The translations under genes were made by a program, and so were the position numbers. DNA of 64,000 bases from a virus (Duplodnaviria; Heunggongvirae; Uroviricota; Caudoviricetes). Positions within the stretch are counted from its first letter, which is position 1; the number at the start of each line of letters is the position of its first letter. Below the pieces are notes generated by a model. The model saw nothing but the letters and a program-made list of their open reading frames with translations. It was not told the DNA's origin and did no database searches. The DNA lies in the IMG/VR virus record IMGVR_UViG_3300042348_001285; one strand, given 5' to 3'. Below are positions 1-64,000 of the stretch, piece after piece.

Positions 1-401
1 GCTTGTTCTGTTAGGTTTTGTGGGTCGTAAAGGGTATCACTCAAGATGGCATAGTGGTATTGGCCATTACTTAGTATGACATTTACTCTGGACCCTACCA
101 AGTCCGGGGGCTGCTTACCGACAAATGCAGGAGAAGCGTCAATCCAATGTGAATATGAATTTCCTTTACCGTCCCTTGGACCCGAAAATAAACCGGCCCC
201 TTCAACCTCAGGTATATCATCCGGGTTCATAGCATCAAATAGTACCCTAACCCTACCGAGATTCTCAGGGTCATCGACATCGACTATTTTCCCCCTAACC
301 ATCCCCCTAGGTAAACCAGCATACTTAGCATTGGATTCTGCAAATAGCATCAACCTGGCTAAATTGTGAGTTAGCGGTATACAACTGAGACTTTGTGCCA
401 T
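1..401 (-). CDS. Baseplate spike/hub protein (gpV/gp5-like OB-fold N-terminus), runs off the window edge
   Basis: Not in the ORF track. Manual translation from ATG at 401 (overlaps the TAA of the upstream gene): MAQSLSC...RGMVRGKIVDVDDPENLGRVRVLFDAM. The G.V.D..DPE.LGRVRV motif is typical of gpV/gp5/VgrG OB domains. Confidence 0.65.
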   Translation of the reverse strand, partial: MAQSLSCIPLTHNLARLMLFAESNAKYAGLPRGMVRGKIVDVDDPENLGRVRVLFDAMNPDDIPEVEGAGLFSGPRDGKGNSYSHWIDASPAFVGKQPPDLVGSRVNVILSNGQYHYAILSDTLYDPQNLTEQ

Positions 402-748
402 TACTTATGCGCTGAGAATCTAGGGGTATTTCTAAGTTGGGTGCGCTTTGGTTGGGGTTTGACTATCTTTTGTTCCCCTTGAGCTACTTGTGCCACTTGT
501 GTGTCACTAATCGGAAATTGAGTTAATTCATTTTTGTCTAACTCTGCAGTTTCCTCAGGCACTTTTGGTTTAGAGAGGGCTTTAAGAATTGGGCTTAGTT
601 GCTTGGGGCTTACTTCCAAAATTGGTTCAGGGGTTTCGGGGGTTTCGGGGCTCCCAAAGTTCCCAAGGCTCCCAAGGCTCTCAGCGCCCTCGGCGCTATC
701 GGGAGTCAAATCCTGAGTCTCATCCAAGTTTTTTCTTTTGGTGGTCAT
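401..748 (-). CDS. Hypothetical protein (acidic/Pro-rich)
   Basis: 115-aa ORF in the structural operon, preceded by a GGGTAAAAA motif. Confidence 0.5.
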   Translation of the reverse strand: MTTKRKNLDETQDLTPDSAEGAESLGSLGNFGSPETPETPEPILEVSPKQLSPILKALSKPKVPEETAELDKNELTQFPISDTQVAQVAQGEQKIVKPQPKRTQLRNTPRFSAHK

Positions 749-801
749 AATAATTTGTTTGTATGATAGATTTTTACCCTGACTTTATTGTTACAGATCA
801 A

Positions 802-3696
802 TTATGGGCAATCCGGGCACGGGGTCAAATAGAGGGAAGTTCTTTGCGTACATTTTTTCCAAGATGTAGGATTAAATGGATCGAAGAAAGTTTCATCAGC
901 GGCCGACAAATCCGCAGCAAAATACGCATAGCCGACCTTATAGTGGTTGGCGTCTACTCTGTAAGATTCTTCGTTTATGACACAAGTAGTTGGAATTTTA
1001 TAGATACTGGAATCCCAGAGTGGGGCGTCTACTCTTTCGATAATTGAATCTTCCAAGTCATTAGCTAAGTGGCCAGATAGTCTTCCGCATTCATCCGCTC
1101 TGTAGTAATCCCCTTCCCAATCCCCATAGACTTTATCTAATGTGGCTTCAGTGGTCGCTCTACGGTCGTGGAGGGGGGCATATTCCACTATTTTGGACCC
1201 TGAGAAATCATCAAAATCAATATCCGCACCCGGCAATATGGCAGCATTTAGGTAGTCCTCTTCCAGACCTAGGCCGTACCGTACATTGGAATATAAGTAA
1301 GATTCAGAATACAGATAAGTGGGACTCGATGGCTCTAGACCGTATAGAAACACATCGTCGTAAATCCTTGGTTGCTCTTGCTGAGGGGGACACTCCATGT
1401 CTTCTGGAGATAAAGGAGACCCCCATAAGCCAAAATCTTGGCAAATCAGGTTTACTTTTTGCCACTCTGGCCCGTTCCTTTGGTAGGCCGGTGGTAGCCT
1501 TAGGAAATAATTCTCCCAGTTTTCATCACCTACTCCTGAGTTTAAATCAGCCACGAGGGCATTGTCATACATATCCAACTCTGGTACGGAATTGACCACA
1601 TACAGGGGCTTCGTCTTCCAGATTCTCAAAGAAGTAGAAGCGTCCATTACGTTGGGGGACATGTAGATTTGTAACCCACTGAATACCAAGTTGGAGATGT
1701 CGTGTCTAAATGTATAAGTCAGCGAATCCGTTATTATTACTGTCGGGAGTTTAACTTTTCCCTCGAAAGTCATTGTGTTGTAGGAAAAATTAAAAGTCCC
1801 ATTTAGGCTGTCAACTGTAAAAACTATTTGGAAATCCTCAGTTTGATACGGAATGGATGGCTCTAGTGGTACATCGTTACAAAATACCTTAACAGCATCA
1901 AAATTGACAGCTGATGATGGGGCAGCAGGGGTGAAACTATTGATGTCTACCCAGTCTCCTTGTAGTTCCCATTGGGTGCCCACCAACTCCCACCGGTTAT
2001 AATAGAAGATAGATGCCCCCCTTACCTGTGGGTCGGGGTTACTGTAATCCCAAGATAATTCCCCATCTTGTAGCTCATCGCCAAAGAGACGGGTATCCCC
2101 GATGTACTTTAATTTGGACGGGGGTGAAATATACCATGGACTCCTCGGCTGATTATCCCACCTTGATAAGATCAGGGGGTAAGGGCCCCCCAGGTTTGCC
2201 AATAGGTTGGCAACCACATAGCTACTAGTGGATGGACTAAGAGATGCCGAATTTTCTAGTTTGATAATTACCCTTGCAGGTAAAATGGGGGCGTCTATGG
2301 AAAAGTTTGTCTCATCAGGGTATATTACAGACTGCAGCTGCCAGTGCCCCTCATCAGATGGTTTGAACATGTCGATTTGGCAAGTACCAGATATGGCCCC
2401 AGACAGACCTATAACTCCATCAGCTTCTGATAGCCCAGTAGCGTCTAAGATCCTAACGACTGCCCCGACTGTAATTGGGTCCATATAGCTAGAGAAACTA
2501 TTATAATCAGGGAATAGGAAATCAGGGATTAAGGGGAAATTACCATCCTCAGGGTACTCTATCTCCACCCATGGGCCACAGTTGAAGCCGCCCCCGTCGT
2601 AAACCGAAAATGATCCTGTCTGGCTATTCCACCAGATTTGATTTTGTTTTGGAGACGGGGCAGTAGGGCTTACTGTTGCCTTCTGGTAGTAAATGAAATT
2701 TAAAATGTCATTAAATGGTATCTTTCTTTCCACTGGCGCCGAATACAGGGAGTTTCTCTCATCGAAACCATGTAAGCTAAGGCTATCAAATACGAAATTA
2801 AATGGTAAAAATCCTCCCTTATTCCCCCAGACCCCCGTAAAATTATCTAAGACGGATTTGCAATTCCAGTCGCTATTGAATGACCAAGGTAGTACCAAGA
2901 AAGTTGAGCTATACTCATAATACTTTAATAGGGCATTAATTCCAAGACCTTCTAATTTTAGATTTAGGGGGATGTCCAGGAACCACGACTTTGTTTCAAA
3001 ACTATAGGTTGGATCTATAGTAACTTCTTCAGAAATGATGAGCTGTACGGGTTTATCAAAGTATAGTCTGGACCCCACATAAAATATGTTGAATACATAC
3101 GGTAAAGAGTATTGGTTATCAAAATCTGGGTGGAGGACTATGGAACCAGTCTCATTTACTAAGCTAACCAAAAATGAAGCATCAGCAGAGATGCCAGGGG
3201 TTGGCCTATAGAATGGGGCTGGCCGAGTACTTTCTATATTAATTTTAATTTGGCTACCGATAGAATAATCAAGTATGAATTGATCATTGAACTCGCTAAT
3301 AAACAACGATAAAGATTGGTTATTTTTTTGGACATCCTTTATTTCGTATGAATAATCACCCAATGTCAAAATTTGACCGATTTGAATTCTGTTATCAGAT
3401 TCAACTACAATGGAGCCTTCCCAGTTCCTAATTTCTTTGACGACAGGGAATACAGAGCTATTGTAAACACCGAAAGTACCACCCAAGAGTTGTCGTTTTT
3501 GGTCTATGTTTGAAACAAGACTAAACCAGTATTCATCACCGCTCCAACCCAATAGTTGGGCCAACCAATCTAATTGGTTACTAACTCTGGTTCCAACTTG
3601 TTGGACAGATGCAGCTTGACTATCTGATAGGAATGGGTTGGAATACCCATAGAGTTCATAGTCGCCTATGTTAAAATTTGGGGAAATTTTGGTCAT
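802..3696 (-). CDS. Large putative virion (baseplate/tail) protein
   Basis: 964-aa ORF tightly coupled to baseplate genes. Contains a SPTAPSPKQNQIWWNSQTG segment of the kind seen in cyanophage tail proteins. No firm family call. Confidence 0.5.
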   Translation of the reverse strand: MTKISPNFNIGDYELYGYSNPFLSDSQAASVQQVGTRVSNQLDWLAQLLGWSGDEYWFSLVSNIDQKRQLLGGTFGVYNSSVFPVVKEIRNWEGSIVVESDNRIQIGQILTLGDYSYEIKDVQKNNQSLSLFISEFNDQFILDYSIGSQIKINIESTRPAPFYRPTPGISADASFLVSLVNETGSIVLHPDFDNQYSLPYVFNIFYVGSRLYFDKPVQLIISEEVTIDPTYSFETKSWFLDIPLNLKLEGLGINALLKYYEYSSTFLVLPWSFNSDWNCKSVLDNFTGVWGNKGGFLPFNFVFDSLSLHGFDERNSLYSAPVERKIPFNDILNFIYYQKATVSPTAPSPKQNQIWWNSQTGSFSVYDGGGFNCGPWVEIEYPEDGNFPLIPDFLFPDYNSFSSYMDPITVGAVVRILDATGLSEADGVIGLSGAISGTCQIDMFKPSDEGHWQLQSVIYPDETNFSIDAPILPARVIIKLENSASLSPSTSSYVVANLLANLGGPYPLILSRWDNQPRSPWYISPPSKLKYIGDTRLFGDELQDGELSWDYSNPDPQVRGASIFYYNRWELVGTQWELQGDWVDINSFTPAAPSSAVNFDAVKVFCNDVPLEPSIPYQTEDFQIVFTVDSLNGTFNFSYNTMTFEGKVKLPTVIITDSLTYTFRHDISNLVFSGLQIYMSPNVMDASTSLRIWKTKPLYVVNSVPELDMYDNALVADLNSGVGDENWENYFLRLPPAYQRNGPEWQKVNLICQDFGLWGSPLSPEDMECPPQQEQPRIYDDVFLYGLEPSSPTYLYSESYLYSNVRYGLGLEEDYLNAAILPGADIDFDDFSGSKIVEYAPLHDRRATTEATLDKVYGDWEGDYYRADECGRLSGHLANDLEDSIIERVDAPLWDSSIYKIPTTCVINEESYRVDANHYKVGYAYFAADLSAADETFFDPFNPTSWKKCTQRTSLYLTPCPDCP

Positions 3697-3697
3697 T

Positions 3698-4993
3698 TTA
3701 TTCTACAATGATTAAATCATCAGATAGTGCTAAGTATTCTTGATTCATGCAAGTATCAGGGGTCATCCACAGGGTCGAATAATTATCCACTTGCTCGTAT
3801 AGGTTAATCAAGTTGTCATCCCATGGCCTTGTAAGCCATTCTGCAATGGGTTGGTAATCTGCATTTACTGATTCTCTGATGTCAAAAATTTTCTTTACTT
3901 CATAACTCGGGGAAATATCAACTTGAGCAAGTTTACAGTAAGTAATCGGAACTTCTTCTCCCGCACTATTAATTACTGTAGATGGCAGACTACCCAGTGG
4001 GTGAGCAACAAGAGATACTTCTGATTTACCCGTAGACGGTTTCCTCAGGAGGGAGATAGTCCCTGAAACAGAAACAGACTGTATGGAAATTTCGGGGTCA
4101 GACCACTCGATCTTCCAACCAGTATTAAAGGTAGGTATTGCAATTTGAAACGTAAAGAATTGACCTATACTATCCCTACTAACTTCCACTGTTTCCACAA
4201 AAATCCAATCTGGATTAGGGCAGTATGGGCTATTAGGGTCCGGTTGTCCAGGGTTATCAGGATCTTCGTTAAAACAGTTGGTTATAGATAGAGTGGCGCT
4301 ACCCGTAATTACAGTGTCAGGTGGACAACGGAAAGTTATCTCAGAAAAAGAAGCCGCCCTGGGGAATTGCCAGTATAGGTACGGCGCCCCAGAATAATAT
4401 GGAAATACTCCATCGTAATTTCTCCATTCTAAGGTCGTATCATCGCAAAAAGCATATTTAGGTGCGAACCTCCACCCTACCTCAGAATCTGTGCCACTGA
4501 CGACATTCATTTCGTGACCAGATAGGGAATAATTCTCTACAGAGTACAAAGCATAGAAAGGGGAATCGTCATAGGTCAATCTATAAGCTATCAAATATTG
4601 GGAATCAGCCATCCCTACCAGTTCTAAATTTATAATGACTGGGCCTATGGAAAGATTACCGTGCTCCCAAACTACGGTTCCAGGCTTGATGACTAAAAAT
4701 TTATCACCTCCTGATGCAACAACTTCCAGGGAATTAGGGCCAAACGGACTTTCCCCAGGCGGTAGATACACATAAGCAGACTTCCTATCTAGTCCAAAGT
4801 CAATATAGTATCGTTCTGATGCAGCAGGTAACCTACCATAAATAGGTCTACCACCTGGTACCCATTCAGTGGGTGTCTCAAACAGGTTATTAGCCTCTTG
4901 AAACTGAACGGACAATATAGTACCAAATGTAGGATTAGAAGATGTTTGAATTTCCCCCCTGCCTCCATTTAAAGGCGTGATAATCTGGCTCAT
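3698..4993 (-). CDS. Putative baseplate/tail protein
   Basis: 431-aa ORF overlapping the baseplate J stop. A central beta-rich segment (LYWQFPRAASFSEITFR...GWKIEW) resembles a discoidin-like domain. Confidence 0.45.
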   Translation of the reverse strand: MSQIITPLNGGRGEIQTSSNPTFGTILSVQFQEANNLFETPTEWVPGGRPIYGRLPAASERYYIDFGLDRKSAYVYLPPGESPFGPNSLEVVASGGDKFLVIKPGTVVWEHGNLSIGPVIINLELVGMADSQYLIAYRLTYDDSPFYALYSVENYSLSGHEMNVVSGTDSEVGWRFAPKYAFCDDTTLEWRNYDGVFPYYSGAPYLYWQFPRAASFSEITFRCPPDTVITGSATLSITNCFNEDPDNPGQPDPNSPYCPNPDWIFVETVEVSRDSIGQFFTFQIAIPTFNTGWKIEWSDPEISIQSVSVSGTISLLRKPSTGKSEVSLVAHPLGSLPSTVINSAGEEVPITYCKLAQVDISPSYEVKKIFDIRESVNADYQPIAEWLTRPWDDNLINLYEQVDNYSTLWMTPDTCMNQEYLALSDDLIIVE

Positions 4994-7900
4994 AGACTTA
5001 AGGTTCCTTCTTTATAGTCAGGCGGTTGGTAGGGGAAAGTAGTCCCAGTATACCAAGAGAGTTGGGGAACATCTGTATTGGAACTGGGGTTCTCCCATAC
5101 ATAAGTGATTTCCTGGTTAGAGTTGGTAAATCTCCCCGTATTACGTGGCACTAATGTTATTTGAGCTACGCCTAATTTAATCGAGGAGGTCTCCAGTCCA
5201 AATTGAGAGATAATTTCCTCTTCACACCGGTAAAAAGAGACGTACCTCAGTAGGTTATCGGCAAATTCTTCGTATCTGGCCGTATTGGTGACTGTCATGT
5301 TTGTCCAGTTGGTCACCGTTGTTTGAGGTGTGAATGCTCTCATTACCCTATAGATATTCCTACCATCTTCTGCTATAAGGGTGTCCTCTGCGTATTTGAC
5401 ATACTCCGGATTAAAATATGGGACGTATGCCCGGGGGTCAAATTCGTTTGTTCCAGCTTCTGAGGAGTCTATGAAAATACCATTTTTGTAGTAAATTGAA
5501 AAGTCAAATAAGGGGCTTACGCTAGATGTGGCAGTATAGGATTTTACCGAATTACCATTTCTAAAGTAGGTTCTGTCCCCCCTATAGAAGGTAAACATCC
5601 TGACAAATGTATTTATTTCCGTCAGCCGGGGGTAAAGAGAGGTTATTTGGATTTGGAAGCCACTACCAGTACCGCCCAAGTAACTATTATCTATAGTCAG
5701 GACATCGCCAATTGAGTACCCCCTTCCAAAATCAGATAACTCGTAGGAAATAATTGTATTCCCTGAGACTACCAAGTTAATAGATCCGTTGACCCCAACC
5801 CCATTGATTGGGTTGCTATATATTAAAGGTAGGTTAGTATAGGTACCGTTTCGGTAACCTGACCCCCCGTTTACCAAGTTGGTCGTCTTTATTCTGCCAG
5901 ATACGCTATTATTTACTAGGTCGTCTAATTGCGACCTTAGCTCGAATGAAGGTGCAAGGTTGATCACTGAGCCATCATTGATTAAGTCCTGAATAGATGA
6001 GCTGCTTGGTGTGAAGTACTTGGCGGCAATACAATAGGTAGGGGTCCCACCTGAAACTTCCCTGTATTCTAAATACTGCCCACATTTGAATCTAGGTTTG
6101 TATTTGTAAATGGGTAGCCCGCCATTGCCATCTAGTACGGACACTTCTCTTATAATGCCTTGCTTTATTAACTCGCTAAAGTAATCTACGGTTAGTGCCC
6201 CATTGGGTCCGTAAGTAAAAGGTGCAATTACATAGGCGTACTTATTGACAGCCCCTTTCGTTACGTCCACATAGTTATAATGGGGGTCAGAAACAGCATC
6301 CGGACCGCTCCCAACCTGTGGTGTATAAACCCAAGTTCCTGCTAAGTAGGACTGACCTTCAACTAGTTGATTGTAATTATTCGGCAAGCTAGAATTTAAA
6401 GCTGGTCCTATTTTATTTTCAGTCTGGGCCCCGGTAATGTCATTAGTAGAAGGGAATAAGATAAAATTCTGAGCTACCAGCCAAGCTAATCTTCCGACAG
6501 TAGTGGTAGGTAGGAACTCACCGTCTGAGTAGTCATACTCAACGATTTCTGGGTCTATTGTTGTCCCCAGTGAATATTGGTAAGAGTTATTTACGACCCA
6601 TGCAGAATAAGTCTTTGCTGAAGAAATTTTTCCAGCTACAAAAGCACTGGGGATATCTGCTGAAGATCCAATCACTATATTTTCAAGGACTACGAATAAT
6701 TGATTATTGAAGAACACAATGTCCCCCAAACTGTATCTACCGGCAGTGAGTAACTTTATTTGCTTTAAAGCAAGATTACCGTACACAGTTTGGTCGAATT
6801 TGTTCGTTGAATAGGGGCTATACGCTACTTCTACTGGGTAGTATGATGGGTTAGGGTTATTAACTACAATGAGATCATCACTGTTTAAAATGGTATTTAC
6901 GGGTTCAAAATCATATACATTAGTATAAATAGCAGCGTCTTTACTCAGAAGGACAGGGGTATTGTAAGCTGCGGAGTAGTTAATTTGAGGGTCTTTGAAC
7001 CTGCTGATAGAATCAAAAGTATTATAAAAAGCGGCATCAACATCACTTACGGCTGGGTTCGTATCAGTTGGGAAAACATTTCCAGGGGTCAATACTGTGG
7101 AGAGCCTATCCCTAAAATTCAAAGTTACAGGCTGATAATTAGACCCATAGATACCATTGGCATCAACTTCAAGAGTGATGTTATATTGAGTTTGACTTAG
7201 AGTAATGGGGTACAAGTGGGCTTGATTTTCAATAGGGATCGAAAAGTTAATTACATTCTGACCCCTTCTTATTTGGTCATCTGTTAATTCTATACCATTG
7301 GGCCCAAGCACAAAGAAAGAAACTTGTCCATTGGGCTTCGTAAAATCAGACAGATAATTATAGCCTAATCTACTACTTCTATTGGGTTGAACAGAAGTCA
7401 GAGTCCCTAAACCAAACATATCTATGAAGAAGTTCTCCCAGTCTGCCTGGCTAACGGGATTCCTGCGTCTGATTAGGGAGAAAAACCTTTCTTGGACTTG
7501 AGCATATGTTTCTACATCACTGCCTCCTACCGCAGGTTCTGGGTTAGTTGCTACGGTGCTAGCTTCCCCGAGGTCCGGGGGGCCGGTAATTGAATTAGCC
7601 GGGACATTATAGATGTTACCTACAAATTTAGAATAGACAGGGATTTCAACTTCGGTCTTACCGGCAGGTATTGTAACGCTGTACGAGCTTATATATTCAA
7701 ATCCTTGGCCGCCGGATAATTGGGGGTTGGATGTAAATACAGACCCGGATGGTACCGACAAGTCTGAATTTCTTGGTGCTATTGACAACCTAACCAAAGC
7801 TGTAGCAGGGGTACCTAGTCTCCTTAGGGCGCCTAAAAATGGGCCTATCCATTCGATGAGAATCTTGTTTGGTAGTTGATTAGCCCAAAATAAAAATTCA

Positions 7901-8070
7901 CCTTGAGAAAAAGCCTGCCCCTCTAAAAGAACCGCAAGGGGATTCCCTGCACTGAAGTCATTGAGGGTTTTGTTAGACGCCTCGTATACTTTTTGCGCTG
8001 CATCTTGAACTAATTGTGCCTCGTTCCTTGGGTCTATTGAAACCGAGGGGAGGGGAGCATATCTTGGCAT
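4990..8070 (-). CDS. Baseplate J-like wedge protein with long C-terminal extension
   Basis: The N-terminal ~330 aa carry baseplate-J hallmarks (LNDFSAGNPL..LLEG, AVGGSDVET...ERF, RNPVSQADWE). The C-terminal part has a cyanophage-type GGSGY.NGTY repeat module. Confidence 0.8.
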   Translation of the reverse strand: MPRYAPLPSVSIDPRNEAQLVQDAAQKVYEASNKTLNDFSAGNPLAVLLEGQAFSQGEFLFWANQLPNKILIEWIGPFLGALRRLGTPATALVRLSIAPRNSDLSVPSGSVFTSNPQLSGGQGFEYISSYSVTIPAGKTEVEIPVYSKFVGNIYNVPANSITGPPDLGEASTVATNPEPAVGGSDVETYAQVQERFFSLIRRRNPVSQADWENFFIDMFGLGTLTSVQPNRSSRLGYNYLSDFTKPNGQVSFFVLGPNGIELTDDQIRRGQNVINFSIPIENQAHLYPITLSQTQYNITLEVDANGIYGSNYQPVTLNFRDRLSTVLTPGNVFPTDTNPAVSDVDAAFYNTFDSISRFKDPQINYSAAYNTPVLLSKDAAIYTNVYDFEPVNTILNSDDLIVVNNPNPSYYPVEVAYSPYSTNKFDQTVYGNLALKQIKLLTAGRYSLGDIVFFNNQLFVVLENIVIGSSADIPSAFVAGKISSAKTYSAWVVNNSYQYSLGTTIDPEIVEYDYSDGEFLPTTTVGRLAWLVAQNFILFPSTNDITGAQTENKIGPALNSSLPNNYNQLVEGQSYLAGTWVYTPQVGSGPDAVSDPHYNYVDVTKGAVNKYAYVIAPFTYGPNGALTVDYFSELIKQGIIREVSVLDGNGGLPIYKYKPRFKCGQYLEYREVSGGTPTYCIAAKYFTPSSSSIQDLINDGSVINLAPSFELRSQLDDLVNNSVSGRIKTTNLVNGGSGYRNGTYTNLPLIYSNPINGVGVNGSINLVVSGNTIISYELSDFGRGYSIGDVLTIDNSYLGGTGSGFQIQITSLYPRLTEINTFVRMFTFYRGDRTYFRNGNSVKSYTATSSVSPLFDFSIYYKNGIFIDSSEAGTNEFDPRAYVPYFNPEYVKYAEDTLIAEDGRNIYRVMRAFTPQTTVTNWTNMTVTNTARYEEFADNLLRYVSFYRCEEEIISQFGLETSSIKLGVAQITLVPRNTGRFTNSNQEITYVWENPSSNTDVPQLSWYTGTTFPYQPPDYKEGTLSL

Positions 8071-8082
8071 TTAATCCTCTAA

Positions 8083-8574
8083 TCAGTATTCGCCGTTGTC
8101 AATAACAGAACCGCCAGCCATCTCAGCTAATATTTTTTTAGTAATCAAATCAGCATCATCCAATGACCCGAACTTTTGAGCTACTGACGGGGTAGGTGTC
8201 CCATTAGCGTAATTATATTTATTGTTTGTCGTATAACTTCTAGGGGCATTTTCTTTGATATTTTCAGGGTTGACATTATTATTATTTTCATCTAACAAAG
8301 TAGGGAAACCAAACCACCATTTACCTAGGGTAACTTTATTGCCGGTGATAGGGGCTCCAGAAATGAATTCATTTAAGCTAGATAGCGTAGGCTGGTTGGT
8401 ACCTAAAGTCATGTACCGATTATCCAATCCATTCGGACCAGCCGTAACCAGGGAGTTCAATCCGAGGGGGTCATAGTGCCAATCTAAATCTTGGCCATCG
8501 AAAAATATTTGTTTTGCTCCGTTCAACCATGCACTGGTTACAATGACAGCGGAACTGTAAGTTGTCTTTGCCAT
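8083..8574 (-). CDS. Hypothetical virion protein
   Basis: 163-aa ORF between tail tube and baseplate J, with a GGGTAAAAC motif upstream. Confidence 0.5.
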   Translation of the reverse strand: MAKTTYSSAVIVTSAWLNGAKQIFFDGQDLDWHYDPLGLNSLVTAGPNGLDNRYMTLGTNQPTLSSLNEFISGAPITGNKVTLGKWWFGFPTLLDENNNNVNPENIKENAPRSYTTNNKYNYANGTPTPSVAQKFGSLDDADLITKKILAEMAGGSVIDNGEY

Positions 8575-8616
8575 TATCCGTTGGTAATCCTGTTATGTAT
8601 GTTTTACCCTGCCTAC

Positions 8617-8638
8617 AAAAAAGCCCCCTTTCGGGGGC
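8617..8638 (-). terminator. Rho-independent terminator after the capsid/tail tube transcript
   Basis: Minus strand GCCCCC-GAAA-GGGGGC followed by TTTTTT. Confidence 0.85.
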
Positions 8639-8656
8639 AATTATTGAACCACAAAA

Positions 8657-9100
8657 TCAAGTTCTGTCCCAAATATTGACGGTCAGTTCCACTTCAATTT
8701 CCTGGACGTTTCCGCTGTCGCGATCAACGTTGGCAGTAGTGATTGATAGGAATTTACAACCGTAGCAGGTGTACGCGCCACCGGCTGGAGCAGATCCTGT
8801 ACCAGTACAGTCCCTAGGGGTTACTGTAACGGTAACATCTTGACAATTGTAGTTTAACCAGAAGTTCTCTAATTGCTTGAAGATCGTAGGATCATACGGA
8901 GCAGTAAGAGTAACATTATCTGCAGTTCGTGGGCCAACGACATGGTACTTTCGGTTTCCAGTGCCATTGGCGTATTCGCTCTTTTCGGAAGAATCTTTGA
9001 TACCACTGAATTTTGTGAAAACAGCGATTAAAGACACCCCGTTGGGAGCTACGAACGATACCTCGTATTGCGACTTTGTTAAAGGTCTGAGAATTGCCAT
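8657..9100 (-). CDS. Tail tube protein
   Basis: 147 aa with a contractile-tail tube signature (FTKFSGIKDSSEKSEY, DNVTLT, ANVDRDSGNVQEIEVELTV). GAGGTG RBS upstream. Confidence 0.75.
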   Translation of the reverse strand: MAILRPLTKSQYEVSFVAPNGVSLIAVFTKFSGIKDSSEKSEYANGTGNRKYHVVGPRTADNVTLTAPYDPTIFKQLENFWLNYNCQDVTVTVTPRDCTGTGSAPAGGAYTCYGCKFLSITTANVDRDSGNVQEIEVELTVNIWDRT

Positions 9101-9128
9101 GGGATCACCTCTTTATTTCCTATCCTTA

Positions 9129-12100
9129 TCAGGACAAGATGTTGGTGATCATAGCTCCAGAACCGGTAAGACCAGATGCACCGAGGCCAACCAAGTTAAC
9201 CACACGTTCGATGGTGATTTCAGCACGCACGACACGGCGTTCGCGAATGTAGTACTCCAATTTGTTATCGTAAAGGCTCTTTATCCCTTGCTTCTGCATG
9301 TTTCTATGCAGTTCAGACTATATCATCGTTTTGTAAACAAAACGTCAGGCGCTCGTGGATTGTTCACCTGTTCTAGGCTACTTAATCTAGTCGTTGAACC
9401 TTGCTTTTATCCCTAAAAGCCTTGGCTGCTGATTGCCTTGTGTTTCAAGGAATTCACTCCTGAAACCGTCAGGTTTCCCAGCAATTCACCTAATTTCTTT
9501 TTATGTCAGACCCCAGTAGTTAAGGACGGACAGCGGGTGTTCCTGTGAGTTGATCATTTTTGTTAGCGTAAAGGTTATTTATCCTTCACTTCTTTACATT
9601 TCTGCAAAGATCAGACTATATCTTCTTCCTTGCCTTGTGTTAAAGCTAAGGAGTAGGGCGCTCGTGGAGTTTTCATCTGTTCTAGATTACTAACTCTAGT
9701 CGTTGAACGTTCGTTTTCTCCCGAAAACGCTTCGCTGCTGATTACCATAGCGTCAAACTTTCGTTTGAAGCCGTAGGCTTCCCAGCAATTCACCCCATTG
9801 ATCTGCGGATCAGGCAGATAATTTGACGTTACCGTCAAACCACGCATTCAACTCGTTTGAAAGAAACGATGTTATTAACATACGTGTCGATTATGTTATC
9901 GTAAGGCTCTTTATCCTTACTTCTGCATGTTTCCATGCAGTCCAGACTATATCATCTTATTGTTTCTTTTAGTTCGTATCACTGATTCCCTTATTTTAAC
10001 CTTTTGCTCCTCTGACATCTTGTCATTCCCGTTTTTTCTACGGGTTTCCCAAGCTCTTTTTGCAGCTTCCACTGCTTTGGGGGTCTTGGTTCCAGCTGGA
10101 CCACAGTTATAGGGCTTCCAGCCGGAGGCAATAAGCTTCTTTTTACTTTCACTTTGCTTCTTACGAGTTTCTTCGGAAGCAACAGGGTTTCTTTTGTACT
10201 GGTCTAAGAACCGGGTGGTTCTAATAGTTCCGGTACTATCCCTAAGCGTTCTACACACGGCCCAAGCATCTTTGTAGTGCCGGGTAGCTTTGTACAGAAG
10301 CAAGTGAGCTATAGCATGCTCTCTAGGAGTTAAAGGTACAAGGTTGACAGGGTGGTCCCACTTTTTATAGTGTTTAGGCAATATGTGATGCCTATGGAAC
10401 CCTTTCTTTTTACAAGTCCAGTTTCTTATAGACTTATAGTGAAGAACTAATTTAATATACCGTCTACCATAATGGTTATCGGGTATCCAACAATAAGGAA
10501 GGCTTTCGTGGAGATTTTCTATCAGGGTTAAGAGCATCTCTAGTCGTTGAACGTTTGCAAACAAGTTTTACCCTTTGTTTACACTTCGCTGCTGATTGCC
10601 CAATCTTAAGAAGTTTTTAACTATCACGATTACCCTTTCAGGTTGCGTTGTAGTCTCTTAAGCTCTAAGGGGTTTCCAGCAATTAACCTTCTTTTACTTG
10701 CGCTACACAGTTTCTTGTGAATGAAACAATGTTATTCAACGCAAAAGCAGGAGTCGCAGCATTAGCACCACCCGCAGGCATGATCGAATCAGAAGGGCCG
10801 TTGGGGCTGTAGAACAGGAGGATGCCATTGGCGGGGAAGACAGGCTGCAAGGAGCCGTCGTTGGCCAAATAACGCCCTTCAGCTACGCGCAGGCCACGCT
10901 CAAGACCGAAGTAGCGAGCGATGACATCTGTGTCGATGCTATTGGCGGAGGTGTATTTGATACGATCAAGGATCGCTTCGTTGGTCAGCAAGAGGTCGAA
11001 AACCGAAGTTCCAAGAACAGCGGAGTTCGGACGAATGCCGATCTGGTTGGCAACAGCACGCTTCAGAGTCAGGATGTCCTCAATGGGATTAGAGGTTGCA
11101 CCAGACCATGCGGCAGGGCCAGTGGCTGTGCCATAAGCGGTGTTGAAGGCGGTCCAGGTTGTAAAACCAAGACCAGTTTGTGAGCCAGGAGTCCCATTGT
11201 AGGGCTCGTATGGATTGTAGCTGCCAGTCACTGAAACAGCTTGAGCAACGGTGTACTCGTAGCTGTTCATTCATTATGTTATCGCGAGGGCTCTTTATCC
11301 CTTGCTTCTGCATGTTTCTATGCAGTTCAGACTATATCATCGTTTTGTAAACAAAACGTCAGGCGCTCGTGGATGGGTTATTATTTTCGGTATTCACCAT
11401 CTAGTCGTTGAACCTTTTGACTACAACTCTATTATAGCATAGAGTCCGAAATAGTCAACTTGGCTGCTGATTGCCTTGTGTTTCAGAGAAGCCACTCCTG
11501 AAACCGTCAGGGTTCCCAGCAATTCACCCAATTTTCTAAATGAGATTAATCTCATAGGGCCAATGTGTTTAGCCTAGACATCGCATTGCGAGTCTCGATG
11601 GCGCGTAGCATTTGTTAACTCAGCGGCTCTTTATCCACTGATTCATTACCTTGTCGTTGGTAATGTTCAGACTATATCATAGCATTGAAAAAGTTTTCCA
11701 GTCTTGGTCCTCGTCTGGTATCCACTTATTCCCCTCTGGACAGAGGGATTTAAGGTCTCCATTAAAGGCTTTGACGATATTTGACAAAGTTTGAGAGTTC
11801 GGGGTACCTGTAGCTTTGGCTAGCCTTAGGCAACCGCTACTTCCCACTTTTCTAGGGATAAATTGATAGTGAAAGTAAAGATAGTCTGCAATCTTCCAAA
11901 GGTCTCGGGTTTTACTTGACGCATTGTTATTATCCCAAGGTTTACAGACTAAGGATGGGTTATTTAGTCTCCCTCTCCCCCCGCATCCAACGGCAAACCT
12001 GTAATCTTCAGTAACGTAGGGTAATCCAGTTTTTCCCTTATTGTGGGGAACGGACCTACTGTTCATGAAATTTTTCCAAATACTTGGAAGATTTGTGGCT

Positions 12101-15100
12101 ATGGATGTTTTATTTTTCCCCCTACCAAAATGGTCTAAAAATCTCTTTAAGGAATAAGATTTAAACAGACCTGACTTCACCAGTAAAAGATGAAGTATAA
12201 AGTGTTCCCTAAATGTAACCCCAACCGTCCAAATTACCAAATGGCTTCTCCACCCATCCGGCCAAATTTCTTTGGGTACAGGGTGATGGCACTCATATTG
12301 TTCTGGAAGTTGGCATCTTTTCTCAAATTTGTCGATTAAACTCCAATACCACTTTTCATATTTATTATGATAGTGGCACTCAATGCCCCGGGCGCTCGTG
12401 GATGGGTTATTATTTTCGGTATTCACCATCTAGTCGTTGAACCTTTTGACTACATTCCCATTATAGCATGGGGACCGAAATAGTCAACTTGGCTGCTGAT
12501 TGCCCACGCGGGGGTTCCAGCAATTCACCCGGTTTATAGTGGACCTACGCTGCGATCGAAATCGTCCGTAAAAAATAATCCACTTGTGCAGGCAAAATGT
12601 TGTTACCGTACGGGCTCTTTATCCCATACTTCTCCATGTTTCCATGGAGTTCAGACTATATCTTTGCCCCACCGTTAAGCACGGTAAGACATCAGGCGCT
12701 CGTGGAGTTTTCATCTGTTCTAGATTACTAACTCTAGTCGTTGGACCTTGCTTTTATCCCTAAAAGCCTTGGCTGCTGATTGCCTCTTTTGCGTAGCAAA
12801 AGTAAGGTGTCCCAGCAATTCACCCAATTTTTAGTGACCTTTGTCACAAGGAAGGCCCTTACAACCTTCCCCTGCGTTTTCAATAACCTCTTCCAAGGTT
12901 GTTATCACAAAGGCTCTTTATCCTTTGCTTCTGTAAATTTACCATCTTTACAGTTCAGACTATATCACCGTCTATACCCTCCTATAAAGGTTAGTCAGAC
13001 GTAAGGCGCTCGTGGAGTTTTCATCTGTTCTAGATTACTAACTCTAGTCGTTGAACGTTCGTTTTCTCCCGAAAACGCTTCGCTGCTGATTGGCCATTAA
13101 GTTGGAGGCTTTCCAGCAATTCACCCTATTATTCTTACCGCGCTAACTAGGCAACGGCAAGGCCCAAAGATTTAGGCAATTCCCATGCGACCACTTCCTG
13201 CTCCAGAGCGTAGGGCTCAGAGTCGTAACGGCTTTGGACGTAGGGGATGTTTGTCATTTGTTATCGCAAAGGCTCTTTATCCCTTGCTTCTACATGTTTC
13301 CATGTAGGTCAGACTATATCTTTGCCTTACATTCTTATGTAAGACATCAGGCGCTCGTGGAGTTTTCATCTGTTCTAGATTACTAACTCTAGTCGTTGAA
13401 CCTTGCTTTTATCCCTAAAAGCCTTGGCTGCTGATTACCATAGCATCAAACTTTCGTTTGAAGCCGTAGGCTTCCCAGCAATTCACCCAATTTATTTACG
13501 GCACAAACTAATTACCGTAAGCACGACGGAAGTCGTTAATAGCAACACCATGTTATCGTAGAGACTCTTTATTCCCTACCTCTGCATGTTTCTATGCAGT
13601 TCAGACTATATCATCGTTTTGTAAACAAAACGTCGGGCGCTCGTGGACGAGTTATTGTTGTCGAAACTCATCGTCTAGTCGTTGAACCTTTCCACTACAG
13701 AAATCATAGTGATTCCTCGACGCAGTAGACTTGGCTGCTGATTTCCCTCGCCTTTACGTTAGGGGTTCCCAGCAATTCACCCAATTTTACAACAGCAAGC
13801 TATTTACTGTTCCTTACCGAATCTCAATATTCTACCAGCTCGGGTAGGTGTGTCCACAACTGGTGCGATAAACACTTGTTACCGTGAGAGAATTTATCAC
13901 TCACTTCTTACAGTTTCCTGTAAGTTCAGACTATATCATCATCTTCCTTAAACGTTTTAACAACGGTTTTTAGAGATTGCCAAGTGTTACCTAATTTTGT
14001 TATCCTATGGAGCCTTCTGGCACCACACTTTCCGTTTTCTGCCCAGGCTCTATGCAAGACATCTAAGTTAGACCAAACTTCTTTATCTGCGCGAGGGTTA
14101 TTAGCCCCCGTTCGATCTCTGTCTGGGTTATTAGCTGCTTGTATTGCAAACTGGATGGTAGGATTACTTATGGCTCTGTCTCTAAGTTTTTGTTTTGACT
14201 CTTCACTCCAAGCCCTATTTTTACATCTCTCTGCGCGAGCAGTTCTTTCTTCGTCAGACATTGGGACTTTCCTGGGCCTAGCTTTTCCTTTATTGGACTT
14301 GCTAATTTTGACTTTAGTTTCTTCGGAGTGCCCGTGGTGAGCCACCTTTTCGTAAACCCGTGAGTTCTTTGAAGACTTTTTGAAAGAGTTTATAGCTTTA
14401 CCCAGTTTCTTCACGGAACTGAAAGCTAAAGCTAATAAACAATGGGATATATAGTGCTCTCTGTAGGTAAGTTTAACTAGGTTGGCTTCATCGTTTCCAC
14501 CCTTCATGCACTTGGGCACTATGTGGTGAATATGGAAACCACCCTCTTTGACCAAACCTCTAGAGGGGCGAGAGTTAATAAACTTTACATACCGTTGGTA
14601 ATGTAAGGGAGAGTCGGGCGCTCGTGGAAAGATTATTCTTGGGTCAGTCACTTTCTAGTCGTTGAACCTTTTTACTCATTGTTACCCCTATTATATCGGG
14701 TAACTGCCCAAAGTAAACTCGGCTGCTGATTGCCTTGTGTTCCAGAAAAGTAGATTCTGAAACCGTCAGGTATCCCAGCAATTCACCCGATTTTCAATCA
14801 GAGTTGCCTCTGAAGGGAACCTTATCGATTCGCAATGTTGGTAGACGGTAGCATGAAACCTTGCGCGAGGGTGGTGAGACATTTGTTAACGTAGAGGCTC
14901 TTTATCCCCTACCTCTCTTTGTTTCCAAAGAGTTCAGACTATATCACCGTTTTGTAAACAAAACGCCCGGCGCTCGTGGAGTTTTCATCTGTTCTAGATT
15001 ACTAACTCTAGTCGTTGAACCTTGCTTTTATCCCTAAAAGCCTTGGCTGCTGATTACCATAGCGTCAAACTTTCGTTTGAAGCCGTAGGCTTCCCAGCAA

Positions 15101-15733
15101 TTCACCGGATTTTCTTTGTTAAAAACAAAGCCACTCCTTTAAATGGGCAATATGTTATCGCAAAGGCTCTTTATCCCTTGCTTCTACATGTTTCCATGTA
15201 GGCCAGACTATATCATCATCCTTTAACTCCCATGCTGAGGAGTCAAGGAGCTGGGCGCTCGTGGATTGTTCACCTGTTCTAGGCTACTTAATCTAGTCGT
15301 TGAACGTTCCGTCAATCCCTTGACGGCTTCGCTGCTGATTGCCTCTTTTGCGTAGCAAAAGTAAGGTGTCCCAGCAATTCACCCAGTTTTCTGCCATCAT
15401 TAAAATGACAGGGACCCTAATTAATCCACACCTGCGTAGGTCTGTTGTAGCATTATGTTATCGTAAAGGCTCTTTATCCTTCACTTCTTTACATTTCTGC
15501 AAAGATCAGACTATATCATCATCTTTGCCTAGGCAAAGAGTCGGGCGCTCGTGTCAGCTTCATTACTGTTCTAGTAGTATGCTGTTAGTCGTTGGACCTT
15601 GCTTTTATCCCTAAAAGCCTTGGCTGCTGATTACCATAGCATCAAACTTTCGTTTGAAGCCGTAGGGTTCCCAGCAATTCACCCAATTTTCATCCCAAGG
15701 TTACCCTTGAGCGGAACCGCCATGATTCATCAT
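9129..15733 (-). CDS. Major capsid protein, 351 aa, 14 exons interrupted by 13 group I introns
   Basis: Exons in transcription order: 15733-15725, 15450-15424, 15147-15143, 14879-14828, 13872-13806, 13545-13514, 13254-13174, 12893-12864, 12592-12578, 11608-11571, 11271-10739, 9887-9882, 9554-9523, 9257-9129. They sum to 1056 nt (352 codons, no internal stop): MMNLQQTYAGVDPILTTLAQGFMLPSTNIANFIAPVVDTPTRAGRILRFGKEQFAINDFRRAYGTNIPYVQSRYDSEPYALEQEVVAWELPEEVIENAGEGPAQVDLRAIETRNAMSRLMNSYE...ATPAFAYTYQLTGTPAVRPEYYIRERRVVRAEITIERVVNLVGLGASGLTGSGAMITNILS. It follows the protease and decoration genes, and its size fits a capsid protein. Family call by resemblance and position, not by search. Confidence 0.9.
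9258..9522 (-). mobile_element. Group I intron 13 (265 nt, no ORF)
   Basis: P/Q/R/S present. P1 CCU/GGG; P10 AGUA/UACU. Splicing restores AVRP|EYY. Confidence 0.88.
9555..9881 (-). mobile_element. Group I intron 12 (327 nt, no ORF)
   Basis: P/Q/R/S present. P1 CACGU/GCGUG uses the 6-nt exon; P10 UCAACUC/GAGUUGA. Confidence 0.92.
9888..10738 (-). mobile_element. Group I intron 11 (851 nt) with HNH ORF in P8
   Basis: P/Q/R/S present. P1 UUGCGU/GCGCAA; P10 ACAC/GUGU. Confidence 0.92.
9947..10537 (-). CDS. Intron-encoded HNH homing endonuclease with NUMOD3-like repeats
   Basis: FHRHHILPKHYKKWDHPVNLVPLTPREHAIAHLLL, SEETRKKQSES and MSEEQKVKIRES. Likely start is ATG 10537 just after R (the track starts at 10564). 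Confidence 0.85.
   Translation of the reverse strand: MLLTLIENLHESLPYCWIPDNHYGRRYIKLVLHYKSIRNWTCKKKGFHRHHILPKHYKKWDHPVNLVPLTPREHAIAHLLLYKATRHYKDAWAVCRTLRDSTGTIRTTRFLDQYKRNPVASEETRKKQSESKKKLIASGWKPYNCGPAGTKTPKAVEAAKRAWETRRKNGNDKMSEEQKVKIRESVIRTKRNNKMI
11272..11570 (-). mobile_element. Group I intron 10 (299 nt, no ORF)
   Basis: P/Q/R/S present. P1 GGCU/GGCC; P10 AAUG/CAUU. Confidence 0.9.
11609..12577 (-). mobile_element. Group I intron 9 (969 nt) with HNH ORF in P8
   Basis: P/Q/R/S present. P1 GUGGAU/GUCCAC; P10 CUACGC/GCGUAG. Confidence 0.92.
11677..12429 (-). CDS. Intron-encoded HNH-like homing endonuclease
   Basis: YECHHPVPKEIW...VTFREHFILHLLL (HNH-like). The C-terminal segment resembles that of the intron 4 ORF. 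ATG immediately follows the R element. Confidence 0.8.
   Translation of the reverse strand: MVNTENNNPSTSARGIECHYHNKYEKWYWSLIDKFEKRCQLPEQYECHHPVPKEIWPDGWRSHLVIWTVGVTFREHFILHLLLVKSGLFKSYSLKRFLDHFGRGKNKTSIATNLPSIWKNFMNSRSVPHNKGKTGLPYVTEDYRFAVGCGGRGRLNNPSLVCKPWDNNNASSKTRDLWKIADYLYFHYQFIPRKVGSSGCLRLAKATGTPNSQTLSNIVKAFNGDLKSLCPEGNKWIPDEDQDWKTFSML
12593..12863 (-). mobile_element. Group I intron 8 (271 nt, no ORF)
   Basis: P/Q/R/S present. P1 GGAAGGU/GCCUUCC; P10 CCU/AGG. Confidence 0.92.
12894..13173 (-). mobile_element. Group I intron 7 (280 nt, no ORF)
   Basis: P/Q/R/S present. P1 GCCU/GGGC; P10 GAAGA/UCUUU. Confidence 0.9.
13255..13513 (-). mobile_element. Group I intron 6 (259 nt, no ORF)
   Basis: P/Q/R/S present. 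P1 UUACGGU/GCCGUAA; P10 ACAAAC/GUUUGU. Confidence 0.92.
13546..13805 (-). mobile_element. Group I intron 5 (260 nt, no ORF)
   Basis: P/Q/R/S present. P1 AACAGU/GCUGUU; P10 GCUA/UAGC. Confidence 0.9.
13873..14827 (-). mobile_element. Group I intron 4 (955 nt) with HNH ORF in P8
   Basis: P/Q/R/S present. P1 GAAU/GUUC; P10 UUUAUCG/CGAUAAG. Confidence 0.9.
13926..14651 (-). CDS. Intron-encoded HNH homing endonuclease with NUMOD3-like motif
   Basis: FHIHHIVPKCMKGGNDEANLVKLTYREHYISH (HNH) and HSEETKVKISKSNKGK (NUMOD3-like). The stop codon lies in the intron S element. Confidence 0.88.
   Translation of the reverse strand: MTDPRIIFPRAPDSPLHYQRYVKFINSRPSRGLVKEGGFHIHHIVPKCMKGGNDEANLVKLTYREHYISHCLLALAFSSVKKLGKAINSFKKSSKNSRVYEKVAHHGHSEETKVKISKSNKGKARPRKVPMSDEERTARAERCKNRAWSEESKQKLRDRAISNPTIQFAIQAANNPDRDRTGANNPRADKEVWSNLDVLHRAWAENGKCGARRLHRITKLGNTWQSLKTVVKTFKEDDDIV
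14880..15142 (-). mobile_element. Group I intron 3 (263 nt, no ORF)
   Basis: P/Q/R/S present. P1 CCAU/GUGG uses the 5-nt exon; P10 UCU/GGA. Confidence 0.88.
15148..15423 (-). mobile_element. Group I intron 2 (276 nt, no ORF)
   Basis: P/Q/R/S present. P1 GGAU/GUCC; P10 CC/GG; terminal G. Confidence 0.88.
15451..15724 (-). mobile_element. Group I intron 1 (274 nt, no ORF)
   Basis: Core elements on the minus strand: P GAATTGCTGGGA, Q AATCAGCAG, R GTCCAACGACTA, S GATATAGTC. Terminal G. P1 is exon GAAU with IGS GUUC. P10 is weak. Confidence 0.85.
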
Positions 15734-15854
15734 AATAGATGATTTCCTTTTCTAGGTTGACTTCAAAGATTGCGTTGGCAATCTAACCCAAAAGTCCGAA
15801 AACTTCGGGGTCACTGTAGTTATACCCACACTTTGCTAATGGAAGCCCAACCAT

Positions 15855-15880
15855 AAAAAAGGAGCCCCTTTCGGAGCCCC
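15855..15880 (-). terminator. Rho-independent terminator between decoration gene and capsid gene
   Basis: GGGGCTCC-GAAA-GGGGCTCC (8 bp with two G.U pairs) followed by TTTTTT. Confidence 0.75.
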
Positions 15881-15902
15881 ATAGTAAAAATTCAACCAGC
15901 AA

Positions 15903-16376
15903 TCAGTTGAAGGTTGCAATAACCAAGGTACGACGACCGATCGTAACAATCTCACGAATGAGTGGGGTGGTACCATCTAGGGTAACGTTCACACCGCTGT
16001 TGGCGGTTGGGAGTGCTTTACCGTCGGTACCAACAGAAAGGCGGCTACCAATGGTAAAAGCAGCGACAGCCGAAGCGCTTACTTCGACGATCAAAGAGCC
16101 GCTACTAGCGACACTAACTTGACGGGCAGTTTGAGGTTGGGATAGTGCAGTCGGGATATAAGACTGGCTAACACCTACGATAGCCCCGGTAAAGGATGTT
16201 AAATTACCAGGGGAGCAGACTAGATTAGCTCCGGCATAGGTTGCTTGAGCGACAACCGAAAATTCGGGGATTTCGACTACGCCAATACTACCAGCTTGGT
16301 TGTCGGTAGCGGCTTGCCAGGTGGAAGCATATCTGATGTACTGTTTTGCGTAAACGGGTGCAATGTTTAGACTCAT
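15903..16376 (-). CDS. Capsid decoration/cement protein (DUF2190-like)
   Basis: 157 aa, small and beta-rich (VGVSQS, SVASSGSLIVE, AFTIGSRLSVGTDGKA). Lies directly upstream of the capsid gene. Confidence 0.65.
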   Translation of the reverse strand: MSLNIAPVYAKQYIRYASTWQAATDNQAGSIGVVEIPEFSVVAQATYAGANLVCSPGNLTSFTGAIVGVSQSYIPTALSQPQTARQVSVASSGSLIVEVSASAVAAFTIGSRLSVGTDGKALPTANSGVNVTLDGTTPLIREIVTIGRRTLVIATFN

Positions 16377-16484
16377 GATCTTTTTCTTAATATGTGTTGA
16401 CTTTTGGTTTACTCTAGGACTTGTTTTTCACCTAGCTGATGTGATAATTGGTTTTACCCCCACTTACGTGGGGTAGCTAATGGG

Positions 16485-17246
16485 CTACCGGTAATCAACG
16501 ATACAGCGGCATCTGTCATAGCATCTGCATCTCTGCCCAGGAAGTGGTAGGGAGCCAATGGGTTGCCAACCCAGCTTCTCATATTCTTTGCATTCTTTGC
16601 AAGTTTTCTTATCTTTTTTGGCAACTCGCATCATTTCCTTGTGGCCCTGTTCTTCCTTTACTAGGTAATCACCCAGTTGGAAAAATGCGTAAGCTGGGGT
16701 AACAAGGTAGCGAGAAACCCTAGAAAAAACCCCTTGCCAGGTTTGCCCCACACCGGAATCAATCGAATTCTGTATGGCATCCTGAACTTCAGGATCTTCC
16801 GAATCGTAATCAGGATCATCAAGGATGTCCCAATCATAGTCACCAGATGGGCCTTTGGAGGCAAAATCCATTTCGTTACCAACGATGGAGATTACATTAT
16901 TATCAAATCGAGCCTTTGTCACATCGAGGAATTTAAGTAATGGTGGCACCAATTGTCCAACAACTGTTGGCCATGCTTTTTCCAATTTTGCTTTAGGCTT
17001 CGATGATGCTGACCCAAGGTATATCCCTGCCAGGGAAGCCTCTAAGGTTTTGTCAACCATAGCACGAGAAAACTCGTCCCACTTTATGTCTTTGTCCTTA
17101 AGAGACTTAACTAAAAGCTTAGAATCCCTGAGCATCATACTCTCTAGGTTTTCGATGGTTTTAGCTTTTTTGGCCAGGGATTCGGCATTAGAGAAAAAAT
17201 CTCCCCTCCTTTTAGTGACAGAGCCAATCAGGGAGAGGAGATCCAT
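16485..17246 (-). CDS. Head morphogenesis protein (Mu gpF/SPP1 gp7-like)
   Basis: C-terminal KKTCKEC...LPLPGQRCRCYDRCRC cysteine motif, in the head module. Confidence 0.6.
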   Translation of the reverse strand: MDLLSLIGSVTKRRGDFFSNAESLAKKAKTIENLESMMLRDSKLLVKSLKDKDIKWDEFSRAMVDKTLEASLAGIYLGSASSKPKAKLEKAWPTVVGQLVPPLLKFLDVTKARFDNNVISIVGNEMDFASKGPSGDYDWDILDDPDYDSEDPEVQDAIQNSIDSGVGQTWQGVFSRVSRYLVTPAYAFFQLGDYLVKEEQGHKEMMRVAKKDKKTCKECKEYEKLGWQPIGSLPLPGQRCRCYDRCRCIVDYR

Positions 17247-17251
17247 TTAGC

Positions 17252-19822
17252 TCAGTTAGAAGTCCAAAGGCAAGTTTTGATGGCTTCCAAGTAGTCGGAG
17301 GCTTCACCGCGTTTTACCATTTCAAGGGCTCTTTCATGGGGATCCATGTTTTCTAAGGTTGCTTCAAATGCTTTGTCTTCCGGTCCAACAATTTCCCCAA
17401 AATGCACCATGCTTGGCAGGCGATTTAAGATCGCAAAGAGTTTGGATGTTGGTGTTTCACCTTCAGAGAATTCCAAGGTCCCAAATTCTAAACCTTCGCA
17501 GAAACTTTGCAGTTCATCTTGCTGAATGATAGCATTGGTCAGTTTGCCGTCGCTATAAAGATTCTCAACGTAGTGGGAAATCCTTTGTTTATGGGCATGA
17601 ACTTTCTGCTCTTCGAATTCCCTTTTGAGCCTATCGTTTTCTTGCTTAAGGGCCTCAATCTCCTTGTAGATTTGGGCGGGGAACCCAGTCGGGCGGGCTT
17701 GACCTGCAGAACCCATTCCGCTATACTTAACTTCTTCTTCCCCGTCAGAACAAGCTCCCATGGAACCCTTGGGCTCCCTATAAGTCGAACCCTTGCCTGT
17801 TACGGTCATCGGGTCTCCCTCTTCGGCTGCCTTTTTACGGCGGGATATTTCACCTTCAGCATGATTGACGGATGCCTTCTCACCGGACTTCTGACGGACA
17901 ACCCGGACCTTATCACTTTGGGTAGCATCCTTTACGTCAACTGCCATATCGAGATCATCAGGATCTTCCTCAGAGCGAGTTGGGAAATCAGTCGGACCAC
18001 CCTCGCGGCCACGGGGGGCTTTACCACTGGAAGTCTTGGCGGATTTCGGTTCTCGGACGACTCCCTCTTCATCAGGCTCACCACCTTCGGCATGGTCGGC
18101 AATTGGGCCACCTTTGAGTGGGGCTCTTTTGTCGCTGGATGACTGATGAATGACGCGGGAAGTTTTGTTACCTTTAACTGATTTGACATCTACTGCCATA
18201 TCGAGATTGTCGGGGTCTTCCTCAGAAAGGTTAGAAACTGGGGTGGGCCCTTCGCTGCGGCCATGAGGATCCTTCCCATCGGAAGTTCCAGGGCGTTGCT
18301 TCTCTGGGTACTTGGTGCTGGCATCGTCATACTGATCGTTGTTTCTATCTTTGGCCATAGTGTCTTGACCGGCCCAACGACCTTCCTGACTATTGTCACC
18401 ATCTTCCTCTCTGGCAGTTTTTAGGCGGTCCTCGTCTTGTTCGCTATTTTTTGCAGTCTTGAGACGGTCCTCGTCTTGTTCACCATCGCTGGTTACACCA
18501 TCGCGGTCTTCCTCTGGGGCTTTACCAGCCTTTTGACGGGCACCGTAACTATCATCTCTAGATCGGGCAGTAACTGAGCGGCCAGTAACTTTATCTCCGG
18601 TTTCACCTTTGTGAGTACCAAAGGATACTTTCCCATTAGATGCGGTTTTGTGACTAACTTCGTCGTACTCTAGTTCATTGTACTCTGAATCCTCGTCATC
18701 CATTTCCTCTTCGTCCATGTCCGCTTCGTCAACAGGTTGACTGGGGGCTTTCTTTTTCTTGGACTTGGAAACTTCCTTATGCTGAGAATCGATACCTTCC
18801 TCAAATACTTGCTCAACAACCTGAACCTCCTGGCCACCAGCCCCTTTAGAGACACGGCGCTTAATGCCTTCCTCGAATTCGGTGTCTTGGCGCTCTGGTT
18901 CATCCTCGGGGGAGTCCATCATTTCGGACTTTTCGCCACCTTCGGTAACTTCCTTGAATTCCCCGTCTTCTTCGGTATCATCAAGTTTGGCTTCGGGGGA
19001 AACTTTTGATTTGGACATTTTTGGCTTGTTTTCTGGTGCTTTGGTTTCTAGATTGGCTACTTCTTGAGTAGACTCAGTGATTTCAGCGCCTTCGCGCCCC
19101 AAGTTCTTTTTCATTTCAGAGAATTGCTGATTAGGGTTATCGGGGTTGGCGTTTTGATCCGCCGAATTTGTGGTTTCAGGTTGTTGGCCTTGGCCGACAT
19201 CCGGTTCTGTTTGTTGGTCCTGGTTTTGTTCTAGTTGCTGTAGGGACTGATTGACTTCACTTTTGACTTCATCTAGTCTTTCTTTTAGCATTTCTAGGGG
19301 ACTTTTTTCTATAAGCAGCGTCGGTCCTAAGTCCTTATCAAAAATTTGGTCAGGGGACAGGGCCACCGCAAAGTCGAAAACTCCCTCTTCTTCGCTGAAA
19401 GAGAATGGCTCCAAGCCTTTCACAGCTGGGGGTGCAGCTCCGAGCAATGCCAAATGCCTTGCACTCCACTTGCCTTTGTGTGGGTTAATGGGGGAATCGG
19501 GGGAATAGAAGGAAATGGAAACTTTCCTATAATGACCACCTCTAACTAAGTCCTTAGCTACATCCGTAAATTCTACATCTGCATATAAGTCATCACCCTT
19601 TTGAGAGAATCCTTTAATCCACCCGTAAGCAGGTACGCTGTCGTTATCTCCAGAGTGGCCAATTACAAGGGGGGCTGAATGGACTTTGGGGTCATATGAG
19701 TTTGCAACTTCCTTAAGGTCGTCAGCAGAGAAGTTTCTCTGCACACCCTGTGCGCTAGTTTGGGGGCCAGCTTTAAATACGTGGACTTTTTTTGAGAACA
19801 CTTTTTTATCGGATTTACTCAT
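17252..19822 (-). CDS. Mu gpI-like prohead protease with long acidic scaffold region
   Basis: N-terminal ~150 aa carry APLVIGH, PAYGWI, YRKVSISFY and RHLALLGAAPPAVKGL. About 700 aa of acidic low-complexity sequence with internal duplications follow. Confidence 0.85.
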   Translation of the reverse strand: MSKSDKKVFSKKVHVFKAGPQTSAQGVQRNFSADDLKEVANSYDPKVHSAPLVIGHSGDNDSVPAYGWIKGFSQKGDDLYADVEFTDVAKDLVRGGHYRKVSISFYSPDSPINPHKGKWSARHLALLGAAPPAVKGLEPFSFSEEEGVFDFAVALSPDQIFDKDLGPTLLIEKSPLEMLKERLDEVKSEVNQSLQQLEQNQDQQTEPDVGQGQQPETTNSADQNANPDNPNQQFSEMKKNLGREGAEITESTQEVANLETKAPENKPKMSKSKVSPEAKLDDTEEDGEFKEVTEGGEKSEMMDSPEDEPERQDTEFEEGIKRRVSKGAGGQEVQVVEQVFEEGIDSQHKEVSKSKKKKAPSQPVDEADMDEEEMDDEDSEYNELEYDEVSHKTASNGKVSFGTHKGETGDKVTGRSVTARSRDDSYGARQKAGKAPEEDRDGVTSDGEQDEDRLKTAKNSEQDEDRLKTAREEDGDNSQEGRWAGQDTMAKDRNNDQYDDASTKYPEKQRPGTSDGKDPHGRSEGPTPVSNLSEEDPDNLDMAVDVKSVKGNKTSRVIHQSSSDKRAPLKGGPIADHAEGGEPDEEGVVREPKSAKTSSGKAPRGREGGPTDFPTRSEEDPDDLDMAVDVKDATQSDKVRVVRQKSGEKASVNHAEGEISRRKKAAEEGDPMTVTGKGSTYREPKGSMGACSDGEEEVKYSGMGSAGQARPTGFPAQIYKEIEALKQENDRLKREFEEQKVHAHKQRISHYVENLYSDGKLTNAIIQQDELQSFCEGLEFGTLEFSEGETPTSKLFAILNRLPSMVHFGEIVGPEDKAFEATLENMDPHERALEMVKRGEASDYLEAIKTCLWTSN

Positions 19823-19824
19823 GC

Positions 19825-21597
19825 TTATTTTTTACCCTTGACCTTGTTTTCCATCTCTGATATTATAGAGTCTAATTCTCCATCGGAAATTCCACTTGTG
19901 GATTCGGTCTCATTTGCCTCTTCCTCAGGGAGTTCCCCCGGTTCGGATTCCCCTGGTTCTTCAGCCAATGCAGAGTCTAACTCGGATAGTAAGGAGTCTA
20001 ACTCTTTGTTGGCTTTGCTATTTTTCTTTTTTGGTTGCTTTTCTACAGGGGGTTGCTTTGTTGGAGTTTCTTCATTCGGAGTCATCTCATCCGGGGTTTC
20101 TTCAGTTGGGGTCACCTCAGCCGGGGCCATCTCATCCAGGGTTTCTTCAGTCGGGGTCGTATCATCCGGGGTTTCTTCACCCTGAATTCCCTCATCCGGG
20201 GCCCCTTCATCTGGGGCCACCTCATCCGGAGTCATCTCAGTGGTAGATCCAAGGGGCCCTTCAGCATCCCCACCCGAACCATCTTCTGGACCGAAAATCG
20301 ACTCATATAGGTTCTTATCCTTTTCAGGGTCAAACGTAGTTTCACCTTCGCTACCCTGTTGGCCTTCAGCAGATTTGGCCTCATCTTCTAAATCAACTCT
20401 AAAGTGCCTCTCAATCCATTCTCTACGGGGTTTGAAACCATTTTGAATCAATAGGGAAACATCAGCGGGTGTCAGTTGGGACTCCTCAATTCTGAACTCC
20501 CTAGTTAAGGTCGGAGATGCAACATCAGCACCGAAATTTAAATCTACAATCCACCTTACCAAAGTTTGAGTTAGTTGATGACAGATCATTTCTGATATCT
20601 CAGATGCCCTCACCACTCGAACTACGTTAGCAACCATCGACGAAGCCCTGGAACCAGACTCAGCCTGCCCAGCTTCATTTTCACCGCAAATCAGAAGGCT
20701 AATGACTTTATCTAGGTAGTCAATCAAGCCTTTAAACACATCGGGGCTACCTTCAGGGTTAATAAAATCCAATACGAACCCTTCAGGTAAAACCATCGCG
20801 GTCTCTTGGGATAAATTTGAGATCATCCCATAAATATTATCGATTTCGGCTGTTGATGCACTTAGGGGGGCAGTTGCTACGGTAGTCGGGGTTGCATATC
20901 TGTCACCATAAAGGACATAAGACTCTAATGCCCTCCTCCTAAACTTCACCAGGGGGTATAAAATACGACCAATCGAAGAACCATAGGGATCCCCATTATG
21001 CTGAGTCCAGTACCTATTGATGATGAATTTACGCGCAGGTAGCTCGATACCTTCAAACATCCTGTTGAATGTCAAGCAACGCATTGTAAAACCTGTTTGA
21101 GAATCCTCAGCTTCTTGGAAGACAAATCGGCGCTGGTCTCTAACTCGAACATCAAATGGGATGACACCCCGCTTGGTTTTCTTCCACATTACTTCCGCAA
21201 CACTGAAACCAACAATTAAGGCTTCGGCTAAGCCTTTGAAAATATCGTCTATTGGCAACTCCTCTAAAACTTCTGCTACAAAGTCCCTGACGGCTAAATC
21301 CCCAGGTTTATCGCTGTATTCCTGAACATACCATGGCCTAGACGTAACTTCCTGGAGCAACTTAGAGTAAGAACCCTGGACTTGTTCATCCAATAGCAAC
21401 CTTTGGTAAGTTGATAATGCGCGATTACCTCCCTTTTGGATTAGTAGGTCGTCATTAGGGCGAACAATGCTGGAACCAGTCCCCGTAAAAGGAGAGCTAG
21501 AACCAAACATGTAAATGGAACTAAGCGCATACGGGTTACTGATGTACGAGCTTATTTCACCGGTTGGGACAGGCGATGTCTTAAATCTTTTGGCCAT
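19825..21597 (-). CDS. Portal protein (DUF935/Mu gp29-like)
   Basis: GLAEALIVGFSVAEVMW, NGDPYGSSIGRILY, YGDRYATP, GSRASSMV and PTLTREF motifs, then an acidic C-terminal repeat tail. Confidence 0.85.
   Translation of the reverse strand: MAKRFKTSPVPTGEISSYISNPYALSSIYMFGSSSPFTGTGSSIVRPNDDLLIQKGGNRALSTYQRLLLDEQVQGSYSKLLQEVTSRPWYVQEYSDKPGDLAVRDFVAEVLEELPIDDIFKGLAEALIVGFSVAEVMWKKTKRGVIPFDVRVRDQRRFVFQEAEDSQTGFTMRCLTFNRMFEGIELPARKFIINRYWTQHNGDPYGSSIGRILYPLVKFRRRALESYVLYGDRYATPTTVATAPLSASTAEIDNIYGMISNLSQETAMVLPEGFVLDFINPEGSPDVFKGLIDYLDKVISLLICGENEAGQAESGSRASSMVANVVRVVRASEISEMICHQLTQTLVRWIVDLNFGADVASPTLTREFRIEESQLTPADVSLLIQNGFKPRREWIERHFRVDLEDEAKSAEGQQGSEGETTFDPEKDKNLYESIFGPEDGSGGDAEGPLGSTTEMTPDEVAPDEGAPDEGIQGEETPDDTTPTEETLDEMAPAEVTPTEETPDEMTPNEETPTKQPPVEKQPKKKNSKANKELDSLLSELDSALAEEPGESEPGELPEEEANETESTSGISDGELDSIISEMENKVKGKK
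20060..20240 (-). repeat. Imperfect 15-nt (5-aa) tandem repeats in the portal C-terminus
   Basis: TPDEV/APDEG/APDEG/TPDDT/TPTEE/TLDEM/TPTEE/TPDEM/TPNEE. Boundaries approximate. Confidence 0.7.
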
Positions 21598-21673
21598 TGC
21601 CTTCCCCCTTGTTGATATGATGTTTGACCAAGCTACTAAATGTTACGCTGTAGAGGTTTTACCCCGTGGAAAC

Positions 21674-22051
21674 TCAGTTTCCAAGGGAGAATTGAACAGG
21701 GGGTTGAGGTATGTTATTGACGGCGTAAGTAATGGCCACTAAATAAACACCGTCGTCCCCCCTGGTTACCCAATCCCCATTAACAGAGAGGGAAGTTAAA
21801 CCTGAAACCTGTGATGATATTGAAGTTTGAAACTCTGAATTAATTTGCCCAGGGTCCATTACATCTAGAGTATGGTCACCAACCCCATAATCAGCTCTCA
21901 TCACCCTTTCGAAAAATCTCGTCTCTACCACACTTCTGATCTCTTGAGATTTCAATTCAAAATCAGTACTTGTAGCTAAATTACCATTCTTAATTCTTAA
22001 AGGATAAGCTATGCCCCTTACAGTGGGGTATGTCGGTTGCGGCACACTCAT
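21674..22051 (-). CDS. Baseplate wedge protein, gp25/gpW-like
   Basis: RGIAYPLRI...IRSVVETRFFERVMRADYGVG matches the gp25 family pattern. Confidence 0.8.
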   Translation of the reverse strand: MSVPQPTYPTVRGIAYPLRIKNGNLATSTDFELKSQEIRSVVETRFFERVMRADYGVGDHTLDVMDPGQINSEFQTSISSQVSGLTSLSVNGDWVTRGDDGVYLVAITYAVNNIPQPPVQFSLGN

Positions 22052-22332
22052 CTATAACACCTTAGAATTTGAAGCTCTAATTGTCTTACCCTCCTTTTTA
22101 CCTCCTCTGTAGATAAGTCACTTCCCATGACTTTCTTCATTTCTAACCTAATTTGACCATTCGGCAAAGACCCGTACAGTGATGGATCTGTCAGTTGTTC
22201 TGAAACTCTTTGATTGTCGCTATCTAGCATATAGAGGCAGAATGCTTCTAATGAAACACCCTGCCCCTTAGCTTCTTGCTCTAGCTTAGAAAAAAGAGAG
22301 TCAGGAATCTGTAGCTTTAATTCCTTGTTCAT
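22048..22332 (-). CDS. Ribbon-helix-helix-like DNA-binding protein
   Basis: KELKLQIPDSLFSKLEQEAKGQGVSLEAFCLYML. Confidence 0.6.
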   Translation of the reverse strand: MNKELKLQIPDSLFSKLEQEAKGQGVSLEAFCLYMLDSDNQRVSEQLTDPSLYGSLPNGQIRLEMKKVMGSDLSTEEVKRRVRQLELQILRCYR

Positions 22333-22347
22333 TGACCCTCTTGTAGG

Positions 22348-25300
22348 TTAACCTAAGCCTCTTGATTGAAGTTCATTGCTCATTTGACCAATGGAAACTC
22401 TAATCAATCCAACATCGATTCTTTCCATTGTTGGGACAGGGACATCATAGACTTGGACATTGACGATTCCGTTTTCCAGATCTTCGACCCTGTTGATCCT
22501 TTCGTCGCAGATGACTTGGAAAGCATCCGAAGGCTTAGCACCATAAAGAGCACCTTCGTTGTAAAGTTGACCCATGACGCTGTTGCCAATGGTGACAATC
22601 TGGTTGAAGATAACTCCAAAGCCATCAATTACTGAGAAGATTTGATTATCAAATACCCTGCGGAGCGAACCATAAACAACGTTTTGGATGACGCGGGTGT
22701 TGACAAATTGGAACTTACGTTGTTCGGGGATGGCAGGATTGACCCTGGTTCTTCCTCCCCAGATGAAAATCGCAGAAGAAGCATAGCCAGGCAGGGTCCT
22801 AGCAACGTTGCAGCCCCTGGGGTTCAACAGGTTCTGTTGAGCAGAGTTGACAGAAAGTTGAACACTAACGGCATCGACAAGTTGATACTTAGTGCCAGCT
22901 GGGGGGAATTGGAACCCTTCTGAGCGATAACGTCTTAGTGCAACTCCGGCCACATACGGGGAGAGAGGAATGTACTGACCCGCTGAATTAAGGATGTGTG
23001 GGCCATAGTAGGCAATAAATCCAAAAGCGTTAAAGTAGCGTTGGCTATCCTCTAGCAAGCGTGCTACATTATCGACACCGGCCTCTATGAATACCGCCTC
23101 TGGTTCACCTGAATTTCCCACCCCACGTAAAGCATCATCGATAATCTCAGTGGATGTAATGGCATCAAAGTTCCACAAATTGGTTAATGGTGTTTGCTCT
23201 TCGGTTAATACAAGTTCGACTTGTGAGCCATGGCACACATGGCCAACCGAAGTAAGATCACCACCAAGGCTATTAGCAGGGACCACAACCCAGTCGTAAC
23301 TGCCCCCGTTAAGCACCACAGCAATCCGGTCACCCACCTTAACTGCAGTCATACCGTCTGGTGCCACAGAGTTTGTTGGTGCCGAGGTCACTTGGAAGTA
23401 GACACCACCCAAATGGCTGATAGAAGACTGAATGTTAATGCCTGTGCTGGAAACGGCTAGTCCGCAAGCTACTGCATAAGGGGAAGCTACATCAAGAAGT
23501 CCTGTGCCAGCAGTGGTATTAGCCTCGTAGTCGCCACCGTAGATGGCGTCAATGGCTGGAACTATGAAGGCCTGGGAGGTAAAGTTTTGGTCTGTAGTCG
23601 GGGTGCAAATATAGTTTTGAGTTGAACTCTGCGTTGCACCCGGATTAACTAAAGCCAAGGTGGGCAGCCATCCAGCAGATGTGGTTTCACCATAGGGGAA
23701 AATCAACTCCTCACCAAGGATCTTGGAACTCCTATTAAGATACATGGACACAGTCGGGTTGCCAGCTCCGGGGGCTGGTGCCACCGATGCGTCAGCAGCC
23801 TGGCTTGCGATAATACCGCTGTTTAAACCATATTTCCGAGCCCTAATTAGGGGGATAGTGGTTAGTTCGGCCAAATTAACAGAAGTCAAGTTACCACCCA
23901 GTACTCCGGAGTACAAAATGGTGGGCTTTGTGGAAATAGAGCCAGATGGGAAAGTAATGTATGAGCCAGACAAATACCCCGTATAGCTAGACGCTAGCAG
24001 GATGGTATCATTATCAATGACCTTGGCAAAGTAAGGATTAATGGAGTTAGCAGTAGTTGCCTTTAGCAAAGTCGTGGTGCCAGCCAAAACAGCTTGCGTG
24101 AAGAAGACTCTTTGACCATTGACTAGACCATGCTTATTGATGTCTAGTGACGCATGAGCAGTAGTACTACCGGCCATGGTATAAGAATTGATACCCTCAG
24201 AAGGGTCAAATAAAGTCCTTGAGATGAAATTCAGCCTATAATCTCTGGTTGAATCCTGAAGGGTTGCAGGAAGGTGCAATGTATTAACTCCCTTTGTTTC
24301 CCCTGTGATATTTTGAACCAGGTTAGAGGTTTGCCCCTGAATTTCAACAGGCCAATTCCAGTCAGGTGTGCCGTAAGTGACGACCGCTGTAGATCCGGTT
24401 GGGGTGTTAACTACATAAGCTCCATTTGCTGCAGCTACACCGTTAGCTACAAGGTCAGTGCCCCCAGCAGCCATAACCGCTGTCAACACTGCAGTAGCTT
24501 CAGATGCTGTTTCTGTGATGTAGACATATTGAGTGCTGCTATTAGAAGGATAAGCACAGAACAGATTCTCATCATATGGGGGTGCTACAATGTAGACAGT
24601 AGCTGAAGTTTCATCCATGCCGAATAATCCACCGAAGTCTGCACCAGCGTTGCTGATGGTTACCTCTTGAATTTCTTTCCCAACTGGCCAAACAGCACCA
24701 TCAACGACGAAAATGCCATTCTGGGACAAACCAGAAACAGACTCCAATGCAAAGACAGCTGGGTCTAAAATGCCGACCTTCTCGCCAGCGGCTACAGTTG
24801 CTGTAGATTGTAGTACTGCGACCTTTGGGCTATGGCCAGGGATCATAGATTGGTATGGCAAACGTCTGTAAGTAACGTCATTGCCGGTCCATTCGTAGAT
24901 GGTATTATCAACCAAATACTTCAAGCCCATTACCAAATCTTCGGCAGGCTGATGTGGGGTATAGTTTTTATACTTATTGATATCTGTAACTAAGAACGAG
25001 CCACCGTCTGCCAAAGCCAGCCACTTAAAGTTACCATCTTCGCAATGGGCAGCAGCAGCAGCTCCCACGGCAGTTCTACCTGCAGCATCAAACTGTGCAT
25101 ATGCAGTGGGCGATAGCAGATATCCCTGGTCTTGTTGTCCGTCAAATGCAGTTCTGATGCACTGAACATAGTCTTGAGGGACCCTTTCCAGGCTAGTCTG
25201 GGCACAATCAATAGTTCCGACCACATAGCAATCGGTCATTAAGATTTTAGCAGCGCCTACAATGAATTGTTCAGGTACTACTTGGATAGTCCCGTCAAAA

Positions 25301-25998
25301 GTTGTAGCTGCCAGGACTGCAAATCCGCTTTCTGAATTTATCTCAGGGCAAAGGGTATTTACTAGGCCCGACTCCCTGACATACACAGAGCTACTAATGC
25401 TAGGATTAGACTCAATTGCAGCGGCAAATGCGTTGACGATTGCAGATGAAATCTTACGGTTATTTACTTCGTCCCCAACAATGTAATCAACGGGTATAGT
25501 AACAGGGACACCAAGCCACTCGCCATCGGCAGTATAACCAGTGGAGCCATCTCCAGCCACTAACTTTTGGCCATTAAGGATCATTTGGATGTACACCTGG
25601 TCACCAGCTTCGAGCTGGGAGGGTAATCCAGTGGAATTGATCTTGGTCCCAGAAGGTAGAAACTCGATTTCAGCAATCTGAGTTGGTGTTCCTACTCTGA
25701 CGACACGAACGTCCCCAACTTGTTGGGCATTTAGGAAAAGTTCATTTACACAATTATAGCTAAGAAGGGGGATTTTCTCGGTGGGTACTCCGCCTACTAG
25801 TGCCTTGTAGTCAGTTAAAGAGGTGATGGCTACAGGGTTATTAAAGGGGAAGCGACTTACTGGGACAGAGTCCTCAGCCTCCACCAACATGTAGGCAGTG
25901 TTAAATGTTGCGATTGGAGCGGCTGTAATATTGCCAGCGACTTCGTTTATGAATGTACCAGGGGCCCCAGGGGTGGTGCCAAAAGAGAAAGTTGCCAT
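22348..25998 (-). CDS. Tail sheath protein (very large, with internal insertion domains)
   Basis: N-terminal APGTFINE. C-terminal sheath motifs AYYGPHIL, PLSPYVAGV, FQFPPAG, IWGGRT, FVNTRVI, ICDERIN and VPVPTMERI. Confidence 0.9.
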   Translation of the reverse strand: MATFSFGTTPGAPGTFINEVAGNITAAPIATFNTAYMLVEAEDSVPVSRFPFNNPVAITSLTDYKALVGGVPTEKIPLLSYNCVNELFLNAQQVGDVRVVRVGTPTQIAEIEFLPSGTKINSTGLPSQLEAGDQVYIQMILNGQKLVAGDGSTGYTADGEWLGVPVTIPVDYIVGDEVNNRKISSAIVNAFAAAIESNPSISSSVYVRESGLVNTLCPEINSESGFAVLAATTFDGTIQVVPEQFIVGAAKILMTDCYVVGTIDCAQTSLERVPQDYVQCIRTAFDGQQDQGYLLSPTAYAQFDAAGRTAVGAAAAAHCEDGNFKWLALADGGSFLVTDINKYKNYTPHQPAEDLVMGLKYLVDNTIYEWTGNDVTYRRLPYQSMIPGHSPKVAVLQSTATVAAGEKVGILDPAVFALESVSGLSQNGIFVVDGAVWPVGKEIQEVTISNAGADFGGLFGMDETSATVYIVAPPYDENLFCAYPSNSSTQYVYITETASEATAVLTAVMAAGGTDLVANGVAAANGAYVVNTPTGSTAVVTYGTPDWNWPVEIQGQTSNLVQNITGETKGVNTLHLPATLQDSTRDYRLNFISRTLFDPSEGINSYTMAGSTTAHASLDINKHGLVNGQRVFFTQAVLAGTTTLLKATTANSINPYFAKVIDNDTILLASSYTGYLSGSYITFPSGSISTKPTILYSGVLGGNLTSVNLAELTTIPLIRARKYGLNSGIIASQAADASVAPAPGAGNPTVSMYLNRSSKILGEELIFPYGETTSAGWLPTLALVNPGATQSSTQNYICTPTTDQNFTSQAFIVPAIDAIYGGDYEANTTAGTGLLDVASPYAVACGLAVSSTGINIQSSISHLGGVYFQVTSAPTNSVAPDGMTAVKVGDRIAVVLNGGSYDWVVVPANSLGGDLTSVGHVCHGSQVELVLTEEQTPLTNLWNFDAITSTEIIDDALRGVGNSGEPEAVFIEAGVDNVARLLEDSQRYFNAFGFIAYYGPHILNSAGQYIPLSPYVAGVALRRYRSEGFQFPPAGTKYQLVDAVSVQLSVNSAQQNLLNPRGCNVARTLPGYASSAIFIWGGRTRVNPAIPEQRKFQFVNTRVIQNVVYGSLRRVFDNQIFSVIDGFGVIFNQIVTIGNSVMGQLYNEGALYGAKPSDAFQVICDERINRVEDLENGIVNVQVYDVPVPTMERIDVGLIRVSIGQMSNELQSRGLG

Positions 25999-26173
25999 TT
26001 TATATTTAGTATTCCCCCTTTACCTAATCCTCGTACCGGCGGGGATAACTCCGGTGGTGGTGCCCGTAGGCCAAGGATTGTTTATGGACAATTAATATTT
26101 ACCCACCACTAAATTGACATCCTTTCCGGCCTGAATAGTGATGTCCCCCAGCCAAAGATTAGTGGTTTTTATT

Positions 26174-26539
26174 CTATTGGTTGCCAGTATCGGAATGAAC
26201 ACTAGCGGCTGACCAACCGTTGTTTCTTTCTACATCACTTAAAGACAATCTAGTGTATCTCGATAAGGACTCAGCGTAAGACTCTTGAGAAGTGAAGGGG
26301 AAGAAGTCTCCAACAGAGTTTGTAACGGGGGACAGTACGGGGGATTGTTGCGTCAATCCTACAGACATAGCTGGCCCCGAAACACTACCCGGGTTAAGAA
26401 TTGTCCCTAAAGGGGGATTTTTTACTACGGACCATGTGGGGTTATTCTCCAGAACTTCCCTATATGAGAGGGAGTTTGAGTATAGAGCAAAACCCAGTCT
26501 TCTCCAGGTTGAACCAGATTGAAAAACTAGGTTTGCCAT
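26174..26539 (-). CDS. Putative tail protein X/LysM-like baseplate protein
   Basis: N-terminal QSGSTWRRLGFALYSN...VLENNP fits a gpX/LysM-like pattern. Confidence 0.45.
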   Translation of the reverse strand: MANLVFQSGSTWRRLGFALYSNSLSYREVLENNPTWSVVKNPPLGTILNPGSVSGPAMSVGLTQQSPVLSPVTNSVGDFFPFTSQESYAESLSRYTRLSLSDVERNNGWSAASVHSDTGNQ

Positions 26540-26542
26540 CTA

Positions 26543-26992
26543 TCAGGTTCCTCTTTTTGCTTTTGCCATCAGGCGAGCACCAACTTCAGTACCACGAGTT
26601 AGGGGGAAGCCATTATCCCTTGAAACTTCCTTAACTTCGTTATTAAGTTGACTCGAAGGTACAAATGGGTCTACTTCCGGGGAGTTTAACCTATTGGAAA
26701 GTTTCTCTTGAATAGACGCCTCGATGGACTCCTTAGTGGGTTTATCCTTAATGGCAGTGCTCTCGGCTGTTTTAAGGTCGATTACAGCGGGTTCGTGTGA
26801 TTCGTATGATTCGGACCCTAAACCATGGGTTTCTGTGGACTCTGGTGTCATGGCTACGGGGGGCTCAGGGGTTTCTGAATTGGGTGTAATTTCAGCAGCT
26901 GGATTTTCTTCCCAGGCTTCATTTACATTGGGGGTAGTTGGGTCATCGCCAACAAATTTACCGAGGTGGTCTTTAGCGCGTTGTCTTGTCAT
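26543..26992 (-). CDS. Hypothetical acidic protein
   Basis: 149-aa ORF within the operon. Confidence 0.5.
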   Translation of the reverse strand: MTRQRAKDHLGKFVGDDPTTPNVNEAWEENPAAEITPNSETPEPPVAMTPESTETHGLGSESYESHEPAVIDLKTAESTAIKDKPTKESIEASIQEKLSNRLNSPEVDPFVPSSQLNNEVKEVSRDNGFPLTRGTEVGARLMAKAKRGT

Positions 26993-26994
26993 GG

Positions 26995-27405
26995 TTATTT
27001 AAGAATGTGTTTCCAGGCAATGTCAGATAGTTTGTCAAGGGAGCTATCTGGTACTCCCATCCATGGGCGGGCGGGCATTTTTTCAGTCCCAAATTGGTTG
27101 AACACCCCCCACGGAGTCGTATCGACTAAGAATCTATTACCCCAAGGTTTAATAGTAGCCGAGTCTTGCATTTCGCCAGTCTGCCTCAAGATTGGGCCAG
27201 CTCCAAACCCACTGGAAATTCTTTTCTTTATAGTGTTGGGGCTTAATTTAATCCATGGTCTCCCTTCGGGGTCTACTTGAGACGGCCAGTTAACCTTATT
27301 ATCATCTAGAAGGGCAGGGGCCCATTCCACTTTGGCCGGACCCCACCACCCTAATTTAAAGGGTTGCATAGAACCCGGCTCCTTTAGGGTGACTTTAATT
27401 TTCAT
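26995..27405 (-). CDS. Virion morphogenesis protein (Mu gpG-like)
   Basis: WIKLSPNTIKKR, ILRQTGEMQDS and QFGTEKMPARPWMG motifs. Confidence 0.8.
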   Translation of the reverse strand: MKIKVTLKEPGSMQPFKLGWWGPAKVEWAPALLDDNKVNWPSQVDPEGRPWIKLSPNTIKKRISSGFGAGPILRQTGEMQDSATIKPWGNRFLVDTTPWGVFNQFGTEKMPARPWMGVPDSSLDKLSDIAWKHILK

Positions 27406-27818
27406 TTCTTTTTCATTAGGCTCTCTTGTTCTTCGGCATATTTTTTATTGACTTCAATCATGGCTCTAATTTTGCTCATAGGTTGAGTTTCCAACCAATC
27501 GATGGATGAATCCCACCGTTGTTTGCATAAGTGAAACGCTACTTCAAGCCAATTTTCCACTGACAGGATATTTTCTTGGAAGATAGTTGTCACTGCCCAG
27601 TCAATTAATACTTTGAAAATTTTAGACGGGGTTTCATCGATGGCGTCGGTATTTAAGATCACCCTTAGAAGTAGCGGTAGGAAGCTCTTCTCACCATTCC
27701 TGAGGATTTGTGCCCTATAGAAGTCTTTGGGGGTTATCTCCCTAAGGTGAAATGGCCCCCACCCGTCTATAGTTACAAGATACGAAAAGTCGTCTTGATC
27801 CTCAATTAAGATTTTGGG
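27402..27818 (-). CDS. -1 frameshift extension of tail chaperone (GT form)
   Basis: The -1 frame opens at CCC AAA ATC TTA ATT GAG, directly after an in-frame TGA, and runs to 27402. Its first ATG/GTG/TTG is the GTG at 27662. Slippery heptamer C CCA AAA at 27812-27818. Confidence 0.6.
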   Translation of the reverse strand, partial: PKILIEDQDDFSYLVTIDGWGPFHLREITPKDFYRAQILRNGEKSFLPLLLRVILNTDAIDETPSKIFKVLIDWAVTTIFQENILSVENWLEVAFHLCKQRWDSSIDWLETQPMSKIRAMIEVNKKYAEEQESLMKKK

Positions 27819-28123
27819 TCAACTACAACTTCCCCCATTGCCTTGCCGACTAACTCACTGATTTTTTTGATGTCTGAAAGACGGAGATCAGCAATTTCGT
27901 CAAAGGAAATTTTATCCTCACCGATTGTTAATCGTTCGGCCAATAGAAAGCTTTGCTTGGCTTGTTTGAATTCACCAAGTTCTTCTTCTAGGTAAATTAA
28001 ATCCCTGCCGGTCATTTCCCTAATTGTGAGGGTTCGGCCGTCAGACAAAGTTTCACTATAAGTCTCAAGCCCAGTGACTGGTGTAGTCTTTACTGTGGTG
28101 GTTTCGTTGGATACGGTTCGCAT
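27806..28123 (-). CDS. Tail assembly chaperone (G form)
   Basis: 105 aa, LTIREMTGRDL...DEIADLRLSDIKKISELV. Ends at GAC CCA AAA TCT TAA. Confidence 0.65.
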   Translation of the reverse strand: MRTVSNETTTVKTTPVTGLETYSETLSDGRTLTIREMTGRDLIYLEEELGEFKQAKQSFLLAERLTIGEDKISFDEIADLRLSDIKKISELVGKAMGEVVVDPKS

Positions 28124-28356
28124 TTGGTTTTTATTGAGGGATACTCAGTGAGTTTTACCCTACTTGCCACCAGATGCCTTTCCAATTCTGCATCACCTTT
28201 CCCAGCAGGAAGTTTGAGATATAGGTGGTTAGCTGTCTGCCAGCTTTTTTCAGCCCCATCTAAATCCCCCATATCGACCCTATCGCCAACATCATCGATC
28301 CAACTACGGATAACTTCTTTGCGAAACTGTGGGTCTAAGGGTAGCGGAAATGGCAT
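28090..28356 (-). CDS. Hypothetical protein
   Basis: Likely start MPFPLPLDP (ATG 28356) within track ORF 28090-28467. Confidence 0.45.
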   Translation of the reverse strand: MPFPLPLDPQFRKEVIRSWIDDVGDRVDMGDLDGAEKSWQTANHLYLKLPAGKGDAELERHLVASRVKLTEYPSIKTKCEPYPTKPPQ

Positions 28357-28414
28357 GTTGCTGTTTGGGTTGAGATTAAGTAATAGAAACTCCCATGGGC
28401 TTAGTACCCAGTAA

Positions 28415-28612
28415 TCAGAGGGCTTTAAGCATTTGGACAACTTGATCTTCGGAATAGTAAAGAGCATTATATGCGCAATCGACTGAAGAAGGGATAAATT
28501 TATCCTTTTTATCGAAAGGTTGCGGCATATAGAAGGTACCTAGGGAGCCGGGATGCGCAATAACGATGGCAGAAACAGCGCGATTCTTTTTCAGTTTTGG
28601 TTGTGTTGACAT
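28415..28612 (-). CDS. Hypothetical protein
   Basis: 65-aa ORF downstream of the polymerase. Confidence 0.4.
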   Translation of the reverse strand: MSTQPKLKKNRAVSAIVIAHPGSLGTFYMPQPFDKKDKFIPSSVDCAYNALYYSEDQVVQMLKAL

Positions 28613-28653
28613 GGTGTTTTTGTGATTAGTTTTGGTTAAAGGTAAGTTAAAAG

Positions 28654-31644
28654 CTAAATGAGTCCTTTCTGAATTGAATCATACCGGAAAGTTAGCTTAC
28701 TGACAGCACCCAATTCAAATAGTTGAGTCATTGAGTATTCAACCCCGGGTGGTTCATCACCCCCGGACTGATTGGATGGGGTTACCGTATTCTCTTTCGG
28801 GGACTTCCGGAGCCTATCATCAATGGCAACCGAGGAGAAAAACGCACGGCTCAATGGTAATTCAGGTATTTCCATCGCGTAGTGGAATAGTCCCCAAGTG
28901 AAAAGGTGGGCAATCTGGAATAACACGGCAAACTGCTCTGCGTATTTTTCCGGTGTCATAAAATGCAGTTCATCATGGATGCTAATTATGAATCGGTAGG
29001 GGATCTTAAACTCTTCGGCCAGCCATGCCACGGCAGTTAGGGTGATAGACAGGATTTCAGACCCTGAAGCTTGAATTGCCCAGTTGGTCCTCCCCGTCTT
29101 AAAATCATTGCCGACTGCAGATGGCATCATGGCCGTTGAGATTTTTGTCCCCAAACACGGCAACCGGGGGGTCCCTGGCCCCATGGAAATTCTTTCCATC
29201 ATATTGAAAGCACCTGAGTCTGATCCACCTTCGTATTTGCCGAACCTTAAGACCCCCTTCTTAGATGCAATAGCTTTAAGGGCAAAAGTCTTGACTGCAT
29301 CCTCATCCTTATCAGGGAAAGTCATCCTGATAGGGTTACTAAGGGCTCTGACGCTCCCGCCATACAAGGTAGCAAATCCAACAATCTTGGCCAGGTCTCT
29401 AGCTATTTTAAGCATAGTGTCCTTTTCCTTATCAATTGGAGACACCCAGTAGCCATCACGGGGATGGCAATTATCGCTATCTTCAGGTTTTTGCTCATAT
29501 TTATAGCAGATCCCCAGGGATTTATCCCAAATTAGACCCTCATACAGCTCGGGAAAGATGGCTCGGGCCAATGCAGTGTGAGGATCAGTGCCATTCTCTT
29601 TAGAACCCGAAAGCACATTGTACCCCATGGGCGAACACCCAATGAAACCACCCTCCCATTTATCACTATAGATAGACGCAATCTGCATCTCTTGGCCGTC
29701 ATAGTCCGCACTAATGATTTTCCACCCCTCAGGGGCCTGTACACGGGTCTTAAGCTCGGTTCCGATGCGCCAGCTCTTGGTAGAGCACATGGTGGCCATA
29801 AGGCTCTCTACGACCCTACGGGTGACGGTTCCGTGGCAGACGATCTCTGGGAGGGTAACGAGGTTAGGTTTTCCCGAGGGGTTGGTGGCCCCCATGACAA
29901 TGCGGCTTTTAACCCGGCTACGAACTGATGTCCAAAAACTAATGGCATTGGCAATTTCCAGTGCCCTTTTTGCCTCCGGTAAGTCACTACTTAGTCTTCC
30001 AACTTCCATGTGAGTAACGAACTCTTTTGAGAATAGGCCGCCTACGTTTTCTCCAGGTTTCTTAGGGTGTGGGATTCTATCCAAGGTGCCGTCCCCCGTA
30101 GTAAAACACCAACCTTGTCCATCTTCCCATACGATGGGGGTGCCCTCCCATTTTAGTTTCAGTAGGAAATGCGATAGTTTGCTTTTAACACCAATCTCCT
30201 TATCAGGGTCCTTCTTATAGGGTCTCATCCAAGTGGGGATCCATGCGTAGACACCCTTGATAGACTTCACTTCCCAATCTAATTGGCGAATCCATGGGTC
30301 TTTTGATACCCATTTGCTTGCCTCTTTGACCCCGATTTCCTTTGTTTCGTGGCTATCTACTATTTCCCTCCATGAATTGAAAGTATCCCATAGCAAAGTC
30401 TTACAAAGACCGGTCATTTCCTGGTTATGGCTGTTATAGACTTCCTCAGCCCCTTGCACCCATTCAAACCAGTTGTCCACTAACGGCACCACAGACCCAT
30501 TCAGATGGTAATGCCCGCAAAGCCCCACCATTGATGGTGTACTATCGAGATATTTTGGCCATAGCTCCTGGAATAGCTCCGAAGTATAATAAGCGTCCTT
30601 AATGGCATAATCTACTGTTTCGGCTAGTACCTTATTGATTTCGGAAAGCGTATTAGCGGTGACAAAAATGTTCCTAATTTCCTTGTCGGAATCGGATAAT
30701 GGCTTTACATCCCCATCGTCAAAGAAAAATTCTTTTGCCCGTTGAACATGGAAGTTGTATGTTTTAACTAGGGAGTTTGTGCTCCCCCTGTCAAGCCATT
30801 CCGGAGAATACTTAAGTTTCCGCTTCTCATCATCATCAAGCAAATCAAAGTCCTTTTCAGCCAGCGCATAAAGCCACCTCTGACCTGATGCTAAGCCTGA
30901 TACGCCAACGTGCGCTGACAGGGTATCAAAGTAGAAATTCTCCGGTTTGGTAAAATCTAGCGAATAACCCTCTTGAGCCCTCACACGGTCATAGGATATA
31001 TTATGGCCAATAACAAGCCTATCAGTTCCAATCGGGATCAACTTGAATTGGTCCCAGTCATTTTGGGGAATATCAAGGTTAACAAGCTCGGCGGCTAACC
31101 AAATATAGGCGGCCTCATCACTTAGGGCAGTTCCAATAATGGGAAAGGCCCCACCTTTAACGAAAGTTTCCGTGTCGAATGTAAATACTTCTTCCTCGGG
31201 GTAGGGTACTTTTCTAGTTTGCCATTGCTTGTTGGGGCCATCCCCGATAAGCTCATACCGTGTCCACCCCGGTTGAAATACTAAATCGTTGATTGACGGG
31301 ATCTTTGGTAGGGTACATTTGGCAAATTTATTGCCCAGTTCCTTGTAGCGTCCAACTTGATTTTCTGCAATCTTTTCAAAGTGGTCGCGGATATTGTTAG
31401 CCTTTAGGTTAGGCAGGGGGATTGGGCCATCATAGATGCTTTCGGGATAATCAACGGGGGTCTCAATCCCAAATTTCCTCAAAAGGGAAACGGCCTGGTC
31501 CTTTTGCTTGCTATTCATTTCGGGCCTGTAATCAGATCCGAAAATCTTTAGGTGCAAGTCATCGGACAAGACCGGGTAGCCAAGGGCAGTAGTTTTCATC
31601 GGCGTTAGGTTGATTTGACTGTGGGCTATTTGACTGTGGGCCAT
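28654..31644 (-). CDS. Family A DNA polymerase, mitochondrial Pol gamma-like
   Basis: ExoI FDTET, ExoII GHNISYDR, ExoIII YAIKDA; motif A ADYDGQE, B AKIVGFATLYG, C ISIHDE. POLG-like segments DTLSAH..SGL, GTVTRRVVE, IGTELK..VQAPEG, GG.DSGAFN..E.I and AFFSSVAIDDRLRK. The start may be MKTTALG, slightly downstream. Confidence 0.92.
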   Translation of the reverse strand: MAHSQIAHSQINLTPMKTTALGYPVLSDDLHLKIFGSDYRPEMNSKQKDQAVSLLRKFGIETPVDYPESIYDGPIPLPNLKANNIRDHFEKIAENQVGRYKELGNKFAKCTLPKIPSINDLVFQPGWTRYELIGDGPNKQWQTRKVPYPEEEVFTFDTETFVKGGAFPIIGTALSDEAAYIWLAAELVNLDIPQNDWDQFKLIPIGTDRLVIGHNISYDRVRAQEGYSLDFTKPENFYFDTLSAHVGVSGLASGQRWLYALAEKDFDLLDDDEKRKLKYSPEWLDRGSTNSLVKTYNFHVQRAKEFFFDDGDVKPLSDSDKEIRNIFVTANTLSEINKVLAETVDYAIKDAYYTSELFQELWPKYLDSTPSMVGLCGHYHLNGSVVPLVDNWFEWVQGAEEVYNSHNQEMTGLCKTLLWDTFNSWREIVDSHETKEIGVKEASKWVSKDPWIRQLDWEVKSIKGVYAWIPTWMRPYKKDPDKEIGVKSKLSHFLLKLKWEGTPIVWEDGQGWCFTTGDGTLDRIPHPKKPGENVGGLFSKEFVTHMEVGRLSSDLPEAKRALEIANAISFWTSVRSRVKSRIVMGATNPSGKPNLVTLPEIVCHGTVTRRVVESLMATMCSTKSWRIGTELKTRVQAPEGWKIISADYDGQEMQIASIYSDKWEGGFIGCSPMGYNVLSGSKENGTDPHTALARAIFPELYEGLIWDKSLGICYKYEQKPEDSDNCHPRDGYWVSPIDKEKDTMLKIARDLAKIVGFATLYGGSVRALSNPIRMTFPDKDEDAVKTFALKAIASKKGVLRFGKYEGGSDSGAFNMMERISMGPGTPRLPCLGTKISTAMMPSAVGNDFKTGRTNWAIQASGSEILSITLTAVAWLAEEFKIPYRFIISIHDELHFMTPEKYAEQFAVLFQIAHLFTWGLFHYAMEIPELPLSRAFFSSVAIDDRLRKSPKENTVTPSNQSGGDEPPGVEYSMTQLFELGAVSKLTFRYDSIQKGLI

Positions 31645-31667
31645 TTGACCGTTTGACTATTCAGCCA

Positions 31668-31970
31668 TTAGGACACGGAGTCCAAAGGTGGTGGCACTAG
31701 GCTGTCGGCGACTGGGGAAAGGATTGCACTAAAACCATTGCCAAATATACGTTTTGAAGGCTGCGCCCATCGTGGTTGGTTTCCTAGCCAACTATGGACG
31801 TAATAGCTGAATGTTACGGGCCTGCCTAGAGTATCACTGGGGCCATTGCCTGAGGTGCCTAAGAAGTAACCGGAGTAAATGTTGCTCCACCCCATGTAAG
31901 GCTTGGCTATGATGTTGCCATATTCACTTACTGACTCCCCCCCAATAATGCCAGCTACGGCTTTCGCCAT
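31668..31970 (-). CDS. Hypothetical protein
   Basis: ATG 31970 just after the upstream stop; Gly-rich, ~100 aa. Confidence 0.45.
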   Translation of the reverse strand: MAKAVAGIIGGESVSEYGNIIAKPYMGWSNIYSGYFLGTSGNGPSDTLGRPVTFSYYVHSWLGNQPRWAQPSKRIFGNGFSAILSPVADSLVPPPLDSVS

Positions 31971-31972
31971 AG

Positions 31973-32896
31973 TTACTGTAAGTGGTACCATTCTTCCTCT
32001 CTTTCAATTTCTTCAATTTTACCCCTTACCCAAGTTGATCCCGTATCCTCTAGGTCGGCATCTAGTTGGAAATTAATTGATTGGTTTAGTTTTTGAAAAC
32101 TTACTTCAAAATCCTGAAGACCTGAACTTATGTAAACATCTTTTCTATTTCTTTTGTAGATGTCAAATACGTCATCAATTTTTGAAAATTCATGGGGGCG
32201 GCATTCCGGGTGCTGCTGCCACTTTCTCATTTCGAAGAATGAAAATGGCTCATCGATTTCCCATGATTTATCTTTGCCTTCAAAAAGTCTAATAAGGGCG
32301 TCCCTCTTCCACCAATTGCTTACCCTGTCGATATAATACTCCCATGCAGTTTCGTCAGTTAAGTAAGTATCACAATCTTTACGGATTGTTTCAAGCTCTT
32401 TTTTACCGTCGTTTATGACATCCATGGTAGCTTCAGGGAGCACACCAAATAGGTACTCAGAGCGGCACTCATTGATGCGTTCATAAACACTGGGGAACAA
32501 AACCGAGTAGCACATTAGCTTATAGTCGTCAGAATCCCCACAAATTAAATCTAAGATGGTTTCAAAGATTGATATTGACGTTGCGATTTGCTTTTCCAGG
32601 TCTGGCTCTTGCTCTTCTTCCCGGTCTGGCAGTCCTCTTTCACTTCTAAGTTCACGAATTTCACTCATCAACCCCTCAATATCAAGCTTTAGCTTCTTGT
32701 TTTCCCTACCCATTTCTCTTTCTAGTCGTGCCTTGTAGGCTTCCACTTCGTAGAATAGGTTTGTAACTTTTTCTTTTAGATAATCAAGAGATAATGCCGT
32801 CTTATTATCTAGTTGGGTGCGAGCATTAAAGTCTTTTTCAACACTGCGGATACTGGAGAGAACGCTGGTTTTTAATTTGAGGATCGAATCGTTCAC
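31973..32896 (-). CDS. Hypothetical protein with N-terminal coiled coil
   Basis: 307-aa ORF. Confidence 0.55.
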   Translation of the reverse strand: MNDSILKLKTSVLSSIRSVEKDFNARTQLDNKTALSLDYLKEKVTNLFYEVEAYKARLEREMGRENKKLKLDIEGLMSEIRELRSERGLPDREEEQEPDLEKQIATSISIFETILDLICGDSDDYKLMCYSVLFPSVYERINECRSEYLFGVLPEATMDVINDGKKELETIRKDCDTYLTDETAWEYYIDRVSNWWKRDALIRLFEGKDKSWEIDEPFSFFEMRKWQQHPECRPHEFSKIDDVFDIYKRNRKDVYISSGLQDFEVSFQKLNQSINFQLDADLEDTGSTWVRGKIEEIEREEEWYHLQ

Positions 32897-32897
32897 G

Positions 32898-33467
32898 TTA
32901 AATTGGTTTGATGGTTGCTTTTAGTTTGTTTTCTGGTTCCCCGGGTTCAGTTGTATCTGATGGCCGGATTATGAAGCTGAATTTCTTTTCAGGGTCTGAT
33001 AGCAGGTGAAAATCACCCATAAAATGTTTGCCTTCAGAAGATAACAAAAATGAATTACCCGGTGTCGGCGGAGAACACAAGGCAATGTCACCTTCTAAAT
33101 CGGGGTCAGCCTCTTCGATGGCTATTACTAATTCCCTGTAAATGGCAGAGGTCTTAGCCAGATCCTCATCAGTGGTTATTTCAGCCCTGACTTCATCCTG
33201 TACGGCCTCTAAGCGAGATTCTAAACCAGTGTCAAGCTGGATGGTGAAGATAGCTCCGTCATTTTCCGACTCAAACATGACTTCCTCGGGTTCAAATTCA
33301 CAGTCTTCGGGCTCTTGATCTGTGAAATCAAACTCCAGAAGCGAGTAGAAAGCTTCTTTTAGTGTGTCACCGTCTGGGCCACCCAGATAGTTGGCTATGG
33401 CATAGAAGATTTTGGGGTTTGCTAACAATCTGGAGACAGGGTATACAATTGACATAGTTCGGTCCAT
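32898..33467 (-). CDS. Hypothetical acidic protein
   Basis: 189-aa ORF with a promoter directly upstream. Confidence 0.55.
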   Translation of the reverse strand: MDRTMSIVYPVSRLLANPKIFYAIANYLGGPDGDTLKEAFYSLLEFDFTDQEPEDCEFEPEEVMFESENDGAIFTIQLDTGLESRLEAVQDEVRAEITTDEDLAKTSAIYRELVIAIEEADPDLEGDIALCSPPTPGNSFLLSSEGKHFMGDFHLLSDPEKKFSFIIRPSDTTEPGEPENKLKATIKPI

Positions 33468-33475
33468 CTACTCTT

Positions 33476-33503
33476 AGTATAGCAGGGAGGCCCCGTAAGT
33501 AAA
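33476..33503 (-). promoter_or_regulatory. Sigma70-type promoter
   Basis: TTTACT-N16-TATACT with an extended TG; ATG 8 nt downstream. Confidence 0.55.
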
Positions 33504-33526
33504 CCCCCCTTGTGTTTTACCCTGTT

Positions 33527-36295
33527 TCACTCTGGGTTTTCTCTAACTTGTTGGATTCTTTGCTGGGCGATGTCTAGGTACGTTTCTTCCATTTCAATGC
33601 CAACGAAGTTAAATCCTTCGAGTAGTGCAGCCTTTCCAGTTGTTCCAGAGCCAAGGAATGGATCAAGTACGGTACCACCGGGCGGCGTAATTAAGCGGCA
33701 CAAGTATCGCATTAAATCTGTCGGTTTGACTGTAGGGTGATTGTTGGTTTCACCATTGAGACCTTCGTTTCTGTCTTTTTTATTGGCTTTGGGGCAGTAG
33801 AAGAACCGGGCGGCGCTGCCGGTGTCGCCATAACCTGGGTTCACGCCGTCAGGTACGGCTCTGTCGGTGCCGGTGTTCCAGTTGTAGCGCCCAGTCCCGG
33901 CGTTGATCTGCTTTGAGTTACCTCCCCGGCTGATTCCCGTCTGTGGAAACAACCCCACCACTTCGCCTTCACCCGAATGGATCAGGTTGGCGGGCCAACG
34001 GCCGGCGGTCGTCAGCTCACCGCTTGACGTGGCCCCCGTGCTTTGTCCGCTCATTGCCGTTGCAGACACTACGGTTTCAGTGCGCACCATCACCGGCCGC
34101 GCTTCCGTCCCCACCCTGCACCCATCCACATTCAGCGCCCCGGTGCCGTGCTTCAGCACGTTGGCGGCCACGGTGCCCTCTGAGATGGGCTTGCGGGCCA
34201 TCACTACAGGCTCAAGGCTGGGGCTGACGGCCTCGGACTGGGAGGCGTCCAGAACCCGCCACGTAGCAGGCTCGATTGCAGAAAGTGTGAGGGTGCTTTG
34301 CAATAACGCAAGCGAGGCGTTGAAGATCTGCGCCGCAGTGGAAGCATTGGCACCGAACCCACCGGGAAGGCTGCACGCCTGGATGATGCTCTCGGGCGTG
34401 ATCTGCGATAGACAGTAGCTCAAGGTTTTCCAGTCGGTTGTCGTTTTTGATTCCGTTTCGGTGGTGGACGTTTTCTCCCTTGCACAGACGCCTTCCAAGG
34501 TGTGCCTCCATGACGAGGCAATGCTCCAAGCGATACTTGCCGCCGCCAATGTTGACGCCGATGTATCCACTAGAGAGCTGGTAGCGCCCGCCGCCCCAGT
34601 TGCCGTTTTTCTCTCCTGCTCTCCCTCGTGCTGGGTTGCTGCAGGCTCTTGAGCAAAACCGATCTTCGCCTCTGGCGAGCCTGCTTGGGTAGGTCTTGAA
34701 CTGCTTGCCGCAGCATTCGCAATTTGTAAGCACTGCGCCTCTAGTTCTGTTAGGTTCTCTAAAATTATAGCGCAGTAACCCATTGAGTCTACGGGCTTTG
34801 TGGCCCATGTCACGCTTTCAAAGGACGGTTTCAACGCGGTGCCCCAGCCGGCCCACTGCTGGGCTTCGGGGGTGATGCCCTGCGGCTTTACATAATCGGG
34901 GTGATCCGATCGCAGCTCTGGGCGTTGAATCACGCCTAGGCCCGAAGTTTTGCCAGCCACATTGAATCCCACGCTGTCATGCCCTCTGGCCCCTGCCGCC
35001 TTATCAATCGCCTTGCTCACATCCAGTGACTTCGGAAATCCGCTATTACCTGAAATAAACGGCTTACCATTTCTACGCACCAAGAACGCTCCGGTATCCG
35101 TCTTTAAGCACCAAACTTTATCACCGCTGTAACTAACTTTCTCTACGTTGTGTTTTGCCTGTAACTCAGTTGTGCAGCTTTTTCGATTAAGGTGTACGCA
35201 CCCTTTCCCGTAATCAATATGGTTACGAATAGCCAATGAGCTACAAATTGCTGAAACAATGTCAAGATATTGGGGCTTCTTTGACCAGAAAGTCTCAGCG
35301 GTCGTGTCTTTAGGCATAGAGCCGTCACCGTCAAGCAACCCCTTTAAGAGCGCGCCCCGGCTATAATAATCAAACTTAAGAACATCCCACTTTAATTGAC
35401 GGTCTGCGTAGTTTTCCAGCATGAAGTCAGCCAAATTGCCTGTAACGTAGAAACTGTGCTCATCTTTGTGATTAGGGTTCTTCGCTACTTTCACATACTC
35501 TGAGAATTTGCAGTTTTCAGAACTCAGACTATCCCGCAACTTAATAAGTGTGTCTGGCTTGGACTGCGAAAACATAATAGCTTTCCCGCCCTTGTGTTTC
35601 CAAGCGTCAGTCAACCACCAACCAATCATGTATGCGCGTGGCTCGTAAATACCCTCATTAAGATGCGAAGCCAACGGGAATACTTTAAGCCAACTCTTTT
35701 TAACATCACTAGCTAGAGTTACATCAAAGTCTGAGTATTCGTAGCGGGAGTTTGTTTTGTGTTTAAGGTAAACACGATGTTTTGCGGTAAGCAATTGATC
35801 AGTATGCCTGTTTTGAAAATGGATCATACTGTCTGGTGCATCATATACTAACACTTCGTTCGGAGTAAACCAACTGAACTCATTGCTGGTGTGATTCCAT
35901 TGCAAGATTTTGTCTTTATTTGGTTGGATATCTTTGTAGTGTTTCCACCCAGAGTCAGTCAAACACTCGGTGTCTTCCGAGTAACACCCGTAGACCCACG
36001 CGATCATGTCCCGAATTTCAAATCCCGCATCCTCAATCCGCACCGCCATCCGGTGCTGCGTGCGCGTACCAGCAAATGACAGTAAATGTCCACCAGGCTT
36101 CAAGACCCGTAGGCACTCTTTCCAAATATCAACACTTGGCACATCATAATCCCATTTTTTACCCATAAACGCCAGCCCATAGGGAGGATCAGTACAAATA
36201 GCATCGATACTATTGTCGGGCATTTCCTTTAATACATCGAGGCAATTGCCATGGTAGAGTTGATAGCGATCTTCGGAAACGTAAGGCTTAATCAT
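33527..36295 (-). CDS. DNA methyltransferase (N6A/N4C, beta-class) with intein and 202-aa insertion
   Basis: Motif IV CTDPPYG near the N-terminus, motif I VLDPFLGSGTTG near the C-terminus, NNHPTVKP. The native sequence IAWVYG|SGFPKS and GTALKP|.EP.VMARKP is split by two insertions. Confidence 0.9.
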   Translation of the reverse strand: MIKPYVSEDRYQLYHGNCLDVLKEMPDNSIDAICTDPPYGLAFMGKKWDYDVPSVDIWKECLRVLKPGGHLLSFAGTRTQHRMAVRIEDAGFEIRDMIAWVYGCYSEDTECLTDSGWKHYKDIQPNKDKILQWNHTSNEFSWFTPNEVLVYDAPDSMIHFQNRHTDQLLTAKHRVYLKHKTNSRYEYSDFDVTLASDVKKSWLKVFPLASHLNEGIYEPRAYMIGWWLTDAWKHKGGKAIMFSQSKPDTLIKLRDSLSSENCKFSEYVKVAKNPNHKDEHSFYVTGNLADFMLENYADRQLKWDVLKFDYYSRGALLKGLLDGDGSMPKDTTAETFWSKKPQYLDIVSAICSSLAIRNHIDYGKGCVHLNRKSCTTELQAKHNVEKVSYSGDKVWCLKTDTGAFLVRRNGKPFISGNSGFPKSLDVSKAIDKAAGARGHDSVGFNVAGKTSGLGVIQRPELRSDHPDYVKPQGITPEAQQWAGWGTALKPSFESVTWATKPVDSMGYCAIILENLTELEAQCLQIANAAASSSRPTQAGSPEAKIGFAQEPAATQHEGEQERKTATGAAGATSSLVDTSASTLAAASIAWSIASSWRHTLEGVCAREKTSTTETESKTTTDWKTLSYCLSQITPESIIQACSLPGGFGANASTAAQIFNASLALLQSTLTLSAIEPATWRVLDASQSEAVSPSLEPVVMARKPISEGTVAANVLKHGTGALNVDGCRVGTEARPVMVRTETVVSATAMSGQSTGATSSGELTTAGRWPANLIHSGEGEVVGLFPQTGISRGGNSKQINAGTGRYNWNTGTDRAVPDGVNPGYGDTGSAARFFYCPKANKKDRNEGLNGETNNHPTVKPTDLMRYLCRLITPPGGTVLDPFLGSGTTGKAALLEGFNFVGIEMEETYLDIAQQRIQQVRENPE
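34212..34808 (-). CDS. HNH endonuclease with two Zn-finger modules, nested out of frame in the methyltransferase
   Basis: EHCLVMEAHLGR...ENVHHRNGIKNDNRLENLEL (HNH_3-type), plus CECCGK..FCSRAC and CFHCG..FCNRAC. Likely start GTG 34733 after GAGG. Confidence 0.85.
   Translation of the reverse strand: MGHKARRLNGLLRYNFREPNRTRGAVLTNCECCGKQFKTYPSRLARGEDRFCSRACSNPARGRAGEKNGNWGGGRYQLSSGYIGVNIGGGKYRLEHCLVMEAHLGRRLCKGENVHHRNGIKNDNRLENLELLSIADHAREHHPGVQPSRWVRCQCFHCGADLQRLACVIAKHPHTFCNRACYVAGSGRLPVRGRQPQP
35045..35986 (-). mobile_element. Intein (314 aa) with LAGLIDADG endonuclease domain
   Basis: Starts CYSEDTECLT and ends FLVRRNGKPFISGN, with Ser at +1. Blocks QLLTAKHRV, YMIGWWLTD and LLKGLLDGDGS. 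Removal restores WVYG-SGFPKS. Confidence 0.92.
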
Positions 36296-38352
36296 GGTAG
36301 TTTAATTTCTGTTAAGTTTGCAATTTTAGCCCCCTTCGCACCAGGTTTCCCTAGCTTTATGGAAAGGTCAATTTTTGTTGGTTTTTTCTTTGTCGATACC
36401 CATTCGAAGGTAAATGGTTTCTCTCCGAAATATGTCAGGGTGGCCCCATCTGGCAACCATTGTTTGCCTGTACTTGTGGTTCTACACAGGGTTTCCCCAT
36501 CCATGGACATGGCCCTCAGTTGGCCATCAACCATGAATACGGCCAAATACTTGCGTCCCGAGACGTATGCTTCCGGTCTTGCGAGCACTACTGGAGAGTA
36601 CCCTGTGGAAATTACTCCCTTATAGGAAGCAGGCACCTTCTTTAGCATTCCGTCTTCGCACATCAGGATTAGCTTGTCGGTAGACCCCATGGCTAGGCAA
36701 CCCTTGGGCCCCTTAGACTGTTCAATCACACCTTTCTTCATGTCGATTTTTAAGAAACGTGGTTTTGCTATTGGGGTGGTGCCTGAGGGGGTAGTGGCCG
36801 GAGGGAGAGACCCTGCGTTGTCTACTTTGGGCCGGACCCCTACGGCAACAGGAACATCAATCAAAGGACTCCTACGGGGAACCCCATATTGCTTGTTGAT
36901 CCTAGCAAGTTCCTCCAACATGTAAGACTTTCGGGCACTGACATTATCGGCTTTGTCCCCCACCAGGGACTCTAACCTATTGATGTCAGCCAATAGCTCA
37001 TTTTTCTCACAAGACATCAAATCAAAGTCTAGGCCCGTTAATTGCCGCAATCTCATTTCTAAAATGGCATCAGCTTGTTGCTCGGTGAATTTAAGCGGTG
37101 CTGACATTAGGGACTGCTTGGCTTCAGATTTGCCATTTGCGGCACGAATACGCTTAATGACTAGGTCCATACGGTCAATAGCCTTTAGGAGACCATCAAC
37201 AATGTGTAATCTTTTGTTTTTTGCCTCCAGTTCATGTTCAAATTTAACATCAAGGCGACCCAATCTCCATTGGACCCATCGTTGGATGATTTGTACCGGT
37301 GATAACTCAACGGGCTTAAACCCATCGATAACCAAGGTTTTAGCTGAGTATTTGCAATCAAGGTCTGTATATGTGTATAGCAACTGCTTTACCAAATTAA
37401 TATCAGCACCAGGTTTGAGGACCACCACCAGCCTATCCCCACTAATATCACTTTCATCTGTGATTTCGGCGATCCCTTCAATACGTCCTTTTTCTAGCTC
37501 ACTCTTGATCTGCTCACCAAGTTTCTCTGGATTGGTGCCAGGTGGCAAACAAGTGAAAGTCAAGGTGGATCGATCCCTTGATTTTCCGCCCCTTTTCTGA
37601 ATACCGGACTCAACACGGGCCATACAGCGTATGCCCCCGATTCCAGTACGGGTATAAGCATCTAGTTGCTCGTCTTGGACGATTTGGGTGCCAGTTGGGA
37701 AGTCGGGAATTAGAGATAGGCTGGCTTTTTTTATATTATCAAGGTGGGCCTTTTCGGTGGGGGCATCCTTGCAAATTAACTTAATGGCTTCTACGATAGA
37801 ACGTAAGCTGTGGGGAGCCAAACGAGTAGCAAAACCCACGGCAATTCCTGAGTCACCGTTTAGCAAAACGGTTGGCAAAGAAGTATTAAACCTGATGGCC
37901 TCCCGCTTACTGCCATCATAGTTTGATTTAGTTTCCCACACTTCCCGGTCTTGTAAAAGAAGTTCCACTGCGGAAATTCGTAGTCTATTTTCTAGGTACC
38001 TTTCTGCTGAGGGGGAGTCAACTGTGCTTCCAATATTTCCGTGACAATCAATCCAAGGGACATTATTGTTCCAAGGAGTAGCCATGTTAATCAGGGCCCC
38101 GTATGCAGAACCATGGGGATGGTAATAGGCACTAGTTAGGCCCGTAGTTCGGGCACACTTCACATACGGTTTATTCGGAAGCAGCCCTTCTTCAATCATT
38201 GTCTGAAGGATGCGTCTTTGAACTGGCTTTAGCCCATCGCAAATGTCCGGTATCGATCTCCCGATAAGCACGGCCATACTATAGCTCAAATAGTCTTCCT
38301 TGAGCTGATCGACAAGATTGACTTCTGTGATTTTTGGCCTAGTTTTAGTCAT
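36292..38352 (-). CDS. Type IIA topoisomerase subunit A (GyrA/ParC family), short C-terminal domain
   Basis: IPDICDGLKPVQRRIL, YHPHG, catalytic SAERYLE, LPTVLLNG..GIAVGFAT, PDFPTG, QADAILEMRLRQLT. Confidence 0.9.
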   Translation of the reverse strand: MTKTRPKITEVNLVDQLKEDYLSYSMAVLIGRSIPDICDGLKPVQRRILQTMIEEGLLPNKPYVKCARTTGLTSAYYHPHGSAYGALINMATPWNNNVPWIDCHGNIGSTVDSPSAERYLENRLRISAVELLLQDREVWETKSNYDGSKREAIRFNTSLPTVLLNGDSGIAVGFATRLAPHSLRSIVEAIKLICKDAPTEKAHLDNIKKASLSLIPDFPTGTQIVQDEQLDAYTRTGIGGIRCMARVESGIQKRGGKSRDRSTLTFTCLPPGTNPEKLGEQIKSELEKGRIEGIAEITDESDISGDRLVVVLKPGADINLVKQLLYTYTDLDCKYSAKTLVIDGFKPVELSPVQIIQRWVQWRLGRLDVKFEHELEAKNKRLHIVDGLLKAIDRMDLVIKRIRAANGKSEAKQSLMSAPLKFTEQQADAILEMRLRQLTGLDFDLMSCEKNELLADINRLESLVGDKADNVSARKSYMLEELARINKQYGVPRRSPLIDVPVAVGVRPKVDNAGSLPPATTPSGTTPIAKPRFLKIDMKKGVIEQSKGPKGCLAMGSTDKLILMCEDGMLKKVPASYKGVISTGYSPVVLARPEAYVSGRKYLAVFMVDGQLRAMSMDGETLCRTTSTGKQWLPDGATLTYFGEKPFTFEWVSTKKKPTKIDLSIKLGKPGAKGAKIANLTEIKLP

Positions 38353-39073
38353 TAGTAATTTCTTCCCTTAGCGAGGGATCAATGCCCCTAGCAGTTTGAT
38401 ATCGAGTGAGGGGGCCAGGTGTTGATATTTTCCCAGTCACTAAGCAGCGTACACGCCTAGAATTAATTTTTTTAGCCATATCGGAAAAATGCAGGGGATT
38501 CTTGGCCAATGTCACACGCGCTGATCGCCTAGCATGATTGCTAAAAAACTCAGGGTCTTTGCTTAGTTTAGTTTGATTAGCTTTTTCATATGCTTGTTTC
38601 CTCTTTTCTGGAGTCATGGCCTTTTTCATCGCCAAATACCTACTTTCTTTTTCTTCAGGGGATAACTTGGCCATCGCCGCTCGACCCCCTGCTTGTTTCT
38701 GCTCCCGGGTTTCTTCTCTGGGGAGACCGTTCCATCTAATTATTGCGGGAATGGCTTTTACCTTCATCCACTTTCGCCAAAGAGATAAAATCTCCGCCTT
38801 AAGGTAAGATTTCTCCCAACCCCAAATACAAGGGTGGTTACACTCTTCTGACTGCAAAACACCTTGAATAGCGTGGTGCTCTTTGAGCAGAAGAACGGTA
38901 TTACTTCCCCCTAGGCATTTTGGGACGGGATAATGACATGACTCCCAATCCCCATGGCAAGGATTTCCAGGTTCTAGCCGGTTGTCAAAGTAATAGTCTT
39001 CGCACCACCTTACAAATTGCTCCTGAGTCGGCATCATTTTGTCATTAGTCAAGGTAAAAATCCAGATAGTCAA
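38345..39073 (-). CDS. Free-standing HNH-like endonuclease
   Basis: WESCHYPVPKCLGGSNTVLLLKEHHAIQG resembles the HNH motif of the intron ORFs, followed by a basic helical tail. Likely start MMPTQ (~39037). Confidence 0.6.
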   Translation of the reverse strand: MTIWIFTLTNDKMMPTQEQFVRWCEDYYFDNRLEPGNPCHGDWESCHYPVPKCLGGSNTVLLLKEHHAIQGVLQSEECNHPCIWGWEKSYLKAEILSLWRKWMKVKAIPAIIRWNGLPREETREQKQAGGRAAMAKLSPEEKESRYLAMKKAMTPEKRKQAYEKANQTKLSKDPEFFSNHARRSARVTLAKNPLHFSDMAKKINSRRVRCLVTGKISTPGPLTRYQTARGIDPSLREEITND

Positions 39074-39638
39074 GGATCGTTTCCTTGGCTTCCGATGCTT
39101 TTACCCGAACAGGAGTAAAACTTTTGCCGTACTCAGTTGAAAACGAATTAAGATACTCCTCAAGGTGCCCATCCAAACGTAAAGCGTCTTCTTCAGATTC
39201 ATATCTGCCTTGGGGATCATATGGGAAATCTCTACTTAATAGGAAATTTAAATGCACCACACCGTCATTAGTAGAGTGGTTTACAAACCCCTTGGCCGCC
39301 TCATCGACGTAACTGGATATCACACCGTGGTAATAGGTGGCATAAAACCCGGCAAGCAATACCGGGGAGTCAGTGACAATGTATCTCACGGTGCCATACA
39401 GGAAAGACTCATAATGGGATTGTTTACCTAGTAGGTACAATTGGTCGTACTTCCCGATTTTTCTCTTTGTGTAAGCCCAGTGTTTGACATATTCGCGAAC
39501 AAGTTCTGCGCTTTCGCCTTGTTTCTTGAGTTCGCTGTAGATGTCGGGCGCAGCAGTGGATTTACCCGTACCTGGGCCACCAAATAGGTTGATTACGGTA
39601 GTTTGCATGGCGAATGTGGTTTGTGAAGATGGTGTCAA
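39045..39638 (-). CDS. P-loop nucleotide kinase-like protein (AAA_28/NadR-type)
   Basis: VINLFGGPGTGKST, ELVREYVK, IVTDSPVLL. Confidence 0.75.
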   Translation of the reverse strand: MTPSSQTTFAMQTTVINLFGGPGTGKSTAAPDIYSELKKQGESAELVREYVKHWAYTKRKIGKYDQLYLLGKQSHYESFLYGTVRYIVTDSPVLLAGFYATYYHGVISSYVDEAAKGFVNHSTNDGVVHLNFLLSRDFPYDPQGRYESEEDALRLDGHLEEYLNSFSTEYGKSFTPVRVKASEAKETILDYLDFYLD

Positions 39639-39646
39639 TCATGGGT

Positions 39647-39674
39647 ATTGTATCGTTTGGCGCCCCAAAGTCAA
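39647..39674 (-). promoter_or_regulatory. Sigma70-type promoter
   Basis: TTGACT-N16-TACAAT. Shares CCATTGACTTTGG with the promoter at 45019-45047. Confidence 0.65.
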
Positions 39675-39705
39675 TGGCTATAGGTGTGGGTGTGGCTAGG
39701 GGGGG

Positions 39706-39903
39706 TTATTGTCGGCAGGCGCCTACTTCCCTCAAGCAATCAGGACATTGCCACCCGGTAATCTTACCATTTTCTAAAACTCCTATCAACCGCGAATGAA
39801 AAGCCCCTGGCTCGCATGTGTGAGGCAAAAGCATTTCGCTTGCGATGAGATTTGTGCAACAATGGGGGCATTGCTTGCAGTGTAGAATAGTGGGATATGG
39901 CAT
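39706..39903 (-). CDS. Small Cys-rich hypothetical protein
   Basis: 65 aa with QCPHC and WQCPDC. Confidence 0.55.
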   Translation of the reverse strand: MPYPTILHCKQCPHCCTNLIASEMLLPHTCEPGAFHSRLIGVLENGKITGWQCPDCLREVGACRQ

Positions 39904-39976
39904 TAGGGTTATTAGTGTAGAATAGTGGGGGGCTAGTACGGGGCTAGTACGGGCTATTTAGACCAACCCCTCAGCA

Positions 39977-40612
39977 TCAAACATCGATGTCAACGTATTC
40001 TAATTCACCTAGGCTAATAATCTCGACGCCGTTGTAAATTTTACGCGAAGATAGATGCCAATGGCCATGGATCCATAGGTCCGGCTTATGGATTTCAAGC
40101 ATATTGTCGAAACACCTTCGGGTTACAGACGGGATATCATACTTATGTATTCCTTTTTCATGGCAAATACTGGTTATGACCGAATCCGGGCACTCATGGG
40201 TGACGACGATTTTCGGTTTTATCAACTCATAAGCATCCATTATATTGGACAATTCACCATAGGACAACTCCTCATCGTGCCACCAGTCGTAGTTTTCGGT
40301 CCGCCTATCCCTGTCAATGGAAAAAGCCCCGCCAACACAAAAGATATCGTCGCGGCCAAAGGCAGACCCACCGTCTTTGATCCAGAATGGATGTCTCTTG
40401 CAAGCTCCGGGACTATCGTGGTTTCCACGAATGAAGAAGTGCTCCCCCTTGGCCATGTGGTCGTAGGGCGGGTTGCTATGGGGCTTTTCGGTTCCGGGGT
40501 TAATGAAGCCAACTCCAAAGTCCCCAACTTGCAAGGAACGGTCGCACCCTTTAATGATGTCCTGAAATTTACTCCATTTCGCGTGGACATCTCCAATGAA
40601 TCTAATTTGCAT
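39977..40612 (-). CDS. Calcineurin-like metallophosphoesterase
   Basis: GDVH, GDFG, RGNHD, VTHE and HGHWH motifs. Confidence 0.9.
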   Translation of the reverse strand: MQIRFIGDVHAKWSKFQDIIKGCDRSLQVGDFGVGFINPGTEKPHSNPPYDHMAKGEHFFIRGNHDSPGACKRHPFWIKDGGSAFGRDDIFCVGGAFSIDRDRRTENYDWWHDEELSYGELSNIMDAYELIKPKIVVTHECPDSVITSICHEKGIHKYDIPSVTRRCFDNMLEIHKPDLWIHGHWHLSSRKIYNGVEIISLGELEYVDIDV

Positions 40613-40823
40613 TTTGTTTTTTGGCGATTTTGTTAAATTGCTTCACGATAGACTCAGCTTGTGCGGGGCTGTCTACTTCAAGGAGAACAATGGAGATACC
40701 CGCGAATAGGGACCTGACTACCCTTGAACCCTGGGTAGTATAGGTTGCTGTGCCAACTTTTAGGGTATTACGTAGAATGAAGCTAATTAGGGGGATTTGT
40801 GGAATTACCATTTTCTCCATCAC
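40602..40823 (-). CDS. Hypothetical protein
   Basis: 73-aa ORF overlapping both neighbours. Confidence 0.4.
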   Translation of the reverse strand: MMEKMVIPQIPLISFILRNTLKVGTATYTTQGSRVVRSLFAGISIVLLEVDSPAQAESIVKQFNKIAKKQNAN

Positions 40824-41884
40824 AAAATATTCAAATCGGGGTACAAACTCAAAAGCTCCTCCTTCGAAAGAACATCATACTCATCTTCCGGTTGCCAGAT
40901 AATCTCAAGGGCGACTAGGTCATCAGGTGTAATGGAGCCCAGAGCCACCAGATTTGATTTTAGGTTCTCATGTGAATCGGATGGCCTTAGGTTAAGATTC
41001 TCATTTGTAGCCGCCAGGACACTCACAAGGATGTATTCGTTGTCTTGGGTTTTTTCGTGAGCCTTTTCCTTACTCTTTGAGAGACGACCGTCAACGTTCG
41101 TCAAAGTTTCTTCCGACGCTCGGGAACGCTCTTCCATGGAGAACTGGTTAAAGAGATCTTCCGCATTGTCAATGGACTCCCTGTTCTTATCACTCCAAGC
41201 GTAGATTACCTTATCAGGGTGCCGGAGAAGCGTAAGGGTCGTTTCTTGCAGGATCTTGGCAAGACCGTATGAACTGTCGGTATCTCCTTGTTCGGCCATC
41301 CGAATTAGGTCAGATTGAATGTCTTTGGCTGACGCGAGTAGGGCTACCCGTTGACGCACTACTGTGAGTTTCTTATACTTTTCTTTTTGGGTGCTTAACC
41401 ACGGGCCTACAAAGTCTTCCCACCCTCCGCACAAAAGAATGACCGCAATAATTACCACACCCATTGAAGCAAGCAGAGTCAAAAGAACCACCGGATTGGC
41501 AGGTTGTTGGCTAACTGTGGTTACTTGTGAGGGCGAGGGGTATGGGATAGCCGGTGCGAGATTTGGAGTCAAGTCAGGCATGACGATGATGTTAGTGCTT
41601 GAACGACTTGGAGGGTTGTAAGAAGGTCTAGGGGCAGGCAAGGGAGTGTATGTTCTCGGTGCTGAGTAACTATGGCTGGGACTACGACGGCTGTAGCTCG
41701 GGGTGCTAGGACGACTATAGCTCGGCCTACTATAGCTCGGGGAACTAGAGCGGCTGCGAAAGCTACTACCGCCGATGCGACCGGCAGATGCAGCAAAAGC
41801 GGGTGTTGCTGTTAGTAGCATCGCAATCGTGAGCGTCAGAATTATTGTCTTGAGTGATTTGGTGTTCATGGGTTTCATTTTCAT
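40820..41884 (-). CDS. DUF1517 family membrane protein (FLAP1-like)
   Basis: Signal peptide, AFAASAGRIGGSSF, an S/P/R-rich linker and a TM helix, then VALLASAKDIQSDL, LQETTLTLLRHP, FNQFSMEERS..SEETLTNVDG, EYILVSVLAA and LEIIWQPEDE. Confidence 0.85.
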   Translation of the reverse strand: MKMKPMNTKSLKTIILTLTIAMLLTATPAFAASAGRIGGSSFRSRSSSPSYSRPSYSRPSTPSYSRRSPSHSYSAPRTYTPLPAPRPSYNPPSRSSTNIIVMPDLTPNLAPAIPYPSPSQVTTVSQQPANPVVLLTLLASMGVVIIAVILLCGGWEDFVGPWLSTQKEKYKKLTVVRQRVALLASAKDIQSDLIRMAEQGDTDSSYGLAKILQETTLTLLRHPDKVIYAWSDKNRESIDNAEDLFNQFSMEERSRASEETLTNVDGRLSKSKEKAHEKTQDNEYILVSVLAATNENLNLRPSDSHENLKSNLVALGSITPDDLVALEIIWQPEDEYDVLSKEELLSLYPDLNIL

Positions 41885-41978
41885 GTACTAATGGTAACAG
41901 TTCTGCAACGCAGAAACAAGGGGAGAAGCCGAAGGCTTCCGTTCGGTTAACCGTCCTTGGGTTCAATCAATCACAGCC

Positions 41979-42596
41979 TTAATCACTACCACAATCAAAG
42001 CCGCCAAAGTCGTGACCACCGCAATCATGACCTCCGTAGTCATGGCTGCTCCCATAGTCATGGCACCCGGGGTCATAACTGCTGTGGCTACTATAACTAA
42101 TGAAAGTATCATCGTCTACGTCTCTTGAGTAACGTTCAGTTGTAGCCCCTCTTCTTGTTTGTGATTTATTCCCTAACTCGGATCTCGGGCCACCTGCTTG
42201 GTGTTTAGATATGAAATTGACAGCGGCTTCTTCGCCGAACGACGTACGAATGCGACTAAGGAGTATAGGGTCTATAGGACCTTTGAAACCTTGGTTCGGG
42301 GCCAGGGATTCGAGGTTTTCCACTGGTTTGAGTAATTTTGGGTTAAGGGTGCGCTTAGCGGCGTCTTCCCCAAGTGAATCTCGAATGCGGGCAAAAACAA
42401 TAGGGTCAATAGCGCCGGTAAGGCTTCCGGTAAGCCCCTGTTGTTTCAGGTAGTCTTGATACAGGGCTAGGGATTCAGGATTTTTGATAGTATCCTCTTT
42501 GCGTTTGACTTTGGGGGCTTTTTGAGTTAAGCTCATGCTTGCGGTTAATGCCGTAGTGATTAGGAGAATGGCTATGACTGGTAAAAGAAAGGTCAT
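41979..42596 (-). CDS. Membrane-anchored hypothetical protein with internal duplication and His/Gly/Asp-rich tail
   Basis: Likely start MTFLLPV (42596), N-terminal hydrophobic helix, two IDP...RIR.S.GE.AA repeats. Confidence 0.6.
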   Translation of the reverse strand: MTFLLPVIAILLITTALTASMSLTQKAPKVKRKEDTIKNPESLALYQDYLKQQGLTGSLTGAIDPIVFARIRDSLGEDAAKRTLNPKLLKPVENLESLAPNQGFKGPIDPILLSRIRTSFGEEAAVNFISKHQAGGPRSELGNKSQTRRGATTERYSRDVDDDTFISYSSHSSYDPGCHDYGSSHDYGGHDCGGHDFGGFDCGSD

Positions 42597-42623
42597 TTGT
42601 GGGTTGGTTGTAGGGGGTAGTGT

Positions 42624-42692
42624 GGGCCGGGTATCGCCTGCGGCGCCCGTCCCTGGTCGGGGGCTTACGCCCCCTCCCGAAATTTTGGGTTT
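42624..42692. repeat. ~70-nt GC-rich dispersed repeat, copy 1
   Basis: Nearly identical to 48588-48656. Confidence 0.8.
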
Positions 42693-42697
42693 TGCTA

Positions 42698-43048
42698 TTA
42701 GCAACTTGCCCACTCCAACAACCGATCAACAACATCCCTGGGGGTGTGGCCATCCCACTCTTTGCCGTTTTCAAGGATGACGGCACCAGCATCCACTGCA
42801 CGGCACCACAACTCTATGGGCAAGTGATAGGTTATTTGTATTGGTACTCCTTCACGCCCCAAGTCCATCCCTGCAATAAACCAGTTTGGGTCCCCGAATG
42901 GAATCTCCCCGTCGTGATGCCTCAGGCTGATCCAACTTTTTTTGGGATTGGAACGCATTAGTGCCAAAAACAAAGCGTGCCGGTGCTCGTAGAGTTCGGC
43001 AAAAGTATGGTAGCCATCTGATTGGAGTTGGGTGCTTTCGTGTGTCAT
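42698..43048 (-). CDS. Phage hypothetical protein
   Basis: DGYHTFAELYEHRHALFLAL...WFIAGM...QITYHLP. Confidence 0.6.
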   Translation of the reverse strand: MTHESTQLQSDGYHTFAELYEHRHALFLALMRSNPKKSWISLRHHDGEIPFGDPNWFIAGMDLGREGVPIQITYHLPIELWCRAVDAGAVILENGKEWDGHTPRDVVDRLLEWASC

Positions 43049-43068
43049 GGTACTGCTGTGGTTTAAAT

Positions 43069-43392
43069 TTAAAGGAGGTTCCCCCTAAGGTATGCGATTG
43101 GTAGGGTAACTAAGCGATTTTGTAACTTCCCAAGGACAGAACATTCCCTAGTTACAATTGCTTCTATTGCCACCCAGTTGTTGCATTCGATGGTCCACCC
43201 ATTCATACCCTCAATCGGTACTGAAACCTTGAAAAACCATTCGGTCATGAACGGTGTGATGTCCGAGGGTTCAGCAGCATCCGCAGTGATTACGGCTACC
43301 TGACGCCCAGTTTCGTTGTCATACGCGACTATACGGGCTTTGTAGGGGGTGTTTAAAACAAGTTTTGCTGTTACCTTGCAGTTCTTAACCAT
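43069..43392 (-). CDS. Hypothetical protein
   Basis: 107-aa ORF; its start overlaps the upstream stop. Confidence 0.5.
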   Translation of the reverse strand: MVKNCKVTAKLVLNTPYKARIVAYDNETGRQVAVITADAAEPSDITPFMTEWFFKVSVPIEGMNGWTIECNNWVAIEAIVTRECSVLGKLQNRLVTLPIAYLRGNLL

Positions 43393-44074
43393 TGGTTAAC
43401 CCCTTGGCGTCGTCATACAAAGCGATGCCCCACCTTAGCGCCCAGCAGCACCGTAGGAATGAGGGGGTATACTCCGCGCAGTCGTATTCATAAAAGTCCT
43501 GGAATGGGTATGATCTGCTGGTAACTACGCATCGCGTGTGACTACCTTCCACGGCAAACATATAGGCAGCCTTTTGAGCGGCATATTCATTGTCGTCTGC
43601 ATAATATAGAATTTCCTCTTCGACTCGTTCCCAGGTGTCTGCTATTAACTTTTCTTTTATGGATTCCCCCAAGCTATTGTTATGCCACCGTTGGTACTCG
43701 GCCCAGTTGTCAAAATCGGTTTTGATATTTTCCTTAAAGATTCTGGGACTAAATTTAGAAACGCCACTTTGCTTATCGAAGGCTTGGAGCTTTTCTGCCC
43801 AATACCGGTAGTCAATCCGATATCTATCGCAACCACCTCTAAAAAACTCAAACATATCCGTTATGCGGCTAAACACATACGTGCCCATATCCCCGGTGTA
43901 ACACAGGCTGCCTGGCCATGTGATGATGTCGAAATACTGGTTGTTAGTGTCAGGGCACTTAAAGCGTAGGTGACGGTGGGTGCCTTCGTCTTTGATTATG
44001 GTTATTTGGTGGTTAGCAACTTGCTTTTTGAATAGCTCAAGTTCCACCTTGTGGTCTTCAGATAGTTGGGGCAT
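43385..44074 (-). CDS. Phage hypothetical protein
   Basis: Likely start MPQLSED. HRHLRF...FDIITWPGSLCYTGDMGTYVFSR, YWAEKL. Confidence 0.6.
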   Translation of the reverse strand: MPQLSEDHKVELELFKKQVANHQITIIKDEGTHRHLRFKCPDTNNQYFDIITWPGSLCYTGDMGTYVFSRITDMFEFFRGGCDRYRIDYRYWAEKLQAFDKQSGVSKFSPRIFKENIKTDFDNWAEYQRWHNNSLGESIKEKLIADTWERVEEEILYYADDNEYAAQKAAYMFAVEGSHTRCVVTSRSYPFQDFYEYDCAEYTPSFLRCCWALRWGIALYDDAKGLTNG

Positions 44075-44156
44075 TTTGGTATGGGAGATGGCATTGTTGG
44101 CTGAGGAGTTGCCAATGGTATAGCATGGTGTAGGATGGTATGGCAATTTACGGGTA

Positions 44157-44948
44157 CTAATCAGGAACCACCAGATCCCAACTCTCTGAGTCGAACCGGG
44201 GCTCGCGCCAATCTTTGATTATTCCATCGGGTCCAATGTTTAGAATGATGTAATCCCCAAACCCCTCATCCCCGTGGCAAAGATACGGGTCGGGAACGTA
44301 ATAGTCCCTATACTTGAATAGTCTACGGAAGGTACTACGCAACCAATACTCCCCTTCGTCGCAAACTTTGTAATACACCCGTGCAGTCATCCCTTCAGGC
44401 CAATCCATGACTTTACCGTCGCTGAGTCGGATCGTAGGGGCCCATAAGTCTCCATTACGGAAAGGCATCAAAGTACCGTCAGTGTCCCTGTCGCCATTAA
44501 CATGGGCATCTTCCCAATACCTGACTTTGGCGGAAACTTCCAGGAATTCGGGCTTTTCTGGTACTGGTTGTTCCGGTACTGGTTGTTCCGGTACTGATGG
44601 TCCCGGCACTAGCCCTTCCGGTACTAGCTGTTCTCTTTTTGTAATTCTTTCACCCGATGCCCCCTTAGCCGCAACTAATACGTGGGGCCAGGTCCTCTTG
44701 GGGTTGGTATCAATAGCAATGTCCCCATGGTAGGGCAACCGCATCGTTTCCATCTGTGGTTCACCCAGGGGGATCACCTCAATGGTGTAACCTTCACCGT
44801 CGTTTGTAAATGAGTTGAATTTTGTTGCTTCTCCGGAATATAATGCTTCGGCCAAACAGTCGAGTAATGCAGCCAGAGACTGGCGGTCACCGACGATATA
44901 AGCAGAATCATGCCAAGCGTCTTGGCCGTAAATGTGTAGTGTGTCCAT
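44157..44948 (-). CDS. Two-domain hypothetical protein with PEQPV repeat linker
   Basis: N-domain LHIYGQDAWHDSAYIVG and C-domain VRYWEDAHVNG, joined by 15-nt tandem repeats. Confidence 0.6.
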   Translation of the reverse strand: MDTLHIYGQDAWHDSAYIVGDRQSLAALLDCLAEALYSGEATKFNSFTNDGEGYTIEVIPLGEPQMETMRLPYHGDIAIDTNPKRTWPHVLVAAKGASGERITKREQLVPEGLVPGPSVPEQPVPEQPVPEKPEFLEVSAKVRYWEDAHVNGDRDTDGTLMPFRNGDLWAPTIRLSDGKVMDWPEGMTARVYYKVCDEGEYWLRSTFRRLFKYRDYYVPDPYLCHGDEGFGDYIILNIGPDGIIKDWREPRFDSESWDLVVPD

Positions 44949-45018
44949 GCTTGTTGGGTGTTTGTGGTGGGATTAGCTAATTAGAATCGGAATTATTCCG
45001 GTTGCAGTTACCGAAAGT

Positions 45019-45047
45019 ATTATAGGGGGAGATCCGGCCAAAGTCAA
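45019..45047 (-). promoter_or_regulatory. Sigma70-type promoter
   Basis: TTGACT-N17-TATAAT. Confidence 0.75.
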
Positions 45048-45084
45048 TGGCTTGACTGGCTTCTATGTTGTGCAGTGTAATTAT

Positions 45085-45151
45085 AGGGTCAGGGTCAGGG
45101 TCAGGGTCAGGGTCAGGGCCGAAGTCAAGGTCAAGGTCAAGGTCAAGGTCA
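45085..45151. repeat. Hexanucleotide tandem repeat (AGGGTC/AAGGTC, about 11 units)
   Basis: Directly visible in an intergenic region. Confidence 0.9.
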
Positions 45152-45553
45152 AGAAAGGAGTTTGTTTGAAATTTCTTGCCTGAGATTCAAGATGGGGGTT
45201 TGCATTTTGTACTCGATGGCTTTTGATAGCGCCCCTAGTAACCCATCTTTCAGTACAGCATCGATTGTAGTGGTTACCTGCTCGGAATTATCCTGAAGCC
45301 AAGTGGTGATCGCTTTTTCCATCATGGGCTGTACTTGTTCGGTTACAAGTTCTTGGAATAGGGATGGTTTCTTTTTATCGCGATCATAATAATAATTCGA
45401 AGAGGGAACAATTCGTTCTTCGAAAAATGACTTTTCAATGGTTCTTTCTAGGAGTTCTTTCAAGTCGTCTTCTGAGAGGAGTTCCCCCATTGATTCACGG
45501 ATGCGTTCAAACATTCGCTGTTGAAAAGTGTCTGCTTTTGTGAGTTCTGTCAT
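45149..45553 (-). CDS. Hypothetical protein
   Basis: Likely start MTELTKAD; helical, ~134 aa. Confidence 0.55.
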   Translation of the reverse strand: MTELTKADTFQQRMFERIRESMGELLSEDDLKELLERTIEKSFFEERIVPSSNYYYDRDKKKPSLFQELVTEQVQPMMEKAITTWLQDNSEQVTTTIDAVLKDGLLGALSKAIEYKMQTPILNLRQEISNKLLS

Positions 45554-45587
45554 TGTGGGTTTTGAGGTGAAAAGGGTGGGGGTGTAG

Positions 45588-45881
45588 TTAGAAATCGGGA
45601 TCAAGTTCTGTTGCGATGTCCATGAGTTTACTTCGCGTGGTATGACGCTGGAGACTTTGTGCTATTTCTGTCAGATTAAATTCGCCGGTAGCGTCATCAT
45701 AAAAATCATTCGGTCTGGAATGCTCCCATAGGAGTTCCTGTTCTGTTAATACTCGGATAATAAACGCAACATCCTCACGGCATTCTTCACACGGCTTCAC
45801 GCAAGGGCCTGCAGACGCAGGGTATCGACGTTGGCATAGTGCATTTACCAGGTTTTGGGGGACAGGTGATAGATCAGTCAT
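45588..45881 (-). CDS. LSPAAQ-family paralog
   Basis: MTDLSPVPQNLVNA...IIRVL...LMDIATELDPDF. Confidence 0.55.
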   Translation of the reverse strand: MTDLSPVPQNLVNALCQRRYPASAGPCVKPCEECREDVAFIIRVLTEQELLWEHSRPNDFYDDATGEFNLTEIAQSLQRHTTRSKLMDIATELDPDF

Positions 45882-46057
45882 TGTGGGTTTGGGGGTGTAG
45901 TCAGAGGTTGGAATCAAGTTCTGTTGCGATGGTCAAGGTTCCCTATTTGAGGGAGGACGCAAAAAAGAAGCACGACGCAAGGAAGCACAGCACCACAGGG
46001 TAAGATTGCCCTCCCGCGCAAATCAGAATCACACCACAAAGGGCGTATAGCTGTTTG

Positions 46058-46276
46058 TCAGTCATTTGATTCACCTGTTTCAACACGCAAATGGCGCACA
46101 GTGGGGTATCTCTCGGTAAGTGCTGCGGTCGCGCCACAGTGGGTGCAACTATGCGGGTACTGCACAGGGTCAGTCAGCCATGCGACTTTACCACGGGGTT
46201 CCATGGTTCCGATCCCGCACTTGTCGCACAGGTATTCAACGCCGACGACTCGGATTGGAAAGTTTCTCTCAGCCAT
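46058..46276 (-). CDS. Small Zn-ribbon protein
   Basis: YLCDKCG...YPHSCTHCG. Confidence 0.6.
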   Translation of the reverse strand: MAERNFPIRVVGVEYLCDKCGIGTMEPRGKVAWLTDPVQYPHSCTHCGATAALTERYPTVRHLRVETGESND

Positions 46277-46706
46277 TGGGGCCCTCTAGATCGGTGGCAA
46301 TGGCTCTGGGTTTTCGTTGCACAAAGTGGTGAAGATCGCCACCGGGCCAGAACCTCTTTCTGTTGTTTAATGCCACCTCTTGTTCTTCATAAAAAGCATC
46401 TCTCCAGAAATCATTGCGAGGATCGTTGTGGAAGCCTTTGTATCCTCCGCGATTCTCCCGATAGTACAGAGTCATTTTTGAAGCATACCATTCGTCAAAC
46501 TCCCAAACTTCTCGGGCAGACATAGTAAACTTGCACTCGGGGATGTCGTTTGTTTTGACTCCCCAAACTCCGGTATATGCCTCAGGATTATTGTGCCATA
46601 CGTCTCTGGCACTTAGCCACTCTCCCGAAATAGCGCACCATCTTTCAATGGGGTGAAGACTGCCTATGGCCACTCGGTAGTGAATGCAGGATGAACAGGG
46701 TGACAT
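46269..46706 (-). CDS. Hypothetical protein ending in AIATDLEGPNG
   Basis: 145-aa ORF overlapping both neighbours. Confidence 0.55.
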   Translation of the reverse strand: MSPCSSCIHYRVAIGSLHPIERWCAISGEWLSARDVWHNNPEAYTGVWGVKTNDIPECKFTMSAREVWEFDEWYASKMTLYYRENRGGYKGFHNDPRNDFWRDAFYEEQEVALNNRKRFWPGGDLHHFVQRKPRAIATDLEGPNG

Positions 46707-46957
46707 TAAATGGGGCCCTCCAACTCGGCGGCTAGGGCAAGGAGTTCGCGTCGGGTCTTGCTGCGCTGGTCTTGTCTGGTGTGGCCGTCTATCGGCGCTT
46801 GCTCTGGGAGAACCAGCTCAAGGGGAACTACCAGATCTGCCACGGCGCGAATGGTGACGGTGGCGACTTGGCGGTAGTAGACATCCCCGCGATCAATGCA
46901 GTCACTGGCAGCAATTTTGTTGACCACTGCTTGCGCGGCAGGTGATAGGTCAGCCAT
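46706..46957 (-). CDS. LSPAAQ-family paralog
   Basis: MADLSPAAQAVV...IRAVADLVVP...LLALAAELEGPI. Confidence 0.6.
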   Translation of the reverse strand: MADLSPAAQAVVNKIAASDCIDRGDVYYRQVATVTIRAVADLVVPLELVLPEQAPIDGHTRQDQRSKTRRELLALAAELEGPI

Positions 46958-47150
46958 TGGGGCCCTCCAACTCGGTGGCGATGGCGAGAATGTTCTTTTC
47001 AGTAATTCCAATATACTTGAGTTCCTGTGTAAGAGCACGAAGGGCGGCAGCCATACCCGCTGTATGCGGCCTATTATCGCGGTAAGCAATTAGTACCGCC
47101 TGCGCGGCAGGGGAGAGGTTGTCCGTTGGTTTGGGAGTTGATTCGTTCAT
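46950..47150 (-). CDS. LSPAAQ-family paralog
   Basis: LSPAAQAVLIAY...AAALRAL...ILAIATELEGPNG. Confidence 0.6.
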   Translation of the reverse strand: MNESTPKPTDNLSPAAQAVLIAYRDNRPHTAGMAAALRALTQELKYIGITEKNILAIATELEGPNG

Positions 47151-47255
47151 TTTCCTAAAGGTTTAACAAATAGCTCGTGAAGCATTACATCGTCGTCAGT
47201 CATTGCTTCTAGGGTTGTACATAATGAATGAGTTTAACCATTAGGCGGTTGTTGT

Positions 47256-47663
47256 TCACGATTCGCCCAAAATGTCAAGTTCGTAAATGCCAACAACTAT
47301 CATTTTCTCCCCGTGGTGGTTTGAGGCTAAGCCGGAGATTTTGTCGATCGTTCTTCTAGTTAGCTTCTTCACTTGGGCATAATGTGTGGCGGTTACCACT
47401 TTGGTTGACCCTTGAAGAGTGAACATGAAATCTCTCCAAGGTTCCGCAGGAACAGGTACATTTGCTAGTAACTCATCGTCCTCTGCTGCCATTTCTTCGG
47501 TGTAAACCACGGGGTTGCCCTCCAGAGTTTCCATGACATTTGCCAGCTCCAAAAGTTGCTCTTTTGTGAATGTCCCATCCAATTGAATTTGGTCGATTCC
47601 TACTTCGGCAATCCTATTAAGCCTATGGTCAGGGCGATTTGAGATTTTGTCAAGTTCGGTCAT
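47256..47663 (-). CDS. Hypothetical protein
   Basis: 135-aa ORF. Confidence 0.5.
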   Translation of the reverse strand: MTELDKISNRPDHRLNRIAEVGIDQIQLDGTFTKEQLLELANVMETLEGNPVVYTEEMAAEDDELLANVPVPAEPWRDFMFTLQGSTKVVTATHYAQVKKLTRRTIDKISGLASNHHGEKMIVVGIYELDILGES

Positions 47664-47868
47664 TTTGCTTGCGGGTTAAATAGCGAGGCAATCACATTGA
47701 TGCAATCTGGGCAAGGAACAAGGCGACCTTCGTCCCTGACAGTATAAGCAGCGTGGTCGATGTCCACGAAAGGAAGGTCAAAGTTGCTCAAGGGAAGGCC
47801 GCACCATGACTGCTTTGGGAGAGCCTCGTGAGTGTGCCGTATGCAGCGGATGTATGAGGGTCGTTTGC

Positions 47869-48084
47869 TCACGGTTTCTTCTGTGATACTGCGCCTAGAA
47901 CTCTCTTCCAATCTCTGTGAATGTTCTCTGCGTCTTTTGCAAAACCTTCCTCCGGATGTGCCCTGAGCCGAGTCTCAATCTTTCGGAGTTGCTTTTCATT
48001 ACGGTAGAACACCCTTCCCATTAAGAATCCGGTAGCACCGACAATGCCCGTATACACCATGAGAAAAAGAAATGTTGTAATCAT
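47869..48084 (-). CDS. Small membrane protein
   Basis: N-terminal TM helix. Confidence 0.5.
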   Translation of the reverse strand: MITTFLFLMVYTGIVGATGFLMGRVFYRNEKQLRKIETRLRAHPEEGFAKDAENIHRDWKRVLGAVSQKKP

Positions 48085-48476
48085 TGCTTATAAAGTTCAG
48101 ACATAATCAATGGGCGGATAGTATTGTATTGGTCATTCTTGACTAGGAAACGTAACATTTCCTCTTCCAAACCCTTAGTTACATCCCCAGCAATAGACGC
48201 TGCAAGTTTCTTTACGGCTTCAACTGCCGAAGCTCCATTATTTGCTTGAACCCCTGATGTTGAAAAAGTAACATCACGAGTAGTTTCTTTTCCGTTTAAT
48301 TTCCACCTCGCCCGCAGTGTGCAATTATTGATAATAACTGAGGTGTTGTGCCAATGGTCTACAGCCACAGACAGGGAATTTTCCGGTGCGACTAAGTCTT
48401 TTGTGTATAGAGACAGGTAGTAATCAGAAAGCTCTTGCCATTCGGTAAGTTGTTGTAGCGGGGTTTTGTCAGTCAT
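48081..48476 (-). CDS. Hypothetical protein
   Basis: 131-aa ORF. Confidence 0.5.
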   Translation of the reverse strand: MTDKTPLQQLTEWQELSDYYLSLYTKDLVAPENSLSVAVDHWHNTSVIINNCTLRARWKLNGKETTRDVTFSTSGVQANNGASAVEAVKKLAASIAGDVTKGLEEEMLRFLVKNDQYNTIRPLIMSELYKQ

Positions 48477-48545
48477 TGCTTAATGGGTGTGGAATTTTGT
48501 CGTATGGTAACCAGTGAGTGAGGTCGTTGCAGTCGTCGAGGTAAT

Positions 48546-49013
48546 CTAGGAGTTGATGCGGTTGAAAGTCTTGGCGGGTTGGGGGTTGGGTCCGGGCATA
48601 GCCTGCGGCACCCGTCCCTGGTCGGGGGCTACGCCCCCTCCCGAAATTTTTGGGTTTAGCTCAGAGGCAATTTCCCCCAGTTTCTCAACGATCGACATTT
48701 CACCTAAAGTTTCAAAATTCTCAAAGGTCTCATTGAGGTATAGGCTCTCGCCATTGGGACCAATCCAAGGGGTTCTGGATGGGAGGGGGCGTAAGTGGTT
48801 TGCAGCGGCCAGGAAAGCCACAGCCAGAATCTCCCGGTTAGCATAGCACGAACTGCACCCTTTCCAATCTTCATCAGACGGGTGGCAAGGTGGATCGTTG
48901 ACGTTGTCCCACTCCCAGAGGCATTGGGCTTTGGTAACTGCGTCACAGATTGATTCGGTGATTTGGTTTATGTCAGTTTTCAGAAAGTGTCTTTTATACA
49001 ACTTAAGATTCAA
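48546..49013 (-). CDS. Hypothetical protein (divergent LSPAAQ-like C-terminal half)
   Basis: LAVAFLAAANHL...LGEIASELN. The last codons are contributed by dispersed repeat copy 2. Confidence 0.45.
   Translation of the reverse strand: MNLKLYKRHFLKTDINQITESICDAVTKAQCLWEWDNVNDPPCHPSDEDWKGCSSCYANREILAVAFLAAANHLRPLPSRTPWIGPNGESLYLNETFENFETLGEMSIVEKLGEIASELNPKISGGGVAPDQGRVPQAMPGPNPQPAKTFNRINS
48588..48656. repeat. ~70-nt GC-rich dispersed repeat, copy 2
   Basis: Nearly identical to 42624-42692. Confidence 0.8.
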
Positions 49014-49248
49014 ATAGGGTGAATTGGTCAGGGTCAGCAGGCATGGCCTTTGGTGCTTTTACTCTTTCCGAAATTAGTTGCCGGTTGATCTCATCACACC
49101 AGGTTTTGTATGGGTAATACTCCCTCAACCCAAATGGATAAGCCTCTCGGAGTTTGCTGCGGAGGATTTTCAGGTCGGCAGTTCCAACTTCGGAGATGAC
49201 GCGGGCGATTATCGGAGCGGCCCGCTCTCTCCAGGTTAGGTATTTCAT
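49003..49248 (-). CDS. Small phage hypothetical protein
   Basis: TWRERAAPIIA...LREAYPFG.R...PYKTWCDEI. Confidence 0.6.
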   Translation of the reverse strand: MKYLTWRERAAPIIARVISEVGTADLKILRSKLREAYPFGLREYYPYKTWCDEINRQLISERVKAPKAMPADPDQFTLFES

Positions 49249-50414
49249 TGCTGGATGAATTTAAAAATTTCTTTCTTGGAAAGCCTAATGATTTGATTGT
49301 TTAGGATTTCTATTGAAGGGATGATCGTGGTGTCATCCGATACCTTAATTCCGGACAAAACGACAGACCCGGCTCTGATTTTACGTCTGGCATCGCTGGT
49401 GCTTTTTACTAGGTTGAGTGTTTTTAGCAGGTTGGCTAGTGGTATAGGGAATGTAATGCCGTTGAGAAGGGCGGTTGGCACGTTGCTGTCCGTAGGATCT
49501 GCCAGGCCAGAAAATACAATGGACTCAGCACTCTGTTTGGCCTCTAAGGCTTTGTCCATGCCGTGAAAGGTCGCCGTAACTTCGATTGCCATTTGCCGTT
49601 GCTTTTCACGGGGGTTGGTAGGGAAATCCTCTGGGCCACAATCAGTAAGCAAAGTGATGAACTCATTGACGGCACTATCGGAAATTTTCTCCAGTTTGGA
49701 AAACATGTGGAGAGGGTGCTCGTTGATTCCGATGGTGTTCCCAAGGCTCTTTGACATCTTTTGGTGGCCGTCGGTACCCACAAGAATGGGCATTAGCAGT
49801 CCGATTTGTTGCACTTCCGAGCCAAGTCCCCTTTGGATGGTTCGCCCGATACTGATGTTGAACTTTTGGTCGATGCCACCTAGTTCTACATCAGATTGGG
49901 CAACAAAGCTGTCGAAACCTTGCAGCAACGGGTACATGAACTCGTGCAAGCTGATTGGTGTTTCGTTTTTTAGACGGTTGGAGAAATCTTGCTTAGCCAA
50001 TAGCTGCTGCACAGTCATTAGAGACTGGAGCTTGATGATGTCGTTGAGTTGTAGGGATTCTAAGTGTGTGGAATTAAATATGATTTCGCATTTTTCTATG
50101 TCAAGGAATTTTCCCATAGTATCCAGAAAGGACCGCCCATTAGCGCTCACCACTTCAGGGTCAAGTTGCGGGCGAGTTGTGTTTTTGCCGGTTGGATCCC
50201 CAATCCTAGCAGTGAAATCACCGATAATTACAACCGGAGTATGACCCTCTTGCTGGAAGGCACGGAGCTTCCTCAGAAGCACAGAATGCCCCAGGTGCAA
50301 AAAATCTGAAGTCGGATCGAATCCAAGCTTGATGCGTTTGGGTTGTGATAGGAATTGGTTTAGGTTGGTGGCAGGTAGTACATCAACGATGCCGCTTTGT
50401 ATGGGTCTTATCAT
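49245..50414 (-). CDS. tyrS: Tyrosyl-tRNA synthetase
   Basis: KLGFDPTSDFLHLGH (HIGH-like), IGDFTARIGDPTGK, YPLLQGFDS, ELGGIDQKFN, KMSKSLGN and a C-terminal S4-like domain. Likely start ATG 50414. Confidence 0.95.
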   Translation of the reverse strand: MIRPIQSGIVDVLPATNLNQFLSQPKRIKLGFDPTSDFLHLGHSVLLRKLRAFQQEGHTPVVIIGDFTARIGDPTGKNTTRPQLDPEVVSANGRSFLDTMGKFLDIEKCEIIFNSTHLESLQLNDIIKLQSLMTVQQLLAKQDFSNRLKNETPISLHEFMYPLLQGFDSFVAQSDVELGGIDQKFNISIGRTIQRGLGSEVQQIGLLMPILVGTDGHQKMSKSLGNTIGINEHPLHMFSKLEKISDSAVNEFITLLTDCGPEDFPTNPREKQRQMAIEVTATFHGMDKALEAKQSAESIVFSGLADPTDSNVPTALLNGITFPIPLANLLKTLNLVKSTSDARRKIRAGSVVLSGIKVSDDTTIIPSIEILNNQIIRLSKKEIFKFIQQ

Positions 50415-50420
50415 GTTCCT

Positions 50421-50449
50421 ATTATAGGATCTCTTAGGCGGCAAGTAAA
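50421..50449 (-). promoter_or_regulatory. Sigma70-type promoter of tyrS (probably leaderless)
   Basis: TTTACT-N17-TATAAT, 6 nt before ATG 50414. Confidence 0.6.
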
Positions 50450-50495
50450 GGGCGGATAACCGAATGCTGGTGGGGGAATCTAAGGGGATTCTGGG

Positions 50496-51083
50496 TCAAC
50501 ATTCTGGGTCAACAATAGCCCAATGCGGCAACCAGTGAGTGTATTTATAGATTCTGCCCGAAAGATTGTAATTTTTAATGTCGGTGTCATGCTGTAATTT
50601 CTCCCAAAGTCCTTCGACGCCTGTACCATCAGTTCTCCACCACCAACATAGCCCATCTTCATCTGCATCAGTAAAGTCTGGAAGGCGGTCAAGTACAGAT
50701 ACCGGGTCTACTCGAACGTCCGCCATGATAGCTGCCTTGATTGTCTCAATGTCTTGGTGCTGTTCGCGGATGTCATTTGCACCGGATGCTATTGCGTTCA
50801 GGGCAGTCAAGGCTTGTTGGCGTGTTGGGGCTTGCTGCCCACCACTTTTCAAGCTGTCTAAGATTGTTCGTGTTTCACCTGAAAGCTCTCGAATTCTGAC
50901 CATACTAGCTTCGATCCTGAGATCGGCATCTCTGAGTTTCTTTTCTAGCTCGGATTCCAAAGTGGTTGTTGGGTGCAAGAAGCGTAACTTCCTAATGATT
51001 TGTAATTGTCTGCCGTACAATAGATAAACTGTAACCATGGTAACCAGTAGGCCAATCGTCAGAAAGAAGTCGTAGATAGTCAT
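50496..51083 (-). CDS. Membrane-anchored coiled-coil hypothetical protein
   Basis: N-terminal TM, coiled coil, C-terminal DADEDGLCWWW...YTHWLPHWAI. Confidence 0.55.
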   Translation of the reverse strand: MTIYDFFLTIGLLVTMVTVYLLYGRQLQIIRKLRFLHPTTTLESELEKKLRDADLRIEASMVRIRELSGETRTILDSLKSGGQQAPTRQQALTALNAIASGANDIREQHQDIETIKAAIMADVRVDPVSVLDRLPDFTDADEDGLCWWWRTDGTGVEGLWEKLQHDTDIKNYNLSGRIYKYTHWLPHWAIVDPEC

Positions 51084-51583
51084 TGTGATTCCGGTGAGTT
51101 TAAGTTGGCAGTTAAAGCCTTGCGAATCGTATCTGTGATTTCTGGCAAGTACCTGCCGTCTTTTTCGATTGTGCCTAGGAATTGTAGAGCCAACTCGTCT
51201 AGAGTTGGGGACTTTGGGCGCCGAATAGCACGAAGAACATTCCCAGATACATACGCTCCATTTATTTCCATAACGTTACAACAGGCATTTAGTTCACCAT
51301 CGGCAGCACTTTGCTCAAGGTACTGGATATACTCTCGGAGATATTCTACAATCTTTTCTGGAGTTGGAGTAATTCCTTTCCACTGCCAAAGAGAAGGGCC
51401 ATCACCACCGATTTCGTCAATGAAATTTGTGAGTGCGTCTGCCCACTGGTCTGATATTTTTAATTTGGTTCCAGAACTCGTGACATCTGCAATTTCTCTA
51501 GCAAATGCTTTATAGTCTGCCGTAGTTCGCCAAAGGTAATCAATTACTTCAGGTGAAACGGTAAATTCAAGTTTGGTGGTCAT
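51080..51583 (-). CDS. Hypothetical protein
   Basis: The C-terminal RRPKSPTLDELAL...IRKAL module is shared with 54573-55178. Confidence 0.55.
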   Translation of the reverse strand: MTTKLEFTVSPEVIDYLWRTTADYKAFAREIADVTSSGTKLKISDQWADALTNFIDEIGGDGPSLWQWKGITPTPEKIVEYLREYIQYLEQSAADGELNACCNVMEINGAYVSGNVLRAIRRPKSPTLDELALQFLGTIEKDGRYLPEITDTIRKALTANLNSPESQ

Positions 51584-51876
51584 TGGTTGTTGTTATTGGG
51601 GGGGGGGGGTTTCAAGTTCGGTGGCAATGTCAAATGTTAGCTTCGTGGGTTTGGTCATGGTTTAGGGTGGTTAAGCAACCAAGTATAGCGCTCCCTCTTT
51701 GCGAAAGAAAGGACGGCTAACCGACCCTTATCAAGCTACGGATAGCGTCTGCATTTTCCAGGAACCACTCCACTGCTTCCCAGTTATTTGCATACCAGTC
51801 ATCTAGGGACTCTAAGTAACCGCCCCCAAAAGTCCACTCATCATAGGGGCGGCGAGGTGATACATGTGGCATGGGG

Positions 51877-52242
51877 CTAAGTTTCGGTTTTTGCGATTCC
51901 ATCAAATTCGTTGGCAATGTCGCAAAGTTGATCTTTGCAGGAAAGTAGCATTCCGCCTTGAGAGTTTATTTCTGGGTCTAGAACAAGTTGATCAGCGGCG
52001 GCGCGAAGGGCAGCTGCAATTTGTCGGAGGCGTGTTGTTTCGATATCGCCGAGAGATACAGGTAAGTTCCAAGCCGCATCGAATACGGTCTGAGCGGTGG
52101 ATGTCAAGGGTGCTGGTTGGTCTTTTTCGGTGATATCCAAGGGGGGTTCCTTCATGTATTGGTAGCTGCCCGCGTATTCAAAACGGGGCTCTCCCCATAA
52201 TTGCAAAGCGGCAAGGAGGAGGCGGTGGCTTGAGTCAGCCAT
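51877..52242 (-). CDS. LSPAAQ-family paralog with N-terminal extension
   Basis: LTSTAQTVFDAA...IAAALRAAADQLV...LCDIANEFD. Confidence 0.55.
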   Translation of the reverse strand: MADSSHRLLLAALQLWGEPRFEYAGSYQYMKEPPLDITEKDQPAPLTSTAQTVFDAAWNLPVSLGDIETTRLRQIAAALRAAADQLVLDPEINSQGGMLLSCKDQLCDIANEFDGIAKTET

Positions 52243-52534
52243 TTTCCACCCTTAGCACAGAATCAACTGCTTCGTCAAATGATAGATTGGGGTCGCCTGA
52301 AAAAAATTTAATCTTCCAAATACAGCCTTCGCGGGGCAGAAACAAATCGTCATGTTTCGTGGCTTTGCTCTTGAGTGCGCGATACCGCTTAGCATCGAGG
52401 GCGTCTTGGGTAGTAGGGTTCAAGGATTGGTTATTCTCAGGGTCTGCCATGTGTAAAAAATATGCGGTAAGGTCGTTTTCTGCTCGTAATTGCAGAGCGG
52501 CCCGTAAGAGAGGTGGAAGCCTTAAGTCATCCAT
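52235..52534 (-). CDS. Hypothetical protein
   Basis: 99 aa, DALDAKRYRAL motif. Confidence 0.5.
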   Translation of the reverse strand: MDDLRLPPLLRAALQLRAENDLTAYFLHMADPENNQSLNPTTQDALDAKRYRALKSKATKHDDLFLPREGCIWKIKFFSGDPNLSFDEAVDSVLRVENG

Positions 52535-53068
52535 TGTAACTATCCAATTCTAAGGCAATAGCGCGAACTTCTTCTGGATGAATGTAGAGAGTCTCGCAAT
52601 CAACGACCCATGGATATTCCGTGAGGTCAGCAAGGGCACGGAGGGCGGCAGCGAGACCTTTGCGGAATTCGCATGTTGGGTCTGAGTCTGAGCCACATTC
52701 CGCATCAATAAAAGCATCAAGCAAGGCTTTGGCGATGGGACTTAGTGATGGCTTTTCGGATGAAGACACCGATGCAAGTACCGGCTTCTTAACGTATAGC
52801 ACCGACGCTGACCGGCCTGAACGTGTGGGTCGCTGATTTTCCTTGCCAGTTAAGGGGTCGGTTCGCTTCTCTAATTGACCCATTTGCACTAATTCCCGAC
52901 ACCGGGCAGAAGCAGTTTGGTGCAACATTGAAAGGTCTTGTTCGATCTCGTCGCAAGTGGCACCATTGGGTTTGGTTCGGATGTGGTTGAGAACCTTTAG
53001 CCTTAGGCTTCCTGCGATTTGGGCGACTGAGTTTGCGGCAGCTTTTTGGGTTTGGGTGGTGGTTGGCA
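52527..53068 (-). CDS. Winged-helix-like protein fused to an LSPAAQ-family domain
   Basis: VLNHI...GATCDEIEQDLSMLHQTASARCRELV..G...RPTRSGR, then LSPIAKALLDAF...LAAALRALADL...RAIALELD. Likely start MPTTTQ. Confidence 0.6.
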
Positions 53069-53184
53069 TGGTTGGTTTGGGTGGTGGGTTTGGGTGGTGG
53101 TTGGCATGGTGAGTGAGACCCCCAGTAGCTACTATGGCAGGCAGGCTAGGTGCGGCGGTGCTTTTACTATCAGCAGTTTGACCC

Positions 53185-53358
53185 TTAGGCATAGTGACCC
53201 ACTGCTCTAGCATAAAAGTCATTAAGTGCCTTAAGCACATCAGGCTCTAACACAACCACAGGCTCATTACGGTGGTCATTTACTATTAGTGAAACGGCAT
53301 ATCCGTCAAACTGGGCATATACGCCATCACCCAAATAGTCAATCCAGGGATCAGTCAT
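53185..53358 (-). CDS. Small hypothetical protein (57 aa, below ORF-track cutoff)
   Basis: MTDPWIDYLGDGVYAQFDGYAVSL...; the ATG overlaps the upstream TGA. Confidence 0.6.
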   Translation of the reverse strand: MTDPWIDYLGDGVYAQFDGYAVSLIVNDHRNEPVVVLEPDVLKALNDFYARAVGHYA

Positions 53359-53624
53359 TGAAATGTCAACTCACGGTCGGCTTCATACGTGAGCAGGGCT
53401 CGAAGTTGTTTCCGGAAATCGTACTCGTGTTCAACTAAAGATCCAAACCAAATTGGGTCTAATGGCTCTTCTTCTGGTACAAGCCAGTCGCGAATAGCTC
53501 GGATTCGAGCAGCATTGTAGTCTTCGTCGTTTAAACACTTACCGGTCTTCCCTTCTATTGCCAGAAGGTCGTCTTCTGACTTATCTATAGCTTGCCACAG
53601 TCTAGGGCCGGATTTTGTACTCAT
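53355..53624 (-). CDS. Hypothetical protein
   Basis: AARIRAIRDWLVPEEEP...LRALLT.EADR. Confidence 0.55.
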   Translation of the reverse strand: MSTKSGPRLWQAIDKSEDDLLAIEGKTGKCLNDEDYNAARIRAIRDWLVPEEEPLDPIWFGSLVEHEYDFRKQLRALLTYEADRELTFQ

Positions 53625-53723
53625 TAGGTCTCTTCGTTTGGTTCAAGCGTTGAGTTCATTGATCTGCAGGCGCTTATCTTTAGGCCGTATAGGACGCCGC
53701 TTTTACTTACCTCATTAAAATAG

Positions 53724-54131
53724 TCACTCCAGTGTGTATACGGCTCTGGGGGGCAGACCCGAAAATACGCAATTGGTGATGAGAGATAAAGGACTGTTGG
53801 TATTCATTGGTGGGTGATTGTCAGTGGTCATTGGTGGATGGTTTAGTGGTTTGATGGTTTCAGTGTCATCGTTAAATTCACCCTCTTTGGACCTAGTAAT
53901 CATCTCGTTTAGGTGCTGTTGGGCCCTATTCCACTCTTCTAGCGAACTGTCAAATTTCCCCTTAGAGGTGTCATTGAATACCCTAATCAAGTCGTGAACA
54001 GTGTTCATTTCCCCGTAAAGTAAAGAGGAGGAGTATTTTCTGTTGTTGTGGTATCTTAGCCAATTTACCATTTGGCCGAACGTTTCTTTCGAGAGTTTTG
54101 GTTTACTTTGGTCCATATTTTCAAAAGTCAT
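53724..54131 (-). CDS. Hypothetical protein
   Basis: 135-aa ORF. Confidence 0.45.
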   Translation of the reverse strand: MTFENMDQSKPKLSKETFGQMVNWLRYHNNRKYSSSLLYGEMNTVHDLIRVFNDTSKGKFDSSLEEWNRAQQHLNEMITRSKEGEFNDDTETIKPLNHPPMTTDNHPPMNTNSPLSLITNCVFSGLPPRAVYTLE

Positions 54132-54253
54132 CGTAATCGGCTCTCCACGAATGCGGCTAATCCTATGTAGATAACTCCTGCTACAACCACAGTGCTAACG
54201 GTACAAGCGGTACCGTAAAGGAGCGAAAGTGGAATTGTGAATGTGAACGTCAT
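54128..54253 (-). CDS. Small single-TM protein, paralog 3 (41 aa)
   Basis: MTFTFTIPLSLLYGTACTVSTVVVAGVIYIGLAAFVESRLR; ATGA overlap with the next gene. Confidence 0.6.
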   Translation of the reverse strand: MTFTFTIPLSLLYGTACTVSTVVVAGVIYIGLAAFVESRLR

Positions 54254-54316
54254 TGGGTACTTATGGTAATAATCAAAGGTGCGTGAGAAGGTCGCTGTGT
54301 GATAAGGTTTTGGTTA

Positions 54317-54457
54317 TTACTCCCAGGGCCCAAATCTATTGCCGCCGGTAACATGTTCTAGGAAAATAAAAGCCCCTAAACACATAAACACTAATGCCAC
54401 AAGTGCGGCAAAGCCTCCTGCTGTGTATAGCAGCCAGATTGGAATTGTGAATGTCAT
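54317..54457 (-). CDS. Small single-TM protein, paralog 2 (46 aa)
   Basis: MTFTIPIWLLYTAGGFAALVALVFMCLGAFIFLEHVTGGNRFGPWE. Confidence 0.65.
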   Translation of the reverse strand: MTFTIPIWLLYTAGGFAALVALVFMCLGAFIFLEHVTGGNRFGPWE

Positions 54458-54576
54458 TGCAGTTTAATTGATCGAAGGTAGTGAAGCGCCAAGGCTCCGA
54501 AGCAAGCTAGGGCAAGCGTCACAATAATTGCAGCGCCTCCTACAAATAAGAGCCAGATTGGAATGGTTACTGTCAT
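54454..54576 (-). CDS. Small single-TM protein, paralog 1 (40 aa)
   Basis: MTVTIPIWLLFVGGAAIIVTLALACFGALALHYLRSIKLQ; ATGA overlaps at both ends. Confidence 0.65.
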   Translation of the reverse strand: MTVTIPIWLLFVGGAAIIVTLALACFGALALHYLRSIKLQ

Positions 54577-55178
54577 TGGGGGACCTCAGGTGTAGCCTCT
54601 AGTGCGCGGCGAATGATGTCGCATTGGTCGGGTGTTAGTTTCACCGCTGATGTACCATAAGTCTCAAGTAAACGCAAGGCCTGTTCTTTTTCGGAGGGTG
54701 GTTTAGGACGGCGGGCAGTGCGAAGATCCTTGTAGAAGTTTGGACTACCTAAGACGTTGTCGTAAACAAAGTTGATGCACGCCTGCAATTCCATGTCGGC
54801 CGCCCATTTTACCAATGAGTCGATTTCTTCGAAGGAGAGTAACCAACCTTCGATAGCCTTCCCTGCCTGACCAGGTGATGACTCCTTGATCTCACGGATT
54901 TGACAGTTTATTTGTTCTCGGGTGAGTGTCGGCGGGTTAGGGTCGGTCATTGTGGTTTGATGGTTGGTTGGTGAGGGAAAAAAGAAGCCACCCCTAAATT
55001 TAATGATTCCATCTTCACTTAATTTCCACAGGATAGGTGCTACTTCATGTGGATAGCAAGGGTCAGCAAAATAATCGCTAATTCCAAAGTGTACGTCTAT
55101 AACGGAGTGACGCCCTGGGTGTTCCTTAAGGAAGGAAATGATTGCCTCTTGTAATTGGTGCTGGTTATGGGGTTCCAT
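54573..55178 (-). CDS. Hypothetical protein
   Basis: C-terminal WAADMELQAC...RRPKPPSEKEQAL...IIRRALE module. Confidence 0.55.
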   Translation of the reverse strand: MEPHNQHQLQEAIISFLKEHPGRHSVIDVHFGISDYFADPCYPHEVAPILWKLSEDGIIKFRGGFFFPSPTNHQTTMTDPNPPTLTREQINCQIREIKESSPGQAGKAIEGWLLSFEEIDSLVKWAADMELQACINFVYDNVLGSPNFYKDLRTARRPKPPSEKEQALRLLETYGTSAVKLTPDQCDIIRRALEATPEVPQ

Positions 55179-55390
55179 GTTTCAAGGAGATAAAGGTGGC
55201 ATTCATCGCATGTCATTATAATAAAGAGTCATTCTACGGTCGCATAGCTTGCACTTGTAGTATTCGCAATGGAAGTCGGACCATGTTTCTAGCATATGAG
55301 GGCATGACCATGACTCTTGTTCGGTGTTGCATCTTGTGGTTTTATCGAAGGCATTATTTATCTTTATTGCGGGTTAATGTCCTTAGCAAT

Positions 55391-56050
55391 TCAGGGTGTG
55401 AGGTCATTGCGGAATGCAATCCATAGGCGCCTAAAGACATTGTACTGACAGTATTTATGAACTCTTCGCCTAATGACAAAAAGTTCGCCCTCGGCAGAAA
55501 GCAACCTTTCATTCAAAGAGGCGTTCGTATTTAATGCATCGTTGAGTTTTTCCTCTAGTTTAGATTTTTCCTGCCTGGTTTGGGTGAGGCTTTCAAGGCA
55601 CTTCTCTAACTTGCCAGTCTCTACCTGTTTCTCATGCTCTAATTTTGAGATTTTTCCTGCTACTTTTTCTCCATTGAATACGTGCCATAGGATGCTTTCT
55701 AGTTCGGGTTCAACGGCGAACAGGTGGTGGTAGGTATCTACGGTGTCGTAAGTTTCTAAGTCCTTATGGGTATCGTACAATTTCCACGGTCCCGGGGGAG
55801 AAATTCCAGGGATGCCCTGGGTTATCCTAAACGATTTACACACATGGTGCAAAGGTAGGTAGGTCTCTTTTAAATACGATGGAATATACAAGGGTGGTCC
55901 TCCTTCAACCCGGAGAGGGGACACTTCCTCAGTCATGTATCTCACACTTTCGTGATTGTATACTGGAATGACTTTAGATTGAAGGGTGTATAAGGTGGCG
56001 GTTTGCATCTTGCTGTGGGGGTTATGCGATGGTATTCGATGGATAGGCAA
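55391..56050 (-). CDS. Coiled-coil hypothetical protein
   Basis: 219-aa ORF. Confidence 0.5.
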   Translation of the reverse strand: MPIHRIPSHNPHSKMQTATLYTLQSKVIPVYNHESVRYMTEEVSPLRVEGGPPLYIPSYLKETYLPLHHVCKSFRITQGIPGISPPGPWKLYDTHKDLETYDTVDTYHHLFAVEPELESILWHVFNGEKVAGKISKLEHEKQVETGKLEKCLESLTQTRQEKSKLEEKLNDALNTNASLNERLLSAEGELFVIRRRVHKYCQYNVFRRLWIAFRNDLTP

Positions 56051-57130
56051 TCAGACGGGGGGCCGATAAAATCCGACACCAACAACCTCTTCCCAAAGCT
56101 GCCGCATCGTTACTAGTATAGCAGCTTGGTGCCTAGAGTCAAGCAGTCCGAAATCGTGGCGGTATCGCATGGCCATTGACTGTAGGAGTTTCGGATCTGG
56201 CCCCGTAGTTTCCTCCCCAAATAGGGCAGGTTCTGGTAGGGCATCGAGGCAACCTGCAATGCAGTCACCGAGGGAATGTATTGAGTAACCGCCCTCTAGA
56301 ATCAGGGCTAAGCCAATATCTAACTCTTGGGCAATTTCCCAGATTTGCTGAGTCATTTCCCCATAACCGGAACTCGTCATTGCCATATTGGACAGAGGGT
56401 CGTCCTTGTGCGCGTCAAATCCGGCCGATATTAGGATGACTTGGGGGTCGAAGTCTCGAATGACTGGAACCACAATTTCCTTGATGCAAAATAGGTAATC
56501 GTTATCGTCAGATTCTTCTTCCAGGGCAATGTTACGATTGAAGCCAAGTCCGGCCCCAGCCCCCATTTCTTCGCTTGTTCCTGAAGAAGGGTAAGCCGAC
56601 TTCTGATGAATCGAGAAGAAAAACACCTTGTTGTTTTCATAGAAAATTTCCTGGGTGCCGTTCCCATGGTGGACATCCCAATCCAGGATGAAGACTCTTT
56701 CCGCCCCTTTGGCCAGGCAGTGGGCTGCAGCGATGGCAACGTTGTTAAATACGCAAAAACCCATCCCTGTATGGGGGCGGGCGTGGTGGCCTGCGGGGCG
56801 GCATAGTGCTACGGCGGCATCTCCACCCATGGCCACATCGGCAGCTTCAATCGCAGCCCCAGCACTCCACAATGCAGCATCGACTGAATGCTCAGTCAGT
56901 GGTGCTCCGGGTCCTGCGGATCCTTTTTGGCCTTGCTGTTTGAGGACGCTACGGATGTAATCTGGCGTATGAGCTGTGGCAATTTCCTCGAAGGTGACTG
57001 GGCGCAGTGGCCGCTGAGTGCGGTACGGCTTGATTGCTTCTAGAATTGTATCAATTCGAGCAGGGTTGTCCGGGTGGTTGTAAGTTGGGTTGTGGAGCTT
57101 GGAGAATGGGTGGTATAGGATTGTTGTCAT
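56051..57130 (-). CDS. Zn-dependent histone deacetylase family protein (HDAC/AcuC)
   Basis: HPDNPARI, RPAGHHA...GMGFCVFNNVAIAA, ILDWDVHHGNGTQ, SAGFDAHKDDPL, LEGGY. Confidence 0.93.
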   Translation of the reverse strand: MTTILYHPFSKLHNPTYNHPDNPARIDTILEAIKPYRTQRPLRPVTFEEIATAHTPDYIRSVLKQQGQKGSAGPGAPLTEHSVDAALWSAGAAIEAADVAMGGDAAVALCRPAGHHARPHTGMGFCVFNNVAIAAAHCLAKGAERVFILDWDVHHGNGTQEIFYENNKVFFFSIHQKSAYPSSGTSEEMGAGAGLGFNRNIALEEESDDNDYLFCIKEIVVPVIRDFDPQVILISAGFDAHKDDPLSNMAMTSSGYGEMTQQIWEIAQELDIGLALILEGGYSIHSLGDCIAGCLDALPEPALFGEETTGPDPKLLQSMAMRYRHDFGLLDSRHQAAILVTMRQLWEEVVGVGFYRPPV

Positions 57131-57436
57131 TGTTGGGCTTCGGTAGGAATTCGGTGGGAAAGTTAATAGCTCTGTCGTTCACCATATCAATATTAATCGC
57201 ATGATAGTCGTCAATTCCTGATTTAGACACGATCCAGTCCCCGTCCCAACACTCAAAGGTGATCCATCGTTTGGTGCCAGGGCATTTGGTTACCCTTAGT
57301 CTGTCACCTCGCTTTAGGGTGGTTTTGGCCTGAGCTGTTGCTAGGTTGCAAATACGTCTCCTTTCGGAGTGGTCGGGTGTTTCAGTTTTAGGGTCTTGGG
57401 AAAGTTCCAAGTCAGTCATTGGGAGGTGGCATGTAT

Positions 57437-57643
57437 TTAGTTTGGGCGGCGATTCCATGCGGCAATCAGCGGCTCCGGGGTCTCTCCGTCAACTTCCATG
57501 CCAGCGGGGCATTCTTCGCAATCTACCCACCATGTTGGAGCGTAAGTATCTCCCTGGTATTCGGCACAGTGCGGGCCTCTGAGGTTTATGCTTCCGCAAT
57601 GGGGACATGGCTTGAGCGTGGTTGGGGACTCTGTGTCTTTCAT
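57437..57643 (-). CDS. Lar family restriction alleviation protein
   Basis: LKPCPHCGS...WVDCEEC...IAAWNRR. Confidence 0.75.
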   Translation of the reverse strand: MKDTESPTTLKPCPHCGSINLRGPHCAEYQGDTYAPTWWVDCEECPAGMEVDGETPEPLIAAWNRRPN

Positions 57644-58137
57644 GGTTTTTCGCTTGCGGTTGTTGAGGAATCTTGCATTCTACTTTTGAAATGATTCTCA
57701 ATGTCGTTATCATCAATGCTCACATGGGTTCTGTTGGGGTATTTTCTTATTGTTTTGCCCCATGGTCCATCGGCCACATTAACCATTCGTGTAAGTTGAT
57801 AGGGATAATATTGGCCATACAGTTCCCAAATGCGCCTCAAGAGTGGGATTCTAGAGTCGTATTCTCGAAGAGTGGGGTAACCGTCGAGGGGTGAAAGGCA
57901 GGAAGGAATTGGCTCACATCCAAACTCCCCAGCAAAGCTATAAATACTTTGAAATCCAGGTCCCCATGGCATCATCGTCACTACTTCACTAATGAGGGGC
58001 TTACCAAATAGGGCCAGGTGCCACCCGTAAGCGAAGTATACGAGTTTTTGCAACTTGGACAGCGTGATTTGCTGGCCATCTCGCCTAGCAGCATCTATGA
58101 ACCAGATGGCCACGGATAAGGTTTCTGGGTTATTCAT
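57640..58137 (-). CDS. Panacea domain (DUF4065/SocA-like) antitoxin
   Basis: ITLSKLQKLVYFAYGWHLALFGKPLI...PWGP...LTRMVN...PW...SIDDNDIENHF. Confidence 0.85.
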   Translation of the reverse strand: MNNPETLSVAIWFIDAARRDGQQITLSKLQKLVYFAYGWHLALFGKPLISEVVTMMPWGPGFQSIYSFAGEFGCEPIPSCLSPLDGYPTLREYDSRIPLLRRIWELYGQYYPYQLTRMVNVADGPWGKTIRKYPNRTHVSIDDNDIENHFKSRMQDSSTTASEKP

Positions 58138-58216
58138 TTATTTTCCGAATTATTCCAGGGCAACATCAAAGCGATGCTTTGTCGCAGGGGTTCTAGCCAA
58201 TCATCTTCAGGGTGTA

Positions 58217-58519
58217 TCATATTAGGGACCTTAGCGGTATACCACAGGCCTTCAGCCAAAGGGCATCGTTACCGATGCGATCGGCGATCACCTTAAGCTC
58301 AGAAATATCGCATGGTACTTGTAGCCAGACTTGCTCTGAGTCTTTGTTTGGGGCGTATTTAGGGTGAGACCGATTTGCTTTTATGCAGAGGTGCCCGTCC
58401 TCATCCATACCGTATTCTTGCCCATTGGCATCCGTCACGGTATTTCCCGCCAGCAAAACTCGAAGTAGGATTTCTACGGGTTCTTTGAGACTTGTGGATT
58501 CTTTACCATTTACAGTCAT
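58217..58519 (-). CDS. Hypothetical protein
   Basis: 100-aa ORF. Confidence 0.5.
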   Translation of the reverse strand: MTVNGKESTSLKEPVEILLRVLLAGNTVTDANGQEYGMDEDGHLCIKANRSHPKYAPNKDSEQVWLQVPCDISELKVIADRIGNDALWLKACGIPLRSLI

Positions 58520-58857
58520 ATCCCTAACCCCACAACATCACGCAAGGTGCCGTCCGAATCGCGAAGAATCACATTGCCCCCTTGCCGACGGGTATCTATT
58601 GCTTTCTTATAGAGAGCCATGGCGCGGCGGAAGATTTCACCACGGGAATGGCCCGTTTGTTCAACAAGGTCTTGCATGTCCTGGGCGAGGTCAAGTGGCA
58701 TAATTACGTCGAAGCGGCGCGGCGGTGGTTGTCGATTCACTTCCTCACCCCATTCCGACATATACATTTCTTTGAATTTTTTGGCCTTTACGTGATCTAA
58801 TTTTATGGTGGCAAATAGATGTTCGAGTTTTTGATTGAACTTCTCTTCTGTATTCAT
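58516..58857 (-). CDS. Ribbon-helix-helix (CopG-like) protein
   Basis: RFDVIMPLDLAQDMQDLVEQTGHSRGEIFRRAMALY. Confidence 0.7.
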   Translation of the reverse strand: MNTEEKFNQKLEHLFATIKLDHVKAKKFKEMYMSEWGEEVNRQPPPRRFDVIMPLDLAQDMQDLVEQTGHSRGEIFRRAMALYKKAIDTRRQGGNVILRDSDGTLRDVVGLGI

Positions 58858-59201
58858 GATGGGTTTCCGTAAGTCTGCAGGAGCTTGGTGGCAAAGTCCA
58901 CCACGATGCCCCGAATGTCAGTGCCTTCAGTATAGGGAGAAAAAACGCCTGAATAAGAATTTTCGTAGACTAGGTCCGTTGAAACAGCCAACGCAATAAT
59001 TTGGTCTGTGGTCGGGAGTGGTGGTGGTTGACGGCCAGTTGACACACCGGTAGTAGCCATTCCCCTAACTTCAGCAACAAACTCTAGGCAAGTTACTCTT
59101 TCAGGACAGGTAAAGCAGTCGTTCTCTGCAATTTCCTGAAAAGATTTGGTTCGGCCTGGACTATAACATTCTGGCTTTTTGCGGGCTTGAAATTCCATCA
59201 A
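58854..59201 (-). CDS. Hypothetical protein
   Basis: 115-aa ORF. Confidence 0.45.
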   Translation of the reverse strand: MMEFQARKKPECYSPGRTKSFQEIAENDCFTCPERVTCLEFVAEVRGMATTGVSTGRQPPPLPTTDQIIALAVSTDLVYENSYSGVFSPYTEGTDIRGIVVDFATKLLQTYGNPS

Positions 59202-59680
59202 AAATCACCTCCGTCAATCTCTTGGAGTTTAGCCATAATCTCCATGTAGAAAACATGGTACTTTGCCATTCGAGCAATGTCCTTCTCGGTTACACCTTTG
59301 AGGCGGCGCACATCGGTATTATGTCGGAGATCGCAGAGTTTCACCCTCATTGCATCCTCATTGGCAAAGACTCGGTGCTTGTATTCATCGTAGGTTTCCC
59401 CCGGAAGCTTAGTCAGGGCGCGGATGCCTTCGATTACCCGATGGGTGAATCCTTGCTCCCGGAGATCCGCATACGTCACCTTGGTATCTTCGATAATGTC
59501 GTGACCAAGCGCAATGCACTGGAGGTCTTCGTCGTCTGATTTTAGGAAATACATTACCTTCAGCGGGTGAAGGATATAAGGCTTTCCACCTTTGTCATAC
59601 TGTCCAGCGTGGGCATTGGTTGCCAGAACCAGCATCTTGTTTAGCTGTTCGCCTTTTTGCATTTTGCTCGGGGTTTGCAT
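59198..59680 (-). CDS. HD-domain hydrolase (RelA/SpoT HD / MESH1-like)
   Basis: AHAGQYDKGGKPYILHP, ALGHDIIEDT, VKLCDLRHN. Confidence 0.85.
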   Translation of the reverse strand: MQTPSKMQKGEQLNKMLVLATNAHAGQYDKGGKPYILHPLKVMYFLKSDDEDLQCIALGHDIIEDTKVTYADLREQGFTHRVIEGIRALTKLPGETYDEYKHRVFANEDAMRVKLCDLRHNTDVRRLKGVTEKDIARMAKYHVFYMEIMAKLQEIDGGDF

Positions 59681-59761
59681 TTTTATGGTTGGGTCTCAGT
59701 GTATTATAGGGTGTTCCTGTCCGGGTGTATAGGGTGGTTTACCGGCCCTGGGCCATTCGGG

Positions 59762-60136
59762 TTAGTAAGCCTGGGTGGAAGACTTCTTATTGACCTGGTC
59801 CCCCATAAGCATAATGCGGCCACACTCCCCATCAGTGAGTCCAATTTTGAGACTCTTCAGATCGTAGGTGGTTCTAATGTTCTTCAAGATACGGCTCAAT
59901 GCCCAGGCAAAATCAGCTTCGGAGTACTCCGGATTTTTAGGAATCCATTCTTTGGTTCGTCTCCAAGGCCTAGTCCTACCTAGTTTGGTACAATCGTCCC
60001 TATAGTGGCCCACATGCTGATAGTCCAGATGTTGATAGCCATCCTTGTCTTCGCCTAGTAAGATTTCAATACACCCGTCAGGGTCCATATCATCGAAGTC
60101 AGGGAGATGGGGTGGTTGGTTGAAGGGGGTTGTCAT
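59762..60136 (-). CDS. Hypothetical protein
   Basis: 124-aa ORF. Confidence 0.5.
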   Translation of the reverse strand: MTTPFNQPPHLPDFDDMDPDGCIEILLGEDKDGYQHLDYQHVGHYRDDCTKLGRTRPWRRTKEWIPKNPEYSEADFAWALSRILKNIRTTYDLKSLKIGLTDGECGRIMLMGDQVNKKSSTQAY

Positions 60137-60153
60137 TTACTTAAAGTGTGAAT

Positions 60154-60693
60154 TTATAATAAGGTTGTTAGATCCGTTATCGAAATCATCTGTTGGCTCA
60201 TGTGGCCCATAAACTCGTGCCACGTCCGATGATAATACCAAATAGCATCCGTAAGCCCACCCAAGGAATCAACTTGTTCGACGCCGTAACGCTCGCAAAC
60301 AATGTCAACGTTTCCCTTTCGGTGGAAGCCTTCAGGGCAGCATACGACCAGCTTGTTGTCCATATTAGCAGCGTAAATCCCAAGCTCCAGCAACGAAATC
60401 GGACTCATGGTGCCTGGTGCCAAATACATAACGACCAGATTCGCCTGAGCCAGGGCATCAAGTTCCCACTCCACTTGTTCACGGAACTGGGGATTGTCTG
60501 CGCTTTGCACCCATGTTGGGTCCCAGTTATCGCGGCGCGGATTGAAGATGTCAATGTCGAGGTGGGCAAGATTGCGTTCAATCTCGGCTTGCCAGTCAGG
60601 GGCAGCACCCATTTCGATGGATCCGGCGAGAAAAACGCTGTAGCCCTGCCATTTTGGCGGAAGTGGTGCGGGGGGTTTGTATGTGGTTGCCAT
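60154..60693 (-). CDS. Nucleoside 2-deoxyribosyltransferase-like protein
   Basis: VFLAGSIEMGAAPDWQ, FNPRR, QVEWELDAL, SPISLLELG. Confidence 0.85.
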   Translation of the reverse strand: MATTYKPPAPLPPKWQGYSVFLAGSIEMGAAPDWQAEIERNLAHLDIDIFNPRRDNWDPTWVQSADNPQFREQVEWELDALAQANLVVMYLAPGTMSPISLLELGIYAANMDNKLVVCCPEGFHRKGNVDIVCERYGVEQVDSLGGLTDAIWYYHRTWHEFMGHMSQQMISITDLTTLL

Positions 60694-60734
60694 TTTGGGT
60701 TTTGGATTTGTACTTGAAGATCAGGATGTTAGAG

Positions 60735-61367
60735 TCATGCAGCTAGGCCATTGGCAACAAATTGCTGTGACCGCCAGTGCTTGTTGGCACGAACATGGTT
60801 GGCACGAACAAACTTAGCCACTGACATACCAAAATCATCGTAATGAAAAGAGTCAGCAAGGCGAACGACGTAGCCTTCGGTTTGATCCGGGTTTAGGGTA
60901 TCGCAGAGACTGCGGATTGCGAGTTCATTCCATTTCCCGCCCCAGAGAACGGGTACAGGTTTTATTCCGAGCATAGAAAAATACTCTAAAGTGTCACTCC
61001 AGGGTAGGGCAATGTTGTGGCTATCCCATATGCTAAACCCATAAAAGTAAGATTCCAGCTCGGTGTATCGGACGCTATGACAAGCCCATAGGTTCTCACC
61101 ACAGATTCGCCACCCTTCAGGGATTTCATTTCGAATTGACCCCCAAAACTGCTTGACCCATGCCCTGTCCTCACCACCTTTGCTGTCTAGGCTTCTGGCA
61201 TGAATATGGTTGCGGTACATGGTCGTATTCTCACCGTCCATCTTTTCGGTCACAATCACTTGACGGCCCCTAAAATGAGCGACCGAAGGCACAACCTTAT
61301 CATCGGATGTGACGCCTAGGGACCACGGAAGGTGCAAGGTGCGGGGATATTTGGTATGGTTTTCCAT
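60735..61367 (-). CDS. RNA ligase family nucleotidyltransferase (Rnl2-like)
   Basis: KYPRTLHLPWS, TEKMDGENTT (KxDG), ICGENL, EGYVVR. Confidence 0.85.
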   Translation of the reverse strand: MENHTKYPRTLHLPWSLGVTSDDKVVPSVAHFRGRQVIVTEKMDGENTTMYRNHIHARSLDSKGGEDRAWVKQFWGSIRNEIPEGWRICGENLWACHSVRYTELESYFYGFSIWDSHNIALPWSDTLEYFSMLGIKPVPVLWGGKWNELAIRSLCDTLNPDQTEGYVVRLADSFHYDDFGMSVAKFVRANHVRANKHWRSQQFVANGLAA

Positions 61368-61457
61368 TTTGGCCTCAGTTTGTTGTCAAGGGCTTGCGTT
61401 GATAGGGATACATAGGCATCATAGCTCCTTAAGCATTGTATAGGGCAAAAACCAAAC

Positions 61458-62123
61458 CTACATCCCCTCGGCCGTGTTTACACTAAGGTCTACACTAGGG
61501 ACAGCACCACTAGGGACATTAGCAGCTATCGCCACAGCAAATGGCCTCGGGACATTGACACGAGGGGCAATACGTTCCCCAGTAACTGCAGCTTGTTGTG
61601 GTACGGATGGGGTCATTGCCACGGTCGTAGGAATCGACGGCAATTGGGTGGGGGGTTGATATGGCTGATATGGCTGATACGGTGGATACGACCCTGATGT
61701 TGGCGCAGCCTGGGAACCAATCGTATGCTGAGCATGTAGCGGATTAAATTCAGGTAGCGGGGCCGGAGTTGAACCCGGCGGGGAAATACTAATGATTAGT
61801 TCATTTAGACAATCTGAGTATGGGGGCATTGCTCCCGTCGCCATGATGCGTTGGTTTAGGTTCTCCCGACGGTTGTTAACCCAATCAGCAACTAAAGCCG
61901 AAATCCGATCAGCCCAAAACTGTGCCTCTTCCTTTCCATTATCCTCGTCAATGAACGCCGCATAGATGGCCCCCCACAGGGAATCTGACCGTCTACGTTC
62001 CCTTTCTAATTCCCCCATTAGGAATGCAACTTGTTCTTCTAGTTGGGAAATTCGGTCCTTGCTGTTTGGTTTGATTAATGGGGGTTCAGTAGCTGATGGT
62101 TTGATTGATGGGGGTTCAGTCAT
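61458..62123 (-). CDS. Hypothetical Pro-rich protein
   Basis: Likely start MTEPPSIKP; short coiled coil, Pro/Gln-rich tail. Confidence 0.5.
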   Translation of the reverse strand: MTEPPSIKPSATEPPLIKPNSKDRISQLEEQVAFLMGELERERRRSDSLWGAIYAAFIDEDNGKEEAQFWADRISALVADWVNNRRENLNQRIMATGAMPPYSDCLNELIISISPPGSTPAPLPEFNPLHAQHTIGSQAAPTSGSYPPYQPYQPYQPPTQLPSIPTTVAMTPSVPQQAAVTGERIAPRVNVPRPFAVAIAANVPSGAVPSVDLSVNTAEGM

Positions 62124-62247
62124 TTTGGGTTGGTGGTTGGTGGTTGGTGGTTGGTGGAGTGGTGGTTGGGCCATTGATGCTTATAGACAGTAATTATCGT
62201 GCTGTTTCGCCGTAGTCATCGCCATAGTCGTCGGTGGCATGATATAA

Positions 62248-63063
62248 CTAGGCGGTAGCATGGGACCAACCTAGCCGTTCGTGAGACCCATTGGCATCAT
62301 CTAAAAGGCTACAAAATACGATTTGACGCCATCTTGATACTAACATATCCGCATATTGCTGTCGGGTAGGGGGGTTAGATTGGGGGTCGTTATTTTCGTA
62401 CAAACCTAATGCCCAGGCATCGTTAAGTTCGACTAGGCAGTACCTGCCTAAATCACACCTCCATCCGATGTCCACCGTATATGCCCCTGGGGCACCATTG
62501 CCTTCCAATTCTTTCATTATGGCTTCGACCAACCCGAAGTCGGGTTCAGGGCATTGCAGGTAGGTGTCATCGTAGCGAGACCAACCCTGGACTTTACCAC
62601 CACCAATGAAATCCTGAACATAAAAGCGAAACTCAGCCCCAAATGGTACGGCCTCGGAAATCCAAACTGGGGTGTCATTCGGTATGGAATCCGATGTTTC
62701 CACATTAAGGTGCCCCTTCACATTTCCAGTAAATGACTTTATCTCAATGGGTTTGATGAAATCAGTCGTAGTAGCTTCGCCGTAGGTACCCTTTCGGACA
62801 GTCCTCATTAGGAATTTGTCCAGATCACCATCGCAAATCCCATAGGAAAAATCATCAGGTAGCCGGATACCGACGTGGTCTCCATAAGCCTTGGCAAACT
62901 CAACTGAGCCGACCGGGATGTATCTGATTTTTGCTTCTTGGGGGTCTAACTTTGTTAGTTCCGCCAATGAGCAATACCTGATAGGGTAACATGAGAAGCT
63001 GCAGGCGATTTTTTCTGTCGGTAGTGGCCCGCCGGCTTGGAGTAGGAATGTTGGGTTTTTCAT
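62248..63063 (-). CDS. ATP-grasp domain protein (DUF4343/R2K-like)
   Basis: FIKP...KSFTG, VWISEAV.F..EFRFYV, AYTVDIG, LVELNDAWALGLY. Confidence 0.75.
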   Translation of the reverse strand: MKNPTFLLQAGGPLPTEKIACSFSCYPIRYCSLAELTKLDPQEAKIRYIPVGSVEFAKAYGDHVGIRLPDDFSYGICDGDLDKFLMRTVRKGTYGEATTTDFIKPIEIKSFTGNVKGHLNVETSDSIPNDTPVWISEAVPFGAEFRFYVQDFIGGGKVQGWSRYDDTYLQCPEPDFGLVEAIMKELEGNGAPGAYTVDIGWRCDLGRYCLVELNDAWALGLYENNDPQSNPPTRQQYADMLVSRWRQIVFCSLLDDANGSHERLGWSHATA

Positions 63064-63083
63064 TGAGGGTTGATTATCAGGTT

Positions 63084-63112
63084 ATTCTAGCAGGGTTAGT
63101 CCCGGTTGTCAA
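63084..63112 (-). promoter_or_regulatory. Sigma70-type promoter
   Basis: TTGACA-N17-TAGAAT with an extended TG. Confidence 0.75.
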
Positions 63113-63159
63113 TGCTGACGGGGTCACATCGGAAATAAAATTGTGAGGCCAAGAAACTC

Positions 63160-63441
63160 TTAGTGTACACATGGTACCACCTTTTTTTTTACAGTTTTTT
63201 CTGAGACTTCGAAACCAAACTTTTTAAGGAGTTTCAAGGCAGTAATCATAGATGGTTTTCTTATGGAAGGGTCTCTTTTGTCCACAACACAGTAGATAGT
63301 AAATTCTACGGAATTGTCACGCCTGTGGTGAGCTTTTTTAACCGATGTCCCAATATGTGAAAGCATTGATCCTAGCGAAATCAAGCCCTCTACATTTCCC
63401 TCTTCTATAAGGGGGTCGATGTGGTTTGATGTGATTGCCAT
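63160..63441 (-). CDS. Hypothetical protein
   Basis: 93-aa ORF. Confidence 0.5.
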   Translation of the reverse strand: MAITSNHIDPLIEEGNVEGLISLGSMLSHIGTSVKKAHHRRDNSVEFTIYCVVDKRDPSIRKPSMITALKLLKKFGFEVSEKTVKKKVVPCVH

Positions 63442-63707
63442 GTTGTTTATAGGGATGTTGAGGCCATAGGGTGGATAATACGAACATTATGCTTCGGGGT
63501 ACGCCAACTCGTTATCATCGGAAATCAGATCTAGCCAGATCGGCTTCACTTCGCTAAAGAGGCTATTACTGGCTTCGATATTGCCTTCCAATAGCGACAA
63601 ATACGAATCCCTTAGCTTTTGGGAATATGCCTGCATTTTTTCTGCGTGATTCATGGGTGGGAGAGTATACTTAGCTGTAAGGAAGTTAAAAGTAATGACT
63701 TGGGGGA

Positions 63708-63902
63708 TCAATCGTCACTAAAGATTGCAAAATCATACTGCTCTTTGCCATCGATATGCGCCATAATCAAGTTAATAACCGCCTGTATAGACTCAGGGTT
63801 GGCATATGGCCCAGATGAACCAGGAGTCTCATTGTACGCATCAACTAAGTCCCTACCAAGTTCGGTCAGGGGGCGAGTTTGTTTTGCTTTGAAGTATGTC
63901 AT
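63708..63902 (-). CDS. Hypothetical protein
   Basis: 64-aa ORF. Confidence 0.45.
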   Translation of the reverse strand: MTYFKAKQTRPLTELGRDLVDAYNETPGSSGPYANPESIQAVINLIMAHIDGKEQYDFAIFSDD

Positions 63903-64000
63903 TTTGATAGTTGCTGTCGGTCATGTGTCATTTTGACATTTGTGATATACTAATTGCTGGTTGCCAGTAGCCATTTGCCAGTTGCCCAATAACGAATTAC

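What the first reader, a model, noticed from the sequence alone, without database searches (positions are those of the whole stretch)
9129..15733. Major capsid gene split by 13 group I introns (14 exons; only 16% of the 6.6 kb gene is coding)
Seen: 13 copies of a group I core (GAATTGCTGG / AATCAGCAG / CAACGACTA / GATATAGTC). Each 5' exon ends in U and each intron in G. Joining the 14 exons gives one 351-aa ORF from ATG 15733 to TGA 9129, and each intron's guide sequence pairs with its own 5' exon (P1) and usually its 3' exon (P10). Established: phage group I introns usually number one to a few per gene and mostly sit in DNA-metabolism genes such as T4 td, nrdB and nrdD. Inference: the most abundant virion protein needs 13 self-splicing events per mRNA, an extreme architecture that gene callers miss entirely. 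It may make capsid output depend on Mg2+, guanosine or temperature.
Basis: partly seen in the sequence, partly recalled or inferred. Interest (0 to 1): 0.95.

Follow-up and report, generated by a model that had tools for sequence, protein, structure and literature searches.

The report
Phage capsid gene with 13 introns
The major capsid gene of a large freshwater phage is cut into 14 pieces (two of only 5 and 6 bases) by 13 self-splicing group I introns, the densest such stack I know of in a phage or bacterial protein gene, and public lake RNA assemblies contain copies of close relatives' genes from which the same introns are precisely missing.

Summary
Confirmed. Rfam's group I model hits 13 times on the minus strand of 9258-15724 (11 above gathering, two at 46.8 and 43.3 bits). 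Removing the 13 introns leaves 14 exons, 1056 nt and 351 aa, 16% of 6605 bp. Every 5' exon ends in U and every intron in G. Each guide sequence pairs with its own exon (0 of 100,000 permutations reach the observed sum).

An intron-less allele differing from the spliced protein at 4 residues matches a major-head-protein profile end to end. It folds (pLDDT 88.9) into an HK97-type capsid protein. The gene sits after portal and protease genes.

Three introns carry HNH homing-endonuclease ORFs.

In 51 full-length related loci the gene holds 0 to 13 introns at 16 sites. A complete 279 kb relative also has 13 and no second capsid gene.

One contig from a listed lake metatranscriptome, and four from apparent ones, are 100% identical to intron-bearing genomes but lack introns exactly at the predicted junctions. 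These cover 10 of the window's 13 sites.

Best reading: a pile-up of selfish mobile introns, all of which must splice. Any regulatory role is untested. The introns are of a known kind; their density and the micro-exons are new.

The parts
15725..15733 (-). exon 1 (9 nt, ATGATGAAT = MMN); AAGGAA ribosome-binding site about 11 nt upstream
   Evidence: intron-less allele L015 reads MMNLQQTY
15451..15724 (-). intron 1 (274 nt, CDS site 9, no ORF)
   Evidence: RF00028 93.7 bits; P1 GAAU/GUUC
15424..15450 (-). exon 2 (27 nt)
15148..15423 (-). intron 2 (276 nt, site 36)
   Evidence: RF00028 87.1 bits; 99% identical to the same-site intron in L046
15143..15147 (-). exon 3, micro-exon of 5 nt (CCCAT)
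   Evidence: the protein junction VDPIL is contiguous in L015
14880..15142 (-). intron 3 (263 nt, site 41)
   Evidence: RF00028 86.8 bits
14828..14879 (-). exon 4 (52 nt)
13873..14827 (-). intron 4 (955 nt, site 93) with an HNH/NUMOD3 homing-endonuclease ORF
   Evidence: RF00028 50.0 bits; P10 of 7 bp
13926..14651 (-). homing-endonuclease ORF of intron 4 (241 aa from a GTG). It starts just after the 5' strand of P7 and runs into the P8 loop.
   Evidence: phrog_655 E 4.9e-32, Pfam NUMOD3; HNH motif
13806..13872 (-). exon 5 (67 nt)
13546..13805 (-). intron 5 (260 nt, site 160)
   Evidence: RF00028 93.2 bits; 3' splice site fixed by relatives that read KEQFAIND
13514..13545 (-). exon 6 (32 nt)
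13255..13513 (-). intron 6 (259 nt, site 192)
   Evidence: RF00028 93.0 bits; P1 of 7 bp, P10 of 6 bp
13174..13254 (-). exon 7 (81 nt)
12894..13173 (-). intron 7 (280 nt, site 273)
   Evidence: RF00028 64.4 bits
12864..12893 (-). exon 8 (30 nt)
12593..12863 (-). intron 8 (271 nt, site 303)
   Evidence: RF00028 85.9 bits; P1 of 9 bp
12578..12592 (-). exon 9 (15 nt)
11609..12577 (-). intron 9 (969 nt, site 318) with an HNH-type ORF
   Evidence: RF00028 46.8 bits, E 1e-9; P1 of 7 bp
11677..12429 (-). homing-endonuclease ORF of intron 9 (250 aa). Its ATG lies directly after the 5' strand of P7.
   Evidence: phrog_655 E 6.3e-7; shared HNH motif
11571..11608 (-). exon 10 (38 nt)
11272..11570 (-). 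intron 10 (299 nt, site 356). It keeps the first 13 codons of the intron-9-type ORF and then a stop.
   Evidence: RF00028 86.9 bits; sequence
10739..11271 (-). exon 11 (533 nt, the only exon a gene caller would find)
   Evidence: Pfam Phage_cap_E, phrog_1005; 58.6% identical to the S-CBWM1 major head protein
9888..10738 (-). intron 11 (851 nt, site 889, rare) with an HNH-type ORF. Its conserved G is changed to T (TAATTGCTGG), which creates the in-frame TAA.
   Evidence: RF00028 43.3 bits, E 1.1e-8; 98.6% identical to L048 at the same site
9947..10564 (-). homing-endonuclease ORF of intron 11 (205 aa from a TTG; an ATG lies 9 codons in)
   Evidence: phrog_655 E 1.1e-18
9882..9887 (-). exon 12, micro-exon of 6 nt (ACACGT)
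   Evidence: AF[A/S]YTYQLTG is contiguous in L014 and L015
9555..9881 (-). intron 12 (327 nt, site 895)
   Evidence: RF00028 81.9 bits
9523..9554 (-). exon 13 (32 nt)
9258..9522 (-). intron 13 (265 nt, site 927)
   Evidence: RF00028 82.8 bits; 99.6% identical to L016 at the same site
9129..9257 (-). exon 14 (129 nt including the TGA stop)
15861..15880 (-). intrinsic terminator of the upstream gene. It is followed by a TATAAC -10-like box; RNA-derived contigs of relatives start about 60-70 nt before the ATG.
8623..8638 (-). intrinsic terminator after the tail-tube-like gene (8657-9100), the likely end of the roughly 7.2 kb capsid pre-mRNA
   Evidence: the contiguous part of contig L015 stops at the homologous T-run

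Best explanation
The gene is the phage's only major capsid gene. It has been colonised by 13 paralogous group I introns with a P7.1/P7.2-type extension, of the kind found in Bacillus, Staphylococcus and Clostridium phages. A pre-mRNA of about 7.2 kb is transcribed. Each intron folds, pairs its own guide sequence with the last 4-9 nt of the upstream exon (U.G at the splice site), and is removed by the usual two transesterifications. Only after all 13 removals is there a 1056-nt ORF for a 351-aa HK97-fold capsid protein. An in-frame stop lies before P4 in every intron, which would keep ribosomes out of the ribozyme core. Three introns still carry HNH homing-endonuclease genes whose N-termini are encoded by the core itself; the other ten are ORF-less. 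The stack arose by selfish spread. Homing between co-infecting relatives spread introns, ORFs were later lost, and modules recombined between introns. Shown: the ribozyme cores, splice-site rules, P1/P10 pairing, the capsid identity of the product, the intron polymorphism, and precise intron-less RNA-derived copies in close relatives. Inferred: self-splicing of this window's own introns, endonuclease activity, and the route of spread.
For: All 13 introns hit RF00028. In an alignment of 38 non-redundant introns, 29 of 43 predicted pairs show compensatory changes across P3, P6, P7.1/7.2, P9 and P9.1. P1 is specific for the cognate exon (0 of 100,000 permutations). An in-frame stop precedes P4 in 13 of 13 introns and P3 in 12 of 13, against about 8 of 13 in the other frames. 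The intron-less allele L015, which differs from the window's spliced protein at 4 residues, covers phrog_1005 positions 3-305 of 315 (E 2.4e-52), matches Pfam Phage_cap_E and PDB 3bjq (E 5e-28). Its AlphaFold model (pLDDT 88.9) matches 3bjq, lambda, P23-45 and HK97 capsids. The order is portal, protease, capsid. In 51 full-length related loci the gene has 0-13 introns at 16 sites, and 11 sites have ORF-containing versions somewhere. Same-site introns in other genomes are 81-99.6% identical (10 of 13 at 91% or more), against 74-90% for the best in-window paralog. The complete 279 kb, terminally repeated relative G002 has 13 introns and no second capsid gene. For RNA evidence, contig L031 comes from IMG 3300012708, a listed rRNA-depleted metatranscriptome. 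It is 100% identical to the 85 kb contig L039 but lacks exactly the introns at sites 93, 318 and 895. L015 is 100% identical to the 127 kb contig L018 over 5.4 kb of flanks and exons but lacks all 11 of its introns. The same exact 351-aa protein is on only four short contigs: samples 3300012770, 3300012772 and 3300012777, whose neighbours 3300012771 and 3300012778 are listed metatranscriptomes, and a Logan assembly.
Against: There is no RNA from this exact genotype. Sites 36, 889 and 927 have no RNA-level support even in relatives. The sample type of 3300012770/72/77 and SRR5839259 is inferred from neighbouring ids, not read from a record. An intron-less strain that is transcribed would give the same contigs. 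L031 retains three introns, so splicing may be slow or incomplete at some sites. Insertion sites are no more conserved than the rest of the gene, which is not what simple targeting of conserved sequence predicts. Ten introns have no endonuclease of their own.
Confidence: 0.9

Rival explanations
1. The intron stack is kept because it benefits the phage. The three endonucleases would cut intron-less capsid alleles of co-infecting relatives (gene drive or marker exclusion). Alternatively, 13 obligatory splicing steps could time or gate capsid production. This reading can coexist with selfish spread.
For: Intron-bearing and intron-less alleles at 99.6-99.8% identity occur on DNA contigs. Many relatives with different intron sets turn up across lake samples. 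Three intact-looking HNH ORFs are present. An intron endonuclease that aids competition between co-infecting phages has been reported for PhiPA3 (PMC11620839, abstract).
Against: No test was done here. Twenty-three of 51 full-length relatives do without any intron. Ten of the 13 introns carry no endonuclease. The fully spliced yield falls as the 13th power of per-intron efficiency, which is a cost.
Confidence: 0.25
2. The intron-less RNA-derived contigs are transcripts of genuinely intron-less strains rather than spliced products. On this reading splicing in vivo has not been shown.
For: DNA-level presence/absence polymorphism at near-identical sequence exists for the site-9 intron.
Against: Within the 95-100% clade every DNA locus (L014, L016-L019, L046) carries 9-13 introns where the gene is complete (L019 holds only its 3' part, with 3). 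The only intron-less copies are the four short contigs from one sample series. L015 and L018 are 100.00% identical over 5.4 kb while differing by 11 introns. L031 is a mixed, partly intron-less form with no DNA counterpart among the loci. L095, L096 and L031 start about 60-70 nt before the ATG, and the contiguous part of L015 ends at a terminator T-run.
Confidence: 0.1
3. The arrangement is an assembly artefact, or a dead capsid pseudogene in a defective phage.
For: The introns share 40-170 nt modules that could confuse short-read assemblers.
Against: All 14 exons are collinear and in frame. Assemblies under separate IMG sample ids show 13, 13, 11, 11 and 9 introns in the same order. The complete 279 kb genome has no other capsid gene. 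Compensatory changes show selection on the ribozyme structure.
Confidence: 0.02

Closest known systems
Single group I introns in phage capsid genes: mycobacteriophage LittleE, and lactococcal phage Tuc2009 as cited there (PMC3706429)
   Same: A self-splicing intron, with or without a homing endonuclease, interrupts the major capsid gene. The 5' exon ends in U and the intron in G. Splicing was shown by RT-PCR and N-terminal protein sequencing.
   Different: Those genes have one intron. Here there are 13 in a 1056-nt coding sequence, with exons down to 5 and 6 nt and 16 sites used across the clade.
Intron-rich Jug jumbo phages of the gut (PMC12880540)
   Same: Large phages with many group I introns (18.5 per genome on average). 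[quoted passage not shown]
   Different: There the introns are spread over many genes and terL is in 2-3 pieces. Here most of the load sits in one gene: 13 in the capsid gene plus 3 in the primase gene of the complete relative G002.
T4 td, nrdB and nrdD introns; the SPO1/Bastille DNA polymerase introns (I-HmuI, I-BasI); Staphylococcus phage Twort orf142 with three introns (Twort recalled from memory)
   Same: The ribozyme type is the same. The cores are 75-82% identical to introns in Bacillus phages (lying under I-BasI or HNH annotations) and in Clostridium phages. HNH-type ORFs are present, and in-frame stops follow the 5' splice site (general point in PMC3984707).
   Different: Those have one to three introns per gene, mostly in DNA-metabolism genes.
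[quoted passage not shown]
   Same: One conserved gene accumulates many mobile group I introns at many sites, and occupancy varies between strains.
   Different: Those are organelle or rRNA genes. This is a phage protein-coding gene, where translation is presumed to be coupled to transcription, so ribosomes could interfere with ribozyme folding.

Membership tests
Group I self-splicing intron (Rfam RF00028) | Conserved catalytic core P3-P9 in sequence and structure | tested here: met
   13 of 13 hits, E 9e-24 to 1.1e-8, 11 above the gathering score. 29 of 43 consensus pairs covary.
Group I self-splicing intron (Rfam RF00028) | 5' splice site after a U that forms a U.G pair in P1 with an internal guide sequence | tested here: met
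   All 13 introns, P1 of 4-9 bp. Cognate specificity: 0 of 100,000 permutations. Junctions were fixed independently by intron-less alleles.
Group I self-splicing intron (Rfam RF00028) | Terminal (omega) G at the 3' splice site, with P10 pairing to the 3' exon | tested here: met
   All 13 window introns end in G. P10 of 3-7 bp is seen in most. One relative's intron ends in A; that intron is not in this window.
Group I self-splicing intron (Rfam RF00028) | Precise excision from RNA in vivo | tested here: inconclusive
   Seen only in close relatives. Sites 93, 318 and 895 are supported by a listed metatranscriptome. Sites 9, 41, 160, 192, 273, 303, 318 and 356 are supported by contigs from samples that are very probably metatranscriptomes. 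There is no RNA of this genotype, and none for sites 36, 889 or 927.
Group I self-splicing intron (Rfam RF00028) | Protein-independent splicing with guanosine and Mg2+ in vitro | not testable with these tools
   Needs a bench assay.
Subgroup IA (P7.1/P7.2 extension) | Extra helices between P7 and the 3' strand of P3 | tested here: inconclusive
   A covarying hairpin lies at that position (alignment columns 143-146 paired with 169-172). The cores resemble Bacillus phage polymerase introns. No subgroup-specific model was available.
HK97-fold major capsid protein (Pfam Phage_cap_E, phrog_1005) | Full-length match to the family profile | tested here: met
   Tested on L015, the intron-less allele that differs from the window's product at 4 residues: phrog_1005 E 2.4e-52 over positions 3-305 of 315, and Pfam PF03864 at 33.7 bits against a cut-off of 22.9. 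The window's own large exon gives the same families.
HK97-fold major capsid protein (Pfam Phage_cap_E, phrog_1005) | HK97 fold | tested here: met
   AlphaFold2 model with pLDDT 88.9 and pTM 0.87. Foldseek finds 3bjq (TM 0.70-0.82), then P23-45, lambda, YSD1 and HK97 Head II capsids.
HK97-fold major capsid protein (Pfam Phage_cap_E, phrog_1005) | Position in a head module, and the only copy in the genome | tested here: met
   Portal is at 19825-21597 and protease at 17252-19822, both upstream. It is the only capsid homologue in the complete relative G002.
HNH homing endonuclease (phrog_655) | HNH catalytic motif and DNA-binding NUMOD modules | tested here: met
   phrog_655 E 4.9e-32, 1.1e-18 and 6.3e-7. 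NUMOD3 is found in the intron-4 ORF. The motif HH-PK...N...REH is invariant in all three. There is no PDB sequence hit.
HNH homing endonuclease (phrog_655) | Cleavage of the intron-less target allele | not testable with these tools
   Needs a bench assay.

The most novel reading that the evidence does not exclude
One intron family has undergone a burst inside a single phage gene, reaching at least 16 sites. New sites would be reached by ectopic transposition: reverse splicing into sites that share the 4-6 nt recognised by the guide sequence, or retargeted endonucleases. Sites 9 and 93 both follow GAAT, and sites 36 and 318 both follow GTGGAT. The stack would then be maintained as a multi-locus gene drive and exclusion weapon among co-infecting lake phages. 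If so, this would be, to my knowledge, a rare natural system for watching group I introns colonise new sites in a gene within a viral population.
Probability: 0.25. Interest if true: 0.9.

Novelty: new variant of a known kind. Interest (0 to 1): 0.82.

Why it matters
Group I introns in phage genes are textbook, but normally one to three per gene. Here the most abundant virion protein depends on 13 ribozyme reactions per mRNA. Two exons are shorter than a ribosome footprint, and exon 1 is only three codons long.

This raises several questions. How efficient and how ordered must splicing be: at 90% per intron, only about 25% of transcripts would be complete. How is folding protected from translation? 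How do introns multiply within one gene?

The clade has 0-13 introns at 16 sites and public RNA data, so it is a ready natural experiment on intron gain, endonuclease loss and intron recombination.

In practice, gene callers see only one 195-aa fragment, so capsid-based phage detection and classification would mis-annotate these genomes.

Tried and rejected
- My first exon 1 (24 nt) and first 3' splice site for intron 5 gave 357 and then 356 aa. Intron-less relatives showed both were wrong.
- The window's own assembly is not held, so no search of its whole genome was possible.
- An AlphaFold run on a shallow 12-sequence alignment failed (pLDDT 33.5). It succeeded only with 119 diverse homologues.
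- I tested whether insertion sites sit in unusually conserved DNA. They do not: 0.861 against 0.858, with 9009 of 20,000 random site sets as high.
- The in-frame stop enrichment is modest against the other frames, so it carries little weight.
- Literature searches for the sample ids found nothing. Searches for a prior description of this capsid-gene architecture also found nothing.
- The stored copy of the metatranscriptome list is truncated and lacks 3300012770, 3300012772 and 3300012777 themselves.
- The phage tyrosyl-tRNA synthetase shows no special likeness to the fungal splicing factor CYT-18: 1y42 scores E 1.8e-14 against 9.4e-73 for bacterial enzymes.
- My spliced-alignment script forces T...G boundaries. 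It therefore misplaced the relatives' site-93 intron as '98' and failed on three loci (L020, L029, L072), which I left out of the counts.
Full report
**The observation.** Rfam's group I intron model (RF00028) gives 11 hits above its gathering score in the whole 64 kb window, all in this interval. On the region alone it gives 13 hits, with E from 9e-24 to 1.1e-8. No other Rfam family and no tRNA was found in the window.

**The exon map.**
- tblastn with the closest isolate protein placed all exons in order. That protein is the 341-aa major head protein of Synechococcus phage S-CBWM1, which is 58.6% identical over the large exon.
- My first map was wrong at two boundaries. A related virus record and an intron-less allele corrected them.
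- Exon 1 is only ATGATGAAT. Intron 5 ends at ...ACATGGTG.
- The final map has 14 exons of 9, 27, 5, 52, 67, 32, 81, 30, 15, 38, 533, 6, 32 and 129 nt.
- Together they make 1056 nt, or 351 aa. The 13 introns are 259-969 nt long and total 5549 nt, so 16.0% of the gene is coding.
- Every 5' exon ends in T and every intron in G.

**Are these working ribozymes?**
- Each intron has a guide sequence that forms a U.G pair at the splice site plus 3-8 further pairs with its own upstream exon. The cognate sum is 70 pairs, against 44 +/- 5 when introns and exons are permuted, and 0 of 100,000 permutations reach it. The junctions were fixed independently by intron-less alleles, so this test is not circular.
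- P10 pairing with the downstream exon is present in most introns.
- In an alignment of 38 non-redundant ORF-less introns from the window and relatives, 29 of 43 consensus pairs show compensatory double changes. They lie in P3, P6, a P7.1/7.2-type hairpin, P9 and P9.1, while P4 is invariant. This shows selection on structure.
- An in-frame stop lies before P4 in all 13 introns and before P3 in 12, compared with about 8 of 13 in the other two frames. This known feature of phage introns is thought to keep ribosomes out of the core (PMC3984707).
- The cores are 75-82% identical to introns in Bacillus phages (lying under I-BasI or HNH annotations) and in Clostridium phages. Staphylococcus and Streptococcus phages supply most of the other matching records.

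**What the gene encodes.**
- The intron-less allele L015 differs from the window's spliced protein at 4 residues.
- L015 matches phrog_1005 'major head protein' over positions 3-305 of 315 (E 2.4e-52). It also matches Pfam Phage_cap_E above its cut-off, and PDB 3bjq at E 5e-28.
- With a 119-sequence alignment, AlphaFold2 gives pLDDT 88.9 and pTM 0.87.
- Foldseek returns 3bjq (TM 0.70-0.82), followed by the P23-45, HFTV1, lambda, YSD1 and HK97 capsid proteins.
- Upstream lie a Mu-type portal gene (19825-21597) and a head maturation protease gene (17252-19822). Downstream lie a tail-tube-like gene and baseplate genes.
- Strong intrinsic terminators flank the unit at 15880-15861 and 8638-8623, and none lies inside it on this strand.

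**The homing endonucleases.**
- Introns 4, 9 and 11 carry ORFs of 241, 250 and 205 aa. These match phrog_655 'homing endonuclease', and one also matches NUMOD3.
- They share an HNH-type motif but are only 25-36% identical to one another.
- Read directly from the sequence, each ORF starts just after the 5' strand of P7. It reads through P7.1/7.2 and the 3' strand of P3, and the bulk sits in the P8 loop.
- ORF-less intron 10 keeps the first 13 codons of the intron-9-type ORF and then a stop. This looks like an ORF deletion.

**Relatives.**
- IMG/VR holds 80 loci whose capsid large exon is 40-99% identical, mostly 79% or more.
- I wrote a spliced aligner and cross-checked each call with nhmmer profiles of the 5' and 3' intron halves.
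- Among 51 loci with the full gene, the intron number is 0 (23 loci), 1-6 (23), 9 (1), 11 (2) or 13 (2).
- Sixteen insertion sites are used. In the 1056-nt coordinate these are 9, 36, 41, 75, 93, 150, 160, 192, 273, 281, 303, 318, 356, 889, 895 and 927.
- The window occupies 13 of them. It lacks 75, 150 and 281, and has the rare site 889.
- Eleven sites have both ORF-containing and ORF-less versions somewhere in the clade. This is the pattern expected from cycles of homing followed by endonuclease loss.
- Same-site introns in other genomes are 81-99.6% identical to the window's (10 of 13 at 91% or more). The best in-window paralogs are 74-90% identical.
- Some introns are mosaics. For example, the site-356 intron is 98.8% identical over 172 nt to a site-281 intron of another genome.
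- Thirteen of the 16 sites lie in the first 356 nt, about a third of the gene.
- The sites are no more conserved than the rest of the gene, so this clustering is unexplained.

**Not an artefact.**
- Assemblies under separate IMG sample ids carry 13, 13, 11, 11 and 9 introns in the same collinear order.
- One of them is a 279 kb record with direct terminal repeats and a CheckV completeness of 100%. It has no second capsid homologue.

**RNA evidence from relatives.**
- Contig L031 comes from IMG sample 3300012708. The supplementary list of bioRxiv 10.1101/2022.02.15.480533 gives this as an rRNA-depleted metatranscriptome at 43.099 N, 89.405 W.
- L031 is 100% identical to the 85 kb contig L039 in four blocks. 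The three gaps are exactly the predicted introns at sites 93 (263 nt), 318 (967 nt, with ORF) and 895 (329 nt). The introns at sites 9, 36 and 75 are retained.
- Contig L015 (sample 3300012770) is 100% identical to the 127 kb contig L018 over 4186 nt upstream, every exon, and 1213 nt from the large exon through the downstream gene. It lacks all 11 of L018's introns.
- The exact 351-aa protein occurs on only four contigs in the 153-billion-gene index. All are 1.4-5.8 kb long and come from 3300012770, 3300012772, 3300012777 and a Logan assembly of SRR5839259.
- The neighbouring ids 3300012771 and 3300012778 are listed as rRNA-depleted metatranscriptomes at 46.83 N, 72.5 W. The stored list is truncated, so the three ids themselves could not be checked.
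- L095, L096 and L031 begin about 60-70 nt upstream of the ATG, just after a TATAAC box. The contiguous part of L015 ends at the terminator T-run.
- Within the 95-100% clade every DNA locus carries 9-13 introns where the gene is complete. L019 holds only the 3' part of the gene, with 3.
- Together these contigs cover 10 of the window's 13 sites. Sites 36, 889 and 927 are not covered.
- Exact 20-mers spanning 8 of the window's 13 predicted junctions occur as contiguous sequence in related contigs.
- The remaining doubt is that these are transcripts of an otherwise identical intron-less strain. I rate that at about 0.1.

**Mechanism and cost.**
- The most likely account is a pile-up of selfish mobile introns in the only capsid gene. 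All of them have to splice.
- If each intron splices with efficiency p, the fully spliced yield is p to the 13th power: about 51% at 0.95 and about 25% at 0.90.
- The partly spliced contig L031 suggests that intermediates are abundant.
- Exon 1 is three codons long, and its last four bases form P1 of intron 1. A ribosome sitting on the start codon and the folding of intron 1 must therefore compete. This is inference.
- The 5-nt and 6-nt exons are both P10 partner of the upstream intron and P1 partner of the downstream one, which implies an order or a competition between neighbouring splicing events. This is also inference.
- Whether the stack benefits the phage, as a gene drive or exclusion weapon or as a timer, is open.

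**Comparison with what is known.**
- Single introns in capsid genes are known from LittleE and Tuc2009 (PMC3706429).
- Intron-rich jumbo phages are known, with 18.5 introns per genome and terL in 2-3 pieces (PMC12880540).
- I found no report of anything close to 13 introns in one phage or bacterial protein-coding gene, nor of this capsid intron hotspot.
- The introns, the endonucleases and the capsid fold are all members of known families. What is new is the architecture: the intron density, the micro-exons and the 16-site hotspot within one clade.

Noticed in passing
window 49245-50444 (-): The phage encodes a tyrosyl-tRNA synthetase (phrog_9270, E 1.6e-74). It is of bacterial type: best PDB hits are 6bqy and 1h3e, and the fungal group I splicing factor CYT-18 (1y42) scores only E 1.8e-14. 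It is present at 93% identity in the 13-intron complete genome G002. It was not found in the 98%-complete 5-intron genome G003. The fungal mitochondrial enzyme moonlights as a group I intron splicing cofactor, so the co-occurrence is worth a bench test, but nothing here supports such a role.
   Followed up: partly
L018:7292-7568, and the same intron in L014, L016, L017 and L046 (site 93): In five relatives the site-93 intron ends ...GTTTTGTATATTA, with A rather than G as its last base. The intron-less contigs join GCGAAT directly to TTCATAGC, and a 6-of-7 P10 pairing supports that junction. Splicing at the nearest G would shift the frame. This may be a natural group I intron without a terminal G. 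The window's own site-93 intron ends normally in G.
   Followed up: partly
L098:1879-2955 (= G002:C1:20378-21454): In the complete 279 kb relative the DNA primase gene (phrog_25243, in two large pieces) is split by three more group I introns (58-83 bits). That region lies outside this window.
   Followed up: partly
L028, L030-L035, L038-L040, L042, L044, L092 (site 75): A 215-nt insertion at site 75 matches the 5' half of the intron profile but not the 3' half; it has no GATATAGTC. It is retained in the RNA-derived contig L031. It could be a truncated or differently built intron, and how it is removed is unclear.
   Followed up: no
window 9258-15724 and related loci: Thirteen of 16 insertion sites lie in the first 356 nt of the gene, though these are no more conserved than the rest. 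Pairs of sites share the exon bases that pair with the guide sequence: GAAT before sites 9 and 93, and GTGGAT before sites 36 and 318. Reverse splicing into look-alike sites would produce this pattern.
   Followed up: partly
window 11272-11570 compared with L014 site 281; other introns: The introns are mosaics of shared modules. The window's site-356 intron is 98.8% identical over 172 nt to a site-281 intron of another genome, but only 81% identical to its own same-site counterpart. This points to recombination between introns at different sites.
   Followed up: partly
L015:5742-5837: The last 96 nt of this contig repeat part of the large capsid exon, joined directly to the terminator T-run. 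This looks like a chimeric join at an RNA 3' end made during library preparation or assembly.
   Followed up: no
window 22348-38352 (-): The rest of the window encodes a 1216-aa tail sheath, a 996-aa DNA polymerase, a 922-aa DNA methyltransferase fusion and a topoisomerase II subunit. None of these has an intron hit. Related records reach 277-279 kb, one of them complete with terminal repeats, so this is probably a jumbo contractile-tailed phage from freshwater lakes. The closest isolate is Synechococcus phage S-CBWM1, and the host is unknown.
   Followed up: partly

Follow-up and report, generated by a model that had tools for sequence, protein, structure and literature searches.

Genes for HNH endonucleases are often carried by phage group I introns, and free-standing HNH genes split or abut host genes, as mobE does in nrdA of Aeromonas phage Aeh1 and as in the 'intronless homing' of SegF-type elements. 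The closest described system is the ShiLan domain, a hidden, out-of-frame HNH insertion in the DNA methylases of mycobacteriophages (Gosselin et al. 2023, PMC9957025; Arsenault, Gosselin and Gogarten 2025, PMC11855218). According to its authors the methylase is dispensable in relatives of ShiLan, and a leaderless, Mycobacterium-specific translation of the HNH gene, without a ribosome-binding site (RBS), has been proposed. The idea of a selfish endonuclease gene residing within an enzyme gene, with neither RNA nor protein being spliced, is already in print; the locus described here extends its range and puts it to the test but introduces no new principle.

The window (the whole stretch analysed, 64,000 nucleotides) carries a DNA methyltransferase (MTase) gene with such an insertion (Table 1). 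Judged by its sequence, this element is a member of the ShiLan-domain family. It lies in the same MTase family, after ALKP and before xxEPxxxARKP, has the same length of 202 codons and the same frame offset, encodes a homologous two-zinc-finger HNH protein (52-55% identity) and is flanked by an 11-residue duplication. A homologous intein occupies the same upstream site in ShiLan gp65, the insertion is without an intron or intein signature in both, and in both the distribution is patchy and the element less diverged than its host methylase. The host differs, being a large cyanobacterial phage of 46% GC and not an actinophage. The original prediction, which read the dual coding as another route by which a homing endonuclease spares its host gene, was right in substance, but this route had already been published for mycobacteriophages (PMC11855218).

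Table 1. Features of the methyltransferase locus and its insertion (positions in the window)
Feature	Position	Strand	Remarks
Beta-class N6/N4 DNA methyltransferase (MTase) ORF	33527..36295	minus	922 codons, ATG 36295 to TGA 33527, uninterrupted (ORF list)
Intein with LAGLIDADG endonuclease domain	35045..35986	minus	aa 104-417; 219 nt upstream of the 606-nt insertion
ShiLan-type insertion	34220..34825	minus	606 nt = 202 codons, aa 491-692, stop-free in the MTase frame; last ALKP codon ends at 34826
Motif copy 1, SFESVTWATKP	34793..34825	minus	part of the element; resembles the native strand in degenerate form
Promoter-like site inside the element	34764..34791	minus	TAGACT 34791-34786, 16 nt, TATAAT 34769-34764
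Shine-Dalgarno (SD) core GAGG	34738..34741	minus	4 nt before HNH GTG 34733
HNH homing-type endonuclease gene	34212..34733	minus	173 codons + TGA; +2 frame relative to the MTase; GTG start 34733
Motif copy 2, SLEPVVMARKP	34187..34219	minus	native MTase strand; HNH stop codon 34212-34214 inside

The insert very probably represents a homing element of the ShiLan type, a 'hidden HNH', that is read through in the MTase frame without splicing, with the HNH protein made separately. It would be a self-contained cassette between the ALKP and SLEP codons, made up of a promoter, an SD, a GTG start and a two-zinc-finger HNH ORF; its 202-codon length, +2 phase and synonymous codon choice would leave no stop in the MTase frame. 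Ribosomes translating the MTase would traverse it as a largely helical excursion of about 200 residues, with neither RNA nor protein splicing. The chain would exit the MTase fold immediately ahead of a core strand and re-enter it afterwards, and the native strand of copy 2 would complete the fold. The HNH protein would be made apart, from an internal start governed by signals of the element itself, and presumably cuts insert-free alleles, whose repair would copy the element in (homing). We infer that both proteins are made, that the MTase is still active and that the HNH protein cleaves the empty site; the RNA is probably unspliced across the insert and the read-through MTase active. Elements of the mobE and SegF type are likewise stand-alone endonuclease cassettes with their own expression signals, spread by double-strand-break repair and co-conversion of flanks, but they are intergenic or leave the host cut into two ORFs, whereas here phase and codon choice keep the host ORF whole.

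The ends of the insertion are fixed by empty sites in a sister phage record (G001) and in phage BUCT618, and the coordinates, the 606-nt length and the absence of stops in the MTase frame that had been read from the letters alone proved exact. In the +2 frame the ORF is open over 34212..34808 (minus strand), wider than the GTG-started HNH gene, and the HNH TGA sits within the MTase codons CTT GAG. The product contains, in order, a zinc finger, an HNH core and a second zinc finger; it matches Pfam HNH_3 (3e-10; 40 bits, cut-off 24.8) and PHROG HNH families (3.6e-19), and eight Cys together with H71, H90, H91, N99, N103 and H112 are invariant in 30 HNH sequences. The zinc-finger/HNH endonuclease foreseen in the shifted frame, with its stop codon, is thereby confirmed. 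A structural model (pLDDT 80) has I-HmuI (1U3E) as its top Foldseek match in the PDB, but this match is weak (E 0.02, TM 0.32), so the identification rests on sequence profiles. An HNH_3-type core is shared with I-HmuI and other intron-encoded phage HNH proteins; unlike these, the present gene lies in no intron, and two CxxC...C...C zinc fingers flank the core.

The expression signals of the HNH gene are conserved across the family. The candidate promoter and the GAGG before the GTG lie exactly where they had been predicted, and TAGACT-16-TATAAT is the best promoter-like site of the region (10/12). The -10 box keeps its place in the alignment: it ends 33 nt upstream of the start codon in most loci and 30 nt upstream in the window. 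At least 5/6 of its bases match in 25 of 35 loci, and for the full promoter the score is at least 9/12 in 22 of 35. An SD core precedes the HNH start codon in 28/35 loci, ShiLan, Mantra and Bipolar among them, with ShiLan itself having GGAGG 4 nt before its HNH GTG. Since a sigma-70-type promoter and an SD are present in the window and most relatives, leaderless, Mycobacterium-specific translation would not be needed. The conserved promoter, SD and start codon argue against the published idea of a leaderless message without an RBS, and this revision of an idea tied to Mycobacterium is new here. Termination-reinitiation at an ATG 11 nt after the HNH stop, as a way of making a split methylase, was also considered and rejected: the N-terminal part is stop-free and the Met is native, being present in the G001 allele too.

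Annotated MTase genes of Cylindrospermopsis phage Cr-LKS3 and of the mycobacteriophages Mantra, Bipolar and ShiLan contain relatives of the HNH protein (49-56% identity), all four with an HNH offset of +2 relative to the MTase; the ShiLan HNH is 52% identical to that of the window (tblastn 3e-46). The dual-frame homologues sought after the original prediction are thus at hand. All 46 full-length HNH relatives (45 loci fetched from viral and genome collections, plus the window), down to 38% identity, occupy the same MTase site and frame with the MTase ORF spanning them, and a stop interrupts the MTase frame in one of the 46 inserts (L009). HNH relatives matching over the N-terminal part only are free-standing. 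The insert is in frame in 103 protein clusters; the ShiLan family now extends to a cyanophage and to more than 100 metagenomic methylase clusters. For a second hidden HNH gene, that of phage BUCT618, the phage collection yielded no relative.

The element is polymorphic in presence and absence and has recombined into mosaics. The sister record G001, whose flanks are 92-96% identical to those here, lacks both the insert and the intein, so that the window phage and a G001-type sister, with both sites empty, form a natural pair for questions of homing and of the methylase loop. In L006, the element is 97.7% identical to ours and the MTase N-terminal part 78% identical, and identity between the window and both L005 and L007 is mosaic. 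The insert with its flanks (about 33750-35044) has a GC content of 55-68%, against 46% for the window, and might be taken for a co-conversion tract; as the insert-free allele of G001 is GC-rich in its middle too, composition alone is no proof of import, and the GC island was discarded as such. Import is shown instead by sequence discontinuity relative to G001, L005, L006 and L007.

Might the HNH protein be other than a homing enzyme? It could be a restriction-modification or anti-defence partner of the MTase that does not, or no longer does, home, or could be joined by frameshifting to the N-terminal part of the MTase; co-option of the HNH has been raised as a possibility (PMC11855218). Consistent with this, the HNH family is always at the MTase site in our sample, and in several loci the HNH frame is open far upstream of the conserved start codon. 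Two lines of evidence nevertheless make such a role very improbable. First, conservation of the promoter, SD and start codon points to a separate protein, and the aligned 5' region shows no conserved slippery site, which counts against a frameshift fusion. Second, presence or absence in near-identical phages, combined with near-identical elements in diverged MTases, is a homing signature.

Among 36 non-redundant copies spanning 36-67% GC, no stop is observed in the MTase frame against 56.1 expected (sum log10 P = -37.6), whereas the third frame, with 299 stops observed against 323 expected, displays no avoidance; copies of low GC (36-44%) have 15-21 third-frame stops and none in the MTase frame. 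The constraint on the overlap falls on one frame: read in the HNH frame its bases give a dN/dS of 0.09-0.32, read in the MTase frame one of 0.66-1.5, and the phase of codon-position diversity switches at the ends of the element. The MTase-frame peptide of the insert evolves neutrally, with dN/dS about 1. Both the stop avoidance and the purifying selection on the HNH frame had been proposed as tests of the original prediction, which they uphold, and their quantification is new for the family. Stop avoidance could partly serve against polarity on downstream genes rather than MTase activity.

This avoidance also bears on whether the insert is instead removed from the RNA, as a group I or II intron or another ribozyme, or skipped by translational bypassing, with the open MTase frame incidental. 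The frequent carriage of HNH genes by phage group I introns speaks for such removal, as does the resemblance of the first 11 codons of the insert to the 3' exon. That resemblance has been weighed in print as a possible guide-sequence feature (PMC11855218). A spliced insert, however, would need no stop avoidance, yet the 36 copies contain none of the 56 stops expected. No Rfam intron model matches positions 33000-37000, even at E <= 10, and the published RNAweasel/MFannot analyses of the ShiLan domain were negative too. Moreover, only about 35 of the 606 nt are not taken up by the promoter, SD and HNH ORF, too few to accommodate a ribozyme core. Removal of the insert before or during translation is therefore very unlikely, slightly more so than a non-homing role of the HNH protein.

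If the frame is kept open, is the product still a methyltransferase? The MTase gene might alternatively be defunct, disrupted by a homing endonuclease gene, its open frame a chance effect of GC-rich sequence. For the window by itself this has some appeal, since the insert is 59% GC and the chance of a stop-free MTase frame is 0.08-0.09 by codon permutation; across the family the same explanation would have to cover the 36 stop-free copies, including those of low GC. The MTase flanks of insert-bearing alleles are moreover under constraint, with dN/dS of 0.04-0.3. The ORF matches Pfam PF01555 (1.3e-32) and retains both DPPY (aa 36-39, N-terminal motif IV) and the SAM-binding DPFLGSGTTG (around aa 878, C-terminal motif I, FxGxG). 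In the AlphaFold2 model the exteins align to M.BceJIV (Z 23.5, 226 residues) and CcrM (Z 23.0); they thus model as a complete beta-class MTase. We accordingly regard a dead methylase as highly improbable.

The original prediction had seen no intron or intein signs around the insert. Within the insert this stands, none being found with Rfam, Pfam or AlphaFold2, but the same MTase gene does contain a LAGLIDADG intein upstream (Table 1). It begins with Cys and ends with Asn, followed by Ser (GN|SGFPKS), at the insertion site WVYG|SGF, and matches the ShiLan gp65 intein over its full length at the same site (30% identity, E 1e-27). Its LAGLIDADG_3 match is 23.6 bits (cut-off 22.5), and aa 102-419 of the MTase model match a solved split intein (Z 12.7, Hint fold); a PDB sequence search with the intein returned no match. 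It is missing from L005 and L006, as it is from G001. The insert shares with homing-endonuclease inteins an in-frame position at a conserved site of a conserved enzyme; it differs from them in having no Hint domain, an unconstrained in-frame peptide and its endonuclease in another frame. That it is itself an atypical intein, or another self-removing protein segment, is as improbable as a dead methylase: it is in frame, at a conserved site followed by Ser693, in a gene with a true intein, but its MTase-frame peptide has a dN/dS of about 1 and no Pfam family, is modelled as long helices and not as a Hint fold, and ends in Pro rather than Asn/Gln. That peptide had been called featureless, which holds as far as Pfam is concerned but not for structure, since AlphaFold2 predicts long helices at aa 504-533 and 575-609.

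The degenerate duplication noted at the ends of the insert is real, the first 11 residues of the insert (SFESVTWATKP) resembling the 11 that follow it (SLEPVVMARKP). Copy 1 differs from the empty site of G001, which reads GGSLKP|ALEPITMARKP at the junction, and the 3' half of copy 2 is identical to that empty allele; this comparison identifies the 3' copy as native and the other as borne by the element. The idea that homing renews copy 1 from the recipient allele was set aside because copy 1 is unlike the empty allele while copy 2 matches it. In the AlphaFold2 model of the MTase (mean pLDDT 59), copy 1 has a pLDDT below 50, its position being of low confidence, and copy 2 forms a strand at aa 697-701, with pLDDT of 66 in the 691-700 block and 92-94 in the 701-720 blocks. 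Copy 2, rather than copy 1, is thus predicted to serve as the core strand of the MTase, which leaves the conservation of copy 1 unaccounted for.

A tentative suggestion, which we consider somewhat doubtful, is that the element is built for in-frame residence, its phase, stop-free codons, helical hairpin and above all copy 1 being adaptations that allow the methylase to fold around it. If this were true, 'phase-shifted read-through cassettes' would be a third general strategy of homing endonucleases beside introns and inteins, one spanning cyanobacterial, actinobacterial and proteobacterial phages and equipped with a portable promoter. Across more than 100 diverged copies the methylase-frame residues of copy 1 are conserved, and its variation is of the wobble type: it falls mostly at the third codon position of the MTase (0.60 vs 0.30 and 0.28), and E493, A498, K500 and P501 are each at least 90% conserved among 100 proteins.

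The methylase frame stays open across the insertion in a single ORF, as the original prediction held, and the positions it gave for the ORF, insertion, TGA, promoter, GAGG and GTG were each confirmed by reading the sequence (see table; the final base of the Pro codon in ALKP is 34826). The long ORF matches PF01555 (1.3e-32), an N6_N4 DNA methylase, and the shifted ORF does encode an HNH endonuclease (Pfam HNH_3, 3e-10, exceeding the curated cut-off; PHROG HNH families, 3.6e-19). Read in the methylase frame, the insert peptide matched no Pfam family. The observation is confirmed; its interpretation is supported by sequence and comparative evidence and makes predictions on expression, absence of splicing, methylase activity and HNH specificity, but what had been proposed as another route for homing endonucleases is already in print as the ShiLan domain. 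Upstream, the stop of a topoisomerase gene overlaps the methylase start (ATGA, 36292-36295).

Features of the methylase gene and its surroundings
Feature	Coordinates	Strand	Remarks
Methylase ORF	33527-36295	(-)	single open ORF, 922 aa
Intein	35045-35986 (aa 104-417)	(-)	314 aa; methylase site between WVYG and SGFPKS
Insertion	34825-34220	(-)	606 nt, 202 codons; sequence reading
Shifted (HNH) ORF	34212-34808	(-)	198 codons, +2 frame, same strand as methylase
Promoter-like TAGACT-N16-TATAAT	34791-34764	(-)	top promoter-like site of its region
GAGG	34741-34738	(-)	4 nt upstream of GTG 34733
HNH-frame TGA	34214-34212	(-)	within CTT GAG codons
DNA topoisomerase II / GyrA-like gene	36292-38352	(-)	upstream gene; PHROG 551, 6e-95

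The ShiLan domain was described in 2023 as an enigmatic 202-aa insertion moving horizontally (PMC9957025); a 2025 paper obtained 9 BLASTP hits with the in-frame peptide and already pointed out the similarity of the 11-residue flanks (PMC11855218). Both papers concern actinobacteriophages. By tblastn against phage records, the best HNH relatives (49-56% identity) lie inside annotated methylase genes of Cylindrospermopsis phage Cr-LKS3 and mycobacteriophages Mantra, Bipolar, ShiLan and others, with the HNH offset by +2 from an unbroken methylase ORF in 4/4 fetched loci. A broader search, with an HNH-core alignment independent of the methylase frame as query, gave 46 full-length relatives: the window plus 45 further loci (IMG/VR contigs and GTDB genomes) with the dual-frame insert that the original prediction proposed to look for. 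All 46, down to 38% identity, share the methylase site, a spanning ORF, the relative frame and the motifs of both copy 1 (the insert's first 11 codons) and copy 2 (the 11 codons after it). Relatives matching only the N-terminal finger and HNH core are free-standing. Querying a large protein collection with the in-frame insert peptide recovered 103 PF01555 protein clusters that carry it, in a search able to detect open copies only. By sequence, the window adds a new, cyanophage member to the ShiLan family.

Methylase-frame stops proved rare among homologous inserts, as dual coding would predict. The only such copy, at locus L009, has a single stop (2957-2959, DIIL*NLIRLEA) slightly 5' of the HNH start, which may reflect mutation or a sequencing error, or else a split that is tolerated; it divides the methylase into ORFs of 293 and 357 codons. 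In loci L012 (~655) and L013 (~3429) the HNH frame terminates ~14 codons early, close to the last zinc-finger Cys, with the methylase frame open; these may represent decaying endonucleases within retained inserts.

Stop avoidance was assessed by permuting synonymous codons within each HNH ORF, a conservative test, since codon usage stays that of the ORF itself. For the window by itself the probability of no methylase-frame stop is 0.08-0.09, but across 36 non-redundant loci (GC 36-67%) this frame has 0 stops where 56.1 would be expected (log10 P values sum to -37.6), compared with 299 for an expected 323 in the third frame. When 26 non-redundant loci are aligned by codon, nucleotide diversity is highest at methylase codon position 3 in each flank, and throughout the insert core at methylase position 2, equivalent to position 3 of the HNH codons. 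The purifying selection predicted for the HNH frame is likewise evident: dN/dS in the overlap is 0.09-0.32 in this frame versus 0.66-1.5 for the same bases read in the methylase frame. Taken together, dN/dS, diversity and stop counts make the HNH the constrained reading of the insert. On these figures constraint on the methylase frame of the insert is limited to not stopping, and outside the insert (flank dN/dS 0.04-0.3) purifying selection on the methylase persists in insert-bearing alleles.

That intron and intein motifs are missing around the insert holds in part: Rfam gave no intron model or other relevant family across 33000-37000, even at E <= 10, but the gene does contain, elsewhere, an intein that the original prediction missed, with Cys first, Asn last, Ser next and a LAGLIDADG_3 domain. 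Full-length alignment indicates that it is homologous to the intein at the same site in mycobacteriophage ShiLan gp65 (30% identity, E 1e-27). An AlphaFold2 model, built from the 922-aa product and 100 insert-bearing homologues, resembles a solved intein in this part (Z 12.7). The methylase core is confident, with the modelled exteins matching M.BceJIV over 226 residues (Z 23.5) and also CcrM (Z 23.0). The insert is modelled as long helices (504-533 and 575-609), in agreement with the published ShiLan model of a hairpin kept away from the methylase (PMC11855218). Copy 2 is modelled as a strand (aa 697-701; mean pLDDT 66 for block 691-700, 92-94 for blocks in 701-720), and copy 1 is placed with pLDDT <50. 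Modelled alone, the HNH has a mean pLDDT of 80, and its top PDB match, a weak one, is I-HmuI (E 0.02).

Comparison with an insertion-free homologue was possible through the nearest virus record, sister phage G001, which is 92-96% identical to the window either side of the gene. Its methylase (L099 3028-4092, (-); 352 aa) is without intein and HNH insert, has an identical N-terminal 103 residues, and at the empty site reads GGSLKP followed by ALEPITMARKPISEGTVAANV. With both homing sites empty, it would be a natural recipient allele for homing. In nucleotide alignment the 3' half of copy 2 equals the empty allele exactly and copy 1 differs, so copy 1 belongs to the element. Variation in copy 1 is concentrated at the methylase wobble position (0.60 vs 0.30 and 0.28), and 4 of its residues are >=90% conserved (100 proteins); the pattern looks like selection at the protein level on a mimic of the host strand that the element carries.

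Outer parts of the gene are 87-100% identical to G001, compared with 31-69% in the middle (~35044-33800), except one conserved 90-nt block. On contig L006 (62% GC) lies an element with 97.7% identity to the window's over 559 nt, in a methylase whose N-terminal part is only 78% identical; this methylase, like that of L005, is intein-free. Comparison with L005 and L007 gives a mosaic of identity, whose breakpoints fall within and beyond the HNH. Such patterns are expected where homing is accompanied by co-conversion and by recombination within the gene. In the C-terminal half of the methylase, a 180-nt block (33800-33979) is 88-100% identical to L005, against 48-69% in neighbouring bins; by this measure recombination has left a second patch here, beyond the element.

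The candidate promoter and GAGG also have counterparts in relatives. Nearly all loci have an ATG or GTG 12-18 nt upstream of the first Cys codon, preceded by a GGAGG-like core (SD core in 28/35). A -10 box at one aligned position (>=5/6 match in 25/35) ends 33 nt upstream of the start codon in most, frequently paired at 16-18 nt with a TTGACA-like -35 box; promoters match at >=9/12 in 22/35 loci and perfectly in 3/35. The peptide RLEA(R)LW, conserved in the methylase frame, is simply the out-of-frame translation of this SD and start codon. The ShiLan-domain authors recognised no ribosome-binding site and suggested that translation in Mycobacterium begins leaderless (PMC11855218); GGAGG lies 4 nt 5' of GTG in ShiLan, Mantra and Bipolar. 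The shared putative promoter, SD and start codon thus make the element a self-contained expression cassette, for which leaderless translation is not needed.

Other insertions occur in relatives. The methylase of Escherichia phage BUCT618 (L096 881-1489, (+)) has an empty ShiLan site; an in-frame insertion elsewhere in this gene carries, at an offset of +2, a different 202-codon HNH ORF (Pfam HNH_2 and HNH, both above cut-off) that had no relative in the phage collection. It lies between SGFPKSANVSKQID and SKAIDKAAGAERE, and here too the flanks are duplicated. Mantra gp64 (L002 ~1150-1700) has an additional N-terminal insertion with a LIDGEG motif after DPPY, which appears to correspond to the 'second endonuclease' described in PMC9957025.
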